A stretch of DNA of 64,000 bases from Candidatus Latescibacterota bacterium (lineage in GTDB: Bacteria > Latescibacterota > UBA2968): positions 320,001-384,000 of the forward strand of contig OZ220741.1 of NCBI GenBank assembly GCA_965116885.1, given 5' to 3'. Numbering within the stretch: the first letter of the stretch is position 1; every line of letters begins with the position of its first letter. Shown one piece after another: positions 1-64,000 of this stretch. The translations under genes were made by a program, and so were the position numbers. Under the pieces are notes generated by a model. It searched no databases. It saw only the letters and a program-made list of their open reading frames with translations, and was not told where the DNA came from.

Positions 1-613
1 GCTCTGTGGGTGCCGGAATAACCTGACAGCGCAAATCCATCAGACCCGACACCTTACAAAAAATATTGGGTTGTTCGGCGGCTTTTTGCATAAGCTCCAA
101 ATGCTCGGGGGCAATGGGATTGCCATCTGCCGGAATATTGCCGCAGTGATTGATCACAATGCGGAGATCGGGCAACCGACGCGCGATTTCGATAACCGCC
201 TCATTGACCCCCGAATCGAGTTCGAGATCGCGTTCGACGAGCTTCTCAAAAGCACCTGCCATCTCGCCCAAATCTTCGCGCTCCCAGGGATGAGTGCGCG
301 GGCGAATACCCAAAAAGAGCGGATTGGGAGATAGGCGATTGAGATGATCGCCAAAATCCTCAGCCCGCGGATCGAGATTGCCAACCAGCCCCACGATAAA
401 CGGATCATCTTCAATCACATCGAGCACCCACTGGTTGTCTTCGACCCATGTACTCGCCTCGACAATAATAGCCCCCGTAACACCTTCAGACGCGACCAGC
501 GCTCTGTAGTCTTCGGGCATAACGCGGCGATAAATCTCGTCATCAGGTTCGGGAAAGGGCACACCCTCTGGACGAGTGGGATCGTAAATATGGATATGCG
601 TATCAATAATCAT
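1..613 (-). CDS. Amidohydrolase_2 family protein (L-fuconolactonase-like), runs off the window start
   Basis: Not in the ORF track. Manual translation from ATG at 613 gives MIIDTHIHIYDPTRPEGVPFP...VINHCG...NIFCKVSGL (DxHxH motif). AGAGGAG RBS upstream. Confidence 0.85.
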   Translation of the reverse strand, partial: MIIDTHIHIYDPTRPEGVPFPEPDDEIYRRVMPEDYRALVASEGVTGAIIVEASTWVEDNQWVLDVIEDDPFIVGLVGNLDPRAEDFGDHLNRLSPNPLFLGIRPRTHPWEREDLGEMAGAFEKLVERDLELDSGVNEAVIEIARRLPDLRIVINHCGNIPADGNPIAPEHLELMQKAAEQPNIFCKVSGLMDLRCQVIPAPTE

Positions 614-624
614 TCATCACTCCT

Positions 625-1506
625 CTATAATGCTACTTCATCTATGTCCATATGCTCGCGCAACCGCCCGAGCGCGCGGTCTTTGAGCTGGCGCACGCGC
701 TCGCGGCTAATGTGAAAACGCTTGCCCACTTGCTCCAGCGATTCCGCGTTATCGACATCCAGGCCAAAATAGCGATTGATAATCTCGGCTTCGCGTTCGG
801 GCAAATCGGCCAGACCCTTGTGCAAAAGATCGCGCAATCGGCTGGCATGCACATCCTCATCTGGCAGGGGCGCATCGTCGGGAACAACATCGGCAAACTG
901 ACGGTCACCATCTTCATATACTGGCCTGTCGAGTGAGACAGACGCCAGGCTCGTTTGAAGTGCCTTGCGCACCCGTCGAGTTGAAAAATCGGTTTCCGAA
1001 GCCAACTCGTCAATCGTGGGAACGCGACCATATGTTTGTGAAAGTGCGGCAGACACTTTGTTGAGCACATCGCGATCATCTATTTGATTGACCGGAAACG
1101 CAATCGGATGCGTCTGCCGATTGAGAGCAGAGAGCATGGCCTGGCGAATCCACCACACTGCATAAGTGATAAACTTGTACCCGCGCTCGGGATCATAGGT
1201 TTGGGTAGCGCGTATAAGGCCCATATTGCCCTCGGCAATAAGATCGGAAAGAGGCAACCCACGCCCCGTGTATTCACCAGCCACGCGCACAACAAAACGC
1301 AAATTGGCTGTAATGAGATGATTCAGCGCCTTTTGATCGCCCTTGCGCGCGGCATTTATGGCTTTGACCTCATCTTCGCGGGAAAGAGGTGTGTATTTGC
1401 GAATATCGCGCAAATAAAGATCTGTAAGCTGTGCTTGCGAAGAATCATCCAAAGGGGAATCGCTTCCCGTTAAGGAATCTACTGATTTTTTTTGTTCTTT
1501 TTTCAT
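625..1506 (-). CDS. Sigma-70 family RNA polymerase sigma factor (RpoD/RpoS-like, no region 1.1)
   Basis: YLRDI..PLS (1.2), ANLRFVV, DLIAEGNMGLIRA, KFITYAVWWIRQ, ISRERVRQL (4.2). Start set at ATG 1506, overlapping the MerR stop (ATGA). Confidence 0.93.
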   Translation of the reverse strand: MKKEQKKSVDSLTGSDSPLDDSSQAQLTDLYLRDIRKYTPLSREDEVKAINAARKGDQKALNHLITANLRFVVRVAGEYTGRGLPLSDLIAEGNMGLIRATQTYDPERGYKFITYAVWWIRQAMLSALNRQTHPIAFPVNQIDDRDVLNKVSAALSQTYGRVPTIDELASETDFSTRRVRKALQTSLASVSLDRPVYEDGDRQFADVVPDDAPLPDEDVHASRLRDLLHKGLADLPEREAEIINRYFGLDVDNAESLEQVGKRFHISRERVRQLKDRALGRLREHMDIDEVAL

Positions 1507-1985
1507 AGCTTTAATTCCAGTGTCTCGGCAGTTGATGGGGAATGAAAAAATGGTACGGACTGACACGTCGGTTGGTTGAGCGTTTGACACGCTGGACAGA
1601 GACGCTCTTCAACTCTGAGATCACAGGGCAAACACGCGCAGATACTGGCTATGGTTTGGGTCAGCGTTTTGCGTATATGCTTGTAGTGTTCAATCTGTTC
1701 TTCGACTTCTTTAAGCCGGTCATTGAGATCTTCGAGAATATCATGCGCGAGTTCGCCTGCGGTTTTATTTTGCTCGCGTTTGTCAATAATGACCTTGATA
1801 TGTTCGAGATCAAATTCCATCTCTTTCAGACTCAAAATCATGCGCAACCGCGCAAGTTGCTCGTGGGAATAACATCGAAAACCACCGCTACTTCGGCATT
1901 CGGGATATATCAGACCCATCTCTTCGTAATAGCGCACTGTGCGGGTGGTCGTACCGGCTTCTTTCGCCAATTTCCCAATATGCAT
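1503..1985 (-). CDS. MerR-family regulator with Cys-rich C-terminus
   Basis: MHIGKLAKEAGTTTRTVRYYEEMGLI..RSSGGFRCY winged HTH, coiled coil, C-terminal CxCxxC-x8-CxxC-x7-C. Start chosen at MHIGK. Confidence 0.9.
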   Translation of the reverse strand: MHIGKLAKEAGTTTRTVRYYEEMGLIYPECRSSGGFRCYSHEQLARLRMILSLKEMEFDLEHIKVIIDKREQNKTAGELAHDILEDLNDRLKEVEEQIEHYKHIRKTLTQTIASICACLPCDLRVEERLCPACQTLNQPTCQSVPFFHSPSTAETLELKL

Positions 1986-2044
1986 CAAACCATCATTGCA
2001 TTTTGACACGACAAAACACCTCGTTTTTATGAGCGAAACAGACA

Positions 2045-2133
2045 AACTTTGACGTTACGTTAAAGTTGGGCAAAAAAATATACCTCAACACAACATCAAT
2101 GTCAACGAAAAACTTTGACGTTACGTTAAGGTT
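2045..2133 (-). promoter_or_regulatory. Sigma70-type promoter flanked by two 23-bp palindromic operators
   Basis: Minus-strand TTGACA (2105-2100), 17 bp, TATATT (2082-2077). AACTTTGACGTTACGTTAAAGTT at 2045-2067 and AACTTTGACGTTACGTTAAGGTT at 2111-2133. Confidence 0.85.
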
Positions 2134-2176
2134 TGGCAATCATCCATCAGCCCGTCCTGCTTCCGCCCCTTAATTC

Positions 2177-3352
2177 TCAATGGTGGAACAAACGCACCCC
2201 GGTTATAACCAGAAGCATACCGTATTCATCGCAGGCAGCGATAACATCGTCGTCGCGCACCGAACCTCCGGTCTCAACCACGTATTTGACACCTGTGCGA
2301 GCGGCGCGATCAATATTATCTCGAAAAGGGATAAACGCATCGGAACTGAGCACAATATTGTCCATCTGTCCAATCCAACCTCGCCTCGCGTCCTCGCTCA
2401 AAAACAGAGGTACCGTATCGAAACAACCTTCCCAAACCCGACGTTCCTCATCGGTCATATTGCCGCGCAAATAAGCTTCAATAGCATTGATCTTTTCGGG
2501 GCGTCTCAGACCTCTTCTAAATTTGAAATTGAGAATATCCGGATGCTGGCGCAAATACCACGCTTCGGCTTTCCCTGCGGCAATATCCGTACATGCCAGA
2601 CGATTTTGCTGCCCGGCACCATTGCCAATAACCTGTCCATCAAAGGCAAAACACATAGAATTGGATTGCGTGTACTTCAAAGCAATAGTCGCCAGGAGCA
2701 TATCGCGCTGTGCTTCGGAAGACACTTCTTTATTTTTTGTCACAATATTCGTTAAAATATCTGTGTTAATAGCTTTGGTATTGCGCGTCTGTTCCAGAAC
2801 AACGCCGAAAACATCGCGAGTCTCCGGACCAGCAGGTGCGTATGATTCATCCATCTGGAGAATAACATAACTACCGCCCTTTTTCTTCTTGAGAATATCG
2901 AACGCCTCCGGTTGATACCCCGGAGCAATAATGCCATCGGACACTTCGCGGCTGAGCAAGCGCGCAGTCGATTGATCCACCTCATCACTCAAAGCCACCC
3001 AATCGCCAAAAGAAGAGAGCCTATCCGCACCCCGAGCGCGGGCATAAGCCGTAGCCAGAGGCGAAAGATCGAGATCATCGACAAAATACGCCCTTTGCAA
3101 AGCGTCAGACATGGGAACCGCAACAGCCGCACCAGCGGGGCTTAAGTGCTTAAAAGAGGCAGCTGCTGGCAAACTGAGCACCTCTTTAAGCTCGCGCACG
3201 AGTTGCCAGGAATTGAGCGCATCGAGCAGATTGATATAACCCGGCGCGCCATTGAGCACTGTGAAGGGCAATTTGCCGCTGGGAGAATACGCACGCGCAT
3301 CAGATTGATGCGGGTTGCAACCATAACGAAGAATCAGTCCATCTTGAGACAT
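2177..3352 (-). CDS. purH: AICAR formyltransferase (short PurH lacking the IMP cyclohydrolase domain)
   Basis: LRYGCNPHQ, AAASFKHLSPAGAAV, ARARGADRLSSFGD, LKYTQSNS, SDAFIPFRDN, GVRLFHH. Confidence 0.93.
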   Translation of the reverse strand: MSQDGLILRYGCNPHQSDARAYSPSGKLPFTVLNGAPGYINLLDALNSWQLVRELKEVLSLPAAASFKHLSPAGAAVAVPMSDALQRAYFVDDLDLSPLATAYARARGADRLSSFGDWVALSDEVDQSTARLLSREVSDGIIAPGYQPEAFDILKKKKGGSYVILQMDESYAPAGPETRDVFGVVLEQTRNTKAINTDILTNIVTKNKEVSSEAQRDMLLATIALKYTQSNSMCFAFDGQVIGNGAGQQNRLACTDIAAGKAEAWYLRQHPDILNFKFRRGLRRPEKINAIEAYLRGNMTDEERRVWEGCFDTVPLFLSEDARRGWIGQMDNIVLSSDAFIPFRDNIDRAARTGVKYVVETGGSVRDDDVIAACDEYGMLLVITGVRLFHH

Positions 3353-3371
3353 AAGACAATCCTTTTAAAAA

Positions 3372-3403
3372 TAAAAAAAGCCCAATCCTCTAATGGATTG
3401 AGC
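3372..3403 (-). terminator. Intrinsic terminator forming the expression platform of the ZTP riboswitch
   Basis: GCTCAATCC-attaga-GGATTGGGC followed by a T run. The 5' arm overlaps the aptamer 3' end. Confidence 0.85.
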
Positions 3404-3481
3404 CCAGGCGATCGACCCTTTGAATATTTGTTCTAACGCTCCCCTCCGGTCATTTCCGGATATTCGCCAGTTGCGTCAGAT
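3401..3481 (-). ncRNA. ZMP/ZTP (pfl) riboswitch
   Basis: TCTGACGCAACTGGCGAA..CCGG..CCGGAGGGGAGCGTTAGA linker GGTCGATCGCCTGGGC matches the pfl motif with the TGGCG/CGCC pseudoknot. Lies directly upstream of purH. Confidence 0.9.
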
Positions 3482-3496
3482 ACTATTATTAGAACC

Positions 3497-3525
3497 AATA
3501 TAACGGGAGACTACATATATGTCAA
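3497..3525 (-). promoter_or_regulatory. Promoter of riboswitch-purH
   Basis: TTGACA (3525-3520), 17 bp, TATATT (3502-3497). Confidence 0.8.
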
Positions 3526-3531
3526 CAGCCA

Positions 3532-4743
3532 TCAACTCGGCCCTCTGTCAGCACCCGATACAATTTGCGTTGCACCTGTTTCAGTAATCACAAAACAAAG
3601 CAATTGCTCGGGGTCAGCCAGATCGAGAACAACGGGCGAATGCGTGGTGGTCAAAATTTGGGAACGCGCTCTATCCTCGTGCTGTGCTACCGCACTGAAT
3701 GCTTTAAAGACCGCTTCTACGGCGCCAGAATGAAGGCCGTTTTCTGGGACTTCAAGCAAACATATCCCATCGCTATCGGGCACATAAGCCAGCAATGTTA
3801 GAGCCAGCAATCGCAGGGTCCCATCGGACAACATCCACGACGGTGTCTCGAGATCATTGTGGTGATTAACCACGAGATAACAGTGTTGATCTTCGGGACG
3901 CACAACCGTGTAAACAGCGGATAAACCCGGCAAAACAGTGCGCAACATCTCCAGCCAGGCCGCATGCCTGCCCGGCTCATTTTCTTGCAGGGCAGAGACC
4001 ACCCAGGGCAGATTGGCACCATCGGACAACAGATTGTGTGGTTGCCCCGGCGGACTGGGGCGGCGAATGCCTTCTCCGTTGAAATCGAATTTGCGAATGC
4101 CGTATGAAAGAACGTGTTTGAGCCATGTTGCAATGGGAAAACGCGCTTCATCTTCGGGCAAATTGCCCAGTGCCGAACGCCTCGCACCGAGCTTGAAAGA
4201 AGGATCCCATCCCGCACCGGATTCATCGTAAAATTTATCATTGCCACCGGGCACTTTATTGACAATGGTCTTGACGCCGCGCAGCCTGGGCGTCGCCAGA
4301 GTTTGCGGTGTGGGGTCTTCTACGGCAAAGAGCGATTCTTGAACAGCGCGATCATCTCGCTGAATATCTGTGAGCAAAAGCACCCGCTCGGACAGAATCT
4401 CGACTTCACCATTTTCTTCGGTCACGCCAATAGCGACTTCGTATCGACACCGCGAAAAATTCCGATCTGAAAACAGATTGGATTCAGGTGCAGGCACAGA
4501 CAATTCAACAGCAATTTCAAATCGATCTGCAAAACCGTGCCAGGTCAGATCGCGCAAATCATTCGCCCGGTCATAAATAGCGGCATCGAGACCATCGCGC
4601 ACAAAATCTCCCAAAAACGCAATCGCATCGAGAAAGGTCGTCTTACCACTGCCATTGGCACCAACCAGCATGTGAAAAGGCGCGAGATCCTGTTCGATAT
4701 GACGCAAACACTGATAATAAAGAGTTTCAAGACGCTGGATCAT
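3532..4743 (-). CDS. AAA_21/ABC-type ATPase, orphan, with degenerate Walker B
   Basis: Walker A GANGSGKTT, signature LSDGT, Walker B LLEVPENG (usually EEPE), H-loop TTHSP. Confidence 0.8.
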   Translation of the reverse strand: MIQRLETLYYQCLRHIEQDLAPFHMLVGANGSGKTTFLDAIAFLGDFVRDGLDAAIYDRANDLRDLTWHGFADRFEIAVELSVPAPESNLFSDRNFSRCRYEVAIGVTEENGEVEILSERVLLLTDIQRDDRAVQESLFAVEDPTPQTLATPRLRGVKTIVNKVPGGNDKFYDESGAGWDPSFKLGARRSALGNLPEDEARFPIATWLKHVLSYGIRKFDFNGEGIRRPSPPGQPHNLLSDGANLPWVVSALQENEPGRHAAWLEMLRTVLPGLSAVYTVVRPEDQHCYLVVNHHNDLETPSWMLSDGTLRLLALTLLAYVPDSDGICLLEVPENGLHSGAVEAVFKAFSAVAQHEDRARSQILTTTHSPVVLDLADPEQLLCFVITETGATQIVSGADRGPS

Positions 4744-4805
4744 GTGGAACTCCTGTAGTGATTACTCCCAACGCTAAAGCTCTCTGCGAGTGGGCTTCTT
4801 GGCGG

Positions 4806-5924
4806 TCAAACCGCCTGACTTTGTAATCCCAAAGTCAATATGTTTATCGCAGCATTGAGGTCTCTGTCTGCTGTATAGCCACACTTCTTGCAATGATGCA
4901 CACGATCAGAGAGTGCTTTCTTTTCGCGGTGTCCACAAGAAGAACAATCTTGTGAGGTGTGTTTAGGATCAACGGCCTTGAATCCAATACCAGCTTCTTC
5001 CGCTTTGTATTCGAGACAATGCCGAAACAGTGACCACGCTGCATCTGAGATGCTTTTTGATAAACGACGATCCTTTTGCATCTTTTTAGCGTCTAACTTT
5101 TCTGTTGCAACAAAGCCATACTTATTGACGATTTTGCGAGCTTCTTGATGCACAAAATTATGTCTTCTATTACGGATACGCTCATGCACTCTGGCAACAG
5201 TCTTACGCGCTTTCTCACGTTTCTTTGGCGACGCTTTTTTCACTTTATCCCACTTGCGCTGTGCTTTGGCAAGCACCTTTTCCTCTTTTTGAAAAAAGCG
5301 AGGATTAGCTATCTTTGTCTCGTCAGAAAACATAGCAAAATTATCAAGCCCCACGTCAATGCCAACGGCGGGATCAGCGTCTGTTTTATCAGGCGCGTCG
5401 CCTATATCACAAGAGATAGTAGCAAACCACTTGCCCGTCGCCGTGCGCCTGAGCGTGCAAGACTTAGGCATACCCTCAAGTGGTCTGTGCTGGACAACCC
5501 GAATACAGCCTATTTTGCCCAATCGCAAGCCCTTCCCGTCCAATCGGCATCCATTGAAAAACTGAGGATATGTCATAGAGTCAAACCGATTCTGCCCCTT
5601 GTATCTGGGAAAGCCTGCTTTCTCGCCCGTCTTTGACCTCTCTTTGAGACGGCGAAAAAATCCCTTGAATGCCCAATCTACTCTCTGGCATACTTGCTGA
5701 AGAACTTGAGAGTGTATGTTAGCAAAAGATTGACGCTGTTGTTTCAGCATTGGCAATGTCGCTTGTTGCTCATAGCGCGACAAACTTTCTTTGTTCTTTT
5801 CCCATGCTTGGACTCTTGCACAGACAAGTTGGTTATACAGCAAGCGACATTCTTCAATGTGCGCCGTCAGGATTTTCTCCTGTTTTTTTGTCGGGCGCAG
5901 TCTGTATTTTAAGGACTTAAGCAT
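4806..5924 (-). CDS. tnpB: RNA-guided endonuclease TnpB
   Basis: KYRLRPT N-terminus, GFPRYK, RuvC D (GIDVGL), E (ATEKL), D (DRDLNAAINI), Zn ribbon CSSC..CKKC. Confidence 0.95.
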   Translation of the reverse strand: MLKSLKYRLRPTKKQEKILTAHIEECRLLYNQLVCARVQAWEKNKESLSRYEQQATLPMLKQQRQSFANIHSQVLQQVCQRVDWAFKGFFRRLKERSKTGEKAGFPRYKGQNRFDSMTYPQFFNGCRLDGKGLRLGKIGCIRVVQHRPLEGMPKSCTLRRTATGKWFATISCDIGDAPDKTDADPAVGIDVGLDNFAMFSDETKIANPRFFQKEEKVLAKAQRKWDKVKKASPKKREKARKTVARVHERIRNRRHNFVHQEARKIVNKYGFVATEKLDAKKMQKDRRLSKSISDAAWSLFRHCLEYKAEEAGIGFKAVDPKHTSQDCSSCGHREKKALSDRVHHCKKCGYTADRDLNAAINILTLGLQSQAV

Positions 5925-5930
5925 AATAAA

Positions 5931-5959
5931 AATATACAGTTATGAAAATATTTTGTCAA
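5931..5959 (-). promoter_or_regulatory. tnpB promoter, predicted leaderless transcript
   Basis: TTGACA (5959-5954), 17 bp, TATATT (5936-5931). ATG follows 6 nt later with no SD. Confidence 0.7.
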
Positions 5960-6112
5960 CCTGTTTTTCGTGGAATGAGCGGACGAGTCTTAATGACTCA
6001 CCGCCCACATCGCCCTGTGCGATGTGACCCCAGGCTAAAGCATTTGGGACTTACGGGCTATTTGTTAAGTTAGAAGCATATTACATGACAGAAAGAGAGG
6101 CGTCAAGAGCAA

Positions 6113-6847
6113 ATGCAATCAAAAAAAACAGTCCTGATCACCGGCGCAACAGACGGGATTGGCCGGGCACTTGCAAAAATCTATCGGACGCGCGGAGACA
6201 GGTTAGTACTGGTGGGCAGACGTACACTGGACACACTCAATGATGCGTTGTACACCAAAGACACATATTGTCGCGCAGATCTATCGCAGAATGATTGTAC
6301 AAAGCGGGTATGCGCATTTCTAAACGCGCAAAAAATCGACGCCATAGACCTGGCGATTCAAAATGCTGGCACCGGATATTTTGGACCTATCGCAGAACAA
6401 AGTGCGGAAAGCATTCGAGAGATCGTAGCAGTCAACCTGATGGCGCCCTTGCGCTTGACGCACGCCCTGATTCCATACCTGAAAAAAACCAACGGAAAAC
6501 TCGTACTCATCGGCTCAATCACACATGCCTTCCCCTGTCCCGATTACGCCGTGTACGCAGCCAGCAAAGAAGCCCTCAACACCCTGGGACGCAATTTGCA
6601 AATCGAGGGCGACATAAATGTACAGATCATTCACCCGGGAGCGACGCGCACGGGCTTGCATCGAAAAATTGGCGTGAACAACGAAAAGACAAAGGGATTT
6701 CCGTCCGCAGAAAGGGTCGCCCAAAAAATCACACAGGCGATAGATGGACGGCGTTTTATCGCGACAATTGGATGGAGAAATGCATGGGCGCGATTTTTGG
6801 GGCACTATTGCGAAGGCATAGTCAACGCCATAGTGCGAGCAACGTGA
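6113..6847 (+). CDS. Short-chain dehydrogenase/reductase
   Basis: ITGATDGIG, NAG, YAASK. Confidence 0.92.
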   Translation: MQSKKTVLITGATDGIGRALAKIYRTRGDRLVLVGRRTLDTLNDALYTKDTYCRADLSQNDCTKRVCAFLNAQKIDAIDLAIQNAGTGYFGPIAEQSAESIREIVAVNLMAPLRLTHALIPYLKKTNGKLVLIGSITHAFPCPDYAVYAASKEALNTLGRNLQIEGDINVQIIHPGATRTGLHRKIGVNNEKTKGFPSAERVAQKITQAIDGRRFIATIGWRNAWARFLGHYCEGIVNAIVRAT

Positions 6848-7590
6848 AACACGCGGTCATAACAGGCGCGGCGCACGGAATCGGCAAAGCACTTGCCCAT
6901 CGCTTTGCACAGGCGGGATATACCATAACGGGCGTGGATATAGATGCCGCGGGCGCGGTGAAAGTCGAGCGGGAATTGGATGCGCGATTTGTCATTGCAG
7001 ACCTGCGCTCAGAAGCAGGCATCGCCCGTGCTCTCACCAAACTAACCCAGGAAAAACCAATTGACGTATTGATACACAACGCAGGCATCAACGCCGTCGG
7101 ACGATTCCCCGACATAAGCATAGAAGCTCAAGAATACGTAATCGCCGTAAACCTCTACGCACCGATGCGACTCACAGCGGCATTACTCAAAGCTGACCTG
7201 ATAGCAAAAGGTGCGTCCATAGCCTTCATCTCCTCCCTTTCCCACTACACGAGCTATCCAGGTGCTGCAACTTATGCCGCGACCAAAAGCGGATTGGCCT
7301 CCTACGCACGCAGTTTATCCATCGCTCTCGCGCCGCAGAATATTCACGTCACAACAATTTTTCCCGGCCCAACGCGCACAGCCCATGCGCGGCGTCACAG
7401 CCCGCACAACACACGCGAAGAAAAACGCATGCCACCCGAAAAATTGGCGCACCACATCTTTCGAGGCATAAAAAAGAAAAAGCACCTGATCATACCAGGT
7501 GCTACCAATCGAATGCTCGCCCGCCTGGGCAAATACTGCCCGCCCCTGATGGCGTATGCGATGCGTAAGGTGATTTTGGAAAAGTTGTGA
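6844..7590 (+). CDS. Short-chain dehydrogenase/reductase
   Basis: GTG start overlapping the upstream stop (GTGA). VITGAAHGIG, HNAG, YAATK. The ORF-track extension to 6295 is not protein-like. Confidence 0.9.
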   Translation: MKHAVITGAAHGIGKALAHRFAQAGYTITGVDIDAAGAVKVERELDARFVIADLRSEAGIARALTKLTQEKPIDVLIHNAGINAVGRFPDISIEAQEYVIAVNLYAPMRLTAALLKADLIAKGASIAFISSLSHYTSYPGAATYAATKSGLASYARSLSIALAPQNIHVTTIFPGPTRTAHARRHSPHNTREEKRMPPEKLAHHIFRGIKKKKHLIIPGATNRMLARLGKYCPPLMAYAMRKVILEKL

Positions 7591-7614
7591 AATCTTTTGA
7601 CTCTTGACCCGCCT

Positions 7615-8328
7615 CTACTCACACTTTTTTCCCACAAAAAAAGGACCCAGCGATTCGACATAAAGGGCGGTTTGCTGGGTTTTTCTCATATCCTGTACAA
7701 CGCGAGAAAGCGGATAGAGCTCCGCACCTATCAAACCAATGATAAAATCGTTATCATCGGCATCCAAACCGTAACTCGCCAGGCGAACATCGTGCGCATA
7801 ATCTTCGCGTCCATAAGCGCGTCCGATAGAAGCGTGCTCCATCAAAATTTTGCGCTGTTCTCTGTGATCGAGGCGAGCAAAAGCCCCATTGCGACGCAGC
7901 GGGTACCAGATCGCCCAGGGCCATTCGGGATTGAGCACATTATCGCGTGGTCGGTCAATAAGGGCGTATTCGAGATCTGGCTCGTAACCCGTGGCATACG
8001 TTCGCCCGAGCATGGTCAGTTCAGGACGACGTGTACAGGCAGAGAATGGATCGCCATTGAGTAACGTGCGAATATCCTCAACAAACAAATCCGGCGATTC
8101 AGCCAAAAAAACAATGCCAATACCATAGGGATCGTGCGCATCGAGATAAAGCGCGGCATCAAGATCACTTTGATCAAGTGCCTCAGATACAGCATCGACA
8201 TCCCTGACATCAGTAAAAACCTGCAACTGCATGTAAAGCCGCCGATCACTCGTTTGCGGTTTCCCATCAACAGGCGCGCCGTGTTCGAGAATATCGAGTT
8301 TTTCTTTCGATTCAGTGGGATGCTGCAC
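7615..8328 (-). CDS. Chlorite dismutase family protein, probable coproheme decarboxylase (HemQ/ChdC-like)
   Basis: WYPLRR..F..L...EQRKILMEH..IGRAY, DVRLASYGLD..DNDFIIGL, LGPFFVG. GTG start after AGGAG. Confidence 0.8.
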   Translation of the reverse strand: MQHPTESKEKLDILEHGAPVDGKPQTSDRRLYMQLQVFTDVRDVDAVSEALDQSDLDAALYLDAHDPYGIGIVFLAESPDLFVEDIRTLLNGDPFSACTRRPELTMLGRTYATGYEPDLEYALIDRPRDNVLNPEWPWAIWYPLRRNGAFARLDHREQRKILMEHASIGRAYGREDYAHDVRLASYGLDADDNDFIIGLIGAELYPLSRVVQDMRKTQQTALYVESLGPFFVGKKCE

Positions 8329-8468
8329 GTCAATACACTCCTGATTCTCAAAGGATTTAAAATCATGCGTAATTTTTTCGTCAAACGGCAGACCGGCGCG
8401 TTTGTAGCCGTGATTGAAGCCGATGGGGGTTTTAAGACAACTTCTAAACCTGTTTGAAACCATCCCAT

Positions 8469-10046
8469 CTATTCGCCTATAGACACGTCCATCATCTGAT
8501 ACACCAAATCCATACGCAAGCTGTTACGCACCCAATCGGCCAAGCGGTCATACTCCCGGTCTCGCACCACATCAACGCCGATAGGCAAAGTGACACGCTT
8601 GAGACGGGCCAACGCCTGAAGAATCGCGCGGCGCACGCCAGCGTTGTGAAACAAACCGTGAATATAAGTTCCCATGACGCGCCCCGTGGAATCCATAGCA
8701 CCATCCAAAACAGTTTGCGTCACCTGAGCGTTTACCCGGTCTATCGCAAAAATAGGCACAACGCCTTTTCCAACCGTGTGTCCCATATGAATCTCGTAGC
8801 CAGTGACCAACTCGTCGGCTACCCCAGACAACAGCCCATCGACCGCCACAGCCTCTGCCCGCACCCTGGCCTGCACGCGATGCGTCTCCTTGGAATTGGC
8901 AAAAGTAGTCACCAGGGGCAGCAGACCGAGGCCATTGACAGTATCCACAGAAGATTCAACGCCGTGTGGGTCACGGATCGTTTCGCCCAGCATCTGGTAG
9001 CCACCACAAATACCAATCACAGCCGAACCGTTCTCAAAAGCCTCAACTACGGCCCGAGACAATCCCTGTTGTGCCATCCAGAGCAGGTCGGGAATGGTCG
9101 TTTTGCTACCCGGCAAAATAACCAGATCGGGCCTACCCAAGTGGTCTCCGCACGGCACATAGCGCAAAGAAATACCCGGTTCGTGGGCCAGTGGGTCAAA
9201 ATCGTCAAAATTGGAGATATGGGGCAGTTGCACCACAGCGACATCGAGAACAGGGGCAATCTCCGAGGCAGGCCGTACCACATCCAAGGCGACAGAATCT
9301 TCCTCGGGAATGTGAATATCGCAAAAATGGGGCACAACGCCAACCACGGGTTTGCCGGTATAGCCCTCCAACCACGTCAAGCCATCGTTTAGTAAGGAAA
9401 TATCGCCGCGAAACTTGTTGATAATCAAGCCCTTGACCGCCTCGCGTTCCGCCTTATCCAGCAATTGGAGTGTACCAACCAACGAGGCAAACACGCCGCC
9501 CCGGTCAATATCGCCGCAAAGAAGCACTGGTGCATCGGCATAGAGGGCAACGCGCATATTGACAATTTCCGTGGCCTTCAGATTAATTTCAGCGGGGCTG
9601 CCCGCCCCTTCTATCACCACCGCGTCGTACTGCCGGCGCAGCGTGTCCAACGACTGTGTCACAGACTCCCACAACGTAGATTTGAGATCGTAGTAATCCC
9701 GCGCACGGGCGCGGGTAATCGGGTGCCCCATCATCACGACCTGGGCACAGTTGTCGGCCTCCGGTTTGAGCAGGACGGGATTCATTTCCACGCGAGCTTC
9801 GACACCAGCAGCCTCGGCCTGAACGACTTGGGCGCGCCCAATCTCGCCGCCATCGGCCGTAATATAGGAATTGTTGGACATATTCTGCGCCTTAAAGGGC
9901 GCCACCCGCAGACCATCTTGGCGCAAAATGCGACACAGTGCCGCCACCAGCACGCTCTTGCCCACATGAGAAGCCGTTCCTTGCACCATCAAAACGCGGC
10001 CCAGTGGCGACAACGCACGGGATAAACCAGTATCCAAATCGCTCAT
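8469..10046 (-). CDS. cobQ: Cobyric acid synthase
   Basis: MVQGTASHVGKS, PFKAQNMSNNS, EGAGSPAEINL, DIDRGGVFA, ISNFDDFDPL, GICGGYQMLG, GYEIHMG, GTYIHGLF. Confidence 0.96.
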   Translation of the reverse strand: MSDLDTGLSRALSPLGRVLMVQGTASHVGKSVLVAALCRILRQDGLRVAPFKAQNMSNNSYITADGGEIGRAQVVQAEAAGVEARVEMNPVLLKPEADNCAQVVMMGHPITRARARDYYDLKSTLWESVTQSLDTLRRQYDAVVIEGAGSPAEINLKATEIVNMRVALYADAPVLLCGDIDRGGVFASLVGTLQLLDKAEREAVKGLIINKFRGDISLLNDGLTWLEGYTGKPVVGVVPHFCDIHIPEEDSVALDVVRPASEIAPVLDVAVVQLPHISNFDDFDPLAHEPGISLRYVPCGDHLGRPDLVILPGSKTTIPDLLWMAQQGLSRAVVEAFENGSAVIGICGGYQMLGETIRDPHGVESSVDTVNGLGLLPLVTTFANSKETHRVQARVRAEAVAVDGLLSGVADELVTGYEIHMGHTVGKGVVPIFAIDRVNAQVTQTVLDGAMDSTGRVMGTYIHGLFHNAGVRRAILQALARLKRVTLPIGVDVVRDREYDRLADWVRNSLRMDLVYQMMDVSIGE

Positions 10047-10167
10047 TAAAATCCAAATAAAAATTTTGTGGTTGCTTTTTCGCGCTATATTCAGCACAAA
10101 AGATAGGACTTGCACCTGAAAAGAGCAAGCCCCAGATCAGTGGATGAACGATTATCGCATCTGCGAA

Positions 10168-12369
10168 TCAAAAAAACGACAGCTTATAATGCACTTCAAT
10201 ACTCCGCCCCGTTTCGGGCATCACAGATCGAATGCGCGAAAGATGGTTGCGGTATTCCGTATCCAAAAGATTGTCCAAAGAGAGAATAATACTATGGCGG
10301 GTATGGTCGGTGTTAATGTCGCGCTGGGCATACACACCGAAAACAGCATAGCCATCCGTAGGATCTTCGAATATATCCACACGCTCCTGTCCTGCGACAA
10401 ATTCCGCAGTCCCGCCAACCGTAAGAAAGGGATGCTCATAGGTCGTACTGCCCACAAACTTGAGCGGTGGCATCTCGGGCAGAGGCAAATGCTCATCCCT
10501 ATTCTCGCCGCGCACATAACTACCGTTCAATTCCAGACTCAGACGCGTATTCAAACGCCACCCCAGATGCATCTCCAAACCCAAAAATCGCGCGGCAACA
10601 CCATCGGCAGCGTAAATCGGCAGCAGTTGGGCAAAATTGATCTCTCCGGTATTGCGCGGGGCAATATAGGTATCAAACTCGTTCCAATATCCACTCAAAA
10701 CAAAATCGATACCCGGTTGCAAATAATGAAAAAAGACCTCAAAGCCCAGACTCGTCTCGGCCTCGAGATCGATATTACCCACCTCAAAAGTGTAAGCAGC
10801 CAGATGCGGTCCATCGTTATAAAGCTCTTCAATCGTAGGCTCCCGCTGGGATCGGCTGAAATTGAAACCGCCAGTTAGCTGATCGGTAATGTTCACAAGC
10901 GGACTAATTGCCGCAGACCAGGCGTGAAAGGTGCGATCTACATCGAGATCTGCAATACTCTTTGTTCTTGGGCGCGGATCAAAGTCGGCATACGTATAAC
11001 GCGCAGAAGCCTGAAATTCGATATGCCGATAGCTAAACTCGTGATAAAAACCAAGGTAAGCATTTAGCTCTCGCGTGGGCGGCGTAAAAACAAACGCCCC
11101 CAATTTGAGATGGTGGTGACCAAAGCCGAAGGCGAAAACGGTATTTCGCGTCTGGCCCTGTGTGTTCATAAACAATTTGAGATCACCGCTATAGTCGTGG
11201 AACAAAAACTCGGCCCCAATATTGCCACTTGATTCATACTCGAAGTGGTGGTAGTGAGTCCTGGTAAAATCCATCTCTACGCTACTGAACACCTGGTGAT
11301 CAAAATGGAAGGCCGCCCTGCCATCAAATATCCGGCGATCAATATCCAGATCCACGCCATTGGGATGCCCGCCAATAAATCCACCGGGAATGCCATATTG
11401 GGTATCGAACTGGTCAAAAGAAGCACCAATATATCCCCGGTCAGTCGGATATGACAGACCGAGCGTATGCGTGCGCGTGTCAATAGGCGTGTTGGCGAGC
11501 CTGCCAATGGGGGTTTGCACATCCCGGGTATTGCGGTACGTAGTCTCGGCATACAGCGCGAGTGGCCCCACGGGCACGGTAATACCAGCGGCAGAGAGAT
11601 ACCCGCGATTGACCGTCTCGCCATAAACACCAACACTGCCAGAAACGCGCTGCGGATAGTCTTCCGGAATCTTCTTTTTCACGACATTGATAACCCCGCC
11701 AATAGCCGATGCCGTGTGAAGCAAGGTGCGTGGACCCCGGATAATTTCGAGGCGTTCTGAATTAAAAGGCTCGAGCGTAACCGCGTGATCAGCAGAAGTC
11801 GCGGATAAATCCCGAGCCTCGATACCATCTATATTGATCTGTACGCGGTCGCCACTCAGGCCACGTATAACCGGACGAGCAGGTGCAGGCCCCATGCTGC
11901 GGATAGCGACGCCGATTTCGTTTTTTATCGTCTCGGCAAGCGTGAGACTGTACTTCTTCTGAAGCTCATCTCCCGAAAGCACGCCCGTCGCTTCGTGCAA
12001 TGCTTCAAAATGAGTTTCCGCACTTTTCTCTACCACGTCAATGGTATCAATCTGGATTTCCCGGGCAACCATTTCGATGTACAGAATGGGCAATTTCTCA
12101 CCTGAGACCCTTACTTCCCGACGCGCTATCCGATAGCCGAGACGAAAAAAAGACAGGCGATGAACGCCCTGCGACAGACGCAAGACAAAACGGCCCCGAT
12201 CATCGGTTGTCGTGCTCGTTGCGCCATCATCGAGTTTGATATCGACATTGTCAATTGCGCGTTGGGTCTTGTGATCAAAAACATATCCCTCGAGCAAACG
12301 CGTCTCATCCGACGCGCTGACCGCAAAAAAAAAGAACACAACAAACAGAATAGAAGCCGTGAATTTCAA
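10168..12369 (-). CDS. TonB-dependent receptor, ZnuD-like (copy A)
   Basis: Signal peptide, carboxypeptidase-regulatory-like N domain, plug with GPAPARPVIRGLSGDRV..DLSATSADHAV, C-terminal YRNHLS..PETGRS..F. Confidence 0.92.
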   Translation of the reverse strand: MKFTASILFVVFFFFAVSASDETRLLEGYVFDHKTQRAIDNVDIKLDDGATSTTTDDRGRFVLRLSQGVHRLSFFRLGYRIARREVRVSGEKLPILYIEMVAREIQIDTIDVVEKSAETHFEALHEATGVLSGDELQKKYSLTLAETIKNEIGVAIRSMGPAPARPVIRGLSGDRVQINIDGIEARDLSATSADHAVTLEPFNSERLEIIRGPRTLLHTASAIGGVINVVKKKIPEDYPQRVSGSVGVYGETVNRGYLSAAGITVPVGPLALYAETTYRNTRDVQTPIGRLANTPIDTRTHTLGLSYPTDRGYIGASFDQFDTQYGIPGGFIGGHPNGVDLDIDRRIFDGRAAFHFDHQVFSSVEMDFTRTHYHHFEYESSGNIGAEFLFHDYSGDLKLFMNTQGQTRNTVFAFGFGHHHLKLGAFVFTPPTRELNAYLGFYHEFSYRHIEFQASARYTYADFDPRPRTKSIADLDVDRTFHAWSAAISPLVNITDQLTGGFNFSRSQREPTIEELYNDGPHLAAYTFEVGNIDLEAETSLGFEVFFHYLQPGIDFVLSGYWNEFDTYIAPRNTGEINFAQLLPIYAADGVAARFLGLEMHLGWRLNTRLSLELNGSYVRGENRDEHLPLPEMPPLKFVGSTTYEHPFLTVGGTAEFVAGQERVDIFEDPTDGYAVFGVYAQRDINTDHTRHSIILSLDNLLDTEYRNHLSRIRSVMPETGRSIEVHYKLSFF

Positions 12370-12392
12370 AATGAATCTCCAACAAACAAAAA

Positions 12393-12427
12393 GCCCTCAC
12401 CCGGTCTTTCAAAAACAGGGTGAGGGC
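12393..12427 (-). terminator. Terminator-like hairpin between lipoprotein and receptor (copy A)
   Basis: GCCCTCACCC..GGGTGAGGGC followed by TTTTTGTTTGTT on the minus strand. Confidence 0.7.
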
Positions 12428-12437
12428 AAAGCAATTA

Positions 12438-12926
12438 CTACTCTCCGACATGCACGGGAATGGGAATGGTGCGAAAATCCACATGATCGTCGTGCGTGAC
12501 CTGGAGCTCAATCGTAGTCTCGCCTACCTTGAGACCCCGCAGGTGAAAATCAAACTTGCCAACATCGTCGGCATCCTGAACAACTTCCAAAACCGTGGGA
12601 TCGGCAATCGCCCAGGTAAATTTGAAATCCGGATCATCTGGCGGGTCAATCTCGTCGCCATGGTCATCCAGAAAACGAATACTCCAGTGCGACGTTTCCT
12701 CATTGAGGGGTGCGTCGAGATGATCTTTCCGACCACCGCTGGCATCAATCTGCCCTTGAAAATAGCGGAAAAAACGATTGCCCGAATCTATGATAACCAG
12801 ACCCTCGGGTTCGAAATGCTCTTCCTGGTGAGACATGGGATCGTCACTACCACAACCGATCACAAAGAAAGTTAGAACTGCCACAGCGGCAAAGGTGCGT
12901 TGAAACGAGTTTCTTCTAAAAAACAT
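12438..12926 (-). CDS. His/Asp-rich lipoprotein (copy A)
   Basis: AGGAG RBS before MFFRRN, lipobox VIGC, SHQEEH..DH..THDDHVDF. Confidence 0.8.
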   Translation of the reverse strand: MFFRRNSFQRTFAAVAVLTFFVIGCGSDDPMSHQEEHFEPEGLVIIDSGNRFFRYFQGQIDASGGRKDHLDAPLNEETSHWSIRFLDDHGDEIDPPDDPDFKFTWAIADPTVLEVVQDADDVGKFDFHLRGLKVGETTIELQVTHDDHVDFRTIPIPVHVGE

Positions 12927-13047
12927 GATAGTCTCCTGAATAAGCCCGCACGGGCAGAGAACACAGAGAGAGGTCCTCTTATGCCCGCACAAAAAAGCAC
13001 AAAGATATAAAAAATAATGCAAACTTTAGTATTAAGATATTCAGTAT

Positions 13048-13326
13048 TCAGAAACCTACTGGGGGGGATCGGCCCTGAGGCGAAAGGAAAAACTGGTGGG
13101 ATAAAAATGTGAGATGCAGCAGAATAGCAAAACAACAGGCGTATAATACACCAAAAACGACTATGGCACTGATAAGACCACTAAAGCTATAAACCCAATG
13201 GCAAACGAGGCAATGGATGTCATGTTCAACATGCTCAACCACATGCCCAAAGGCAAGGGCAAACGCGCCGATGAACAATATGGCGATCAGCCTTTTAACG
13301 AGCGGGGATCTGAGGTAGAGATTCAT
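13048..13326 (-). CDS. DUF2946-like small membrane leader protein with C-terminal RSPP (copy A)
   Basis: Hydrophobic helix, HVVEHVEHDIHCLVCH, second hydrophobic segment, ends SPQGRSPPVGF. ORF preserved in both copies. Confidence 0.75.
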   Translation of the reverse strand: MNLYLRSPLVKRLIAILFIGAFALAFGHVVEHVEHDIHCLVCHWVYSFSGLISAIVVFGVLYACCFAILLHLTFLSHQFFLSPQGRSPPVGF

Positions 13327-13415
13327 TATATAGGGTCATCTCGAACAAACATTTTCTGCTACAAGTGGCGTTGATCTTTTTTTGCCTCTTAAGTTCAAAG
13401 ATAGATATTGACCTC

Positions 13416-13454
13416 AAAAAGAGCAAGCCCCAGATCAGTCTGCTGGTCTGGGGC
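13416..13454 (-). terminator. Terminator after receptor copy B
   Basis: GCCCCAGACCAG-caga-CTGATCTGGGGC then TTGCTCTTTTT. Confidence 0.65.
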
Positions 13455-13486
13455 ATAGTGAAATGTCAGCATATCTGACCGCTAAA

Positions 13487-15688
13487 TTAAAAGAAAAACA
13501 TCTTGTAATGCACTTTAATGCTCCGCCCCGTTTCGGGCATCACGGATCGAATGCGCGAGAGATGGTTGCGGTATTCCGTATCCAAAAGGTTGTCCAAAGA
13601 AAGAATAATACTATGGCGGGTATGATTGGTGTTAATATCGCGCTGTGCATACACACCAAAAACAGCATAGCCATCCGTAGAATCTTCGAATATATCCACA
13701 CGCTCCTGTCCTGCGACAAATTCCGCAGTCCCACCAACCGTAAGAAAGGGATGCTCATAGGTCGTACTGCCCACAAACTTGAGCGGTGGCATCTCGGGCA
13801 AGGGCAAATGCTCATCCCTATTCTCGCCGCGCACATAACTACCGTTCAATTCCAGACTCAGACGCGTATTCAAACGCCATCCCAGATGCATCTCCAGACC
13901 CAAAAATCGCGCGGCAACACCATCGGCAGCGTAAATCGGCAGCAGTTGGGCAAAATTGATCTCTCCGGTATTGCGCGGAGCAATATAGGTATCGAACTCG
14001 TTCCAATATCCGCTCAAAACAAAATCGAAACCCGGTTGCAGATAGTGAAAAAAGACCTCGAAGCCCAGACTCGTTTCGGCCTCGAGATCGATATTACCCA
14101 CCTCAAAAGTGTAAGCAGCCAGATGCGGTCCATCGTTATAAAGCTCTTCAATCGTAGGCTCCCGCTGGGATCGGCTGAAATTGAAACCGCCAGTTAGCTG
14201 ATCGGTAATGTTCACAAGCGGACTAATTGCCGCAGACCAGGCGTGAAAGGTGCGACCTACACGGAGAGCCGCCAGACTCCTTGTCGTCGGACGCGGATCA
14301 AAGTCGGCATACGTATAACGCGCAGCAGCCTGAAATTCGATATCGCGATAAATAAATTCGTGGTAGAGACCTAATGAAGCGCATTGCTCTCGCGTGGGCG
14401 GCGTAAAAACAAACCCCCCCAATTTGAGGTTATGATGGCCAAAGCCCAGGGACAGAACGGTATTTCGCGTCTGACCCTGTGTGTTCATAAGCAACTTGAG
14501 ATCTCCGCGGTAGTCGTGGAACAAAAACTCGGACCCAATACTGCCACTGGATTCGTACTCAAAGTGGTGATAGAAGGTCCTGGTAAAATCCATTTCTACA
14601 CTACTGAACACCTGGTGATCAAAATGGAAGGCCGCCCTGCCATCAAATATCCGGCGATCAATATCCAGATCCACGCCATTGGGATGCCCGCCAATAAATC
14701 CGCCTGGAATGCCATATTGGGTATCGAACTGGTCAAAAGAAGCACCAATATATCCCCGGTCAGTCGGATATGACAGACCGAGCGTATGCGTGCGCGTATC
14801 AATAGGGGTATTGACAAGCCTGCCAATGGGGGTTTGCACATCCCGGGTATTGCGGTACGTAGTCTCGGCATACAGCGCGAGTGGCCCCACGGGCACGGTA
14901 ATACCAGCGGCAGAGAGATACCCGCGATTAACTGTCTCTCCATAAGCACCAACACTGCCAGAAACGCGCTGCGGATGGTCTTCCGGTATCTTCTGTTTCA
15001 CCACATTGATAACCCCGCCAATAGCCGATGCCGTGTGAAGCAGTATGCGCGGACCCCGGATAATTTCGAGGCGTTCTGAATTAAAAGGCTCAAGCGTAAC
15101 CGCGTGATCAGCAGAAGTCGCGGATAAATCCCGAGTCTCCATACCATCTATATTGATCTGCACGCGGTCACCACTCAGGCCGCGTATAACTGGTCGAGCG
15201 GGTGCGGGTCCCATGCTGCGGATAGCGACACCGATTTCGTTTTTCATCGTCTCTGCAAGCGTGAGACTATACTTCTTCTGAAGTTCATCTCCAGAAAGCA
15301 CGCCAGTCGCTTCGTACAATTCTTCAAAGCGCGTCTCTGCACTTTGGGCGACCACCTCAATGGTATCCGCAACAATTTCCCGGGCAACCATTTCGACGTA
15401 CAGAATGGGCAATTTCTCATCCGAAACCCTTATTTCCCGACTCACCAATCCATACCCGAGACGAAAAAAAGACAGGCGATGAACGCCCTCCGATAGACGC
15501 AAGACAAAACGGCCCCGATCATCGGTTGTCGTGCTCGTTGCGCCATCATCGAGTATGATATCGACATTGTCAATTGTGCGTTGAGTTTTGCGATCAAAAA
15601 CATATCCCTCGAGCAAACGCGTCTCATCCGACGCGTTGATCGCGGAAAAGCAGACCACAAAAACGAGAATGAAGGCTGTAAATCTCAA
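13487..15688 (-). CDS. TonB-dependent receptor, ZnuD-like (copy B)
   Basis: Paralog of 10168-12369. TTG start after AGGAGG gives the same length. Confidence 0.92.
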   Translation of the reverse strand: MRFTAFILVFVVCFSAINASDETRLLEGYVFDRKTQRTIDNVDIILDDGATSTTTDDRGRFVLRLSEGVHRLSFFRLGYGLVSREIRVSDEKLPILYVEMVAREIVADTIEVVAQSAETRFEELYEATGVLSGDELQKKYSLTLAETMKNEIGVAIRSMGPAPARPVIRGLSGDRVQINIDGMETRDLSATSADHAVTLEPFNSERLEIIRGPRILLHTASAIGGVINVVKQKIPEDHPQRVSGSVGAYGETVNRGYLSAAGITVPVGPLALYAETTYRNTRDVQTPIGRLVNTPIDTRTHTLGLSYPTDRGYIGASFDQFDTQYGIPGGFIGGHPNGVDLDIDRRIFDGRAAFHFDHQVFSSVEMDFTRTFYHHFEYESSGSIGSEFLFHDYRGDLKLLMNTQGQTRNTVLSLGFGHHNLKLGGFVFTPPTREQCASLGLYHEFIYRDIEFQAAARYTYADFDPRPTTRSLAALRVGRTFHAWSAAISPLVNITDQLTGGFNFSRSQREPTIEELYNDGPHLAAYTFEVGNIDLEAETSLGFEVFFHYLQPGFDFVLSGYWNEFDTYIAPRNTGEINFAQLLPIYAADGVAARFLGLEMHLGWRLNTRLSLELNGSYVRGENRDEHLPLPEMPPLKFVGSTTYEHPFLTVGGTAEFVAGQERVDIFEDSTDGYAVFGVYAQRDINTNHTRHSIILSLDNLLDTEYRNHLSRIRSVMPETGRSIKVHYKMFFF

Positions 15689-15707
15689 AACATACCTCCT
15701 ATAAAAA

Positions 15708-15742
15708 ACCCTCACCCTGAGTCTGAAAGACCGGATGAGGGC
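15708..15742 (-). terminator. Terminator-like hairpin between lipoprotein and receptor (copy B)
   Basis: GCCCTCATCC..GGGTGAGGGT followed by TTTTTAT. Confidence 0.7.
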
Positions 15743-15752
15743 AAAGCAATTA

Positions 15753-16241
15753 CTACTCTCCGACATGCACGGGAATGGGAATGGTGCGAAAATCTACATG
15801 ATCGTCGTGCGTGACCTGGAGCTCAATCGTAGTCTCGCCTACCTTGAGACCCCGCAGATGAAAATCAAACTTGCCAACATCGTCGGCATCCTGAACAACT
15901 TCCAAAACCGTAGGATCGGCAATCGCCCAGGTAAATTTGAAATCCGGATCATCTGGCGGGTCAATCTCGTCGCCATGGTCATCCAGAAAACGGATGCTCC
16001 AGTGCGACGTTTCCTCATTGAGGGGAGCGTCGAGATGATCTTTCCGACCACCGCTGGCATCAATCTGCCCTTGAAAATAGCGAAAAAAACGATTGCCCGA
16101 ATCTATGATAACCAGACCCTCGGGTTCGAAATGCTCTTCCTGGTGAGACATGGGATCGTCACTACCACAACCGATCACAAAGAAAGTTAGAACTGCCACA
16201 GCAGCAAAGGTGCGTTGAAACGAGTTTCTTGCAAAAAACAT
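15753..16241 (-). CDS. His/Asp-rich lipoprotein (copy B)
   Basis: Identical to copy A except one signal-peptide residue (R/A). Confidence 0.8.
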   Translation of the reverse strand: MFFARNSFQRTFAAVAVLTFFVIGCGSDDPMSHQEEHFEPEGLVIIDSGNRFFRYFQGQIDASGGRKDHLDAPLNEETSHWSIRFLDDHGDEIDPPDDPDFKFTWAIADPTVLEVVQDADDVGKFDFHLRGLKVGETTIELQVTHDDHVDFRTIPIPVHVGE

Positions 16242-16362
16242 GATAGTCTCCTGAATAAGCCCGCACGGGCAGAGAACACAGAGAGAGGTCCTCTTATGCC
16301 CGCACAAAAAGGCACAAAGATATAAAAAATAATGCAAACTTTAGTATTAAGATATTCAGTAT

Positions 16363-16650
16363 TCAGGAGACTACTGGAGGGGATCGGCTCTGAGGTGAAA
16401 GGGAAAACTGGTGGGATAAAAATGTGGGATGCGGCAGAGCGAAAAAATAACAGGCGTATAATGCACCAAAAACGACTATGACACTGATAAGACCACAAAA
16501 GCTATAAACCCAATGGCAAACGAAGCAATGGGTGTCATGTTCACCGTGTTCATCATGTTCAACCGCATGCCCAAAGGCAAGGGCAAACGCGCCGACGAGC
16601 AATATGACGATCAGCGTCTTAACGAGCGGGTGTCTGGTGTAGAGATTCAT
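16363..16650 (-). CDS. DUF2946-like small membrane leader protein with C-terminal RSPP (copy B)
   Basis: HAVEHDEHGEHDTHCFVCH, ends SPQSRSPPVVS. Confidence 0.75.
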   Translation of the reverse strand: MNLYTRHPLVKTLIVILLVGAFALAFGHAVEHDEHGEHDTHCFVCHWVYSFCGLISVIVVFGALYACYFFALPHPTFLSHQFSLSPQSRSPPVVS

Positions 16651-16703
16651 TTTTAATACTATATGGGACTACCTCGAGCAAAAGTAGTTGTCTATCAGTG
16701 CGT

Positions 16704-17168
16704 CTATTTGTCCCCTGCGGAATGCGCTCGCAATTGTCTAATCGATTGCAAGCGCAAAAGCAATTTTTCGAGATTTGATTTTAGCTCTTTTTGGATCTCG
16801 ACCATTTGCTCGGGCGTCACCTGTAGATTCTCTTTTTCGCCATGGTGTTCATGGCCGTGATCATGACCGTGATCATGGGCCTCTTCCGAGTCATCTCCCG
16901 GCACTTCAACCACGTTTTTTTCCCACAATTCAAAGTCTTTTTCGATAACCTGAAGACTATCGCGTATTTCCACAGCATGATGTGAAAGTGACTTCAAGCT
17001 ATCCAGTTGATTCTCAAATTGCTTTTCAATTTCCATCATCGCCTTGTGAATATCCGTCGCCTGTTGCAAGTGGTGTGCATCTTCTTTATTTTCTCCCTGG
17101 CAAGAAACAAAGAACGCAAACACTATAACACTTATCACTTTGAGTCGCATTGGATTTTGTCTCTCCAT
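16704..17168 (-). CDS. His-rich helical lipoprotein
   Basis: Lipobox FVSC, VEVPG..HDHGHDHGHEHH. Confidence 0.75.
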   Translation of the reverse strand: MERQNPMRLKVISVIVFAFFVSCQGENKEDAHHLQQATDIHKAMMEIEKQFENQLDSLKSLSHHAVEIRDSLQVIEKDFELWEKNVVEVPGDDSEEAHDHGHDHGHEHHGEKENLQVTPEQMVEIQKELKSNLEKLLLRLQSIRQLRAHSAGDK

Positions 17169-17196
17169 ATTTTACGTCTCCTTTCGCGTGTTTATC

Positions 17197-17595
17197 CTAT
17201 TTTTCACAATCATCTTTGCGACATAAATGATGATTCCGAATATGGCCTGAGATCAAAAATCCCGACCCAAAAACGGTCCCCACCCGTTCCCCTATCTCCC
17301 CAAAAAGATCATGGCCAACCATAACCATTACGACGAGAAGGGACAGCCCGAGGATACCGAAACCAATGACAAATTGATCTTTATGACGGCGACACCCCAA
17401 TCCAAGAGCAAGAATGCTGGTAGGCAGAATCAGCCACATCAAAAGCCCATGAAAATGTTCACCGCCAACAAATGTAGTTGCCAACAACGGAAACGCAATA
17501 AGTGCAACAGGCAATGTCAAACAATGGATCGCACACATTGTTGAAAGAACAATGGCGATTTTGTCACCTGCGGTTTGATAGCTCAAACGCGCCAT
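17197..17595 (-). CDS. MerC domain-containing membrane protein
   Basis: DKIAIVLSTMCAIHCLTLP, GCRRHK, GHIRNHHLC, four TM segments. Confidence 0.88.
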   Translation of the reverse strand: MARLSYQTAGDKIAIVLSTMCAIHCLTLPVALIAFPLLATTFVGGEHFHGLLMWLILPTSILALGLGCRRHKDQFVIGFGILGLSLLVVMVMVGHDLFGEIGERVGTVFGSGFLISGHIRNHHLCRKDDCEK

Positions 17596-17619
17596 TTATT
17601 ATCTCCTTTTCACTTATAC

Positions 17620-18153
17620 TCAATATGTATCGCCAGGATTGCTTTTCATATCACGCGTCTCCACCACCTCGGCTTTACTGATGCGAAAAAAGAGTTCGGA
17701 AGGATCTTTTTGCAACAGTTCCAGGCGACCTGTAATAGTAACGGGATAATAAGTAAAATCAATCGGCTTACTCGGACGAATATCCACCAAAGACTCAGGC
17801 CCACCCCCGCCTGCACAAAACGAACATCCCCCAAGTGAATACGGAGTCAAAACAAAACGCGTCTGTTTTTTTTGAGCCGATAGCGGAATCATAAACCCGA
17901 CAAGCTCGACGTACTTGCCATTCATTTTATTTAACGTATCGGAAAAAATGGGCACAAAGTTCGGCGCATAGGGATCATAACTCACCGTCGCAAGGGTTTC
18001 CCAAAGCGAACCCTTCATCATCTGGGGCAGTGGAGACGCCTGAAGCTCTGGGCGATGGTCTGTTGACGAGGGCGGCGTCTCACTGTCAGTATCTATTCTC
18101 AAAACCACAGCAAATAACAAAATAAACATTACCGTGCGTTGTATATACATCAC
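17620..18153 (-). CDS. DUF3299 domain protein (ZrgD-like)
   Basis: LNKMNGKYVELVGFMIPL..FVL..GCSFC..GPES..V..GRLEL. Confidence 0.75.
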   Translation of the reverse strand: MMYIQRTVMFILLFAVVLRIDTDSETPPSSTDHRPELQASPLPQMMKGSLWETLATVSYDPYAPNFVPIFSDTLNKMNGKYVELVGFMIPLSAQKKQTRFVLTPYSLGGCSFCAGGGGPESLVDIRPSKPIDFTYYPVTITGRLELLQKDPSELFFRISKAEVVETRDMKSNPGDTY

Positions 18154-19418
18154 GACACCTCCACCAGTGTTTGTGCAACATCTGTCCGATAGACCTGAAG
18201 CGCGGGTATAAGAGCCGATACACTACCCAACACAAGTGCCAGACCAATGAGCCAGAATTCATCGGATAAAATAATCCATCCCGTCAAATTTATATGCTGT
18301 GCCTCGCGCACCCACGCGCCAATCACCTCAGTGCTGGCATGCCCAAGCACAAATCCCAATCCCGTACCCATAAATGTAAGCAAAATCCCCTCCAAAAGCA
18401 CCTGAACAAAAAGTTTACCGCGACTTGCCCCCAGAGCGCGCATCATAGCCAGATCGTATCGCCGATCTTTCATCGCATTATAAAGCGCCACAAAAATGCT
18501 CAACGCCGCTGCAAACACCAGAACCCCACCAAAAACCCGCACCACCTCCAACCCAACACCGAGCAATGCAAAAAGGCGCGTTGTCTCAAATGCGGGGGAC
18601 GCAGCCTGAAATTTGGTCTCTTTGTTCACATACCGCGGAAATGACACGGCTGCAATAGGTGAACGATAGCGAATCAACAGACCCGTAACTTCGCGCTCGG
18701 CATCGGCTTCACTGTCCATCGGCAAACCGAGAACATCGCGCGTGCGATCCTCATCGACCTGGCTCTCTATATGGTGGTCCTCCCCCTCTTCTTCATGCGG
18801 TTCGTGAACCAGCCAGACTGTTTCCACAGCAGTCAGTAACAGACGGTCGATAATCGAACCCGTTGGTTGCAACACACCCACCACGCGAAACGGTTGCGAC
18901 TCGTGTTGTTCAGAAGCTGTTTCTGCGGTCAACCCATGCGAACTAATAACCTCATCACCCAGCACAAGACCTGTCTCTCTGGCAACCTGTGCGCCTACAA
19001 CCACCTGGTATGGGGCATCCCAAAAGGTACCATCAACCAATTCCGCCCGGTAGTGTTTGGCGTATTCGGAGGTCGTACCCACAATGCGATAACCCCGATA
19101 ATTATCCCCCAATGCCAGAGGGATCGCCTGTGCAACCGCTCTGTTTTTTGCCAGTTTACGCGCCTCTAAAAGCGGTATATTACCCGTTGGCACGTCAACG
19201 TGAAAAACGCTGGATAAAATCAATTGCAGGGGACTGCCCTTAGCACCCACAACAACATCAATATTTTCAACATTGCGGTACAAATTCTCTTCAAATTGCT
19301 CGCCAAAAAGCAACAAAACAACGACAATACCCGTTCCAAGCCCCAACAATATCATATTGAGCAATGTATTCAACTTGCGCCGATAAATATAGGCCAGACT
19401 AATTTTGAAGAGATTCAT
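18150..19418 (-). CDS. FtsX/MacB-type ABC permease (zinc-associated ZrgC-like)
   Basis: DVVVGAKGSPLQLILSSVFH..PTGNI, AIPLALGDNYRGYRIVGT, RRYDLAMMRALGASR, His-rich loop. Confidence 0.9.
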   Translation of the reverse strand: MNLFKISLAYIYRRKLNTLLNMILLGLGTGIVVVLLLFGEQFEENLYRNVENIDVVVGAKGSPLQLILSSVFHVDVPTGNIPLLEARKLAKNRAVAQAIPLALGDNYRGYRIVGTTSEYAKHYRAELVDGTFWDAPYQVVVGAQVARETGLVLGDEVISSHGLTAETASEQHESQPFRVVGVLQPTGSIIDRLLLTAVETVWLVHEPHEEEGEDHHIESQVDEDRTRDVLGLPMDSEADAEREVTGLLIRYRSPIAAVSFPRYVNKETKFQAASPAFETTRLFALLGVGLEVVRVFGGVLVFAAALSIFVALYNAMKDRRYDLAMMRALGASRGKLFVQVLLEGILLTFMGTGLGFVLGHASTEVIGAWVREAQHINLTGWIILSDEFWLIGLALVLGSVSALIPALQVYRTDVAQTLVEVS

Positions 19419-20068
19419 GCGGGCAATTCCACCTGTTCATCGAGCGCAATACAATGGTTAAAACTGTCGGTAATGCGATGATCATGTGAAGCCACCACCA
19501 GAGTTGCCTCAACCTCTCGCGCAGATGACGTAAGCAAATCCAACACCTGCTTGCTGCGCGTATCATCCAATCCAGATGTCGGTTCATCGGCCAACAGCAA
19601 TTGGGGACGATTAACAACAGCCCGGGCGATTGCCACGCGCTGTTGTTGACCAAAACTCAGTTCCGATGGATAAGCGTGTTCGCGGCCTGCCAGACCGAGA
19701 GTCGCAAGCACCTGTTCGGCACGCGCCCTATCCTGCTGTACACCGGCCATATAATGCGCCATGAGCAAATTTTCCAGCACCGTAAAAACCGGGAACAGGT
19801 GAAATTGTTGAAAAACAATGCCAATATGTTGCCCGCGAAATCGGTCGCGAGCGGTCTCTGTCAGTGCGTAAATATCCTGTTTGGCAATATGCACACTGCC
19901 CTGTGAGGGCTTTAACAAACCAGCTATAATATGCAAAAGCGTCGTCTTCCCGCTTCCAGATGGCCCGTGCAACAGCCATTTTTCATCGGGCTGAGCCTCA
20001 ATATATTCTGGCAAGTCCAATACAAGACGACTGCCATAAACATGCCCAACGTGTTTAAGTACAAACAT
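19415..20068 (-). CDS. ABC transporter ATP-binding protein
   Basis: GPSGSGKTT, LSFGQQQRVAIARA, LLADEPT. Confidence 0.93.
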   Translation of the reverse strand: MFVLKHVGHVYGSRLVLDLPEYIEAQPDEKWLLHGPSGSGKTTLLHIIAGLLKPSQGSVHIAKQDIYALTETARDRFRGQHIGIVFQQFHLFPVFTVLENLLMAHYMAGVQQDRARAEQVLATLGLAGREHAYPSELSFGQQQRVAIARAVVNRPQLLLADEPTSGLDDTRSKQVLDLLTSSAREVEATLVVASHDHRITDSFNHCIALDEQVELPA

Positions 20069-20142
20069 GAGATAGTACTCAAAAAATGCGATATGTGACT
20101 TCAAAATGTGCCGTCAAAATCGAACGGATGAGGCAATTTCGG

Positions 20143-21363
20143 TCATGCTGACGCCTCGGCCATGCGAAGCTCCGGAAACGGATTCCGGAACCCTGCCCAG
20201 GTCTTGCTGTTAGCGGAGGCGAGGCGCTCGTCGAGCAGACACGCGTCGAGGCGGGCGCGCATCGACGCCTCGTGCATCTGCTGGCCGATGAAGACGAGCT
20301 GTTGCGCGCGATCGCCGAAGCGAGGATGCCAGTCCGGCTGCTGGTCAGGTCCCTGACCCTCGGGATGCCCCCAGTGTTCGCGAGGCACGGCCGCCCACCA
20401 CATCCCAACGGGATTCACGTTGATGACGCCGCCGGCTTGAGACCACTCGTAGAGGATCCGATGGTCAGCGGCGACCCAGAAGAAGCCCTTCGAGCGGAGC
20501 ACGCCGCTCCAGTTCTCGGCGTCGTGCAGAAGCGCCCACAGCTTCTCGGCGTCGAAGGGCTGCGATGTCCGATAGGTAAAGCTCGAAATCCCGTACTCCT
20601 CGGTCTCCGGCGTGTGCTCACCCTGAAGCTCTCGAATCCAGCCGGCGGAGTGCGCCGCCTTCTCGTAGTCGAACAGGCCCGTGTCGAGCACGCATTCGAG
20701 CGGGACCTGTCCGCGCGTCGCCATGAGGACCTTCGCGCCGGGGTTGAACGCTTTCACGATGGCCTCGACCTCGAGAGCCTGATCGTTGTCCACGAGATCG
20801 AGCTTGTTCAGCACGATGACGTCGGCAAACTCGATCTGGTCAATGAGCAGGTCGGTCACCGTCCGGTGATCTTCTTCGCCCAGCGACTCACCGCGGTCCT
20901 GGAGTGCCTCGGCGGCGTTGTAGTCCCGCAGGAAGCTCGCCGCGTCCACGACTGTGACCATCGTGTCGAGGCGCGAAACCTGCCCCAGGCTCACACCGTT
21001 CTCGTCCTCGAAGGTGAAGGTCTGCGCGACGGGAATGGGCTCCGAGATCCCCGTGGACTCGATGAGCAGGTAGTCGAAGCGGCCCTCCTGCGCGAGCCGT
21101 GAGACCTCGGCGAGCAGGTCGTCTCGCAGCGTGCAACAGATGCAGCCGTTCGACATCTCGACCAGCTTCTCCTCGGTCCGCGAGAGCTCCGCACCGCCGC
21201 GCTCAACGAGCGTCGCGTCGATGTTGACCTCGCTCATATCGTTGACGATGACCGCGACGCGCATGCCCTCGCGGTTGTTGAGCACGTTGTTGAGAAGAGT
21301 GGTCTTGCCTGCGCCGAGAAAGCCGGACAGGACAGTAACGGGAAGTCTCTCTGATACGGGCAC
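20143..21363 (-). CDS. COG0523 G3E metallochaperone GTPase (YciC/ZigA-like)
   Basis: [69 protein letters not shown] start after GAGG. Confidence 0.93.
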
Positions 21364-21443
21364 TTTAGTTTCCTCATTCAAAGGGTAATGACATACAACA
21401 GCGAATCGTTCAAACCGGTGGCGATTCAGTTTGCGGTCGTGCT

Positions 21444-22490
21444 TCACCTGTTGCCCACTCGCCAAACCGTCGCGCCACCCTGAGCGTCGAGCGCAGCAAG
21501 CGCGCGTCCATCTGGTCGCCAGTACAAGGCGCTGACAACATCTGCCACAAGCGCAATTCCTATCGGATCGCCTTGTCCATCGCGCCTGAGTGACCACACA
21601 ACTACGCCGCCATCCCGAGCCCCCGAGGCCAAACGCATCCCGCGGCGAGCGAAGGCGAGCGTTGTAACAGTTTGAACATGAAGTTCTAGAACGCCGGGCC
21701 GCGTGCCTTCGGGACCACTTCCCTGGAAGCTCCAGACCGTCACCGCCTCGCCTCCGCCGGTGGCCAAAAGGGTGCCAGTGTCATCAAAGGCCAAGGCCGA
21801 CGGCTTGGCAGGATATCCTGACATCATCGAGTCCTGCTCCGTGGAGCGACGCCAGAAATGCACCGAGTTGTCCTGGCTGCCGCAGGCCACGATATCCCCG
21901 TCCGGACTCAGTACCATCGACACCAAGGAGCCCATCCACTCCAGCTTCTGGCGAAGCTCCCCAGTAGATGCGTCGAAGAACGTCACCCGACCGTAACAGG
22001 CAGTCGCCAGCTCCCTTGCACTGGACCAGGCGATCGCGCTAACGGTGCTGGGGTGATCATCAGATCGCCAGACTTCTCCGCCGTCCGCACCATACGCGCG
22101 AACCTGCCGGGAGCAGGAGGCCGCCAGCCATTGGCCGTCCGGCGACCACGCCACGTTCTCCACCCAATCGCTGCCGACGTCGATAGCCTGTTTTACTTGA
22201 CCTTCGGCGACATCCCAGATAAGGACTCGTCCGTCCTGGCCAGCCGTAGCGAACGCGGTTCCGCTTGGGTGGATCGCCATCGCGAGTACGCCGCCATCAT
22301 GAGCCCCCTGCCGGGCCCAGGCGCTTGCACCGGACTTGCCGTCAAACGCGTAGATGCCACCCGCGGCGTCACTGACCACCAGCACCTCACCGCGGAGGGC
22401 CCAGCCCCCGGCGATGGCGTAGTCGCCGACCGCCGCAGACCAGCCCCGGCGAAGAACACCCTTTGAGCTGACGACATTCAAATCAGACAT
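21444..22490 (-). CDS. WD40-repeat protein
   Basis: Repeated [30 protein letters not shown] blades. Confidence 0.9.
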
Positions 22491-23824
22491 GCCTCGAATC
22501 CCTGCCGCATGCTCTGCTCATCGAGGTTGCGGCCGATGAAGACGAGTTGATTGCGCCGGGGCGAGTCTCCCCATGGACGCTCCGGCTGGCCGTCAAAGAG
22601 CATGTGAACCCCCTGGAAGACGAAACGAGACGACTCACCCGCGAGGCTGATGAAGCCCTTCATTCGGAAGATGTCCACCCCGCGCTCACGGAGCAGTTCG
22701 CCAAGCCAGACGTCGAGCCTTTCGGGATCTACGTCGCCGTCCCTCTCGATTGCGATCGAGCCCACCTCGTCGTCGTGCTCGTGCTGTGCGACCCAGGTGC
22801 GCTCGACCTCTTGCTTGATTGTCGCTCCTTCCGCGTTCGTTAGTTGGAGATCGAACTCCTCCGCGGTGTGCTGGGCGTAGAGGCCAACCCGCACCTGCGT
22901 ATCGACCTCCAGGAAGAACGACTTGCGCCCTGAGGAATCGAGCTGGAGGTTCACATGCTTTCCGACAGAAATCTCTTCCCCCGGGCGAATGAACTCCGCA
23001 GGTTCGGCGTACCGCCGCACACTCCACTCCGCACCCTCACGGAGGGCAACGTCATCCGTGCCCTGGTCGGACACGACAACGAGCGACATCGTCGGATCAG
23101 GTCCATCGGCAAGGCTGAGTTCGTAGCGGCCGATATCGAGTGAATAGACGCCAGTCCATTCGAACGGATACTCCGGCTCGAGGAAGGCGGGACGACGTTC
23201 GAGCACCTGGTCCAGGTCGAAGGCACCGAGGTTGAGTACCGTGTCCAGGGAGACGTTCGCCTGCTCGCTACGCACGACTTGCGCCATTCGGTTCATGTCC
23301 TGGATCCGAGCCTCGATCCTGTCGAGCACCTCGCCATCGACGAGGTCCGTCTTGTTAAGAACAAGGACGTCTGCGAACGCGATCTGTTCCGTGCTCTCGT
23401 CGCTTCGTCCGAGTTGCTGCTCGATGTGGGCTGCGTCAACGAGCGTGACGATCCCGTCAAGCGCGAACTCCGCGCGAATCTCGTCGTCCATGAAAAAGGT
23501 TTGAGCGACCGGACCGGGATCGGCGAGCCCCGTGGTCTCCACCAACACATAGTCGAACTTGTCTCGGCGCTTCATGAGGTTGCCGAGCACGCGAATCAGG
23601 TCTCCGCGCACCGTGCAGCAGATGCAGCCGTTCGACATTTCGAAGATCTCCTCGTCAGCATTGATGACGAGCGCATGATCGATGCCGACCTCCCCGTATT
23701 CGTTCTCGATCACGGCAATGCGCTTGCCGTGCTCCTCACTCAAGATCCGGTTGAGCAGGGTCGTCTTGCCAGAGCCGAGGAAGCCGGTGAGGATGGAAAC
23801 AGGTATTTTTCGCGGTGTGTTCAT
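22478..23824 (-). CDS. COG0523/CobW-family GTPase with central insertion
   Basis: LTGFLGSGKTT, ENEYGEVGID, NGCICCTVRGD, ETTGLADP, FRMKG, VFQGVH, LVFIGRNL. Confidence 0.93.
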   Translation of the reverse strand: MNTPRKIPVSILTGFLGSGKTTLLNRILSEEHGKRIAVIENEYGEVGIDHALVINADEEIFEMSNGCICCTVRGDLIRVLGNLMKRRDKFDYVLVETTGLADPGPVAQTFFMDDEIRAEFALDGIVTLVDAAHIEQQLGRSDESTEQIAFADVLVLNKTDLVDGEVLDRIEARIQDMNRMAQVVRSEQANVSLDTVLNLGAFDLDQVLERRPAFLEPEYPFEWTGVYSLDIGRYELSLADGPDPTMSLVVVSDQGTDDVALREGAEWSVRRYAEPAEFIRPGEEISVGKHVNLQLDSSGRKSFFLEVDTQVRVGLYAQHTAEEFDLQLTNAEGATIKQEVERTWVAQHEHDDEVGSIAIERDGDVDPERLDVWLGELLRERGVDIFRMKGFISLAGESSRFVFQGVHMLFDGQPERPWGDSPRRNQLVFIGRNLDEQSMRQGFEACLI

Positions 23825-23883
23825 CTATTTCTCCTGGAGCAGAGGGTGGTGATGTGCCGATCAACATACGTTCTATTTTTCCT

Positions 23884-25218
23884 TCAGACGGCGAGACCAG
23901 CCCGGATGAGCCACGGTTTCGACAGCCCTTCTGCCGTAGGCCCATCGAAGAGCAGCCGCCGGTCTCGCAGTAAGACGACGCGCGTTGCCTGGGATGGCAG
24001 TGAATGAAGGCAGTGGGTTGCCCAGACGCACGTTGCGCTCGTCCGACGAACAGACTCTACAACGAGCGTGCGAAGCTCATGGGCCGCGACGGGATCGAGA
24101 CCGGCCGTGGGCTCGTCGAGGAGCAGCAACGCGGGCTCGAGCACCAAGAGACCGGCGAGCGCAACCCGGCGTTGCTCCCCGAAACTGAGCTGATGACACG
24201 GACGCTCCAGCAGATGGTCTATACGCAGGGCCATCGCCACCTCGCGGGATCGACATCGCGCCTCGCCTGCCTCAACGCCACGACGAAGCAGGCCCCATGC
24301 AATGTCCTCGGCGACGGTGCTTGCGATGAAGTGGTGTTCTGGGTTCTGGTCGAGAAGCGCCACGCGTCCGTGGAGCCGGGCGCAGAGCGTCGCATCGGGC
24401 GACACGTGGTTTCCGAGGCGAGTCATGGTCCCTTGCGCGGGTCCGTCGAGCCCTGCGAGCAGACGCAGTAAGCTCGATTTCCCAGCTCCACTTGGCCCAC
24501 ACACGAGCAGCCACTCCGCTCTTGCCAAGCGAAGTTCGAGCTGCTCAAGTACCAACTGCCCACTGCGTTCGACGTCGATGGCATCGAGGTGGACGCCGTC
24601 ATAAGCCCGAACGTCTTCGCAGGAGGCACCACGTAGCAGTGCGTTCTCCTCAGCACGTTCGAGGCGCGCGAAGGCATGCAAGGCACCTTCGCCGAGCAGC
24701 GGTCCCCAAGCGGCCAGAGGCAAACGCGGGGACCCCAGGCGTAGGCGGGCCGCGTCACGCCGCTGGACCCACTCACGCTGGGTGAGAACACCGTGCAGGA
24801 GCGCGTGGTCAAGGCTGGCCACGACGCCCTCAGGAATCCGAAGCCAAAGCAGGAGTTGTCGCAGCGACGCCCAGTCAACCTGGGTGCCAAGCCAGAGGAT
24901 CCAGATAGCACCACACAAGACCCTGGCACTCGTTTGGACGATGACGTCCGCGTTGAAATCCAAGGCGACCCCACCAAGCAGTGCGAGCGCCACGAGGGCC
25001 AACATCCACGCGAGGGCAGGCTTGATCCTTCGGCGTCCACGGGCATGTGCAAACAGCAGAAGCACCGCGCCGATCCCTGAGCCGATCAGGGACAAGGTGG
25101 TACTGCGTGCGCCTGCGTTGACGATCAGTACGCTGCTGGTCAGCGCGATACCCAATGCCGCAACCCATAGCGGTTGGCGGCGCTCGAAGAACAGAGAGTG
25201 CTCAGCGTGAAGGTGTAT
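23884..25218 (-). CDS. ECF T-component (CbiQ-like) fused to ATPase (CbiO-like); likely start codon is ATA
   Basis: N-terminal TM helices with AARLR..ALLRG motifs, then GPSGAGKS, QNPEHHF..TVAEDIAWG, LSFGEQRR, LLLDEPTAGLD. GGAGGAG lies 6 nt before ATA at 25218. Confidence 0.75.
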   Translation of the reverse strand: MHLHAEHSLFFERRQPLWVAALGIALTSSVLIVNAGARSTTLSLIGSGIGAVLLLFAHARGRRRIKPALAWMLALVALALLGGVALDFNADVIVQTSARVLCGAIWILWLGTQVDWASLRQLLLWLRIPEGVVASLDHALLHGVLTQREWVQRRDAARLRLGSPRLPLAAWGPLLGEGALHAFARLERAEENALLRGASCEDVRAYDGVHLDAIDVERSGQLVLEQLELRLARAEWLLVCGPSGAGKSSLLRLLAGLDGPAQGTMTRLGNHVSPDATLCARLHGRVALLDQNPEHHFIASTVAEDIAWGLLRRGVEAGEARCRSREVAMALRIDHLLERPCHQLSFGEQRRVALAGLLVLEPALLLLDEPTAGLDPVAAHELRTLVVESVRRTSATCVWATHCLHSLPSQATRVVLLRDRRLLFDGPTAEGLSKPWLIRAGLAV

Positions 25219-26289
25219 CGCGCCCTCCTCCGAGCACTCGTTCCCAGCAGCGCCCTGCGATAAATCCCAGTCCAAAGAGTATGAGGATCGACATCGCGAG
25301 CCCGATCTCCCCCTGGCTCAGATCGAAGATGCTTCCTGTAGGCGGTCGCCCCGCCTCCTCCGCGGTCGCACCGAATACGGTTCCGTCAATGCCTTCATAG
25401 CCGCATCCCAACAGGCCGATCACGAGCAACAGAAGCATGATGGACGCAAGGGGCGCGGACACGGTGCGAAGCTTCCTCAGTGCATCTCGGCAAAAAAAAT
25501 TGTGCATATAAATCCTATATCATTACGGCATGGTTTAAGCCGCCTGTCTGCCAACAGGCAGGCAATCCAGAAGGTTTTAAACCGTCAGTGTGCAAGAGTG
25601 ACGGCAATCTATATGCTGAAAGACTTACGCCACGATGCACTCAGCGAGTTCGGCAGGAGGTCTGGCCGGCGTGTGACCAACAGCCGTACAATGCCGACGG
25701 AGGCGACGGCTTCAAGAACCGCCAAGGGGATCTGGACAGGGGCAAACCCGAGCAGCACCGCGCCGAAGGTCGTCGCAGGCGCCGTCACATCGGACAACGC
25801 CACGGCGAGCACCGCGGCGTCCGCCACGTATACGCTCAGGCCGCCGACGCCACCTGCGAGAGCGAGGCGAAAAGCCCCGTCTATACCGAGCCGCCGGAGC
25901 AAAGCCCAAAGCCCAACGGTCGTCAGAGGCCCCAACAGTCCGAGCGTCAGGGTGTTGACCCCCAGCGTCGTGAGCCCGCCGTGAGCGAAGAAGATCGCCT
26001 GCAGCAAGAGCACGAAGAACGTGGGCCACACGATGCGGCGGACGCCGACAACCAGGGCGAGCACCGGCGTAAGGCAGATATGACTGGTTGCGCCCACGAC
26101 GGGGACCGGTAGCGGCAGCAGAGTGCCGGCAAAGAGCAGGCTCGTGGCACCCGCCATGATGACCGAGGACGACGGTGTGTTGCGTCGCGTTCGTTGCTCT
26201 TCACGAAGGCTCCAAAAGACAGTGGGTGCGGCCAGGGCACTCCACGCGATAGCTTGGCTGAGCGGAAGCACACCTTCTGCCAGATGCAT
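25202..26289 (-). pseudogene. cbiM: CbiM-CbiN-like fused ECF Co/Ni S component interrupted by a MITE
   Basis: MHLAEGVL, GATSH, QAIFFAHGGLTTLGVN. Deleting the 164-bp insertion joins ..PNSL to RKLRTV..GYEGIDGTVF..EAGRPP..GEI in frame (307 aa). Confidence 0.8.
25480..25640. mobile_element. 161-bp MITE-like element
   Basis: Terminal inverted repeats GTGCATCTCGGC / GCCACGATGCAC, flanking TCA direct repeat (alternatively CTCAG), AT-richer than the flanks, no ORF. Confidence 0.85.
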
Positions 26290-26705
26290 CAGCCCCCTCC
26301 TTGATGTTGATGTGATGCCGCATTGCCACACGCATCACAGGTTCCGAGCAACACCACCTCATGTCCCGTCATCTGAAACCCGTCTGGAACAAGGGAATCG
26401 AGGCCCTCGACGCAACCGAAGAGGTCGAACGCGTGGTCGCAGGTCGAGCAAAGAAAGTGATGGTGATGATCGCGGTCCTTGGGCTCGTACCGAACGCCGC
26501 GGCCCAACACCTCGACCGACTCCAGCGTGCCTTCCTCAACACCCCGTTGGAGCGCGCGATATACCGTGGCGAGACCGATACTCTCTCCGCTTCCGCTCAG
26601 GCGGCTCCACAATTCCCTGGCGGATAGGGGGCCATCCGCTTCGCCAAGGGCTCGCAAGACGGTCAGCTGCTGTTTCGCTCTCTGCTGTTGATTCGCTCTT
26701 TGCAT
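26289..26705 (-). CDS. Fur-family regulator (Zur-like)
   Basis: IGLATVYRAL, HHHHFLCSTC, HEVVLLGTCDAC. Stop overlaps cbiM ATG (TGATG). Confidence 0.93.
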   Translation of the reverse strand: MQRANQQQRAKQQLTVLRALGEADGPLSARELWSRLSGSGESIGLATVYRALQRGVEEGTLESVEVLGRGVRYEPKDRDHHHHFLCSTCDHAFDLFGCVEGLDSLVPDGFQMTGHEVVLLGTCDACGNAASHQHQGGG

Positions 26706-26711
26706 GAAGAA

Positions 26712-26740
26712 ATGATAATCAATTCTCACATTATTGTCAA
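26712..26740 (-). promoter_or_regulatory. fur operon promoter with overlapping Fur-like inverted repeat, leaderless
   Basis: TTGACA (26740-26735), 17 bp, TATCAT (26717-26712), ATG 6 nt later. TGAGAAT-TG-ATTATCA at 26713-26728. Confidence 0.75.
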
Positions 26741-26911
26741 GATTTAATGGATAAAACCGTACACAACGGGTGCATCAACGACCGAAATGACGGCAGATGG
26801 TTGAGAAAACAGATCAAACGTCAATCAATTTTCATATCAGGGAACCCAACCGCCGTTCACGATGTTTAATATCATAAACCGTTACTGCGCCGTATAAAAA
26901 GGAGTAATCCA

Positions 26912-27691
26912 ATGCACACCAGATGGTTTTTCCTCTTCGCTCTGTTCCTTACTGCCTGTATAGGTCCGTTGGACCCGAACAATTCTGAATACATTGAGAT
27001 CCGGGAAGTAACTGTCGGCCCTGCTCTGGCCAGATGCTACGGCGTGGGCGAACAGACCTGCATGATCGTTGACGGCTCATTGTTCTACGACGGCATTGAA
27101 GGCTTCAACTTTGAAGCGGGCTACAACTATCGCCTGCGGATTGGCAAATACGATCCCTATAATGGAGAAGAACCCCCGCAGGATGCCAGCCAATACAGTT
27201 ATCGCCTGCTGGAACAAATAGAAAAAACCCCTGCACCATCCACCCCCGCAACCATATCTGTGGGACCAACGCGAATAAAATGCGCGCAAAACGACGACTT
27301 CTGCCTGCTGATCAACGGTACGCCATACGACGACATCATCACCAACTTTGAGTACGAAGCCGGGTATCACTATACCCTCAATGCAAACCAGTACAGCGAT
27401 GGGCGATACATACTGACTGAAATAGTCTCAAAAACCGAAGTGACGGGCACAGAAGAGGAAATAACCGTAGGACCACACAGAACCCCATGCGGCGCCGTGT
27501 ACTGCAACGTCGTCAACGGCGAAGCCTTCCTCAGTGAAATCGTAAACTTCCAGCCCCGGCACAACTACAGCTACCGCCTGCGAGTCGAACGATTCGACAT
27601 GTTTTCCAATAACACAACCCCGTCTTCATCCAACATCCCGACCTACGGCTATCGCTGGTTGGAAACACTCGATCAGAGCACCAACAATTGA
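26912..27691 (+). CDS. Lipoprotein with three DUF4377-like repeats
   Basis: Lipobox LTAC, three TVGP..C..C units followed by I.[GN]F.[FYP]..[GN]Y.Y.L, PPQDASQYSYRL. Confidence 0.8.
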   Translation: MHTRWFFLFALFLTACIGPLDPNNSEYIEIREVTVGPALARCYGVGEQTCMIVDGSLFYDGIEGFNFEAGYNYRLRIGKYDPYNGEEPPQDASQYSYRLLEQIEKTPAPSTPATISVGPTRIKCAQNDDFCLLINGTPYDDIITNFEYEAGYHYTLNANQYSDGRYILTEIVSKTEVTGTEEEITVGPHRTPCGAVYCNVVNGEAFLSEIVNFQPRHNYSYRLRVERFDMFSNNTTPSSSNIPTYGYRWLETLDQSTNN

Positions 27692-27696
27692 AGCCC

Positions 27697-28776
27697 CTAC
27701 GAAAACGCCTGACTCAAATTCTTGCGATGTAAAATAAACCAGATCACAATCGGTGCGCCAATCAGGGACGTCACCGCATTCAGCGGCAAAACAAATTGAC
27801 TACCCGGCAAATGGGCGATCAGATCGGATAGCAGAGCCAGCGTCGCCCCCAGGCAAGTGACCGCAGGCATAAGCACGCGATGATCCGACGTATGCAACAA
27901 ACTACGGCAAAGATGCGGCACAGCCAGACCCAAAAACGCAATCGGACCGCAAAAAGCAGTCGTCGCGCCCGCCAGAATCGACGCACTGACCAAAATCCAT
28001 AAGCGAATACGCTTGACATTCAGCCCCATACTGCGCGCATAATTTTCCCCCAGCAACAGTGCATTGAGCGGCTTAATACACAAAAACGCCAGCAAAAGAC
28101 CCACCAAAATAGCAGAAATGAGCACGGGCATCTGTCGCCAGGTCACACTCCCAAAACTGCCAAAAGTCCACAAAATGTACGACTGGATTTGTTCGGGAAC
28201 ACTAAAATAAATTAGAATACTGACAAAAGCCCCGGTCGCGTACCCAAACATCAACCCCAAAATCAGCAACGTCATCACACTCTGCACACTGCGGGAAACC
28301 AGCAGCACGCACCCCAACACAGCGGCTGCACCCATAATAGCCGCAACCGCCAAACCCAAATCGCCCAGAAAGCCCAACCCCGCGATAAGCACACTACCGA
28401 CCGAACCCACCGTCAGCACCACAATAGCAACGCCGAGACTCGCGCCAGCACTGATACCCAGCACAAAAGGATCAGCCAGCGGATTGCGAAAAAGCGTTTG
28501 CATCTGCAACCCACTCACAGAAAGCGCTGCACCTGCCAGCACTGCGGTAATCGCCTTGGGCAATCGAATTGTATGAACAATAATCGCCCACGCCGGAGAA
28601 GACACTTCTCCGCCCGTAAGAATGCCGAACAAGCCCGCCAACGGAATATGAACGGACCCCAGCGACAAACTCAAGCCGAACGCGATCAGAAGCAGCAAAA
28701 ATAACCCCAGCATAATAACCGCCTGCCGCGATCTCCCCTGCGCTTCATCCTTGTATTGAGCCTCTATACTGTTCAT
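27697..28776 (-). CDS. btuC: FecCD/BtuC ABC permease
   Basis: RLPKA..GAALSVSGLQMQTLFRNPLADPFVLGISAGA, LLLGENYARSMG, GPIAFLGLAVPH. Confidence 0.9.
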   Translation of the reverse strand: MNSIEAQYKDEAQGRSRQAVIMLGLFLLLLIAFGLSLSLGSVHIPLAGLFGILTGGEVSSPAWAIIVHTIRLPKAITAVLAGAALSVSGLQMQTLFRNPLADPFVLGISAGASLGVAIVVLTVGSVGSVLIAGLGFLGDLGLAVAAIMGAAAVLGCVLLVSRSVQSVMTLLILGLMFGYATGAFVSILIYFSVPEQIQSYILWTFGSFGSVTWRQMPVLISAILVGLLLAFLCIKPLNALLLGENYARSMGLNVKRIRLWILVSASILAGATTAFCGPIAFLGLAVPHLCRSLLHTSDHRVLMPAVTCLGATLALLSDLIAHLPGSQFVLPLNAVTSLIGAPIVIWFILHRKNLSQAFS

Positions 28777-28830
28777 CCTCCCATCCTATCAGACAAGAAT
28801 TTTCATCCGCATCCATCTGTTCATCTGCGT

Positions 28831-29832
28831 TCATCTGCGGATACTTTTCAGTGCCGCAATCAAATCGGCAATCGAATCGCATTCCCGAACCACGCCATCG
28901 CGCTCAACACACCAGGCATCCCCTTCCCGAATATCGACACGCCACTCAGCCCCCGCAGCTCCCACTTGAAACCCGGCTCTCTCCAGCGCGCGCCTTGTCC
29001 AATAAGCGCGCCGTCCTTCCCCAGACACAGCAACTGAGGCGTGACCGCGTTGTGCATTGAGCTTAAATGCCCCAGTATCCGCGTCAAAACGCACGCCATC
29101 ACTCTGAAACGCGCCTTCAAATGCGCCATTGAGAATTAAATCCTCAGGTGCGCCAGTCTGCAACGCACCCTCAAACGGCAAAAGATAAATGCGGTCTGCA
29201 CAACGCAGTGCCAGATCCAAGTCGTGCGTTGAAAGCAAAATCGCCTTACCCGTAGAATGTGCCAGATCCTGCAACAAAGCCATAATCTCAGCGCGACGAG
29301 GCAAATCGAGAAAAGCCGTAGGCTCATCCAGAATCATAAGATCTGGCTCCTGCGCCAGCGCGCGTGCAATCATAACCTTTTGACGCTCGCCATCGCTGAG
29401 TTCTGCCACATTGCGATATGCCAAATCCTCAGCGCGAGCTGCCCGAATAGCCCAGGAAACAACCCGTTCATCTTCCTCTGTAAAGCGCCCGATCCAATCC
29501 GTATGGGGATATCGCCCCAGACCGACCAGATCGCGCACGGCCATAATACCAACACCAATCCGATCCGTAAGCACCACGCTGATCACCTGGGCAACTTCTG
29601 TAGCAGACATATCCGCGATATCTCGACCCATAAGACAAACCTGCCCATCGAGCGGCGGCTGCATCCCCACAAGCGTGCGAATAAGCGTGGATTTCCCCGC
29701 ACCATTGGGACCGAGCAAACACACAAACTCACCGCGATGGAGCGACACATCCATATTGTGCGCCACGACGCGAGGCGGACGACGGCCGTATTTGTAACCC
29801 ACAGCGAGATTTTTTGTTTTGAGAATTGCCAC
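28831..29832 (-). CDS. btuD: Cobalamin/siderophore ABC ATP-binding protein
   Basis: GPNGAGKST, LSDGERQK, LDEPTAFLD, STHDL. Confidence 0.9.
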   Translation of the reverse strand: MAILKTKNLAVGYKYGRRPPRVVAHNMDVSLHRGEFVCLLGPNGAGKSTLIRTLVGMQPPLDGQVCLMGRDIADMSATEVAQVISVVLTDRIGVGIMAVRDLVGLGRYPHTDWIGRFTEEDERVVSWAIRAARAEDLAYRNVAELSDGERQKVMIARALAQEPDLMILDEPTAFLDLPRRAEIMALLQDLAHSTGKAILLSTHDLDLALRCADRIYLLPFEGALQTGAPEDLILNGAFEGAFQSDGVRFDADTGAFKLNAQRGHASVAVSGEGRRAYWTRRALERAGFQVGAAGAEWRVDIREGDAWCVERDGVVRECDSIADLIAALKSIRR

Positions 29833-29849
29833 CCTGCACCTCTGTCAAA

Positions 29850-30101
29850 TCATTTCAAAAGTCCAAGACGCTTAAGGTCTTCCTCTTCCCACTGAACTTG
29901 TCGCTCAATGATTGATTTGAGCGTACCGACAGCAAAGGTCTGATTCATATTGTGGAGATGAATAGTCGTCATTCTCCCATCTGGGTGAACAAAAAAACGG
30001 GTCGCGCCTTTTCTTCTGTACTCACGGAACCCGTCTCTTGTTATTGCTCGTATCAATCTGCGTGCTGTCAGTGAACGAAGCCTGCTATAATCAATCGCCA
30101 T
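29850..30101 (-). CDS. hicA: HicA-family toxin
   Basis: LTARRLIRAI.RDGF...R.KG...F.HPDGR..TI..H...GTL.SII. Confidence 0.8.
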   Translation of the reverse strand: MAIDYSRLRSLTARRLIRAITRDGFREYRRKGATRFFVHPDGRMTTIHLHNMNQTFAVGTLKSIIERQVQWEEEDLKRLGLLK

Positions 30102-30102
30102 A

Positions 30103-30372
30103 TCAGATAGCTACAGTGACCAGAGGAACATCGCTAACCTGAATCTGTGAAGATGGCTCAGAAGGGATCTCTTCGCCATTCTCCAGCAGATACGCAACAA
30201 GAAGATCAACAGCGTTTTCCAAATTCTCTAACGCCTCTTTCTCAGTATATCCCCAACTCGCAGCCCCTCTATGTTCCAACGCGGGAATATAAGCTCTCCA
30301 GACCGCTTTCGCATCCGGCTCATCGGGCCACTTGTCTTTCTCTAAGACAGCCTTAAATAAATAAGTTTTCAT
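30103..30372 (-). CDS. hicB: HicB-family antitoxin, short (no DNA-binding domain)
   Basis: AYIPAL..GAASWGYTEKEALENLENAV..L.ENGEEIP. Confidence 0.85.
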   Translation of the reverse strand: MKTYLFKAVLEKDKWPDEPDAKAVWRAYIPALEHRGAASWGYTEKEALENLENAVDLLVAYLLENGEEIPSEPSSQIQVSDVPLVTVAI

Positions 30373-30403
30373 ATCTTTGTCCTCAGAGTGTTTTTATTTA
30401 CTA

Positions 30404-31993
30404 CTATTTTGTCAGCAACATCTTGCGCGTGACCACATCTGTCCCTGCCTGCAGACGATACACATACATACCCGTACTCACCTGACGCCCAGCAGCGTCA
30501 CGTCCATCCCACACAACCGTATAATTTCCCGCGGACTGGAACTGCTGAACCAGCAACCGAATTTCCTGACCCAGTACATTGTAGATCGCCAATCGAACAT
30601 TCACTGCATCGCCCAAAGAATAGCGAATAGTCGTCGCTGGATTAAACGGATTCGGATGATTCTGATCCAATGAAGCCGTAAAAGGATTGATAAAGCGCAC
30701 ATCACCGTTCAAATTGACCTCATAAGTCACACGGCTTCCGGGCATTATTGGAATACTGGACCACCTCGCAATGATCCCACCACCTGCCGAACGCACGCGC
30801 GCCTGATACATGCCATTCACACGCCTCTGGTCATCCGCCATCACCCTCACCACAGCACGACCCATCTCATCTGTCGTATTATGCCACGCATAATTAGGCA
30901 CGCGACCGGCAATCGAGCGAGAAACCTCCACCGTCAAACCGCTCACATCGCCATCGCCTACAACCTGTACATCCACCAGACCGGCACCCTCGAACGCCGT
31001 ATCGGACTCCAGATAAATACCAGCGCCCACGATAAAAATCCGACCAAAGATATTAAGCGGGATCACGTAGCTCAGCTTGGGCGATTGGGTATCTTCATCT
31101 CCTTCTATCGCCGGATTGTCCCAATAATACTTGACAAAACCGCCCCCCGCTGTCGCCGTCGCGATAATCTCCTGCACAATTTTGACCCCATTAACATCTT
31201 CGACATCAATCATATTCTCCCCATAGGAACTCGGGTCAGCGGTCCCGTGAAAGATCAATACACCACTGGTATCTATCACAAAAATGTAGATCGAACCATG
31301 CTTGAAATCCTCTCCCTCGGTCCTGATTGCAGCCTGAACAGTTGCCAGATAGGGATAACCCTTTTCCTCAATAATGGGAACCAGAACCCTCAAACCCTCT
31401 ACAAAAGCCTTCAGAGTTTCCTTATCCACCACATCACGGGCTGTTACCTCCAGAATATCAAAGATATTTGGCTCGGCATCAACGCCGGACAAATCCATAT
31501 AAAAGCCAGCAGCTACGATCAACTCGAGACCGCGTATAGTAACCGGAGCAGCGTAAGTCAGCTTGGGCGAATCGGCATCTTCTTCCACTGCCGGATCATC
31601 CCAATAATACGCGACAAAACCGCCGCCGCCAGCGGCTGCGGCGAGCATCTCCTGGACAACCTTAACGCCTCTGGCATCTTCGAGATCAAGGACGTTTTTA
31701 TCCTCAAACGTCACATCGCCCCCGTGAAATTGCACGAGACCCTCGGAAGTCAATACCACGAGATACATCGAACCGGCCTTCCAATCTCCCTCGCTCCTGA
31801 ACACCTCCACTAATCTCGAGACCTCAGCAAAGTTAGCAGCGTTCTCTAAGGAATCCTTTGCCCCCTCGACAAAAGCTTTCAGAGTCTCCCGGTCCACCAC
31901 CTCACTCGCCGTTACCTTCATATCCTGAGCAATGGTGGGACGCGCGACAAAAAAGAGACTGGTCAGCCCCAAAATAATTATCAAATATTTCAC
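30404..31993 (-). CDS. Secreted protein with two single-Cache domains and a C-terminal FlgD-Ig/secretion-tail domain
   Basis: Signal peptide. Twice TA..VVD.ETLKAFVEG..GS.Y..G...FHG..ED..GVK.VQE..A...GGGFV.YYWD.PA.E.D..SPKL.Y. Tail LDQNHPNPFNPATTIRY..IYNVLGQ..WDGRD..GMYVYRL..TRKMLLTK. Confidence 0.85.
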   Translation of the reverse strand: MKYLIIILGLTSLFFVARPTIAQDMKVTASEVVDRETLKAFVEGAKDSLENAANFAEVSRLVEVFRSEGDWKAGSMYLVVLTSEGLVQFHGGDVTFEDKNVLDLEDARGVKVVQEMLAAAAGGGGFVAYYWDDPAVEEDADSPKLTYAAPVTIRGLELIVAAGFYMDLSGVDAEPNIFDILEVTARDVVDKETLKAFVEGLRVLVPIIEEKGYPYLATVQAAIRTEGEDFKHGSIYIFVIDTSGVLIFHGTADPSSYGENMIDVEDVNGVKIVQEIIATATAGGGFVKYYWDNPAIEGDEDTQSPKLSYVIPLNIFGRIFIVGAGIYLESDTAFEGAGLVDVQVVGDGDVSGLTVEVSRSIAGRVPNYAWHNTTDEMGRAVVRVMADDQRRVNGMYQARVRSAGGGIIARWSSIPIMPGSRVTYEVNLNGDVRFINPFTASLDQNHPNPFNPATTIRYSLGDAVNVRLAIYNVLGQEIRLLVQQFQSAGNYTVVWDGRDAAGRQVSTGMYVYRLQAGTDVVTRKMLLTK

Positions 31994-32040
31994 AATAGCC
32001 CCTCCCTGTAGAATTGCTACAAAAAAATAGGTGTGTGAAC

Positions 32041-32994
32041 TCAGAAAGTCAATAAAACCGCCAGCCCTGTCGCGAGCAAACAGGTAATAATCACAAAAAC
32101 ACACATACGGCGCATATCTCCGGGCTGGCCGCCCTCTGGATCATCCCCATCGCCCAACCAGAGATCTGTAACCTGCGTCCCACCCTGCCAAACAGGACCG
32201 ACCAATCGCCTCTGCAAAGCGCCTGCAGCCGCAGCTTCGCTCCAACCGGAATTTGGCCCCGGAACAAGCGCGTGTTGCCGCCACCCGATAAGCAATGCCT
32301 TGCGGGCGGAACACCCGGGTATGAAAAACGCCACCAGCACCATACCCAAATACGTCAAACGCGCGGGAATAAAATTGAGCACATCGTCCAGCCGCGCCCC
32401 ACACCAGCCAAAATAGCGATATTGCGGCGTCTTAAACCCCACCATAGAATCCATCGTACTGACCACCTTAAAAAACACAACACCCGGCAACCCCAGTATA
32501 GCGTACCAAAAAACGGGCGACACAAAACCATCCACAGCATTCTCGCTCAAACTCTCCATACCCGCACGCCGGCAAGCCGCAAAATCCATCACATCGGTAT
32601 CGCGTCCCACAAGCATAGATGCAGCCTCGCGCGCGCGCGCCAGATCAGCAGCGCGATCAATCGCCAACCCGTGCTTGCACAAATCTTTGAGCGCAAGCAT
32701 AGAGTACAAAATAAAAACCTGAAAAATCCAACCCACCTCAGATTGGACATAATACAACACAAAAACCAATGCACAGACAACCCCCACCCAAAACGCAGAC
32801 AACAAAAAAAACAGCAAACACCCCCCCGCATAACCATCCAAACGCAAACCGCGAAGCACCCGCTCAAAAAAAGACAGCGTCGCACCCATCAAACGAATGG
32901 GATGCAACGCATAAACAGGATCGCCAAAAAGACCATCCAAAACAACCGCACAAAGGAGCAAAACCGGATCTGGCCTAAGAATTGTTATGTCCAT
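32041..32994 (-). CDS. cbiB: Adenosylcobinamide-phosphate synthase
   Basis: LDGLFGDP..HPI, LVGRDT, ESLSEN..DG, TMDSMVG, ARLDDVLNFIPARL, PNSGWSEAAAAGAL. Confidence 0.93.
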   Translation of the reverse strand: MDITILRPDPVLLLCAVVLDGLFGDPVYALHPIRLMGATLSFFERVLRGLRLDGYAGGCLLFFLLSAFWVGVVCALVFVLYYVQSEVGWIFQVFILYSMLALKDLCKHGLAIDRAADLARAREAASMLVGRDTDVMDFAACRRAGMESLSENAVDGFVSPVFWYAILGLPGVVFFKVVSTMDSMVGFKTPQYRYFGWCGARLDDVLNFIPARLTYLGMVLVAFFIPGCSARKALLIGWRQHALVPGPNSGWSEAAAAGALQRRLVGPVWQGGTQVTDLWLGDGDDPEGGQPGDMRRMCVFVIITCLLATGLAVLLTF

Positions 32995-34103
32995 TTCAAA
33001 CGCCATCCCAGCGCAAATGCATCGTAAACGACCTCCAAAAATGCGTTTTCATCCACGCGCAACTGCTCGTAACACGACAACCAGACATCTGGTCTCGCCG
33101 CCAGCGAAGTCGCCAATATCGCTGCCTGCTGGCGCAACACCGGATCTGCCATTGCATGTGAAAGCGTCCCATACCGCACCCGATCCCAAACCGCTGCAAA
33201 CCCATACGCCGCCGCCGAAACGCGCGGTTCGTAAACAACAGACTTGAGATTCTTCTTTAACAACGCAAAATCACCCGCTTTGAGCCGTCTCTCCATCGCC
33301 TGCAAAAAACGATCTTCTCTAAACCCAAACCGCTGCAACGCATGAAAAACACTACGCGTATAAGACCCTTCCAAACCATTTTGCCATCGCAATGCCTCCA
33401 GCGTGGCCCTGCGCACAGACTTGCCGATCAACTCGCCCAATTTTGCGTGATGCCCCGCATTGGTCTTGGGCACTCTCGTCTTATCCAGAGGCGCGGCAAT
33501 ACAGTACTGATCAGTCCCCGTACCCGTTGCGAGATCCTGAGAATAGCGACTCGAAACAGCGAGATCGCGAAGCGCGGCAGACTTCCCCTCGGTCATCGTC
33601 ACCACTGCCCGCGCCATAGCCCCTGGCGCAAGCGGCCAATTGATCAACACCATCGCATTGATCGTCCCCTCATGGAGATGGCGCCATCCCGCATCCTCCT
33701 CGTGCCAACTCGCCCCATCGCCCGCACACCCCGCATTGCCCTCAACACCCGCGGTAACAACTGCACACACGCGCAACTCGGCATGCGTATCCACAACGCG
33801 AGCCGCATAATTCATATTCGCAGCCGTACCCATCAGCGCAACCGCATCCGGCGACAAACCGCGTTCTCCGCATACATGGCGATGATAGCCCACCTCGCCG
33901 AGTTGCTTAATCAACGCAAAACGCGCATCGTGCCCATTGCCCTCACAACTCTGGTGATTCACCAGATATCGGACACCCTCACACAAACCACCGCGATATG
34001 CCGACGTACTCATCACCTGATGCGGCACCAGCAATTCCGCGATCAAAAAACGCCCATCGCGCTTCAAATCGTAATATTCATGCCGATCGATAAACTCACC
34101 CAT
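32985..34103 (-). CDS. cbiZ: Adenosylcobinamide amidohydrolase
   Basis: MGTAANM, VTAGVEGNA, GTIN, VTMTEGKSAAL, ATGTGTDQ, AGHHAKLGELIG. Confidence 0.9.
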   Translation of the reverse strand: MGEFIDRHEYYDLKRDGRFLIAELLVPHQVMSTSAYRGGLCEGVRYLVNHQSCEGNGHDARFALIKQLGEVGYHRHVCGERGLSPDAVALMGTAANMNYAARVVDTHAELRVCAVVTAGVEGNAGCAGDGASWHEEDAGWRHLHEGTINAMVLINWPLAPGAMARAVVTMTEGKSAALRDLAVSSRYSQDLATGTGTDQYCIAAPLDKTRVPKTNAGHHAKLGELIGKSVRRATLEALRWQNGLEGSYTRSVFHALQRFGFREDRFLQAMERRLKAGDFALLKKNLKSVVYEPRVSAAAYGFAAVWDRVRYGTLSHAMADPVLRQQAAILATSLAARPDVWLSCYEQLRVDENAFLEVVYDAFALGWRLKWT

Positions 34104-34104
34104 C

Positions 34105-34665
34105 TCAAAAATCAATCCCGGGTTGCGCAACAATACCCTGATCACTAAACGGATGCTTAATCTCCCGCATCTCGGTCACCATATCGGCAAAATCAACCAA
34201 CGCATCTGGCGCATCGCGCCCCGTAATAATCACATGCAACATCTCGGGCTTGTGTTCCCGCAGCCAATCCACCACCTCTGTTGCATCCAACCATCCAAAA
34301 GCCATCAAATACGTAAACTCATCCAGAATAAACAGATCGTAATTCCCGCTAACAATCCGCTCCTGCGCCACTTCCCAACCGCGCAATGCCCGAGCCTGTG
34401 TCTCATCGATATCCTTACTCGTCCACGTCCACCCATCACCCGTACCAATCCAATCAATCTCCATGCGCCTGGCCGCGCGAATCTCGCCAAAATTGGCATT
34501 CTCGTGCTTCAAAAACTGAATTACGCCCACGTGCATCTTGCGCCCCCATGCGCGGGTCATCACCCCCAGCGCCGCAGTGGTCTTGCCCTTGCCATCTCCG
34601 GTATTGACCATCACCAGACCCTTTTTCACATGCCGCTTGCGCTCTGTCTCTTTTTTGGCACTCAT
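34105..34665 (-). CDS. cobO: Cob(I)yrinic acid a,c-diamide adenosyltransferase (CobO/BtuR)
   Basis: [50 protein letters not shown]. Confidence 0.95.
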
Positions 34666-34728
34666 AGCAACCTCTCTTTTGGATCGCGGATTACGCGGAT
34701 GAACGGATGAACGCGGATAAAGGTTAAT

Positions 34729-35955
34729 TCATTCCCCTTCAAATTCCGAAACAAAAATCAGAAAATCGGGAAAATCGACCGAACCATTGCCATTCAAATC
34801 GAACATGGTCGCTGATTTCCCAAACGCGGAAGCAAAAGCCAAAAAATCGCTAAAATCAACCACACAATCGCCATTAAAATCAGCCACACTGCCCACAAAT
34901 GCAATACTCGCGGGGGGTAGCCCCGTACTGATCGGACCAGCCACAAGCGCATCCGTCTTCACGTCATAAACCCGCACCCCTGCAGATGCCGGATCCGCAA
35001 AACTCCCTTGATCCAAAACGTACAACCGTCCCCCGAATACCCCCAGACTCGGCACAAATCCCCCAGACAGACCATCCAGAGGTGATGAAACAGACTGCAT
35101 CCCCAAACCGAATCGTTTGACGATATTGGCAAAACTCGCATCTAAAACAACGACATACCCCTCATCATCCGAAACCATCGCCAGAGAACTCAGATTGCCA
35201 CCCAAAGCCATCTCACCAAGAACAACGCCTTCGCTCCTCAAATTTGTCAGATCAATCACCTCAATCCCGCCATCCGTCAAATCATCAAACGTATTGACCG
35301 CACTCAAAAACCACTTACTCCCTCGCTGCACTGCACCCGCGGGATTCTTACCCGCCATCACAATCCCCTGCACACCCGCTGTATTTGCATCCACATCCAC
35401 CACCTGATCCGTCATCACATCGACAACCGCAATCACCGAAACATCCGTCGGCACCCACCCATTATCTCGATCCAGCCGCTGACACGCCGCAAACAAATAA
35501 TTGCCGTACAACGCGAACTGAGATACTTCGGGCAAACCATCTGCATCCGCAAAACCCGATAAATCTACCGCACCCAAGGAATCGCCCGTAACCGGATTGA
35601 CAATCAACACTTGCGTGCGCCCATACCGAGAAATATACGCTTTCTCCTCGCTGACAAAAGCCATATCGTGAGGATTTGAACCATTGCCCGTCGAATACTG
35701 CGTCAACGGCGTCTTCAGATCACTGTGATTCAAAACAAGCACATTATCCTGTCCCAGACGATTGATAATATACACCTTATCCCGATACGTCCTCACCGTC
35801 GCATCCGAGTGAATAGTCAAATGATCATTTGTTGCCGTATTTGTACTCAGATCCAGACTCGAAAAACTACCACTGCTATAATCCGTCGTCGTAATAACTG
35901 CTTGATTCGCCAGTACATCTGTTGCAAAAAACAGAACAACTAAAAACCACCTCAT
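34729..35955 (-). CDS. Secreted beta-propeller (BtuG/YncE-like) with C-terminal dockerin/EF-hand-like domain
   Basis: VYIINRLGQDN, NPHDMAFVSEEKAYISRY, QRLDR, TGLPP. Tail DFNGDCVVDFSDFLAF..FDLNGNGSVDFPDFLIF. Confidence 0.75.
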   Translation of the reverse strand: MRWFLVVLFFATDVLANQAVITTTDYSSGSFSSLDLSTNTATNDHLTIHSDATVRTYRDKVYIINRLGQDNVLVLNHSDLKTPLTQYSTGNGSNPHDMAFVSEEKAYISRYGRTQVLIVNPVTGDSLGAVDLSGFADADGLPEVSQFALYGNYLFAACQRLDRDNGWVPTDVSVIAVVDVMTDQVVDVDANTAGVQGIVMAGKNPAGAVQRGSKWFLSAVNTFDDLTDGGIEVIDLTNLRSEGVVLGEMALGGNLSSLAMVSDDEGYVVVLDASFANIVKRFGLGMQSVSSPLDGLSGGFVPSLGVFGGRLYVLDQGSFADPASAGVRVYDVKTDALVAGPISTGLPPASIAFVGSVADFNGDCVVDFSDFLAFASAFGKSATMFDLNGNGSVDFPDFLIFVSEFEGE

Positions 35956-35981
35956 TACATCCTCCTATATTAAAAATTTAC

Positions 35982-38177
35982 TTAATCTGCATTCACACTC
36001 ACAAAAAACGCGCGGCCCGGCAGCGGATAACCCCAGGTATCGGCTATTTGTGCCCCGGTTAAATTTTTAACCTCCAATCCAATGTGAAACCGCAGCCCCG
36101 TATCCACCTTCACACCCGCATTGTGAACATGCCGCGATAATAACGGGCGTCGATTTGCCTGATCGAGAAAATTGCCATCTTCAAACGCATAGTCGTAAAA
36201 CGCAGTACAGCGTCCCAGACGCATCGTCGCGCGAACAAACAGCGCGTGGGGCGGGCGATTGGGCAATATATTACCAGCCAAATGGGGAATATCAGACACA
36301 TCTCTGGCTCTTTGATACGTATAATTACCCGACAAATTCACCCGAGAACCAAAGCGTCTCTGCGCGGTCATCTCAAACCCATACACACGCGCTTTGCCAA
36401 TATTAACCGGACGCGACGTAGCCTGTGACGTATGCACAAACTGGATCAAATCTTCATAGCGATGGTCAAAAAACGCGCCTTCCAAAGTGGTCGTCCCATC
36501 TGCATAACGCAGACCCGCATCCCAGGTCAAACCATACTCGGGCCTGAGATTGACATTGCCGACCACACCGCCGCGATCGCCAAAAAGCTCGTAAAAAGAA
36601 GGCACTCGAAATATTCGTCCCGCATTGGCCTTAAACATCAGATGAGATGACAGATCCAACCGCACCCCCGAACGCAAACTGGTCAGATCGCGCGTATTGG
36701 CCGAATCGGGCGCGAGCGGCGAAAAATTAAAAGGATTGGCACCCGTAAACGAACTGTATATCCGCCGCTGCTCTGCGCCAAAAGACCAGATCCCAATCTC
36801 GCCTGGCAGCGAAATATCGAGACCTGTGCGCGCGACAAAAACCCACCGCTGACTATCGAACAAATTGGAGGTGGACCGAAGACGCGCCGTCGGCAAATAA
36901 GTCTCCCTGTGCAACCCAATCGCAGCCGCAATATCACAGCGCGAAAACAAAACCGTTTGCACACGACCCTGCCACCCATAAGTGCGCGTACGATAATCGT
37001 TATCCTGGCGACCAATCCCAACTTCGCCATCCAGATCGCGGAACCGCTCTTTGACATGCGTGACATAAAGCGATTGTCGCATATTCATGCCCCGCAACAG
37101 AACGCGATCTTCATAAGCGACCTCCGTCATCGTCTGGAATGCGTCCAGATGTGCATTCTGAGACTGATTATTGCTAATACCGGGCATGCCCTGATATTTC
37201 CAGTACGCGGACTCGTGGATGGATAAAATTCTATCCTCCCCAAAAGCGCGACGCCATTTGCCCAACAGATTGAAAGACCGGTGATCGTTATTCTGACGCC
37301 TGCTCCAAACATCGTCATCGACATTGTATTCCGTGCCATTATCATCGAGAAATCCAAAATCGTTATCGCTATGTGCATAATCGGCCACAACGAGAAACTC
37401 CGACTGACCAAACCCGCCCGCGAACACGCCACTCAACAACCGCGTATCAAAAGCACCCCACGCCCCTCGAATCCCGTGAAACCATCGCCTCTGCGTCCGC
37501 CGCGTACGCACATGCACCGTGCCCCCCAGACCATTGCCGCCGGCACCTGCACCGCGATACACCTCAATCTGCCCGACGTGAGCCAAAGGCAAATTGCTGA
37601 GATCTACCCCCCCGCCAAAAGCTGTATTGAGCAAAATGCCATCGAGATAGACCTCAACCTGATCGGCTGATGAACCCCGCAACGAAAGCGTGCTAAAAGT
37701 ACCCAACCCACCCAAGCGTTTGACATGCACACCCGTAGCTTCAGCCAACACATCGGGCAAAGACATCTCCCGACCCTCAAAACTCTCGCGCGTAATAACA
37801 GTCGCATACGCCGGATTCTTGTGAATATCACTGGCACCTATCGGATCGGCAATCACCGAAAATTCATCGAGAGAAAGCGTCCTATGAGACAGCGCAATAA
37901 ACACCTCAGCCGCCTCGACCACCTGAACCGTGCGTCGCCCTACCTCATAAGCCACATGTGTCATGACGACCGTATAAGAACCGGGCATCAGATCGGCAAA
38001 AGCAAAGTGCCCATCCCCATCCGTCTGCGTCACAAAATCCGTATTGAGAATACTAACACGCACACTTGCGATGGGCATTCGGGTCTCTGCATCGGTAACG
38101 CGACCAACAATCTCCGCTCCCCAAAGCGGCGTATTCGCGCAGAAAATCAAAAAAACTAAAAAACGCATCGTTTTCAT
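35982..38177 (-). CDS. btuB: TonB-dependent cobalamin receptor
   Basis: Plug GVHVKRLGGLG..SLRGSSADQVEVYLDG, FRVPSFYELFG..GN.NL.PE, GYPLPGR. Located in a cobalamin-riboswitch operon. Confidence 0.88.
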   Translation of the reverse strand: MKTMRFLVFLIFCANTPLWGAEIVGRVTDAETRMPIASVRVSILNTDFVTQTDGDGHFAFADLMPGSYTVVMTHVAYEVGRRTVQVVEAAEVFIALSHRTLSLDEFSVIADPIGASDIHKNPAYATVITRESFEGREMSLPDVLAEATGVHVKRLGGLGTFSTLSLRGSSADQVEVYLDGILLNTAFGGGVDLSNLPLAHVGQIEVYRGAGAGGNGLGGTVHVRTRRTQRRWFHGIRGAWGAFDTRLLSGVFAGGFGQSEFLVVADYAHSDNDFGFLDDNGTEYNVDDDVWSRRQNNDHRSFNLLGKWRRAFGEDRILSIHESAYWKYQGMPGISNNQSQNAHLDAFQTMTEVAYEDRVLLRGMNMRQSLYVTHVKERFRDLDGEVGIGRQDNDYRTRTYGWQGRVQTVLFSRCDIAAAIGLHRETYLPTARLRSTSNLFDSQRWVFVARTGLDISLPGEIGIWSFGAEQRRIYSSFTGANPFNFSPLAPDSANTRDLTSLRSGVRLDLSSHLMFKANAGRIFRVPSFYELFGDRGGVVGNVNLRPEYGLTWDAGLRYADGTTTLEGAFFDHRYEDLIQFVHTSQATSRPVNIGKARVYGFEMTAQRRFGSRVNLSGNYTYQRARDVSDIPHLAGNILPNRPPHALFVRATMRLGRCTAFYDYAFEDGNFLDQANRRPLLSRHVHNAGVKVDTGLRFHIGLEVKNLTGAQIADTWGYPLPGRAFFVSVNAD

Positions 38178-38180
38178 AAG

Positions 38181-39302
38181 CTATGGATCCAGCTTTCGAT
38201 AGTACTTGAGTTGATGATTTGGCAACAAGTGGGGATATAAAATTTTAATAATATCAGCCAACACAACATCCGGCTCAATCAGCCCTGTCTCCCAATAATC
38301 ATTGCCCCCATGCGCATTCAGACGCGCATTGGCATTGAAAACATTCCCGTTCTCAAACGCCGTGAATCTTTTGTAACGCTCGTCCTCGGCAACAACATCA
38401 TCTCGTGAAAACCACCCATTTTTCATCGTGATCCAGCAATCCGCATCGTGCGCCTTTTCGTAAACCGTCTCAAAATCGAGTGCCAAACTCTGTTGTGACT
38501 CATCATCTGCCCACAGATAATTTGCACCCGCATCCCTGAGCAATTGCGCGGGATAGGTTTTACCTCCAGCCATAAACCAGGTCCCGCGCCAGAGAGACCC
38601 TCCAAAAACCGTAGGACGCTTATCCATTGGCAAATTCTGCGTCAGTGACCTAAACGCCTCATACCTCACAACAATGCTATCAAACTGGGCCGACGCCCGA
38701 TCTTCTTTATTAAAAAAAGCACCCACAAATTTGATCCACTCCACGCGCCCCAGCAAAGAAGATTCCCCATAAGCGGCGTTAACCACAACGGGCACACCAG
38801 CCTCTTGCAACACGACAAGCACATTCTCTTGCGTGTACGTATCTGCAATAACGAGATCGGGTTGAAGCACCAGAACTTTCTCCAAATCTATGGTCCTGTC
38901 CCGTCCAACTTCTGCCAACTTACCCTCTGCAAAGCGTTGATTGACAACCTCTGAATTGACATATTTGATATTATCAATCCCAACCAGACTATGCACCTCA
39001 CCGAGCTTTTCGAGATGCGGCAGATGCGTCGTAGATGTCGTAATCACAGTCCGCACGGGAATCTCTATTCTCGGCACCCCCTCATACCCATCGGGCGACT
39101 CATTCCCGCGCTGCACCAGGATATACTGAACCTCTTCCCGCGTTCCACTTCCGGGCGCAAACACCGTTACAACCCTGTACGAATCGAAATAATCAACGCT
39201 AAAACCCTGTGCGTATTGCAAAGATAATTGCGCCTGAACGGGTATGGCCCAAACCCCGATACAACATATCATCCATATTTTCAGATTCACACACACCTCC
39301 AT
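38181..39302 (-). CDS. btuF: Periplasmic cobalamin-binding protein
   Basis: YAQGF, PVRTVITTSTTH, LGRVEWIKF, GGNDYWETG..PDVVLAD. Exact start uncertain. Confidence 0.88.
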   Translation of the reverse strand: MEVCVNLKIWMICCIGVWAIPVQAQLSLQYAQGFSVDYFDSYRVVTVFAPGSGTREEVQYILVQRGNESPDGYEGVPRIEIPVRTVITTSTTHLPHLEKLGEVHSLVGIDNIKYVNSEVVNQRFAEGKLAEVGRDRTIDLEKVLVLQPDLVIADTYTQENVLVVLQEAGVPVVVNAAYGESSLLGRVEWIKFVGAFFNKEDRASAQFDSIVVRYEAFRSLTQNLPMDKRPTVFGGSLWRGTWFMAGGKTYPAQLLRDAGANYLWADDESQQSLALDFETVYEKAHDADCWITMKNGWFSRDDVVAEDERYKRFTAFENGNVFNANARLNAHGGNDYWETGLIEPDVVLADIIKILYPHLLPNHQLKYYRKLDP

Positions 39303-39306
39303 TCAC

Positions 39307-39342
39307 AAAAAAATCCCCGACTTCCTTGCGGAAATCAGGGAC
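39307..39342 (-). terminator. Riboswitch-associated intrinsic terminator
   Basis: GTCCCTGATTTCC-gcaa-GGAAGTCGGGGAT followed by a T run, just before btuF. Confidence 0.85.
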
Positions 39343-39426
39343 ATATCGATACGCGACAAAACCACATACAAAGCGCATGCGTTATCTCACCTTTTTCCCA
39401 ATCCACGAGGAAATCAATAAGGTCTT

Positions 39427-39577
39427 AGATTCAGGCAGGTCTTCTGGCTTCTGGGTCTCGTGCTTCTCGCGCCTTCCCGGTTTTTACCAGTGACATAATG
39501 CGAGAAACATCCCCAGTTACAGCGGCGGGACCGCAACGGATTCTCACCGTTTTCCCTATACTGCAACCCGAATCCGA
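39427..39577 (-). ncRNA. Cobalamin riboswitch
   Basis: AGGGAAAACGGTGAGAATCCGTTGCGGTCCCGCCGCTGTAA..CACTGG..CCGGGAAGG..AAGCCAGAAGACCTGCC (B12 box). P1 GGATTCGGGT/GCCTGAATCT. Confidence 0.96.
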
Positions 39578-39598
39578 GAGTACAAATTTAATTTTTTA

Positions 39599-39841
39599 CT
39601 ATAATGCAACTTCCTCCACTGAAAGACCGCGATCTTTGAGATACGGTAAAAGACCTTTTTTATTTACCGTTCGCAGTGCGCGGGCTGAGAGTTTGATACG
39701 CACAAAGCGACCCAGTTCGGGAACGTAAATACGCTTGCTCTTCAAATTGGGTTTCTGCACCCGCTTGACTCTTCGTTTGGAGTGGGACACGTGATGACCA
39801 CTCAGCGGTCCCCTACCCGTAATACTACAACGTCTGGCCAT
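39599..39841 (-). CDS. rpmB: 50S ribosomal protein L28 (single Cys)
   Basis: MARRCSITGR.P..GHHVSHS....KR...PNL. Confidence 0.95.
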   Translation of the reverse strand: MARRCSITGRGPLSGHHVSHSKRRVKRVQKPNLKSKRIYVPELGRFVRIKLSARALRTVNKKGLLPYLKDRGLSVEEVAL

Positions 39842-39865
39842 GGGAAAATCCTCTTATATTTATCG

Positions 39866-40030
39866 CTATCTATCTTCCCGATAAAGCACATGCTTCCGCA
39901 GTATGGGATCGAACTTCTTCAATTCCAGACGATCGGGATGATTCTGTCGATTTTTTTCTGTATGGTAATGGTGCGAACTCTCTGTACTTTTCATTTTAAT
40001 GAGAACGCGGCTGCCCTGTCGCTTAGCCAT
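39866..40030 (-). CDS. rpmG: 50S ribosomal protein L33, Cys-free form
   Basis: [30 protein letters not shown]....[18 protein letters not shown]. Confidence 0.95.
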
Positions 40031-40090
40031 AGCATACCTCCAGTATCTTTTGTTATTAGACCGCCAACACGCGGCGGGGCAAGAAGTTGA

Positions 40091-40119
40091 AATATACAGT
40101 GTTACCACTATAACATCAA
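40091..40119 (-). promoter_or_regulatory. rpmG-rpmB promoter with Zur-box-like palindrome in the spacer
   Basis: TTGATG (40119-40114), 17 bp, TATATT (40096-40091). TGTTATAGTGGTAACA at 40100-40115. Confidence 0.65.
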
Positions 40120-40225
40120 GAAATTTGTATTATTTTTAGTCACAGTCAAAATCCAGTTGGCAAAAACAGATCCTATTCGCTATCATACAGTTTGCGTTCG
40201 CAAACATCCAACCGAGGAGAGAACC

Positions 40226-40576
40226 ATGGCCAAAGAAACGATCTTTAGCAAAATTATTCGACGCGAAATCAACGCAGACATCGTCTATCAAGACGACCTG
40301 GTAACCGCTTTTAGAGACATCAATCCCCAGGCACCCACCCACGTATTGATCGTCCCTAACAAATTGATCCCAACGGTCAACGATGTCGCAAAAGAAGACG
40401 AACCCGCTCTCGGGCGCATGATAACCGTAGCGGCAAAAATCGCAGAAGAAGAGGGCATTTCAGAAAACGGGTATCGCCTCATCATCAACTGCAATCGCGA
40501 CGGAGGCCAGGAAGTATATCACATCCACATGCATCTGATCGGCGGACGACCTCTGGGCAGGATGTTGGCGAGATAG
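40226..40576 (+). CDS. hinT: HIT-family purine nucleoside phosphoramidase
   Basis: [39 protein letters not shown]. Confidence 0.93.
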
Positions 40577-40580
40577 AAGG

Positions 40581-40856
40581 TCATTGATCGGAAGGCGGAG
40601 GAACCGGATCGTACCCACCTTTGGCAAACGGACGACAGCGCAAAATACGTCGTATCACAAGAGAAAGAGCATACGCGAAGGAATGCTGGCGAAAAGCTTC
40701 AAGCGCGTAGTGCGAACACGTGGGATGATAGCGGCATGGACTGGGCGCAATGGCAAAAAAGCGCATCAGGGGCGACAGCACATATTGATAGCCCTTGATA
40801 AGCACACGCGCTATCGTTGCCAACATCCTATCAACCATTTTTATAGGATTGACCAT
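40581..40856 (-). CDS. yidD: Membrane protein insertion efficiency factor
   Basis: [34 protein letters not shown]. Confidence 0.93.
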
Positions 40857-40915
40857 TTTACATTTTGAGGTATATTAGGCGGAACTTTTTTGCAATTTCC
40901 GCCACGGAGAACAGA

Positions 40916-41761
40916 ATGACCCTACCAGACATACAAAACTCACACGACAAACGCGGCATTGAAATCGACCAGGTTGGTGTATCCAATGTGCGCTATCCCT
41001 TGACCTTGCCCCTACGCGATAATGGCGAATTTCACACAGTGGCCAATCTATCCATGACCGTGAGCTTACCCCACCATCAAAAGGGAACCCACATGTCGCG
41101 GTTTATGATTGCACTGAATGAACAACACAAACACTTTACACCTGATAGCGTACACATCGTACTCGAAGAAATGCTCGAATTATTGGAAGCCGAAGAAGCG
41201 TTTCTCAGTATGGCATTTCCCATTTTTTTAACCCGCAAAGCGCCTATCACAGGCATTGAAGGCATGCTGGACTACAACTGTGAATTTAAGGCAATGTTGA
41301 CAAATGAAGGCCTGCAAGACAAGCTAATCGGCGTGCGTGCCAACGTGGCAAGCCTCTGCCCCTGCAGCAAAGAAATCAGCGACTACGGCGCGCACAATCA
41401 ACGTTCCGAAATCACAATGGACGTGCGGCCTTATGAGGATGAATTTATCTGGTTTGAAGATTTGATCGACATCGGTGAATACCATGCCTCGTGTCAACTC
41501 TATCCCATTCTAAAACGAACAGATGAAAAATACGTAACCGAGCGCGCATATAACAACCCCAAATTTGTCGAAGACATCGTGCGGGATGTGGCGACAGACT
41601 TGCTGGCAATGATGGACGAAGAGCGCATCGCGTGGTTTTACGTATCGAGCAACAATTACGAAAGCATCCACAACCACGATGCTTATGCCAAAATTGAGCG
41701 CGGTGTACGCGGACCGCTATTGACACACCGCAAAGAAGCGGAAAACGCGCTGATGGTCTAA
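40916..41761 (+). CDS. folE2: GTP cyclohydrolase IB
   Basis: LPDIQ, KGTHMSRF, SLCPCSKEISDYGAHNQRS, LKR.DEK.VTE.AY.NPKFVED, ESIHNHDAYA. Confidence 0.95.
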   Translation: MTLPDIQNSHDKRGIEIDQVGVSNVRYPLTLPLRDNGEFHTVANLSMTVSLPHHQKGTHMSRFMIALNEQHKHFTPDSVHIVLEEMLELLEAEEAFLSMAFPIFLTRKAPITGIEGMLDYNCEFKAMLTNEGLQDKLIGVRANVASLCPCSKEISDYGAHNQRSEITMDVRPYEDEFIWFEDLIDIGEYHASCQLYPILKRTDEKYVTERAYNNPKFVEDIVRDVATDLLAMMDEERIAWFYVSSNNYESIHNHDAYAKIERGVRGPLLTHRKEAENALMV

Positions 41762-41776
41762 AAAAAATTTTCAAGA

Positions 41777-41815
41777 AAAAAAGGGCCTGTGAGTCTTCCT
41801 CATAGGCCCTTTTTA
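41777..41815. terminator. Bidirectional terminator between folE2 and sufE
   Basis: AAAAAAGGGCCTGTGAG..CTCATAGGCCCTTTTT. Confidence 0.85.
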
Positions 41816-41827
41816 TTATTCATCACC

Positions 41828-42259
41828 CTATGCCGCTGTGGCAAGCGCGAGTTCGTGAATGCGCTTGACCATAGAAGCAAAGCCATTGGCGCGGTTGATA
41901 CTGAGGTGTTTGGCGAGATCGAGCTTTTGAAAAATACTGCGAATATCAGCCGTGAGAATTTCCCGAGCGGTCTTGCCCGAATACAGCGACAACAAAATAG
42001 CGACCAGACCCTTGACAATCTGAGCATCGCTATCTGCGCGAAATTCGATCACAGGGGGATCGCCATCTCGAACATCGGTCACGAGCCAAACCTGGCTCAC
42101 ACATCCCTGCACCAGATTATCATCAACTTTGTATTCCTCATCAAAAGGCGGCAACTTGCGACCGAGTTCAATAATATACCGGTAGCGATCTTCCCAATCC
42201 GTGAGAACATCAAAATTTTGCATAATGCGATCAATCGTAATATCCATAAAAACTCTCAC
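41828..42259 (-). CDS. sufE: SufE family sulfur acceptor
   Basis: [40 protein letters not shown]. Confidence 0.93.
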
Positions 42260-43227
42260 CTCACCACCCGCGCAATATCGCGCGCAAAATAGGTCAGAAT
42301 AAGATCTGCGCCCGCGCGTTTAATACTCACCAGAACCTCGTCTCGCACCCGGTCTTCATCCAACCAGCCATTTGCGAAAGCAGCTTTGAGCATCGCAAAC
42401 TCGCCGCTGACATTGTACGCGGCAACCGGCACGCCAAACTCTGTTTTCACCCGGTAAATAATATCCAGATAGGGCAATGCGGGCTTGATCATAACGATAT
42501 CCGCGCCCTCCTCAATATCCAGAGCCACCTCGCGCATGGCCTCGTCGCCATTTGCCGGATCCATCTGATAGGATCGGCGATCGCCAAATTGCGGCGCGGA
42601 CTCTGCCGCTTCGCGGAATGGACCGTAAAAACCCGAGCAGTATTTAGCCGAATATGCCATAATCGGTATATGGTCAAACCCCTGGACATCCAGAGCAGAG
42701 CGAATAGCCCCAACCCGGCCATCCATCATATCCGAAGGCGCGACCATATCTGCGCCCGCGCGAACATGGGAAAGGGATTCCTCGACAAGGAGATCAACAG
42801 TTTCATCATTATCCACATCGTTATCCACAATCACACCGCAATGCCCGTGGTCCGTATATTCGCACAAACACACATCCGTAATCACATAGAGATCAGGCGT
42901 ATGTTCTTTAATAGCAGATATCGCACGCTGAATAATACCACCATCGCAATAAGCCCCACTGCCCCGCGCATCTTTGTGATCGGGAATCCCAAAAAGAATC
43001 ACCGCTGGAATACCCAGATCGGCAATTTCTCTACACGCCTCAACCGCGACATCTATCGACATCTGATGGTTGCCCGGCATAGACCCGATTTCTTTCTTCA
43101 CACCTCTACCTGGACACACAAACAAAGGCATAATCAAATCGTCAACACGCACATGATTTTCGCGCACCATTCGGCGCGTCGTCTCACTCTGGCGCAAACG
43201 GCGCATACGGGTAATCGGAAAAGTCAT
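42256..43227 (-). CDS. hemB: Porphobilinogen synthase (Zn-binding type)
   Basis: [37 protein letters not shown]. Confidence 0.97.
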
Positions 43228-43240
43228 AAAAGCCTTTCTC

Positions 43241-44737
43241 TTATGCCAACTGCTTTATAGCAACCGTACCTTCCGGCGCAGTGCGAACCTCATAGCCCGC
43301 GTCAATGAGTTCCTGCCGCAGGCGATCGGCAGTATCGTAATCTCTGGATGCACGGGCCTCATCAATCTGTTTGCAAATCGCCTCGCTGGTACCTGCCTCA
43401 TCCGATGATTTAACCTTGACATCGGCAATCCCCAGCACACTATTGATCTTGTCAAACACATCCAGCGCCTCGGACGGGTCATCTACCTCTCGCCCCATCC
43501 AGTTATGCACCACAGCAAGTGCTGCACTGATATTGAGATCGCTGGCCAAAGCACTGAGAAAATCGGCAACAACGGGATGATCGTTGCCGACCTCCGTCGC
43601 ACTCCCGTTCGCAGCCTGAGCAAGCCCCTGCCCAAACTCCTGAAATCTTCGCACGGCATTGGCCGAATCACGAACACCCTTTTGCGTAAAATTGGTCTGC
43701 GTGCGATAATGCGTCTTAATGAGTTCGTAACGCAAAACCGAAGGATGAACGGGACGCCCCGTTACTTTGCCCTCGAGCACATCGCGCACCGTAAAAAAAT
43801 TGCCCTTACTCTTGGACATCTTCTCGCCTTCAACCATTAAATAGCGCGGGTGAATCCAGTACCTGGCAAAATGCGAATGCCCCGTCGCACAACACGACTG
43901 GGCAATCTCGCATTCGTGGTGCGGAAAAATATTATCCTCGCCCCCCGTGTGAATATCGATAACCTCGCGCCGCAGCATCTTCATCGCCATAGCCGAACAC
44001 TCGATATGCCAGCCCGGATATCCCTCACCCCAGGGAGAGGGCCATTTCATAATATGAGACGGATCGGGTTTCCACAAAAAGAAATCAGCCGGATTGCGCT
44101 TAATCGCCTGGTGTTCCTCAAGCACGCGCCCACCAGAACCCGCGACAAGTTGATCGAGATCATTGCCCGACAAACGGCCGTATTCGGGAAAAGACTCAAC
44201 ACTAAAATAAACCACACCATCATCGGCAATATAGGCGTGGCCTTTGTCCAAAAGCTTCTGGATCATCACCTGTATGGCATCGATATGTTCCGTGGGACGC
44301 GGCATATTGCGCGGATAGTCATGCGCCACTTTAATATCCAGCAAACGCGCATCTTCGACAAATGCATCCGTAAAATACTGCGCCACCTCAAACGGATCAT
44401 CGGGATTGGAAACCGCATCATCGGGCAACTTACCCGATTTCTTTTCCTCCTTGAGCTTGCGCGCAGCCACCGCGATCTTGTCCTCGCCGGTCGCATCGGC
44501 CACATCGTCGTCCGTCATATGCCCCACATCGGTAATATTCATCACATGGGTAACGTGATAACCGGCCAAATCGAGAAAACGTCGGAGTACATCGGAAAAC
44601 AAAAAAGACTTAAAATTGCCGATATGGGCAAAATCGTACACCGTTGGACCACATGAATACATAGTCACATTCGGAGGATCGAGCGGCTCAAAAATTTCTT
44701 CGCGATTTGTCAGCGTATTGTAGAATCGAATATCCAT
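43241..44737 (-). CDS. cysS: Cysteinyl-tRNA synthetase
   Basis: [32 protein letters not shown]. Confidence 0.96.
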
Positions 44738-44773
44738 AATCGAGTTTAAAAATAAACCGAGGTCATAATTTTG

Positions 44774-45520
44774 TCAATTCTGAGGCCTTTTTCGGCGCAG
44801 ATGGATGAGATAAATCCCCGTAACCACGAGACCAATACTGACCCACTGATGCACCGTGAGACCCATAAAAACCTCGGGCGTAAGACGCACAAACTCGACA
44901 AAAAAGCGGGCAACAGCCATCAAAACGAGATAAAGACCAAAAACCCTACCGGGTCTGAGACGATCGCGCAGAGCCAACAAAATCCCGAAAATACAAACCA
45001 TCTGAATCATCTCGTAAATCGGCGTCGGATGCACAAAATCAAGCGTGGGCACAAGACCGTTGGGATAAGCCATGCCCCAGGGCAAATCCGTGGGAATCCC
45101 ATAGCATCCATCGCCCGAAAGCTCACATCCCCCCCGCCCAAAAAAGTACCCTACCACAAGAGCCGGTGCAATCGCATCCACAGCGGGCCAATCGAGCGCA
45201 TTATACCGGCGAAGCCAAAGGAGCACAGTCGCAGCCCCACCCAAAAGCCCGCCGTACCAGGCCCAACCCACCGAGGAAAAAATCGTGCCAAAAGGATCGG
45301 CCACAAAAGCGTGGGGATACTCGAAAACATGAAAAATTTTACTCCCCACAATACCGCCGATCACAGCGGCAAACGCAATGCGGTCTGACAGCGTGGGATC
45401 AAGACCGCGACGCCGAAACTCGCGTTTGAGCACCCACGACGCACAAAGCAAACCAACCGCGAGCATCACGCCATAAACGCCAATGCGAAACGGACCGTAT
45501 TCAAAGAGAATTGGAGACAT
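44774..45520 (-). CDS. lgt: Prolipoprotein diacylglyceryl transferase
   Basis: WYGGLLGG, GR.GC...GD.CYG.PT.LPWG, HPT.IYE, RFFVEFVR. Confidence 0.92.
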   Translation of the reverse strand: MSPILFEYGPFRIGVYGVMLAVGLLCASWVLKREFRRRGLDPTLSDRIAFAAVIGGIVGSKIFHVFEYPHAFVADPFGTIFSSVGWAWYGGLLGGAATVLLWLRRYNALDWPAVDAIAPALVVGYFFGRGGCELSGDGCYGIPTDLPWGMAYPNGLVPTLDFVHPTPIYEMIQMVCIFGILLALRDRLRPGRVFGLYLVLMAVARFFVEFVRLTPEVFMGLTVHQWVSIGLVVTGIYLIHLRRKRPQN

Positions 45521-45528
45521 AGTATGTG

Positions 45529-46650
45529 TCAGACCGCCTTCTTATCGAGCAAAAACAAAAACTCCCGGTTTGGTTCCTCTGCATCCCTCAACCATTCATT
45601 CGTCCACTTCATCCCCGCCATCACATTCCTCTTATAATTGAGCGCAACCACATCCACTATCTCGCCATTGCGCCGCATCACATCGTTCAACGCTCTCGCA
45701 GTCGCCCGCCCGCCAGAACTGTACGACAGAATAATCCACCGCGCGCGCGTCGCCGCAATCAAATTCTCAATCGCCTCAACCGCGATAAAGCGCCCCTCAT
45801 CACTACGCCGAAACGCCTCAAAAACAGACGCCGCCACAGTATCCGATGTATCCCTGCGGCGATTGGCCTTCCCGAAAAGAGCCGGTTTATCGGCACAAAT
45901 CACACTCGTCCACACATGGTAATAAGAAGCGTACCGCACCCGCGATGGCGGCATCTTCTCGTTATTCGATCCATAAGGCGGATCGAAATACGCCAGATCA
46001 ACGGATATGCGGGGAACGAGATCAAAAATATCCCTCTGAAATACCCGATGTTCCCCCGATGAACGAAAAATACTCGGCACCTCGAGCACAAGCTTCTTAT
46101 AAGATCGAGGCGACCAGTCCTTCAGATAAGAAACAAAATGCCCCAAACTGCTATCCACGCGATCCAGCGCCAAAATCAGACTCGTAAGCGCCACAGCCTC
46201 ATCAACCGGATCCAGCTTCAGCGCGTCAATCTCTTCTCGAATCGCGTCTAATTTGCGAGTATTGTGTACTTGCCACGGCCTCTTGCGCCCATCGCTCTGT
46301 ATCGCACATCCGTCGTTGGGTTGACCCCCATAGTGCTCCGTGAACCACCCATCCACAGGCGAAAGCGCATTGAGATGATCGATAAGCGGTTGATAATCCT
46401 CCCGCTTCTTCTTATTCAGCAAATAGCACGTCCCAAAAACCTTCGACCACACCGCAACATCATTGCAAACAACCGTATAATCCAGCCTCGCAAGCGCCTG
46501 CGACACCCTCGTCGTCCCCGAAAACCCATCCAGAACCGTCTTCGCATCAACCTTCTCAACCAATTGCAAAATATGCGGAAGAAGTTTCAACTTAGACCCC
46601 GCATATTTGATCCCCTCTGTAGGAGGCGCATCAAGAACATCTCGCGTCAT
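45529..46650 (-). CDS. DNA adenine methyltransferase (D12/FokI-like), no cognate nuclease seen
   Basis: IKYAGSK.KL, VLDGFSGT, AYFDPPY, Y.SYYH. Confidence 0.9.
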   Translation of the reverse strand: MTRDVLDAPPTEGIKYAGSKLKLLPHILQLVEKVDAKTVLDGFSGTTRVSQALARLDYTVVCNDVAVWSKVFGTCYLLNKKKREDYQPLIDHLNALSPVDGWFTEHYGGQPNDGCAIQSDGRKRPWQVHNTRKLDAIREEIDALKLDPVDEAVALTSLILALDRVDSSLGHFVSYLKDWSPRSYKKLVLEVPSIFRSSGEHRVFQRDIFDLVPRISVDLAYFDPPYGSNNEKMPPSRVRYASYYHVWTSVICADKPALFGKANRRRDTSDTVAASVFEAFRRSDEGRFIAVEAIENLIAATRARWIILSYSSGGRATARALNDVMRRNGEIVDVVALNYKRNVMAGMKWTNEWLRDAEEPNREFLFLLDKKAV

Positions 46651-46794
46651 GCTTTATCCCAACCTTGCTCAATATGGCAACAGGCTGTTGCCATATTGGA
46701 TTGTGTTCTAATTCTCTCACAGGTTGTGAGAGAATTTCCCCTCAAGCAGTTTCCGATTTCCTTATTCCAGATGCTTCGCAATCTCGTCGCGAAT

Positions 46795-47376
46795 CTACCT
46801 GGACAATTGACGAACCACAGCCGCAATTTCTTCGGCGGTATGAGACGGACGAAAAAAGAAGCGCAAATCGCCGTTCTGGTCAATGAGATAGGTATAAAGG
46901 GAATGGTCAATGAGATACCCCGCCGCAGAACCCTGCTCGCCGATCTCATAGTGAGCCGCATAGCGTTTAACCACCGCATCAATACTATCCTGCACCCCTG
47001 TAAGACCAATGGCTGGCACGTCAAAATGCGACAAATAAGACTTGAGCATCTCGGGCGAATCGCGCCCGGGATCAACACTCACAAAAAGCGTCCTGAGATC
47101 GCGTGCATCCTCGCCTAAAATCGTATAGGCACTCGCAAGCCGCGCCATCGTTTGGGGACATGCATCGGGACAACTCGCATAGCCAAAAAAGAGAAGAAAC
47201 GGACGCTGTTGATCCGCCAAATGAAAAGAATTGCCATCGTGGTCAACAAGCGTCAAATCGCCGCCAAAAGGATAGGGATCGGCAGAAAGGGTGAGATCGG
47301 GATCGGACTGCGGCGCGCGCTCAAGCGGTTTACAGGCCATAAATAGCAACAGCAAAGTGCAAAGTACAAAGTGCAA
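46795..47376 (-). CDS. SCO1/SenC family lipoprotein
   Basis: FFGYASCPDACP, VSVDP.RD, IDHS..YLID. TTG start after GGAGAGG gives lipobox FMAC. Confidence 0.92.
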   Translation of the reverse strand: MHFVLCTLLLLFMACKPLERAPQSDPDLTLSADPYPFGGDLTLVDHDGNSFHLADQQRPFLLFFGYASCPDACPQTMARLASAYTILGEDARDLRTLFVSVDPGRDSPEMLKSYLSHFDVPAIGLTGVQDSIDAVVKRYAAHYEIGEQGSAAGYLIDHSLYTYLIDQNGDLRFFFRPSHTAEEIAAVVRQLSR

Positions 47377-47444
47377 GCCTCTCCAGCTCCCCCTTATCCC
47401 TCGCCATTTATCTGCGCCCATCTGCGCCCATCTGCGGATCGTAT

Positions 47445-47900
47445 TCATCTGCGCCCTTCACTTCGAAAAGAAACAACAGGTGCCCGAAGCGTCTCCACCT
47501 GACCATTTGCAAAAGTAAGCGTAAGCGCGAGCGAATCGCCCGGAGCCAAATCGCGTCTGAGACCAATGAGCATAAGATGGTTGCCACCGGGTTGCAAAGT
47601 CGCTGAACCATCTTCTGGAATCGGCAAACGGTCAATTTTTTTCATCCGCATAATATTGCCATCCGTCGTCATAACGTGGATCTCGGCAACCTCAGCCGCA
47701 GGCGTAGAAGCAGAAACGAGTGCAGTCGCCATTCCCTCATTGTGAATAGCCAGATAAGCCGCAGTCATCGTCTGTGGTGGAATATTCTGCCGCACCCATG
47801 CGTTTTTAATGGACACAGAAGAAATATCTCGATCACTGCATCCCATCCCCAGCAGAACGAGGGTCAGAAAAAATATCCCACTTTTTATACACACTCTCAT
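47445..47900 (-). CDS. Copper chaperone PCu(A)C
   Basis: AWVR...TAAY, EIH......M.M, LQPGGNHLML.GL. Confidence 0.93.
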   Translation of the reverse strand: MRVCIKSGIFFLTLVLLGMGCSDRDISSVSIKNAWVRQNIPPQTMTAAYLAIHNEGMATALVSASTPAAEVAEIHVMTTDGNIMRMKKIDRLPIPEDGSATLQPGGNHLMLIGLRRDLAPGDSLALTLTFANGQVETLRAPVVSFRSEGRR

Positions 47901-48286
47901 TTCTGCAACGAAACAATATAAATGGAAATAATCCTGCGCTCTTCTTCCGGGATTTGGGGATAGCCGGGCATACCCATACCCCGTTCATTGAGCGCGCCTT
48001 TGAGTATCGTACGCGAAACAGCCTCAATCGAACGCCCGTATTTATAAACCTTGGGATCGTGAAAATCGCGGGGCCTTGGATTCAGAGTACGCGCGATCTG
48101 ACCATTGCCATGACCGTTGCGACCATGGCAAACCGCGCACCCGTATTTTGTGTAAAGAGCCTTACCTCTTTCAATATCTGCCGCGGCAAACTGCGGGCGC
48201 TGAGGGGGTGGTTCGGCTTTCTGTTCTGGTGGATTCTGGCAAGCCATCAAAATACCGCAGAAAGTTGTGAGAAAGAGGCGAAACAT
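47897..48286 (-). CDS. Monoheme cytochrome c lipoprotein
   Basis: Lipobox LMAC, CAVCHG..G.GNG, PRPRDF, MPGY. Confidence 0.9.
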   Translation of the reverse strand: MFRLFLTTFCGILMACQNPPEQKAEPPPQRPQFAAADIERGKALYTKYGCAVCHGRNGHGNGQIARTLNPRPRDFHDPKVYKYGRSIEAVSRTILKGALNERGMGMPGYPQIPEEERRIISIYIVSLQK

Positions 48287-48381
48287 AATATCTCCCGATA
48301 TAGTTAAACGACTGATGTACGTCAGGCCGGGCCGAGAAGTCATACCACATCCAAAAGCCCCCGCAAGAGAGACGGACTCTT

Positions 48382-49512
48382 CTACTCCCGCCTCACTGCG
48401 ACATTCGCGAATAGTCCATTCGGCGCTCCCGAATTCGCGGTCACGATCTCCGGAAACCGATCACCGTTCAGATCGCCGACAGCCAACCCGTACGTCGAGC
48501 AGTCCGCGCATCCAAAGCGAAACTCGTCGAACTCCGGGATCTCGCCGCCCCGGTTGAAGTACACCGCATTCTGCGCGCCCACGTTTGCCACGATGATGTC
48601 CAGATCGCCGTCGAGATCCACGTCCGCCAGGCGGACCGCGTAACTCCGGCCGTCGGACCCGAACGACAGGCTGCGCTTGAACCCTTCCGCCCCGTCGCCG
48701 AAGTACACTGCATTCGCCTCGCCGATATTCGCCGACACGATGTCCAGGTGGCCGTCGCCATCTACATCGCCCACCGCCACGCCACGGGTCTCGTCACTGC
48801 CGGTTCCGTACCGGCTCACCCGATCGAAACTGCCTGCGTCGTTCCAGTGAACTGTGTTCGCGCCTCGGTTACGGTTGGCGAGCACAAGGTCCGGATCCCC
48901 GTCACCATCGAGGTCCACAGCGGCGACATTGATCGTGGAGTCATCCCCGGTTCCGAACGGCGTTCCCTCGCCGAAGCCCCCTGAACCATCTCCATGGAAG
49001 ATAAAGTTCTGGCGTCCCCGGTTGACAACCAGGATGTCGGTATGTCCGTCGGCGTCCAGATCGGCCAACGTCAGGCTCCGCGTCGAACTCGGCGTGCCGA
49101 AGACGGATCCGGCCTTGAAGCGACCCGCGCCATCGTTCAGAAAGACGAGATTCCGCGTGCGGTCGTTCCCCACCGCGACATCCAGGTCGCCATCGCCGTC
49201 GAAATCGGCCAGCGGCACGGCATACGTGCCGGCCTCTTCATCCCCAAGCCGCCGCGCTAGGGTGAAGGCGGCTCGCCCATCATTGAAATAGACCCGGTTC
49301 TGCTCGGGCCAGTGGCGACCATTGGCGACAATCACATCCAGTGTCCCGTCGCCGTTGACGTCGCCCAGACTCAGCGAGGCCGTCAGTTCGCTGCCCGCGC
49401 CCAACGACCTGCGTGCCCGGAATGTCCGCTGAGAGGGTTCGGTTTTCTGCTCTGGTGGATTCTGGCAAGCCATCAAAATGCCGCAGAAAGCCGCGAGACA
49501 GAGGCGAAACAT
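48382..49512 (-). CDS. FG-GAP/VCBS-repeat lipoprotein
   Basis: Lipobox LMAC, seven D.DGDG..D...N repeats. Confidence 0.9.
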   Translation of the reverse strand: MFRLCLAAFCGILMACQNPPEQKTEPSQRTFRARRSLGAGSELTASLSLGDVNGDGTLDVIVANGRHWPEQNRVYFNDGRAAFTLARRLGDEEAGTYAVPLADFDGDGDLDVAVGNDRTRNLVFLNDGAGRFKAGSVFGTPSSTRSLTLADLDADGHTDILVVNRGRQNFIFHGDGSGGFGEGTPFGTGDDSTINVAAVDLDGDGDPDLVLANRNRGANTVHWNDAGSFDRVSRYGTGSDETRGVAVGDVDGDGHLDIVSANIGEANAVYFGDGAEGFKRSLSFGSDGRSYAVRLADVDLDGDLDIIVANVGAQNAVYFNRGGEIPEFDEFRFGCADCSTYGLAVGDLNGDRFPEIVTANSGAPNGLFANVAVRRE

Positions 49513-49570
49513 AACATCTCCCGATATGGTTGATTTCAATATACCCAAAACACAGAACTTGTAAAAGAAA

Positions 49571-50608
49571 TCAGTCCCCTCTGCGATTCGCCTGTGATTG
49601 TGGCGTAAGATCAAACCACGTCTCGTGGCCCTGAAAAAAACGATCGAGCTCATCGACCATAAGTTTGAAAAAGTGGGGATAATCATCGCCCGTATAGCCC
49701 GAAAAATGTGGGCTTAAAAACACATTGGGAAGGTGAATAATCTCACTGTCGGGAGGAATGGGTTCCGGATCAAAAACCTCGAGACCAGCGGTAATATCAC
49801 CTCGCTTAAGGCGTTCAATCAAAGCATCGGAATCGACAATCGCGCCGCGCGAAACATTGACAAAGGCCGACCCGGGTCGGATGAGATCGAGTTCGCGTTT
49901 CCCAATCATACCTCTGGTGCGCGGTGTAAGCGGGGCAACACAGACAATAACATCGCATTCCGCAAAAATCTTATCCATCGAAGTCTGCGTAAAACCCACA
50001 ATCTCGGCAATATCGCGGGACAAATACGGATCATAAACCCAGATATCCGTATTAAAAGGACGCAAAAAAGAAATGAGACGGCGCCCCATATGCCCACACC
50101 CAATAAGACCGACGCGCTTGCCGAATAGCATACCCCGCATATCGCGGTTTTTAGCGCCAATGGTATCGCCAGCGATAATGCTGCGAAACGCCGCCCCCGC
50201 ATTGCGCAGCGCGATCAGGATAAGCGCGAGCGCCCATTCGGCAACTGGATAAGACGACCCCTGAGTCGTATCAACCGTGCGGATACCGCGTTCCCAGGCC
50301 GCATCGAGATCAATCCGCGCGGCAAAGCGGTCGCCTTCCAATTCGCCAACCAACTTCAAATGCGGCGCATTATCCATCACCTCGGCATCAATCGTGGGGC
50401 ACCCGGAGCACACGACAACAGCATCTACATCCCCAATACAATCAATTAAACCCGCAATAGTTCCGGGGGCGCGAGGGGCTTCATAAATATTGCCACCCTC
50501 GCACTCAAACCAATCCCATGTGGCAAAGGTCTCGAGACGGGCGAGTTCCTCCGGCGGAAAATAGCTATCGCGAATGCGCTTATTAGACGCGAGAAGGACT
50601 TTTGGCAT
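49571..50608 (-). CDS. D-isomer-specific 2-hydroxyacid dehydrogenase
   Basis: VAE, GLIGCGHMG, FVNVSRG, VF..EP, SPH.SG. Confidence 0.9.
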   Translation of the reverse strand: MPKVLLASNKRIRDSYFPPEELARLETFATWDWFECEGGNIYEAPRAPGTIAGLIDCIGDVDAVVVCSGCPTIDAEVMDNAPHLKLVGELEGDRFAARIDLDAAWERGIRTVDTTQGSSYPVAEWALALILIALRNAGAAFRSIIAGDTIGAKNRDMRGMLFGKRVGLIGCGHMGRRLISFLRPFNTDIWVYDPYLSRDIAEIVGFTQTSMDKIFAECDVIVCVAPLTPRTRGMIGKRELDLIRPGSAFVNVSRGAIVDSDALIERLKRGDITAGLEVFDPEPIPPDSEIIHLPNVFLSPHFSGYTGDDYPHFFKLMVDELDRFFQGHETWFDLTPQSQANRRGD

Positions 50609-50645
50609 AACTAACCTCTTTTCAAATTGGGCATATTCTCATCTC

Positions 50646-51497
50646 CTACTTCAACCCCTCACCCGGTATCCACTGTATCTCTATCGGCTCTACCTCGCCA
50701 TCATACGCGATTCTGAGCGGTTCCATCAGAGCCTGTAACTCTATAGACGATGACACAGCATCACTGTTATTACCTTCTGCCAGAGCGACCGTGGCCTGCG
50801 TGCGCTCTGGCAAAGCGACAAAGTCCGGATAGTACCACATCGTGAGCACAGTCCTGCGCTGATCTGTCTGGTTCGCATGCGAAGCGTGCAACAGGCTGCC
50901 ATAACCCATCACGAGATCGCCAGCTTTAACGGGAACATCAATCTCGTCATCCACCCGCGAAAACCCCGGATCGTCCGGATTGGCATATTTTCTAAGCTCA
51001 TCTGTATGGCTCGGAGAAATCTCGTCGTGTAATGAATGACGCTTGAGATGCGATCCCGGAACCACGCGCAAACACCCGTTTTGCGGCATCGTATCGGTCA
51101 GATAATACATCAAAAAACACTGAATGGGCTGCGTTGTATAGCTCACCGGATCATCCCAAAAACGACCATCTTCGTGCCAGAACAGCGGCGGACTATGCGG
51201 CGGCTTGCTGATAATGCGTCCATGTCCAAACTTTGGTTCATCAAACCCGAGCTGTTTTAACGCATTGAGCGCATTGGGATGGGCAATGAGTTCAGCCATC
51301 ACCGGATACTGATACGCCATAGCCCAATCGATCATGACCATACTCCCGGTCGTGCGATGCATCTCAAAATGCTCCGGCTCCTGCTCGGAGAGCACATCAT
51401 CGCTAAAGCGCTGCAATCGATCTACCAGAGCAGAATCGAGAATATTCTCAAACACATAGAACCCATCGCGAGCAAATTGTTCTCGTTTGGTAAACAA
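50646..51497 (-). CDS. PhyH-family Fe(II)/2OG dioxygenase
   Basis: WHED, NGCLRVVPGSH, LLHAS..N...RR. Confidence 0.88.
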   Translation of the reverse strand: MFTKREQFARDGFYVFENILDSALVDRLQRFSDDVLSEQEPEHFEMHRTTGSMVMIDWAMAYQYPVMAELIAHPNALNALKQLGFDEPKFGHGRIISKPPHSPPLFWHEDGRFWDDPVSYTTQPIQCFLMYYLTDTMPQNGCLRVVPGSHLKRHSLHDEISPSHTDELRKYANPDDPGFSRVDDEIDVPVKAGDLVMGYGSLLHASHANQTDQRRTVLTMWYYPDFVALPERTQATVALAEGNNSDAVSSSIELQALMEPLRIAYDGEVEPIEIQWIPGEGLK

Positions 51498-51534
51498 GGC
51501 AAACCTCCTTGTTACACAACATAGTCAAACACAT

Positions 51535-52434
51535 CTAATTGGGTATTTGACCAATCCGAAGCCACCTGATTTTCCCACTCTCTTCATCTTCTGAAAAATA
51601 AATCTGAATAGCTTTGCCAAGTAAATTTTCTATTGGAACAGCGCCCCAAAATCGACTGTCGTAACTATCGTCCCGGTTATCGCCCAAAGCAAAAAAGTGC
51701 CCATCGGGAACGGCATAAGGACCAAAATTATCTCGCGGGCTATTCTGTTTGTCCCACACTCTCAGATCCTCGTTCTTAACGCCTTCAGCATCCTCAAATC
51801 GCTTTCCATCTACATACACACCCTTATCTTCTATTTTCACTATTTGCCCTTCAATAGCTATGCATCGTTTGATAAACGCGCGTTTGGGATCTTTTGGAAA
51901 TTTGAAAATGACCAAATCCCCTATATCTGGCCGATCAACACCTATCACGCGATTCTCCACAAATGGGATTCTAATTCCATAGGCAGACATACTTGCAAAT
52001 ATGTAATCGCCACTCAAAAAGGTATCTGCCATTGCCATACTGGGAATACTAAACGTTCTAAGTACACAGGTTCTTAGAAACGGTTTCATGACGATCTCAG
52101 AAACGAACAGTATTACAACAATAGCTACCAGATAAACCAACCAGTGATTACATCTTTTTCGCTGAAAATCTCGAGTTGATTTTCTTGCTGTTTTGAATGC
52201 ATCCCAGGCAATGTAAAAATAGATAACCAGGAAACAAAACATGGCTATCCCAAGATTCAAGGGAGCAATCGCAAGACCTCCTAAAATGATGAGGATCGAT
52301 AAAAATATCCCCCCTGAATAAAGAACATAAAACATGATCCCTTTTTTGAGTTGTCCATTATAAACCTGACCGAGTCCCGGAAATGGAAGCCCCAATAAAA
52401 TTGCCAACCACCATTTTCTTTCCTGCGTTTTCAC
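51535..52434 (-). CDS. lepB: Signal peptidase I with multi-TM N-terminus
   Basis: PGLGQVYNG, IPS.AM..T...GD, FIKRCI, GDNRD.S.DSRFWG. Confidence 0.88.
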   Translation of the reverse strand: MKTQERKWWLAILLGLPFPGLGQVYNGQLKKGIMFYVLYSGGIFLSILIILGGLAIAPLNLGIAMFCFLVIYFYIAWDAFKTARKSTRDFQRKRCNHWLVYLVAIVVILFVSEIVMKPFLRTCVLRTFSIPSMAMADTFLSGDYIFASMSAYGIRIPFVENRVIGVDRPDIGDLVIFKFPKDPKRAFIKRCIAIEGQIVKIEDKGVYVDGKRFEDAEGVKNEDLRVWDKQNSPRDNFGPYAVPDGHFFALGDNRDDSYDSRFWGAVPIENLLGKAIQIYFSEDEESGKIRWLRIGQIPN

Positions 52435-52449
52435 GCCATCAATCTCCTG

Positions 52450-53916
52450 CTAAACCTCTGGCAATAAAGTCCTATCATCTGTCCGTATCTGCCACTGACG
52501 AATACGCTCAGTCAGGTCCCGGATGCGGTCCCGGCATTTGGGATCATCGAAATGATTGACGGTCTCATACGGATCGGCGTTTAGATCGTAGAGTTCACAC
52601 TGATCGTGCGCGCTGAGATTGAGTTTCCAGCGGTCGGAAGAAATAACAGATCGCCACGGCGTACTCATAGCGGGATTGACCTCGGCCTCACCGGGACGCG
52701 GGTGTCCATCATTGCGGTTCCACTGAATAAAAACATCATTTCCCGACAATGTCGCATCGCCGTCCAGCACGGGCACGCGGCTCTCGCCTTGCAGGTGATC
52801 GGGAATAGATTCACCCATCAAATCCAGAAGCGTAGGCACGAGATCAATATGTGAAATATTCCCCCCAATCACACGCTGCTGACTGGATAAATAGGGCACA
52901 TGAATGAGAAGTGGCACCTTGACGGACTCCTCGTACAAAACAGTCTTGCCCAAAATACCGTGATCGCCCACCATCTCGCCGTGATCGCTGGTAAACACAA
53001 TAATCGTATTATCCGCCTGACCGCTCTCCTCAAGCGCAGCGAGAATTTTGCCAACAGAGCGATCGATCAACGTAACATTGCCATAATAGCGCGCGCGAAC
53101 AGCACGCCAGCCCTCATCTGTGCGAAGATCGTAACCGTATTCCTCGGATTCCATATAATAAGCGGACAAAACGCGATTGAGAAGAGACGCATTAGCCGGT
53201 GGCTTCTGGCGAAATGTGGGACCAACGGGAAGTCCTGAAGGATCGTAATAATCGTTTAATGGACCGGTATGCGGTGGATGCGGCTCCAGATAAGAAACAG
53301 CCAGCACAAAAGGATCATCGCCACAGTCGCGTATAAATTGGGCAGCGCGGTCGCCCTGGAAAGACGCCTTGGTAAACGGTTCGTCCATACTCGCTTCAAC
53401 ATGGCGGGAAAAAACGCGCTGACCTTCGGATTCGGAATTGGGTTCGAAGCCATTTTCCACGAGAAAGTGATGGTAGGCACTGCGGTATGCATGGCGTTCA
53501 GAACTCGAAAAAAAGCGACGGTACGAATCCTCGGTACCAACCCATTCGGAAAAACCGTGCTGCGGAAAAATTTCATCGCCAAGATGCCACTTGCCATTAT
53601 AACAACAGCGATAATCCGAAGACACCATCTCCGCAATGGTTTGCACATCTCGAGGCAGCGGAACATTGCACGCCGGCACGCGCGCGGTATGCGGGTAAAG
53701 ACCGCACAACATCGTGGCACGCGAGGGACTACACACGGGCTGGCTCACATAGGCATTCTCAAAAACAAAACTCCTATCCGCAAGCGCATTGAGATGCAGC
53801 GTATCAATATGATCATTGCCATAACACCGCATCGTATCCGCGCGCTGTTGATCCGTAAAAATAAATAACAAATTCGGTTTTCTAAGAAATGCGCTCATCA
53901 TCAAAACCTCCAGCAA
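52450..53916 (-). CDS. Sulfatase (Cys-type formylglycine)
   Basis: PNLLFIFTDQQR, CSPSRA, GKWHLG, FTSDHG. Start could be one of the downstream Met codons. Confidence 0.93.
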   Translation of the reverse strand: MLEVLMMSAFLRKPNLLFIFTDQQRADTMRCYGNDHIDTLHLNALADRSFVFENAYVSQPVCSPSRATMLCGLYPHTARVPACNVPLPRDVQTIAEMVSSDYRCCYNGKWHLGDEIFPQHGFSEWVGTEDSYRRFFSSSERHAYRSAYHHFLVENGFEPNSESEGQRVFSRHVEASMDEPFTKASFQGDRAAQFIRDCGDDPFVLAVSYLEPHPPHTGPLNDYYDPSGLPVGPTFRQKPPANASLLNRVLSAYYMESEEYGYDLRTDEGWRAVRARYYGNVTLIDRSVGKILAALEESGQADNTIIVFTSDHGEMVGDHGILGKTVLYEESVKVPLLIHVPYLSSQQRVIGGNISHIDLVPTLLDLMGESIPDHLQGESRVPVLDGDATLSGNDVFIQWNRNDGHPRPGEAEVNPAMSTPWRSVISSDRWKLNLSAHDQCELYDLNADPYETVNHFDDPKCRDRIRDLTERIRQWQIRTDDRTLLPEV

Positions 53917-53960
53917 TCAGCAGTCAGCCCGCCCTACTACCTATTCCTAATTTTTAATTT

Positions 53961-55178
53961 TTAATTCGTCAACCGCCACTGCGACCTGGGAATCACAACA
54001 GCGATCACAGCGAGAACGACACACCCCGCAATGGCAAACACCGCGCAGTGCAAAAGCGTATGAGACAGCCCAATATCCGAACCTTCTGAAATACCAGCGA
54101 GAAGGGTCAAACAAAGAGAAAATGACAAACGTCCAATCAGACTCTGAATTGAAAGATACGTCGCGCGATGGTGTTGTTGCAAACGCGGTACAACTGCAGC
54201 ATTGAGAGGCGCAATCATAAGCGCGCGCGGAACAGAGCGCAAAGCCAACAAAAGCGCAACAACGGGATGAAAAAAGAACCCCATCAATGCAATGAGAACA
54301 ACCTGCACCCCTGCGCTGAGCATAAGTGCCGACCGGGTACCGAGATGATCGCGTAGGCGAATACTCTGTCTTGCAAACCATGCAGCAATGCCCATCGTCA
54401 GCGCCGTGTGCAAACCCGTAAGCAACGGCGTGGGAGCCTGTCCGCCGAGCAACTGGATATAGGGCTGATAAAATTCATAAGGGATATGGTTGACAACCGT
54501 CATAAAAACGGAAAACAGCATCAACCACCCGAGCACGGGTTGGCTGAGATACGCAAGACAGGCGCGAATCTGCAAAAAAAATCCCGAAGCCTGTCGCGCA
54601 GTGCTGGCCTCTCGGTCGGGTTCGGCAAATAACAAAACCAGCGCAAAAGCCACGCACGCCGCCAACAAAGACAGGCCATAAGCGACGCGCAAAGCAAAGA
54701 TAGACACCGCCCCCCCAAGGAGCGCAGCACCTGCCGAAGCAATAAAAACATTCCGCGTAATGCGCGCTTCGCGCTGGGGATAGGCATCTTCTCGCCCCAA
54801 ACATTTGAGCAAATCGTAGTGAAACGACGTATCCGTGCCAGACCGAAAGGCCATGCTTGCAGCCAGCCCAATTTGCGCCAGCACAAAAATACCAAAAGAC
54901 CCACCCAAAAAAAACAGAGCGTACGCAAAGATCGCTGAAGCAGCAGAAATCAGAAGGGTCAGACGACGCCCCAGAGTATCGGACAAATACCCGGAGGGCA
55001 CTTCCAGAACAACAACCGCAACATAGTAAATGGCTTCAAGACGCAGCACCTGCTCAATGGGCATGTGCTCGTTAAAATACAAAAAAAACACAGGCAACCA
55101 GAAATACGCCTGCGCGAGGGGAGCATAAATCGGATACAATCGAACGCTGCGGGTGAGTTCAGAATGTAACATCGTCAA
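53961..55178 (-). CDS. MFS transporter
   Basis: LEVPSGYLSDTLGRR, SGTD, RAT.LS, about 12 TM segments. Confidence 0.88.
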   Translation of the reverse strand: MTMLHSELTRSVRLYPIYAPLAQAYFWLPVFFLYFNEHMPIEQVLRLEAIYYVAVVVLEVPSGYLSDTLGRRLTLLISAASAIFAYALFFLGGSFGIFVLAQIGLAASMAFRSGTDTSFHYDLLKCLGREDAYPQREARITRNVFIASAGAALLGGAVSIFALRVAYGLSLLAACVAFALVLLFAEPDREASTARQASGFFLQIRACLAYLSQPVLGWLMLFSVFMTVVNHIPYEFYQPYIQLLGGQAPTPLLTGLHTALTMGIAAWFARQSIRLRDHLGTRSALMLSAGVQVVLIALMGFFFHPVVALLLALRSVPRALMIAPLNAAVVPRLQQHHRATYLSIQSLIGRLSFSLCLTLLAGISEGSDIGLSHTLLHCAVFAIAGCVVLAVIAVVIPRSQWRLTN

Positions 55179-55190
55179 TTGCGGATGGTT

Positions 55191-55535
55191 TTACTCATGC
55201 CTGAAACTGACCATAGCGCGGTTCACCGTTCTGAACGTTTGGAAGGCCGAAGCCAGAGACGTGACCATGAGAATACTCTCAATTCTTCTGGTAATACCCA
55301 CCAGACGCAAATCACCACCTGCAGCCTTAACAGTCGCCAGAGATGCCGTGAGAACTCCGAGCATCGCACTGCCAAACCATCTGACAGCAGAAAAATCGAC
55401 AATCACGCGATTGGTGCCACTTGCAACGAGTTGTTTGATGTGGTCGTGAAACGGCATAACATCAGGACCGTCCATCAGTTCACCTGTAAGGGTAATAATC
55501 GCAATATCATCCTTGATTTCTTCTTTCAGATTCAT
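55191..55535 (-). CDS. STAS-domain anti-sigma-factor antagonist
   Basis: AAGGAAG before MNLKEE, VIVDFSAVRWFGSAMLG.L, GGDLRL. Confidence 0.85.
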   Translation of the reverse strand: MNLKEEIKDDIAIITLTGELMDGPDVMPFHDHIKQLVASGTNRVIVDFSAVRWFGSAMLGVLTASLATVKAAGGDLRLVGITRRIESILMVTSLASAFQTFRTVNRAMVSFRHE

Positions 55536-55776
55536 AGCTACTTCCTTTGTTAAATGAGATTGGATATTCCTCGACAGCGATAACATAAGCCCCTTATACC
55601 GATTTTACAACTATTTCTTAATCTATAAAAGGGACTGGCATGGAATTTGCAGGAGTGAAATACAACCTGGAAATTGCAGGTATAATGAACGATATGTTCA
55701 AGTTAAACCGCGTGAAATGAACGCAACATGCTTGACTTTTCAGCTATTTTTCTTCATTGTGTGAATAGGAAATTGC

Positions 55777-56109
55777 ATGGCTATCGGCAGACGATGGGCG
55801 GTTAAAGATCAATACGGCAACATCATCTATCTTACCGATGAAAGATGGGAGCACATTATTGATCCCTGGAACCATCCTGAAATGCGGGATTTTGAAGCAC
55901 ATCTTCGGGATACAATTCGATTGGGACAACGCAAACAAGAACCTTTGAATTTTCATAAATACCGATACAGCAAACCCTTTGACGACCTGGTCGGAGACAA
56001 TACGCATATCGTCGCCATTGTCCTTTTCAAATTTCGGGAAGTAAACGGCCATGAGATTGCGAACAATTATATTCTCACAGCGTACCAAAAAGAGATTCTG
56101 ACAATATGA
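55777..56109 (+). CDS. Putative RelE/BECR-fold toxin-like protein
   Basis: IYLTDERWEHI...HPEM..ILTAY pattern, coupled (ATGA) to a DUF2283-like gene. Confidence 0.6.
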   Translation: MAIGRRWAVKDQYGNIIYLTDERWEHIIDPWNHPEMRDFEAHLRDTIRLGQRKQEPLNFHKYRYSKPFDDLVGDNTHIVAIVLFKFREVNGHEIANNYILTAYQKEILTI

Positions 56110-56468
56110 ATGAACCCAATTTCAACTACGACAGAGAAAGTGATACACTCTATATTTCATTTGAACCCAATGTTAAAGCAACAGGCATTGCGCTGAATGA
56201 TCATATCCTACTTCGGATTGATAAGGCCAAACGCAAAGCTGTTGGACTGACATTTTTTGACTATTCGATTTTGACGCAACAAACGAACATAGGGCCTCGG
56301 AGTTTCCCCTTGACGGGCCTGAACGATCTATCCGATGCACTGAGAGATATGGTTGTAGATATTCTTCAACGCTCACCCATCAAAGAAATCCTTCCGCTAT
56401 CGGCCTATACGCCATCTGCCATTGAAATGATTCCCATTACATCACTGATGTTACACAGGAAGCATTGA
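56106..56468 (+). CDS. DUF2283-like protein (putative antitoxin)
   Basis: YDRESDTLYISF..ILLRID....VGLT..D.S. Confidence 0.7.
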   Translation: MNEPNFNYDRESDTLYISFEPNVKATGIALNDHILLRIDKAKRKAVGLTFFDYSILTQQTNIGPRSFPLTGLNDLSDALRDMVVDILQRSPIKEILPLSAYTPSAIEMIPITSLMLHRKH

Positions 56469-56528
56469 CCTACTATCGCAGTAATACACCATTCACTCGC
56501 CTTCATACCCCACTGACAAAGACTATCG

Positions 56529-56563
56529 AAAAAACGGGACACCTGAATCAGGTCCCGTTTTTG
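56529..56563. terminator. Bidirectional terminator
   Basis: AAAAAACGGGAC..GTCCCGTTTTT between convergent genes. Confidence 0.75.
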
Positions 56564-56567
56564 CTTT

Positions 56568-57680
56568 TTAAGTCATCGGATCTCGTTTGAGCAAAGGCAG
56601 TGGATTGGGCGTGACGAGCACACCGCCATTTTCATAGGACTCAATCGCCGCCCACGTGTATTCGAGAGCCGCGAGTGCATCGTGACCCGAAGCGCGGAGC
56701 TCTTCTCTGGGCACACCATTGGTGACATCCTCGAGAAAGGCGTGGATGCGATTGGGAAATGTGGAGCCAAAGTCAGCAATCCCCGAATCATCAACAATGG
56801 GATCGGGTGCGGCACCGTGCGACATATTCTCCGGCATAGGTGCTGTGCCAGGCGCGGGCCAGAAAGTGATTTTTTCAACGCAATTTTCAATACAAAAAGT
56901 CCCGCGCGTACCCGCCACTTCAACGCTCCACCAGCCACCCAGACCAAAAGTGACATCGCCGCGCTGACTCAACAAATAACCCATCGCGCCGCTTTCAAAA
57001 CGCACGTGAATGCTATTGAGGGAAATCATGAGATCGCCCGCTTGCTTGCGAAAACTGGGGCGGTCAAAAAATGCCTGCACATGGGTGATATTGCCGCAAA
57101 AATCGCGCATCACGCTAAAGGGATGCGTGAGAAAAGCCTTAACGTGAAAATAGGGATGTCCCCACGATTTAGGCCCTTTGCCTGGCCTATAAGTCTCTTC
57201 ACCACCTGCAAAACCCATCTTGTGAATACAGTAAATTTGTTCGCCCACTTTGCCTTCTGCGATATATTCTCGCGCTTTGTCCGCCGGTTGAGAAAAATAA
57301 TGGTTGAGATTGCAGCCGAGGTACAGATTTTGTTCTGCGGCATAAGCGACCATATCGCGAGCTTCATCAATATCGTTGGACAGGGGTTTTTCACACAAAA
57401 CGTGTCTGCCAGCGGCGAGAGCCTCCATCGTCGGTTCATAGTGCCAACTGCCATTCTCATTTCCCCCGGTCGTGACATCGACAATATCCAGATCCTCGTT
57501 CTCCAACATATCTTTGAGACTATAATAAGCTTTAACACCGTGTCTTTCCGCAGCCTTATCCGCGGACTCTTTGACAACATCGCACACCGCAACGAGATCT
57601 GCCAGGTCTTCTTCAGCATGACAGCCCGCATGCCGATTGCCAACACCACCCATACCAACAACACCAACTTTAAGTGCCAT
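56568..57680 (-). CDS. Gfo/Idh/MocA oxidoreductase
   Basis: VGVVGMGGVG..H, HVLCEKP. Confidence 0.92.
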   Translation of the reverse strand: MALKVGVVGMGGVGNRHAGCHAEEDLADLVAVCDVVKESADKAAERHGVKAYYSLKDMLENEDLDIVDVTTGGNENGSWHYEPTMEALAAGRHVLCEKPLSNDIDEARDMVAYAAEQNLYLGCNLNHYFSQPADKAREYIAEGKVGEQIYCIHKMGFAGGEETYRPGKGPKSWGHPYFHVKAFLTHPFSVMRDFCGNITHVQAFFDRPSFRKQAGDLMISLNSIHVRFESGAMGYLLSQRGDVTFGLGGWWSVEVAGTRGTFCIENCVEKITFWPAPGTAPMPENMSHGAAPDPIVDDSGIADFGSTFPNRIHAFLEDVTNGVPREELRASGHDALAALEYTWAAIESYENGGVLVTPNPLPLLKRDPMT

Positions 57681-57847
57681 AAAACCATCTCCTGAAAAAA
57701 GTGATTAGTGAATCGCTTAATCTAAAGTATCCCGCGCTCAAACCGCTTGAGCACCTCGCCCAGTCCGGACAACGGCACCACCTCACCATAAATAACCGAA
57801 GATGTGACAATATGCAACTTAAACTTTCAAATTTACCCCATTATCCA

Positions 57848-59587
57848 TTACGCCGCACTCGCCTTACTCCGAATCTTCGTCAGATGGAAAGGCGTTGCCG
57901 CCCGTCCGCCCTCGGGCAGTCCAAGAGGCAATTTCACATCCAGCAAAAAGGGGCGCTCCTCGCCCTCTACCACATCCAATCCCCGCGCAATAGCACTCTC
58001 TAAATCCGATTCCTCATCAACCTGCATCCCCTCCACACCAAACCCCTCTGCAATTTTCACCGGATCAATCCCATCCAGAACCACGCCCGGGTACTCTCCC
58101 GTCTCCTTCATCACCCCGCCCGCCCGCTCAAAATTGGTCGCCACAATCCCATAAGACCGATTATTTGGAATCACAAAAAGCACCGGAATCTGGTGGTGGG
58201 CAGCCGTCCAAAGCCCGGAATCGGCATAATACATCGACCCATCGCCCACCAGCCCAACCACGGGCTTGTGCGGCACCGCCAGCTTCAACCCAATCGTACC
58301 ACCAATCCCATAACCCTCCGATCCCCCAGCCGCCCGGATATAGGCATTGCGCCCTGCGCCATAAGCATCACCCCGACTATCTATTGGCAGGGCGTATTGC
58401 TCGACCATCATCAAACCACCACCCAACCTCTCCAGCCCCCGATCGATTGCATCCACCAGCACATAGGGTCTCACTTGCCCGGCCTCCTGCGCCACGCGCT
58501 TTGCCGCCGCTTTTCGCTTTGCGTGAAGAGAAGCAGCGTGCATCTCGGCGCGGGCGAGACGCTCGGCAAAAGACACCTGAGACGAAGCGCGCTCAAGACA
58601 TTCAAGCGTCCTGAACTCATCTGCTAAAATCGCGAGATCCAATCCCGGAAGATTCGTAAAATTCTCGACATCTGGCCCAATCCCAATCAGGCGTTGCGCC
58701 CCCGACAACGCATTAAAATCCTGGGGTTTCCCGCGACCATTGTGGCGCACGCCAATGCACACAATCAGATCGGGTGACACCTCGGCAACAGCCTCTGCGA
58801 TCCGCCCGCAGTGAAGACTGTGGCTTTGCGGAGTCCTGCGCATCTCCGTCCACGTACCCGCAATCGGGCAGCCATACTGCTCTGCCAGCGCCATAACCCG
58901 CGCCTCTGCCCCACTCTTCCAAATACCGTCCCCAACATAAAACAGCGGACGCTGGGCATCGGACAACGCGCGAATAACAGCTTCGACATCCTCATCTGCC
59001 GGATAACCCGCCCGCACCGACTGAGTCTCCCCCTCAATAATCTCTGTACTCACCCTATCATTTCCGAGCAACCGATCGTAAACAGCGAGGTGAACCGGAC
59101 CGACCGGCGGTGTTTTGGCAACCCGCAACGCGCGCTCAATCGCCTGCGGCAAGCCATCCGATTCAATCACCGTCCAACTCGCCTTGGTAAAAGGCTCCGC
59201 AATCGACGTTGGCCCCACATTGTGCGTCAAATCCAGACCCACCCGGTCTCCATAACTCCCCGTATCCCCCGCAAACGTAAGCACCACAACGGGCAGACTA
59301 CCACTCCAAACATTGATCAACTGCCCCAAACACTGCGCCAACCCGGCACCCAGATGGACGACCATCACGGCCGGATCGAGATTTCCCTGTGTATATCCCC
59401 CCGCCATCGCGGCTACACTCCCCTCGTGAAGTGCCAGAATACCGTGAACATTGGGATTTATGTGGAGCGCGTCAAAAAAGAGCGCCTCCCGAGAGCCAGA
59501 GTTGTTAAACACATACTGCACGCCCAGCGCGGCGAGTTGCTCGACGATAATTTCGGATGGGGTCGCTGTAATAGATCTCTTTTTCAT
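57848..59587 (-). CDS. Thiamine-diphosphate enzyme (benzoylformate decarboxylase-like)
   Basis: GVQYVF.N.GS.E, LALHEG..AAMA.GY, GDGS.YY...LWTAAH..NNRSYG. Confidence 0.85.
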   Translation of the reverse strand: MKKRSITATPSEIIVEQLAALGVQYVFNNSGSREALFFDALHINPNVHGILALHEGSVAAMAGGYTQGNLDPAVMVVHLGAGLAQCLGQLINVWSGSLPVVVLTFAGDTGSYGDRVGLDLTHNVGPTSIAEPFTKASWTVIESDGLPQAIERALRVAKTPPVGPVHLAVYDRLLGNDRVSTEIIEGETQSVRAGYPADEDVEAVIRALSDAQRPLFYVGDGIWKSGAEARVMALAEQYGCPIAGTWTEMRRTPQSHSLHCGRIAEAVAEVSPDLIVCIGVRHNGRGKPQDFNALSGAQRLIGIGPDVENFTNLPGLDLAILADEFRTLECLERASSQVSFAERLARAEMHAASLHAKRKAAAKRVAQEAGQVRPYVLVDAIDRGLERLGGGLMMVEQYALPIDSRGDAYGAGRNAYIRAAGGSEGYGIGGTIGLKLAVPHKPVVGLVGDGSMYYADSGLWTAAHHQIPVLFVIPNNRSYGIVATNFERAGGVMKETGEYPGVVLDGIDPVKIAEGFGVEGMQVDEESDLESAIARGLDVVEGEERPFLLDVKLPLGLPEGGRAATPFHLTKIRSKASAA

Positions 59588-59765
59588 AACCCCTCACCTC
59601 CTTGGCAATTTGTCCTGAAAAAACCCATTGTGAAGTATGATAACCCCGCGCCCAGAACAGCACAAGCAATACCAGAACAGGTGAGATTTCCATTGTCGCG
59701 TTCGGGATGCACTTTATATTGCTGCGGCAAAGCTCTTCAGAATTCTTTAAATACAGGAGACCACA

Positions 59766-60848
59766 ATGAAAATCACAGATATCAAAATGACAGTTGTAAA
59801 ACAACGCCTGGAAAAACCATTCTGGAACTCGATTGTCACCACGCGCTCCAAGTCCCGCGCCAGATTGGAAATATATACAAATGAAGGCTTGATAGGCATG
59901 ACCATGTGTTCGGGATCTGTGCGGACAAAGTTGAACACCCTAAAAGAAAAATTGATCGGCGAAGATCCCATGCGTATCGCGTATTTGTGGGAAAAACTAT
60001 TCATGGGCGGCACGCGCAAACCCATAGCCAAAGGCGAATACATCAACGCGATCAGCGCAGCCGACAACGCCCTCTGGGACTTAAAGGGCAAAGCACTCAA
60101 CCAACCCGTATGGAAATTACTCGGCGGCGTCCAAAGCAAACTGTGGGCCTATGCCGCGGGTGGATATTACGAAGAAGGCAAGGGAATACCAGAACTCTGC
60201 GAAGAAATGACAACATATCTAAGCCAGGGATTTCAAGCAGTAAAAATGAAAGTGGGATGGCCGGGAATCACATTGAAAGAAGACGCAGAACGGGTACACG
60301 TCGTACGCAAAGCCATAGGCGACGACATCGCCCTGATGATCGACGCGAACAACGCCTGGGACGCGCATACCGCAATTCGATTCGGACGCATGATAGAAGC
60401 CTACGCCCCCTACTGGTATGAAGAACCCGTGCGCCCGGACGATCTCGAAGGCTCGGCACTCGTCGCCGGGGCACTGGACTATCCAGTTGCCAGTGGAGAA
60501 AACGAAGCCACGCGCTGGGGATTTCGCGACCTGATCGAACGCGGCGGTGTACGCATCGTTCAGGCCGATCCAAACAACTGCGGCGGAATCAGCGAATGGA
60601 TGAAAATTGCGGCCATGGCCAGCGCCCATCACCTGCAAATGGCCCCGCATGGGCAGGGAGCCCTGGGTTGCGTCTTAGTCGCCGCAGTAGATAATGGACT
60701 GGTAGTGGAAAATTACCTGCGAAACTTCAGTACAGATATGGTCGGCGATTTAGAATTTAAAGACGGACACGTCATTATGGACGACGCACCCGGTCTGGGC
60801 ATTGAATGGAATGAAGACCTGATCGAAAAGCATGGCGAAAAGTATTAA
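59766..60848 (+). CDS. Mandelate racemase/muconate lactonizing enolase family
   Basis: ALWDLKGK, KMKVG, IDAN, YEEP, SGEN, APH. Confidence 0.92.
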   Translation: MKITDIKMTVVKQRLEKPFWNSIVTTRSKSRARLEIYTNEGLIGMTMCSGSVRTKLNTLKEKLIGEDPMRIAYLWEKLFMGGTRKPIAKGEYINAISAADNALWDLKGKALNQPVWKLLGGVQSKLWAYAAGGYYEEGKGIPELCEEMTTYLSQGFQAVKMKVGWPGITLKEDAERVHVVRKAIGDDIALMIDANNAWDAHTAIRFGRMIEAYAPYWYEEPVRPDDLEGSALVAGALDYPVASGENEATRWGFRDLIERGGVRIVQADPNNCGGISEWMKIAAMASAHHLQMAPHGQGALGCVLVAAVDNGLVVENYLRNFSTDMVGDLEFKDGHVIMDDAPGLGIEWNEDLIEKHGEKY

Positions 60849-60856
60849 AGGATGTT

Positions 60857-61660
60857 TCAACCTGCAATCACCTCTCGCAGGTGGGCAACCGCCAGCCGGA
60901 TCACCTCCGTATCGTCGCACGCATTCAAATCCTTGCCTTCAAAAACCACCGAAACCGTGCCGTTGAAGTCCACATCCTTCAGGATCTGAATAATCCGCGG
61001 ATAATCCAGCCACGCCTCCTCCCCCGTATCGATCTTGTAAAACTTGGCCCGGACATGAGCCGTATATGGCGCTATCTGTTCCATAAACGCATAGATATCC
61101 ACCTCTGGATCCGGCACGCCCTGGTTCCGCGCGGGCGATCCGACCCACTGTCCGGTATCCATAATAAGCGTAAAATTGTCCCGATCTGTCTGTTCCAGAA
61201 TCCGCAGCACATCTTCCCCCGTAGAAGGATGGTTCTGTAGCCCTACGACAATCCCCTTCTCTGCGGCATAATCGGCCGCATCCTGAAAACACCGGATTTC
61301 CCGCCTCTGCGCTTCGGCATCCTTCAGCGGAGGCCCGCAAAACAACCGGATCATAGGCGCACCTATAAACGCCGCCGTATCCACATCTGCTCTGACCTGA
61401 GCCAGTTTCTCAGCCAGATCTGCATCGGCCCCCACAAAATGCCCACCCGAAGCCAGATACCCGATAGACAGCCCGTACCGGAGGCACCGCATCTTCACCT
61501 CGAACAAGTACGCTGGCTGCTTCGATCGAAATCCGCGCCCGCTGTGGAAATCGATCACGTCCAGCTTCAATTGGTACGCCAGTTGGATATAGCTCTCCAC
61601 ACTCTCCAGACGCGGCGGATCATCCTTCCCAAACATCGAAGCGTACACACCCACTTTCAT
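60857..61660 (-). CDS. Sugar phosphate isomerase/epimerase (xylose isomerase-like TIM barrel)
   Basis: IGAPMIRLF.G, LQNH, DTG.W, HVRAK, LDY..I...L....FNG. Confidence 0.8.
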   Translation of the reverse strand: MKVGVYASMFGKDDPPRLESVESYIQLAYQLKLDVIDFHSGRGFRSKQPAYLFEVKMRCLRYGLSIGYLASGGHFVGADADLAEKLAQVRADVDTAAFIGAPMIRLFCGPPLKDAEAQRREIRCFQDAADYAAEKGIVVGLQNHPSTGEDVLRILEQTDRDNFTLIMDTGQWVGSPARNQGVPDPEVDIYAFMEQIAPYTAHVRAKFYKIDTGEEAWLDYPRIIQILKDVDFNGTVSVVFEGKDLNACDDTEVIRLAVAHLREVIAG

Positions 61661-61675
61661 ACTATGCCCCCTGAT

Positions 61676-62683
61676 TCAAACATTCCACACCCGCTCAAAC
61701 AGATTCATCCAATTCCCGCCCAACAGTTTGGTGATATCCTCGGCACTGTACCCGCGATTGACGAGTGCCTCTGCCAGATTGGGAAACTCCGCTGGACTGT
61801 CAATCCCCTTCGGTTGAAAACTCAGTTCGGTGTATGGCACCGAGCCATCGGCAAAAGTCGAGGGAAACTTCGTACCCTGCTGTGAACCGATATAATGCCA
61901 GAACTCGAGCGGCTGATCGTGCGTGGAATCCGTCCCAATAGCCACGTGATCAATACCGACCCGCTCTACCATATCGTCGATAGCATCGACAAAATCCTCG
62001 ACAGTCGAATCGAATCCTTTGGGAAGAAAATGCGCGTAAGACGTGGCACCCACAACGCCCCCCTTTTCGGCCAGAAGCTTGAGCGCATCTTCCTCCTTGT
62101 TCCGCGGATGATTGCAAAAACTGCGCGCATTGGCATGGGTAATGGCGACCGGCTGCTCGGACATCTCAATGGCGTCCATCGTCGTTTTCGGACCGACATG
62201 CGATAGGTCAATAACAATACCGAGCCGGTTCATTTCGCGCACCGCATCCACGCCAAAATTGCTCAGGCCACCATCGGTTCGCTCCCAGCAGCCACTACCC
62301 AGCAAATTGGTCTCGTGATAGGTCAGTTGAATCACCCGCACACCCAGAGCGAGAAACAGCCCCAGGCGATCCAGCTCGTTTTCTATGGGCGAAGCATTCT
62401 GGAAACTGAGAATAATCCCGGTCTTCCCCTGCTCTTTGGCGGCATAAATATCGGCCGTCTCTTTCACCTGCAAAATATCATCGCGCTCGCGAAAGCGCCG
62501 CATCCACGCCGACAGATGCGCCATAGTCTGCACAAAATTTTCCCACGTAGCCACCGTGGCATTGATCGCGGTAATATTGCCTGCTCGCAAACGCCTGAAC
62601 ACCGCGTCGCTCTCCCAGTTGCTAATGCTCAGGCCATCTATCACAATCGCCTCGTCGTAGATCTTCCTCGCATCCGTACTCAT
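61676..62683 (-). CDS. Membrane dipeptidase (M19) family
   Basis: IVIDGL, LGVRVIQLTY, MNRLG.VIDLSH, HPRNK, IGTD, LLGGNW. Confidence 0.9.
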   Translation of the reverse strand: MSTDARKIYDEAIVIDGLSISNWESDAVFRRLRAGNITAINATVATWENFVQTMAHLSAWMRRFRERDDILQVKETADIYAAKEQGKTGIILSFQNASPIENELDRLGLFLALGVRVIQLTYHETNLLGSGCWERTDGGLSNFGVDAVREMNRLGIVIDLSHVGPKTTMDAIEMSEQPVAITHANARSFCNHPRNKEEDALKLLAEKGGVVGATSYAHFLPKGFDSTVEDFVDAIDDMVERVGIDHVAIGTDSTHDQPLEFWHYIGSQQGTKFPSTFADGSVPYTELSFQPKGIDSPAEFPNLAEALVNRGYSAEDITKLLGGNWMNLFERVWNV

Positions 62684-62698
62684 CGGCCTGTACCCCTA

Positions 62699-63799
62699 TC
62701 AATAATCCGACACTGCCCCATCCCGGAGCCTCGCATTCGGCCACTCGAATGGACGCGCTGGATTCTTACCCACTTCAATTGCACGCGCTTCATTGACCTC
62801 AACGCCCAGCCCGGGTCCCTCGGGCAACGACACATAACCTTCGTCATCCATTTCCCAGGTCTTAATCGCCACATCTTCGGGAAGCACACCCGCATAGCCC
62901 TCGTGAATCAAAAACATCGGCACCGACGCCGCCACATGCAGGCTCGCCGTCAAACCCAGGTGAGACATCGTGCAATGCGGTGCAATAGGGACAAAATGCG
63001 CTTCGGCGAGTGCAGCCACCTTCTTCATCTGGGTAATCCCCCCACCGTGACCGCAATCCGGCTGAAGCACATCGATCACCTGCGCCTCCAAAATCTCCCG
63101 CACCTCCCAGATCGTGCGATCCCGCTCACCCGTCGCAAGGGGCACCGGCACCATCTCGCGAACCTTCTTCATATTCTCTATATTCCCCGGCACCCACGCC
63201 TCTTCCAAAAACAGCAAATCATCGGACTTCAAATAGCCCGCAAACTGCCTGACCAGAGGTGGCGGCAAACAGCTATGCGCATCGAACATCACGGCACCAT
63301 CGTGTCCCACCTTCTCCCTCGCATCTTTAATCTTCTGAACAATTGCCTCAATCTCGGCAGGCGTACCCGCAAAATACTGGGCGCCGCCCGGTCCCGTCTT
63401 GATCGCCTTTGGACTTGGATACATCCATATCTTATCCCGACACGGACCGCCCAACAGGCGATACACCGGAACCCCGTGCAGCTTGCCACAGATATCCCAC
63501 AGTGCCATATCAATCGCGGAAATCGTGTGAACCATCAAACCGCCGTTGCGAATATTGCGATGTGCGCGGAACATCCGTTGCCAGAGATGCTCCGTACGCG
63601 TGGGATTCTCTCCAATAATCAACTCGGAAAGCGACTCTGCAAGCGCGCAAGTCACCTTTGTATCCATATTATTGATCTCACCCCAGCCCGTAATCCCGGC
63701 ATTTGTCTCGATCTTGACATATCCCTTCACCCCAATCGGTATCGCGGTCAACCCCGTAACGCGAATACGCGATGCTCTGTCTTCGTGATCATTGCTCAT
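62699..63799 (-). CDS. Enolase-superfamily acid-sugar dehydratase (galactonate dehydratase-like)
   Basis: GGAGG before MSND, G.TGWGE, SAIDMALWDI.GK, FDAH, FLEE, ATGER, QPD.GH.GGI, APH. Confidence 0.9.
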   Translation of the reverse strand: MSNDHEDRASRIRVTGLTAIPIGVKGYVKIETNAGITGWGEINNMDTKVTCALAESLSELIIGENPTRTEHLWQRMFRAHRNIRNGGLMVHTISAIDMALWDICGKLHGVPVYRLLGGPCRDKIWMYPSPKAIKTGPGGAQYFAGTPAEIEAIVQKIKDAREKVGHDGAVMFDAHSCLPPPLVRQFAGYLKSDDLLFLEEAWVPGNIENMKKVREMVPVPLATGERDRTIWEVREILEAQVIDVLQPDCGHGGGITQMKKVAALAEAHFVPIAPHCTMSHLGLTASLHVAASVPMFLIHEGYAGVLPEDVAIKTWEMDDEGYVSLPEGPGLGVEVNEARAIEVGKNPARPFEWPNARLRDGAVSDY

Positions 63800-63903
63800 A
63801 CATTCCTCCGCAAATAGAAGTGTAACGCGCATATTAGTCGAACAGCTTGACCAAACAGAGTGTAATTTAGCGTTTGAAAAAAAATATGGTATCTTTATTT
63901 TAC

Positions 63904-64000
63904 AGCCCGTAAGACCCACTCGCAGAGAGCTTTAGTGTTGGGTCGCATGGCGAAGGGCTTCCGAATTTATGGTGCGGTGCTTCCGTGTAAAATCATCACG
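63904..64000 (+). mobile_element. Left end of a second IS200/IS605-family element or derivative, truncated by the window
   Basis: AGCCCGTAAG as in the left end at 6059-6050, plus hairpin CCCACTCGCAGAGAGCTTTAGTGTTGGG differing by one base from the right-end hairpin of the first element. Confidence 0.75.

Follow-up and report, generated by a model that had tools for sequence, protein, structure and literature searches.

Two small ORFs in a 64,000-nucleotide stretch of a Candidatus Latescibacterota genome (the window) raise the question of what they do ahead of the genes that they precede. Each stands upstream of a lipoprotein gene, at a distance of 121 nt from its own stop codon to the ATG of that gene, and a gene for a TonB-dependent receptor follows. 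The two units, here called A and B, form a tandem duplication of ~3.3 kb and comprise the following features:

16363..16650, minus strand: leader B, 95 aa, with a hydrophobic N-terminal segment, a His cluster, HCxxCH, a second hydrophobic segment, RSPP, VVS and the stop codon
16513..16569, minus strand: putative His/Cys metal-site segment (H28-H46) of leader B; it contains C42 and C45 and is assigned from sequence conservation
16375..16386, minus strand: CGA TCC CCT CCA, the RSPP codons of leader B, where arrest is proposed to occur
15753..16241, minus strand: lipoprotein B, starting with the ATG at 16241 (162 aa) and with ..VIGC as its lipobox
13487..15766, minus strand: TonB-dependent receptor B, with CarboxypepD_reg, Plug and barrel domains
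13416..13454, minus strand: terminator-like GC hairpin and T-run between receptor B and leader A
13048..13326, minus strand: leader A, 92 aa, with the layout of leader B and a shorter His cluster, ending in RSPP, VGF and the stop codon
13198..13245, minus strand: putative His/Cys metal-site segment (H28-H43) of leader A; it contains C39 and C42 and is assigned from conservation
13060..13071, minus strand: RSPP codons of leader A
12438..12926, minus strand: lipoprotein A, 97-99% identical to lipoprotein B at the nucleotide level
10168..12369, minus strand: TonB-dependent receptor A, with the architecture of receptor B

The two His/CxxC ORFs ending in RSPP that a preliminary description of the window had reported are indeed present at these positions, strand and layout included. 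They are identical at 70 of 93 residues (75%), the single gap of three residues lying inside the His cluster. Each has two hydrophobic segments (15-residue windows with a Kyte-Doolittle value above 1.6 begin at residues 7-17 and ~43-63), the N-terminal one covering approximately residues 7-31 and being preceded by K/R residues, and in both ORFs RSPP is found three residues from the stop codon. The hydrophobic N-terminus is the single feature that suggests a coupling of the leaders to secretion. The leader pattern is not due to chance. All six frames of the 5.56-Mb genome contain 11,773 ATG-initiated ORFs of 60-160 aa, of which 8 have R[SAG]PP at most six residues from the stop codon; among these eight, leaders A and B are the only ones that add a strongly hydrophobic N-terminus and CxxC. 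R[SAG]PP is avoided elsewhere in this genome: in ORFs of at least 200 aa, RSPP is found 6 times against 18 expected, RAPP 8 against 27 and RGPP once against 25, ASPP being found 24 times for 22 expected. RSPP is also reported to be under-represented in proteomes, to be partially permissive in ApdA and ApdP, the two peptides tested, and to have been recovered in random arrest screens (PMC12992588).

The leader family was found in 60 of the 151 Latescibacterota genomes sampled, and none of the homologues (17 close, 18 representatives and 29 profile matches) carries a Pfam annotation. CxxC and, in the form R[SAG]PP, RSPP, the two motifs on which the preliminary description had built, are kept in homologues. 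R[SAG]PP occurs in 80 of 82 distinct family sequences (49 RSPP, 30 RAPP and 1 RGPP), its distance from CxxC is 42-46 residues in 79 of 80 (mode 43, the value of both leaders A and B), and it is followed by two to three residues in 72 of 80. H28, H35, H38, H41, C42 and C45 (leader B numbering) are invariant in close relatives. In relatives at 25-35% identity, C42 and C45 are the sole invariant residues and H28, R89, P91 and P92 are at least 90% conserved, CxxC and R[SAG]PP being the only near-invariant features; both hydrophobic segments are kept in all relatives. Selection on the peptide had been deduced from the two paralogues. Because their dN/dS is 1.15 (dS 0.115, dN 0.133), the A/B comparison alone gives no sign of purifying selection; the claim finds its support in the distant relatives and in the 25 intact leader copies from 17 genomes (300 pairs), among which the pairs with dS > 0.15 have a median dN/dS of 0.37. 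In the same 25-copy comparison the His/CxxC segment is the most constrained part of the protein (dN/dS 0.07), the hydrophobic segments have a dN/dS of ~0.5, and the R, S and P codons of the arrest motif vary synonymously among copies.

The closest described relatives by design belong to DUF2946 (PF11162), and include CruR (Bp2923) of Bordetella pertussis (Roy et al. 2022, PMC9426467), whose arrest was shown in vitro (PMC12992588). The signature given for CruR/DUF2946 is a spacing of 45 residues (+/- 1-2) from CxxC to RAPP, with RAPP three residues before the end (PMC9426467). Leaders A and B have no Pfam or NCBIfam match and do not match PF11162 even at E <= 10, and the gathering threshold of this profile (23.7 bits) was reached in none of the 151 Latescibacterota genomes sampled. 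PF11162 is the commonest Pfam match among distant relatives (6 of 20, at 15.4-20.8 bits, below the 23.7 cut-off); these sub-threshold matches always span profile positions 53/54-117, which correspond to the part that starts at CxxC and runs to the end. For the best same-genus orthologue the score is 22.5 bits, and one Atlas neighbour cluster is 54% PF11162. Several hallmarks of DUF2946 are present: CxxC, R[SAG]PP about three residues from the end, the 43-residue spacing and, beyond a long spacer, metal-homeostasis genes on the same strand. The idea of a CruR/DUF2946-like cis leader is borne out by motifs, spacing, sub-threshold matches of relatives and the pairing with the Shine-Dalgarno (SD) region described below; leaders A and B themselves match the PF11162 profile nowhere. 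For this reason homology to DUF2946 rests on the sub-threshold matches of relatives and on motif geometry, and it is possible that the DUF2946-like features arose by convergence.

What is new in these leaders is that their own end pairs with the downstream ribosome-binding site. The last codons and the stop codon of leader B form a 15-nt complement of the ribosome-binding site of the lipoprotein gene. The paired strands are:

16360..16374, minus strand: anti-SD strand B (GTAGTCTCCTGAATA), made of the last three codons, the stop codon and 3 nt
16243..16257, minus strand: SD strand B (TATTCAGGAGACTAT), with 1 nt between its end and the ATG of lipoprotein gene B
13045..13059, minus strand: anti-SD strand A (GTAGGTTTCTGAATA), with a weaker pairing (one G-A mismatch and G-U pairs)
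12928..12942, minus strand: SD strand A, before lipoprotein gene A

The helix is present in the MFE fold of unit B (-47.8 kcal/mol, z -2.8). Over the 23 copies that precede a lipoprotein gene, duplex energies range from -8.6 to -24.3 kcal/mol (z <= -3 in 20 of the 23) and 94.7% of the cells are paired, compared with 38-51% in slid-partner controls. Compensatory changes were identified at three helix pairs, e.g., a UAA stop codon with UUUAGGAG in copy L019, and C-to-U changes retain G-U pairs. The anti-SD/SD helix was the only consensus structure detected de novo by RNAalifold, and it persists across intergenic regions of 93-288 nt whose sequences are unrelated. It is weak in copy A (-14.7 kcal/mol, z -1.5), where it is absent from the MFE fold of the unit, and likewise in L013 and L007_1. 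No helix was found in leader copies L012 and L014, which precede an ABC-FtsX-DUF3299 operon (-3.0 kcal/mol, z +0.5), nor was an SD-masking helix demonstrable in distant relatives (z -1.2 to -2.3 in one test, a second comparison being uninformative).

We consider it rather probable that each small ORF is a cis-acting arrest-peptide switch of the CruR/CutF type, in which the ribosome-binding site becomes exposed when a ribosome stalls at RSPP, the stall being modulated by a metal. Motifs, spacing, gene order, the helix and their conservation can be read from the sequence; the stall, the cis-action of the leaders, the metal response, its sign and the identity of the metal are what we infer. The putative metal site of the nascent peptide (H-x-x-[DE]-H-x-[DE]-H-x-x-H-C-x-x-C-H) precedes the R-S-P-P core by 43 residues, approximately the length of the ribosome exit tunnel. 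The stall position proposed for leader B, by analogy with the CruR toeprint (PMC12992588), has Pro91 occupying the P site and Pro92 the A site. A ribosome paused there would cover the next 9-12 nt, which are the 5′ strand of the 15-bp helix formed with the SD region of the lipoprotein gene 121 nt downstream. By covering the anti-SD strand, the pause would therefore leave the ribosome-binding site free and the lipoprotein gene would be translated, followed, as we assume, by the overlapping or adjacent receptor gene. When the ribosome reached the stop codon and left, the helix would re-form. Metal bound to the emerging His/Cys segment would alter the duration of the pause; judging from CruR and from the logic of uptake systems, it would relieve the pause and turn uptake off. 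The arrest model is directly testable in vitro because the RNA helix is concrete and can be mutated and the distance from sensor to stall is a fixed ruler of 43 residues.

The general class of such leaders has already been described and the advance made here is incremental. CruR, too, is encoded by a small upstream ORF; its CxxC is invariant, and its R-x-P-P core, which keeps a fixed distance from CxxC (45 residues, compared with 43 in leaders A and B), is separated from the stop codon by three residues. Its N-terminus is an export or membrane segment, that of the leaders being hydrophobic, and a long spacer separates the CruR ORF from the gene of a TonB-dependent receptor (162 nt; 121 nt for the leader spacers). 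It differs by its RAPP core instead of RSPP, by its length (145 aa versus 92-95 aa for the leaders, whose family remains below the Pfam threshold), by the Rho-dependent termination reported for it, where the leaders have a T-rich spacer and an end that pairs with the downstream SD, and by its Cu context, that of the leaders being Zn/Co. Leaders A and B add a His cluster flanking CxxC and the second hydrophobic segment. CutF of Rhodobacter capsulatus, another DUF2946 member (Ozturk et al. 2023, PMC9973294), is likewise a cis-acting leader whose translation controls a stem-loop shielding the downstream SD, and in it a metal motif goes together with a Pro-rich motif at the C-terminus. Its motifs are CxxxC and a poly-Pro tail, its target is a multicopper oxidase that serves detoxification, and copper is the ON signal (PMC9973294), whereas in leaders A and B the anti-SD strand consists of the final codons of the leader itself and its stop codon, and the genes downstream serve uptake. 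RAPP/RGPP uORFs have been catalogued upstream of genes for TonB receptors, YcnI, PCuAC and PepSY (PMC7897499, PMC10951233, PMC12992588). They and ApdA/ApdP share with the leaders a C-terminal R-x-P-P core, a small protein, presumably membrane-targeted in the leaders as well, and a motif under-represented in the proteome; beyond the core there is no sequence similarity. Because the survey took RAPP and RGPP only (PMC12992588), RSPP leaders such as A and B would have escaped it. In SecM-secA and MifM-yidC2 the downstream SD is sequestered in a helix until a stalled ribosome melts it, as would happen in leaders A and B, but these peptides sense translocation or insertion force, not metal, and are unrelated to the leaders in sequence. 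The present family would carry the CruR/CutF design into an uncultured phylum and a zinc/cobalt-uptake setting, adding an RSPP core missed by RAPP/RGPP-only surveys and sequences without Pfam annotation.

The alternative that survives best, although we hold it unlikely, is that the products of the ORFs are small, stable proteins of the inner membrane, with two helices and a periplasmic His/Cys loop, which would operate in trans and serve as metal relay, sensor or uptake accessory. RSPP would then be a feature of the cytoplasmic tail and the helix ordinary translational coupling only. Two hydrophobic segments in all relatives, the second one undescribed for CruR, suit a protein of this kind, as does a His/Cys loop that is its most constrained part. 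The helix by itself requires no stall because a ribosome terminating at the stop codon would open it too. A stable protein fits less well with the free drift of sequence outside the motifs (25-35% identity; dN/dS ~0.5 in the hydrophobic segments) and with the avoidance of R[SAG]PP in the rest of the genome. Moreover, R[SAG]PP is fixed relative to CxxC (79/80) and to the stop codon (72/80), which an arrest site needs and a tail motif does not.

For the arrest switch that we favor, the neighboring genes give hints of the metal. The order leader-lipoprotein-receptor is found in 16 of 16 related loci, and a receptor is encoded downstream in 13 of 16 more distant Latescibacterota loci. In lipoprotein B the motifs EEHFE and HxxH are conserved, and its predicted fold is an Ig-like beta-sandwich. 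The best NCBIfam match of the receptors is ZnuD (NF038289), at 226 bits for A and 229 bits for B; with a cut-off of 950 they are not members of that family. In the phylum member L050 the leader is followed by ZnuA and an ABC-3 permease, an arrangement also found in a metagenome subgroup (ZnuA confirmed in L035). The gene at 20143-21597 encodes the zinc metallochaperone GTPase ZigA (NF038288; 623.5 bits, above the cut-off of 600), and other neighbors code for a second COG0523 protein and for DUF3299/FtsX/ABC proteins. The zinc-starvation context proposed earlier is only half of the picture: the ZigA, ZnuD-like and ZnuA markers agree with it, but the same gene string holds CbiM, CbiZ, CobD, CobQ and BtuCD-like genes and a cobalamin riboswitch, and in more distant genomes the unit comes after CbiZ/ABC/FecCD. 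Zn(II) or Co(II) is the most likely metal.

The same switch could respond to copper, as in CruR and CutF, with receptors that import this metal, which we judge quite improbable. CxxC, present in the metal site of the leaders, is a classical Cu(I) site. The receptors match the TonB-copper model weakly (60-62 bits, cut-off 472), and the characterized DUF2946 members respond to copper (PMC9426467, PMC9973294). Against this stand a neighborhood in which no copper genes were found and which has instead ZigA, the second COG0523 protein, DUF3299/FtsX/ABC, CbiM and cobalamin genes, the ZnuD match of the receptors, the ZnuA/ABC-3 operons headed by distant leaders and the His-rich motif. To our knowledge, copper is the only metal so far shown to regulate genes via a nascent arrest peptide (CruR, CutF), and no published description of a zinc-linked one was found in the literature searched. 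The word zinc is absent from the main text of the CutF paper, whose authors had already made the case that not every CutF-like protein is specific for copper (PMC9973294). Tentatively, leaders A and B may be the first nascent-chain sensors of a non-copper metal, zinc or cobalt, in paralogues purposely kept different so that the uptake units switch on at two metal levels. The His-rich/CxxC segment would bind metal on exit from the tunnel and tune the RSPP stall that unmasks the ribosome-binding site of the uptake genes. In the preliminary description the differing His load was seen as a possible basis of two thresholds or two metals. The two leaders differ in His load and helix strength; their lineages would predate the species, and gene conversion may have homogenized the structural genes while sparing the leaders.

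It is very improbable that the leaders are arrest peptides of the SecM, MifM or ApdA sort, which would monitor not a metal but the capacity for membrane insertion or secretion. An N-terminal targeting segment together with a RAPP-like core at the C-terminus is the layout of a monitoring substrate (PMC10987492), but the downstream genes are never sec or yidC in the loci examined and the invariant residues are metal ligands. That the frames are open by chance, within non-coding spacers of the duplicated unit, would agree with a paralogue dN/dS of ~1 and the missing Pfam/NCBIfam match, but this reading is refuted in practice by 25 intact copies in 17 genomes, a family present in 60 of 151 genomes sampled, an orthologue dN/dS of 0.37 and, as weak evidence, RNA-library contigs that cover both leaders.

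The units also have features relevant for their transcription. Leader B need not head its transcript because another gene ends 53 nt upstream from it. The 121-nt spacer is T-rich (C 0.20, G 0.20, T 0.40) and is not an obvious Rho site; a promoter consensus scan of this spacer scored no better than shuffles, a promoter within it being possible. The terminator-like hairpin between receptor B and leader A is kept in the corresponding copies of L004 and L007.

The preliminary description of two His-rich CxxC leaders that end in RSPP, each heading a lipoprotein gene and a receptor gene, was confirmed. The leaders and the main elements around them are located as follows:

13048-13326, minus strand: leader A, ORF of 92 aa
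13416-13454: GC hairpin followed by a T-run, between the receptor gene of unit B and leader A
16363-16650, minus strand: leader B, ORF of 95 aa
17197-17595, minus strand: MerC-family membrane protein (85.8 bits), between the genes of DUF3299 and of a His-rich protein
39417-39586, minus strand: cobalamin riboswitch (113.6 bits), heading a long minus-strand gene string

The two leaders are identical at 70 of 93 positions (75%), with a single 3-residue gap within the His cluster. Both are organized as a basic N-terminus, a hydrophobic segment, G-H, H-x-x-[DE]-H repeats and H-C-x-x-C-H-W, followed by a second hydrophobic segment, F-L-S-H-Q-F-x-L-S-P-Q-[SG]-R-S-P-P, three residues and the stop codon. 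Hydropathy windows above 1.6 begin at residues 7-17 and about 43-63. A spacer of 121 nt separates each leader from the gene of a 162 aa lipoprotein, which is followed by a TonB-dependent receptor gene (CarboxypepD_reg, Plug and barrel domains). Whole-unit DNA comparison identified these units, A and B, as a tandem duplication of ~3.3 kb with mosaic identity. The lipoprotein structure model (pLDDT 70.6) matched generic Ig-like domains only (TM 0.3-0.5), which gave no functional lead.

Exactly two leader copies are encoded in this genome (single contig, 5.56 Mb). The order leader-lipoprotein-receptor is found in 16 of 16 related loci of other genomes, often twice. One of the second leaders is degraded to a 41%-identity remnant (L006:9305-9463); the lipoprotein gene and the receptor gene of that unit are intact. 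A family-profile search detected the leader in 60 of 151 sampled Latescibacterota genomes, including 19/19 genomes of the genus, 25/29 of the family and 18/19 of the sister family. That the ORF, CxxC and RSPP survive the differences between leaders A and B had been taken as a sign of selection on the peptide; the dN/dS of this pair is 1.15 and by itself shows none, unlike the wider copies, whose dN/dS and spread argue for selection. Among 25 intact copies taken from 17 genomes for dN/dS and tree building, median dN/dS was 0.37 at dS > 0.15 (300 pairs); the His/CxxC segment stood at 0.07, the hydrophobic segments at 0.47 and 0.52 and the tail at 0.41. Within the RSPP motif, synonymous variation is seen at the R, S and P codons.

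Eight of the 11,773 small six-frame ORFs of this genome end in R[SAG]PP; only leaders A and B combine this end with a hydrophobic N-terminus and CxxC. An exhaustive profile search of the family yielded 18 representatives (E ≤ 0.001); 29 proteins came from a second search, which was word-based and had no PF11162-annotated protein among its matches. Among relatives at 25-35% identity, invariance is limited to C42 and C45, and conservation of at least 90% to H28, R89, P91 and P92. The R[SAG]PP motif is present in 80 of 82 distinct pooled family sequences (49 RSPP, 30 RAPP, 1 RGPP; P0027 and P0041 lack it), starts 42-46 residues past CxxC in 79 of these 80 (mode 43) and has 2 or 3 residues after it in 72. 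This spacing and the near-terminal motif are the published CruR/DUF2946 signature.

The proposed profile link to DUF2946 held in part: relatives match Pfam PF11162 below threshold and leaders A and B themselves have no match. A same-genus orthologue scored 22.5 bits (cut-off 23.7) and 6 of 20 distant relatives 15.4-20.8 bits; in the latter the match invariably spans profile positions 53/54-117, which correspond to the CxxC-to-RAPP half. Over-threshold DUF2946 was found in none of the 151 sampled Latescibacterota genomes, and tblastn of protein P0028 against plasmids returned just 4 chance-level matches (E 6-10). One of the ESM-Atlas clusters nearest to the family is 54% PF11162. Motif geometry and sub-threshold similarity make the family appear DUF2946-like, which is short of demonstrated membership.

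The core of the earlier claim, an arrest-type leader of the CruR/DUF2946 kind, is supported by motifs, spacing and conservation, and both ORFs can be regarded as putative CruR/CutF-like arrest leaders, possibly coupled to secretion. RSPP was recovered in random arrest screens in E. coli and ranks with the tetrapeptides most strongly depleted in proteomes, and a Ser in place of the Ala of RAPP is reported as partially permissive in ApdA and ApdP (PMC12992588, available text). In the ORFs of at least 200 aa of this genome the observed-to-expected ratio is 0.33 for RSPP, 0.30 for RAPP and 0.04 for RGPP, versus 1.11 for ASPP and 0.94 for KSPP. Outside the window, a 149-aa minus-strand ORF (G000:C1:445818-446267) combines a hydrophobic N-terminus with GPPGPPG repeats and terminates in RRGPP; possibly this is another RGPP-type arrest leader of this genome. 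Small secretory ORFs with RAPP or RGPP ahead of TonB receptors are already catalogued for Gram-negative phyla (PMC12992588), so the general class is known; the catalogue took RAPP and RGPP only. The leaders described here differ from CruR and CutF by the RSPP core, the His-rich site, the second hydrophobic segment, the lack of a Pfam annotation, the zinc/cobalt-uptake setting and an anti-Shine-Dalgarno (anti-SD) strand built from the leader's own last codons. Full-text literature searching returned no description of a zinc- or cobalt-linked leader of such kind; related clusters might be listed in the supplements of the CutF and CruR papers.

The 15 nt past the second Pro codon of leader B (GUA GUC UCC UGA AUA: the last three leader codons, the stop codon and three more bases) are complementary to UAUUCAGGAGACUAU, which contains the AGGAG SD of lipoprotein gene B and ends one base ahead of its ATG. 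The minimum free energy (MFE) fold of unit B, at -47.8 kcal/mol (z -2.8, matched by 1 of 200 shuffles), includes this helix. In 23 leader copies ahead of a lipoprotein gene the duplex ranges from -8.6 to -24.3 kcal/mol with z ≤ -3 in 20, the exceptions being copy A (-14.7 kcal/mol, z -1.5), L007_1 (z -2.9) and L013 (z -1.4). Copy A pairs poorly and its MFE fold lacks the helix. In the alignment used for helix pairing (A3) 94.7% of cells are paired versus 38-51% after shifting the partner by 1-3 columns, counts from related sequences that overstate independence. Three helix pairs show compensatory change, most clearly in L019 (stop codon UAA, partner UUUAGGAG instead of UUCAGGAG), and every C-to-U change in the leader strand retains a G-U pair. 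Unguided RNAalifold returned the anti-SD/SD helix as sole consensus structure. The helix is kept with spacers of 93-288 nt that are unalignable between deeper branches; the longest, in L017:6280-6565, has grown to 288 nt by tandem CCTTTTGTG-type repeats and retains it.

Leader-controlled shielding of the next gene's SD by a stem-loop is reported for CutF, a DUF2946 protein (PMC9973294, available text), the logic proposed here for leader B. Stalling on CruR places the third codon of the motif in the P site and the fourth one in the A site (PMC12992588, available text). During a CruR-like pause on leader B, the initial 9-12 nt of the helix strand, and among them the CUCC paired to GGAG, would lie under the ribosome; this step is geometry and not data. 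A terminating ribosome would also open the helix, which is thus proof of cis-coupling and not of stalling.

In two loci (6001-6276 of both L012 and L014) the leader is found 96 nt ahead of an ABC-FtsX-DUF3299 operon instead of a lipoprotein gene, which marks it as a movable module; these copies have neither an SD-masking duplex (-3.0 kcal/mol) nor AGGAG. In the RAPP-type metagenome subgroup, whose context covers the six-member alignment A5, pairing of GGAGG with the A-P-P codons GCUCCUCC is seen in 3 of 5 folds; with z of only -1.2 to -2.3, SD masking is merely suggestive in L032, L035 and L037. Right after the PP codons of L037 a hairpin precedes a U-run (1616-1683), a terminator-like variant of the proposed stall-equals-ON logic. 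The SD-masking scan of 16 more distant, high-GC loci was uninformative.

The tree of 25 leader genes places leader B with upstream copies of other genomes (support 93/91) and leader A with the second copy of L004 (98/97), so the duplication predates these species. Consistent differences separate the two leader types (DTHC[FL]VC with QSRSPP versus DIHCLVC with QGRSPP), and the leader region of A and B has 83-89% DNA identity. The lipoprotein genes (12438-12926 and 15753-16241) and spacers (12927-13047 and 16242-16362) are 97-100% identical, the lipoprotein genes alone 97-99%; the two lipoprotein copies of other genomes resemble each other at only about 75-80%. Because near-identical lipoprotein genes and spacers stand against diverged leaders, this pattern suggests a recent gene conversion that halted at the leader's stop codon. 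The spacer and lipoprotein gene of unit A would have been homogenized to the B type, with leader A keeping its own, a possible reason why the helix of unit A is mismatched. The unequal His loads of the two leaders may correspond to different thresholds.

Leader B starts 53 nt past the end of the His-rich gene. Consensus scans of 9800-20400 gave 12 promoter-like sites (12.9 in shuffles) and 14 terminator-like sites (14.3 in shuffles), and Rfam found only a chance-level miRNA match over 12800-17300. RNA-library contigs (X15-X18) cover 16436-16913 (from the final part of the His-rich gene upstream into leader B), 16207-16365 (spacer B) and 13177-13302 (leader A). They come from relatives (90-99% likeness), and strand, ends or a single transcript are not readable from them; they were for this reason not taken as evidence of co-transcription. 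No Zur/Fur-type palindrome was found beside the leaders. The only Fur-like box of the window, GAAATGATAATCAATTC (26709-26725), lies in a divergent spacer ~380 nt upstream of CbiM; 8 of 100 shuffles held an equally good match.

The zinc context attributed to the leaders is real and is incomplete, cobalt/B12 genes being present too. On the zinc side, the genes upstream on the same strand encode the His-rich protein (154 aa), the MerC-family protein, DUF3299, an FtsX-type permease and an ABC ATPase. ZigA scores 623.5 bits (cut-off 600) and is accompanied by a second COG0523 GTPase; ZnuD is the best family for both receptors (226-229 bits, below the cut-off of 950). Distant leaders head operons of a porin-like protein, ZnuA and an ABC-3 permease. 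On the cobalt/B12 side, the same minus-strand string codes for CbiM, a CbiO-like ATPase, FecCD/ABC (BtuCD-like), CobD, CbiZ and CobQ and carries the cobalamin riboswitch. In L011 and L017-L019, which are deeper Latescibacterota loci, ABC/FecCD genes stand ahead of the unit and the ZigA block is missing; in L011 these genes are preceded by a CbiZ fragment. Judged from this gene content, the sensed metal is probably Zn(II) or Co(II). Copper is the less favoured alternative, as no copper gene was found near the leaders.

The MerC-family gene, embedded in the putative Zn/Co uptake string, is conserved at the same place in 9 of 16 related loci. The segment 20001-26000, which holds ZigA, a WD40-type beta-propeller, the second COG0523 GTPase and the CbiO-like ATPase, has 61-63% G+C versus 45-54% elsewhere in the region and was possibly acquired en bloc. 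The beta-propeller gene has a homologue directly upstream of a leader in L054. Elsewhere in the window, a ZMP/ZTP riboswitch (3395-3484, minus strand, 57.3 bits) lies directly upstream of an AICARFT/IMPCHase gene (2177-3352), and an IS605 OrfB/TnpB-type gene with a Cas12f1-like TNB domain (4806-5924, minus strand) adjoins an AAA_21 ATPase gene.
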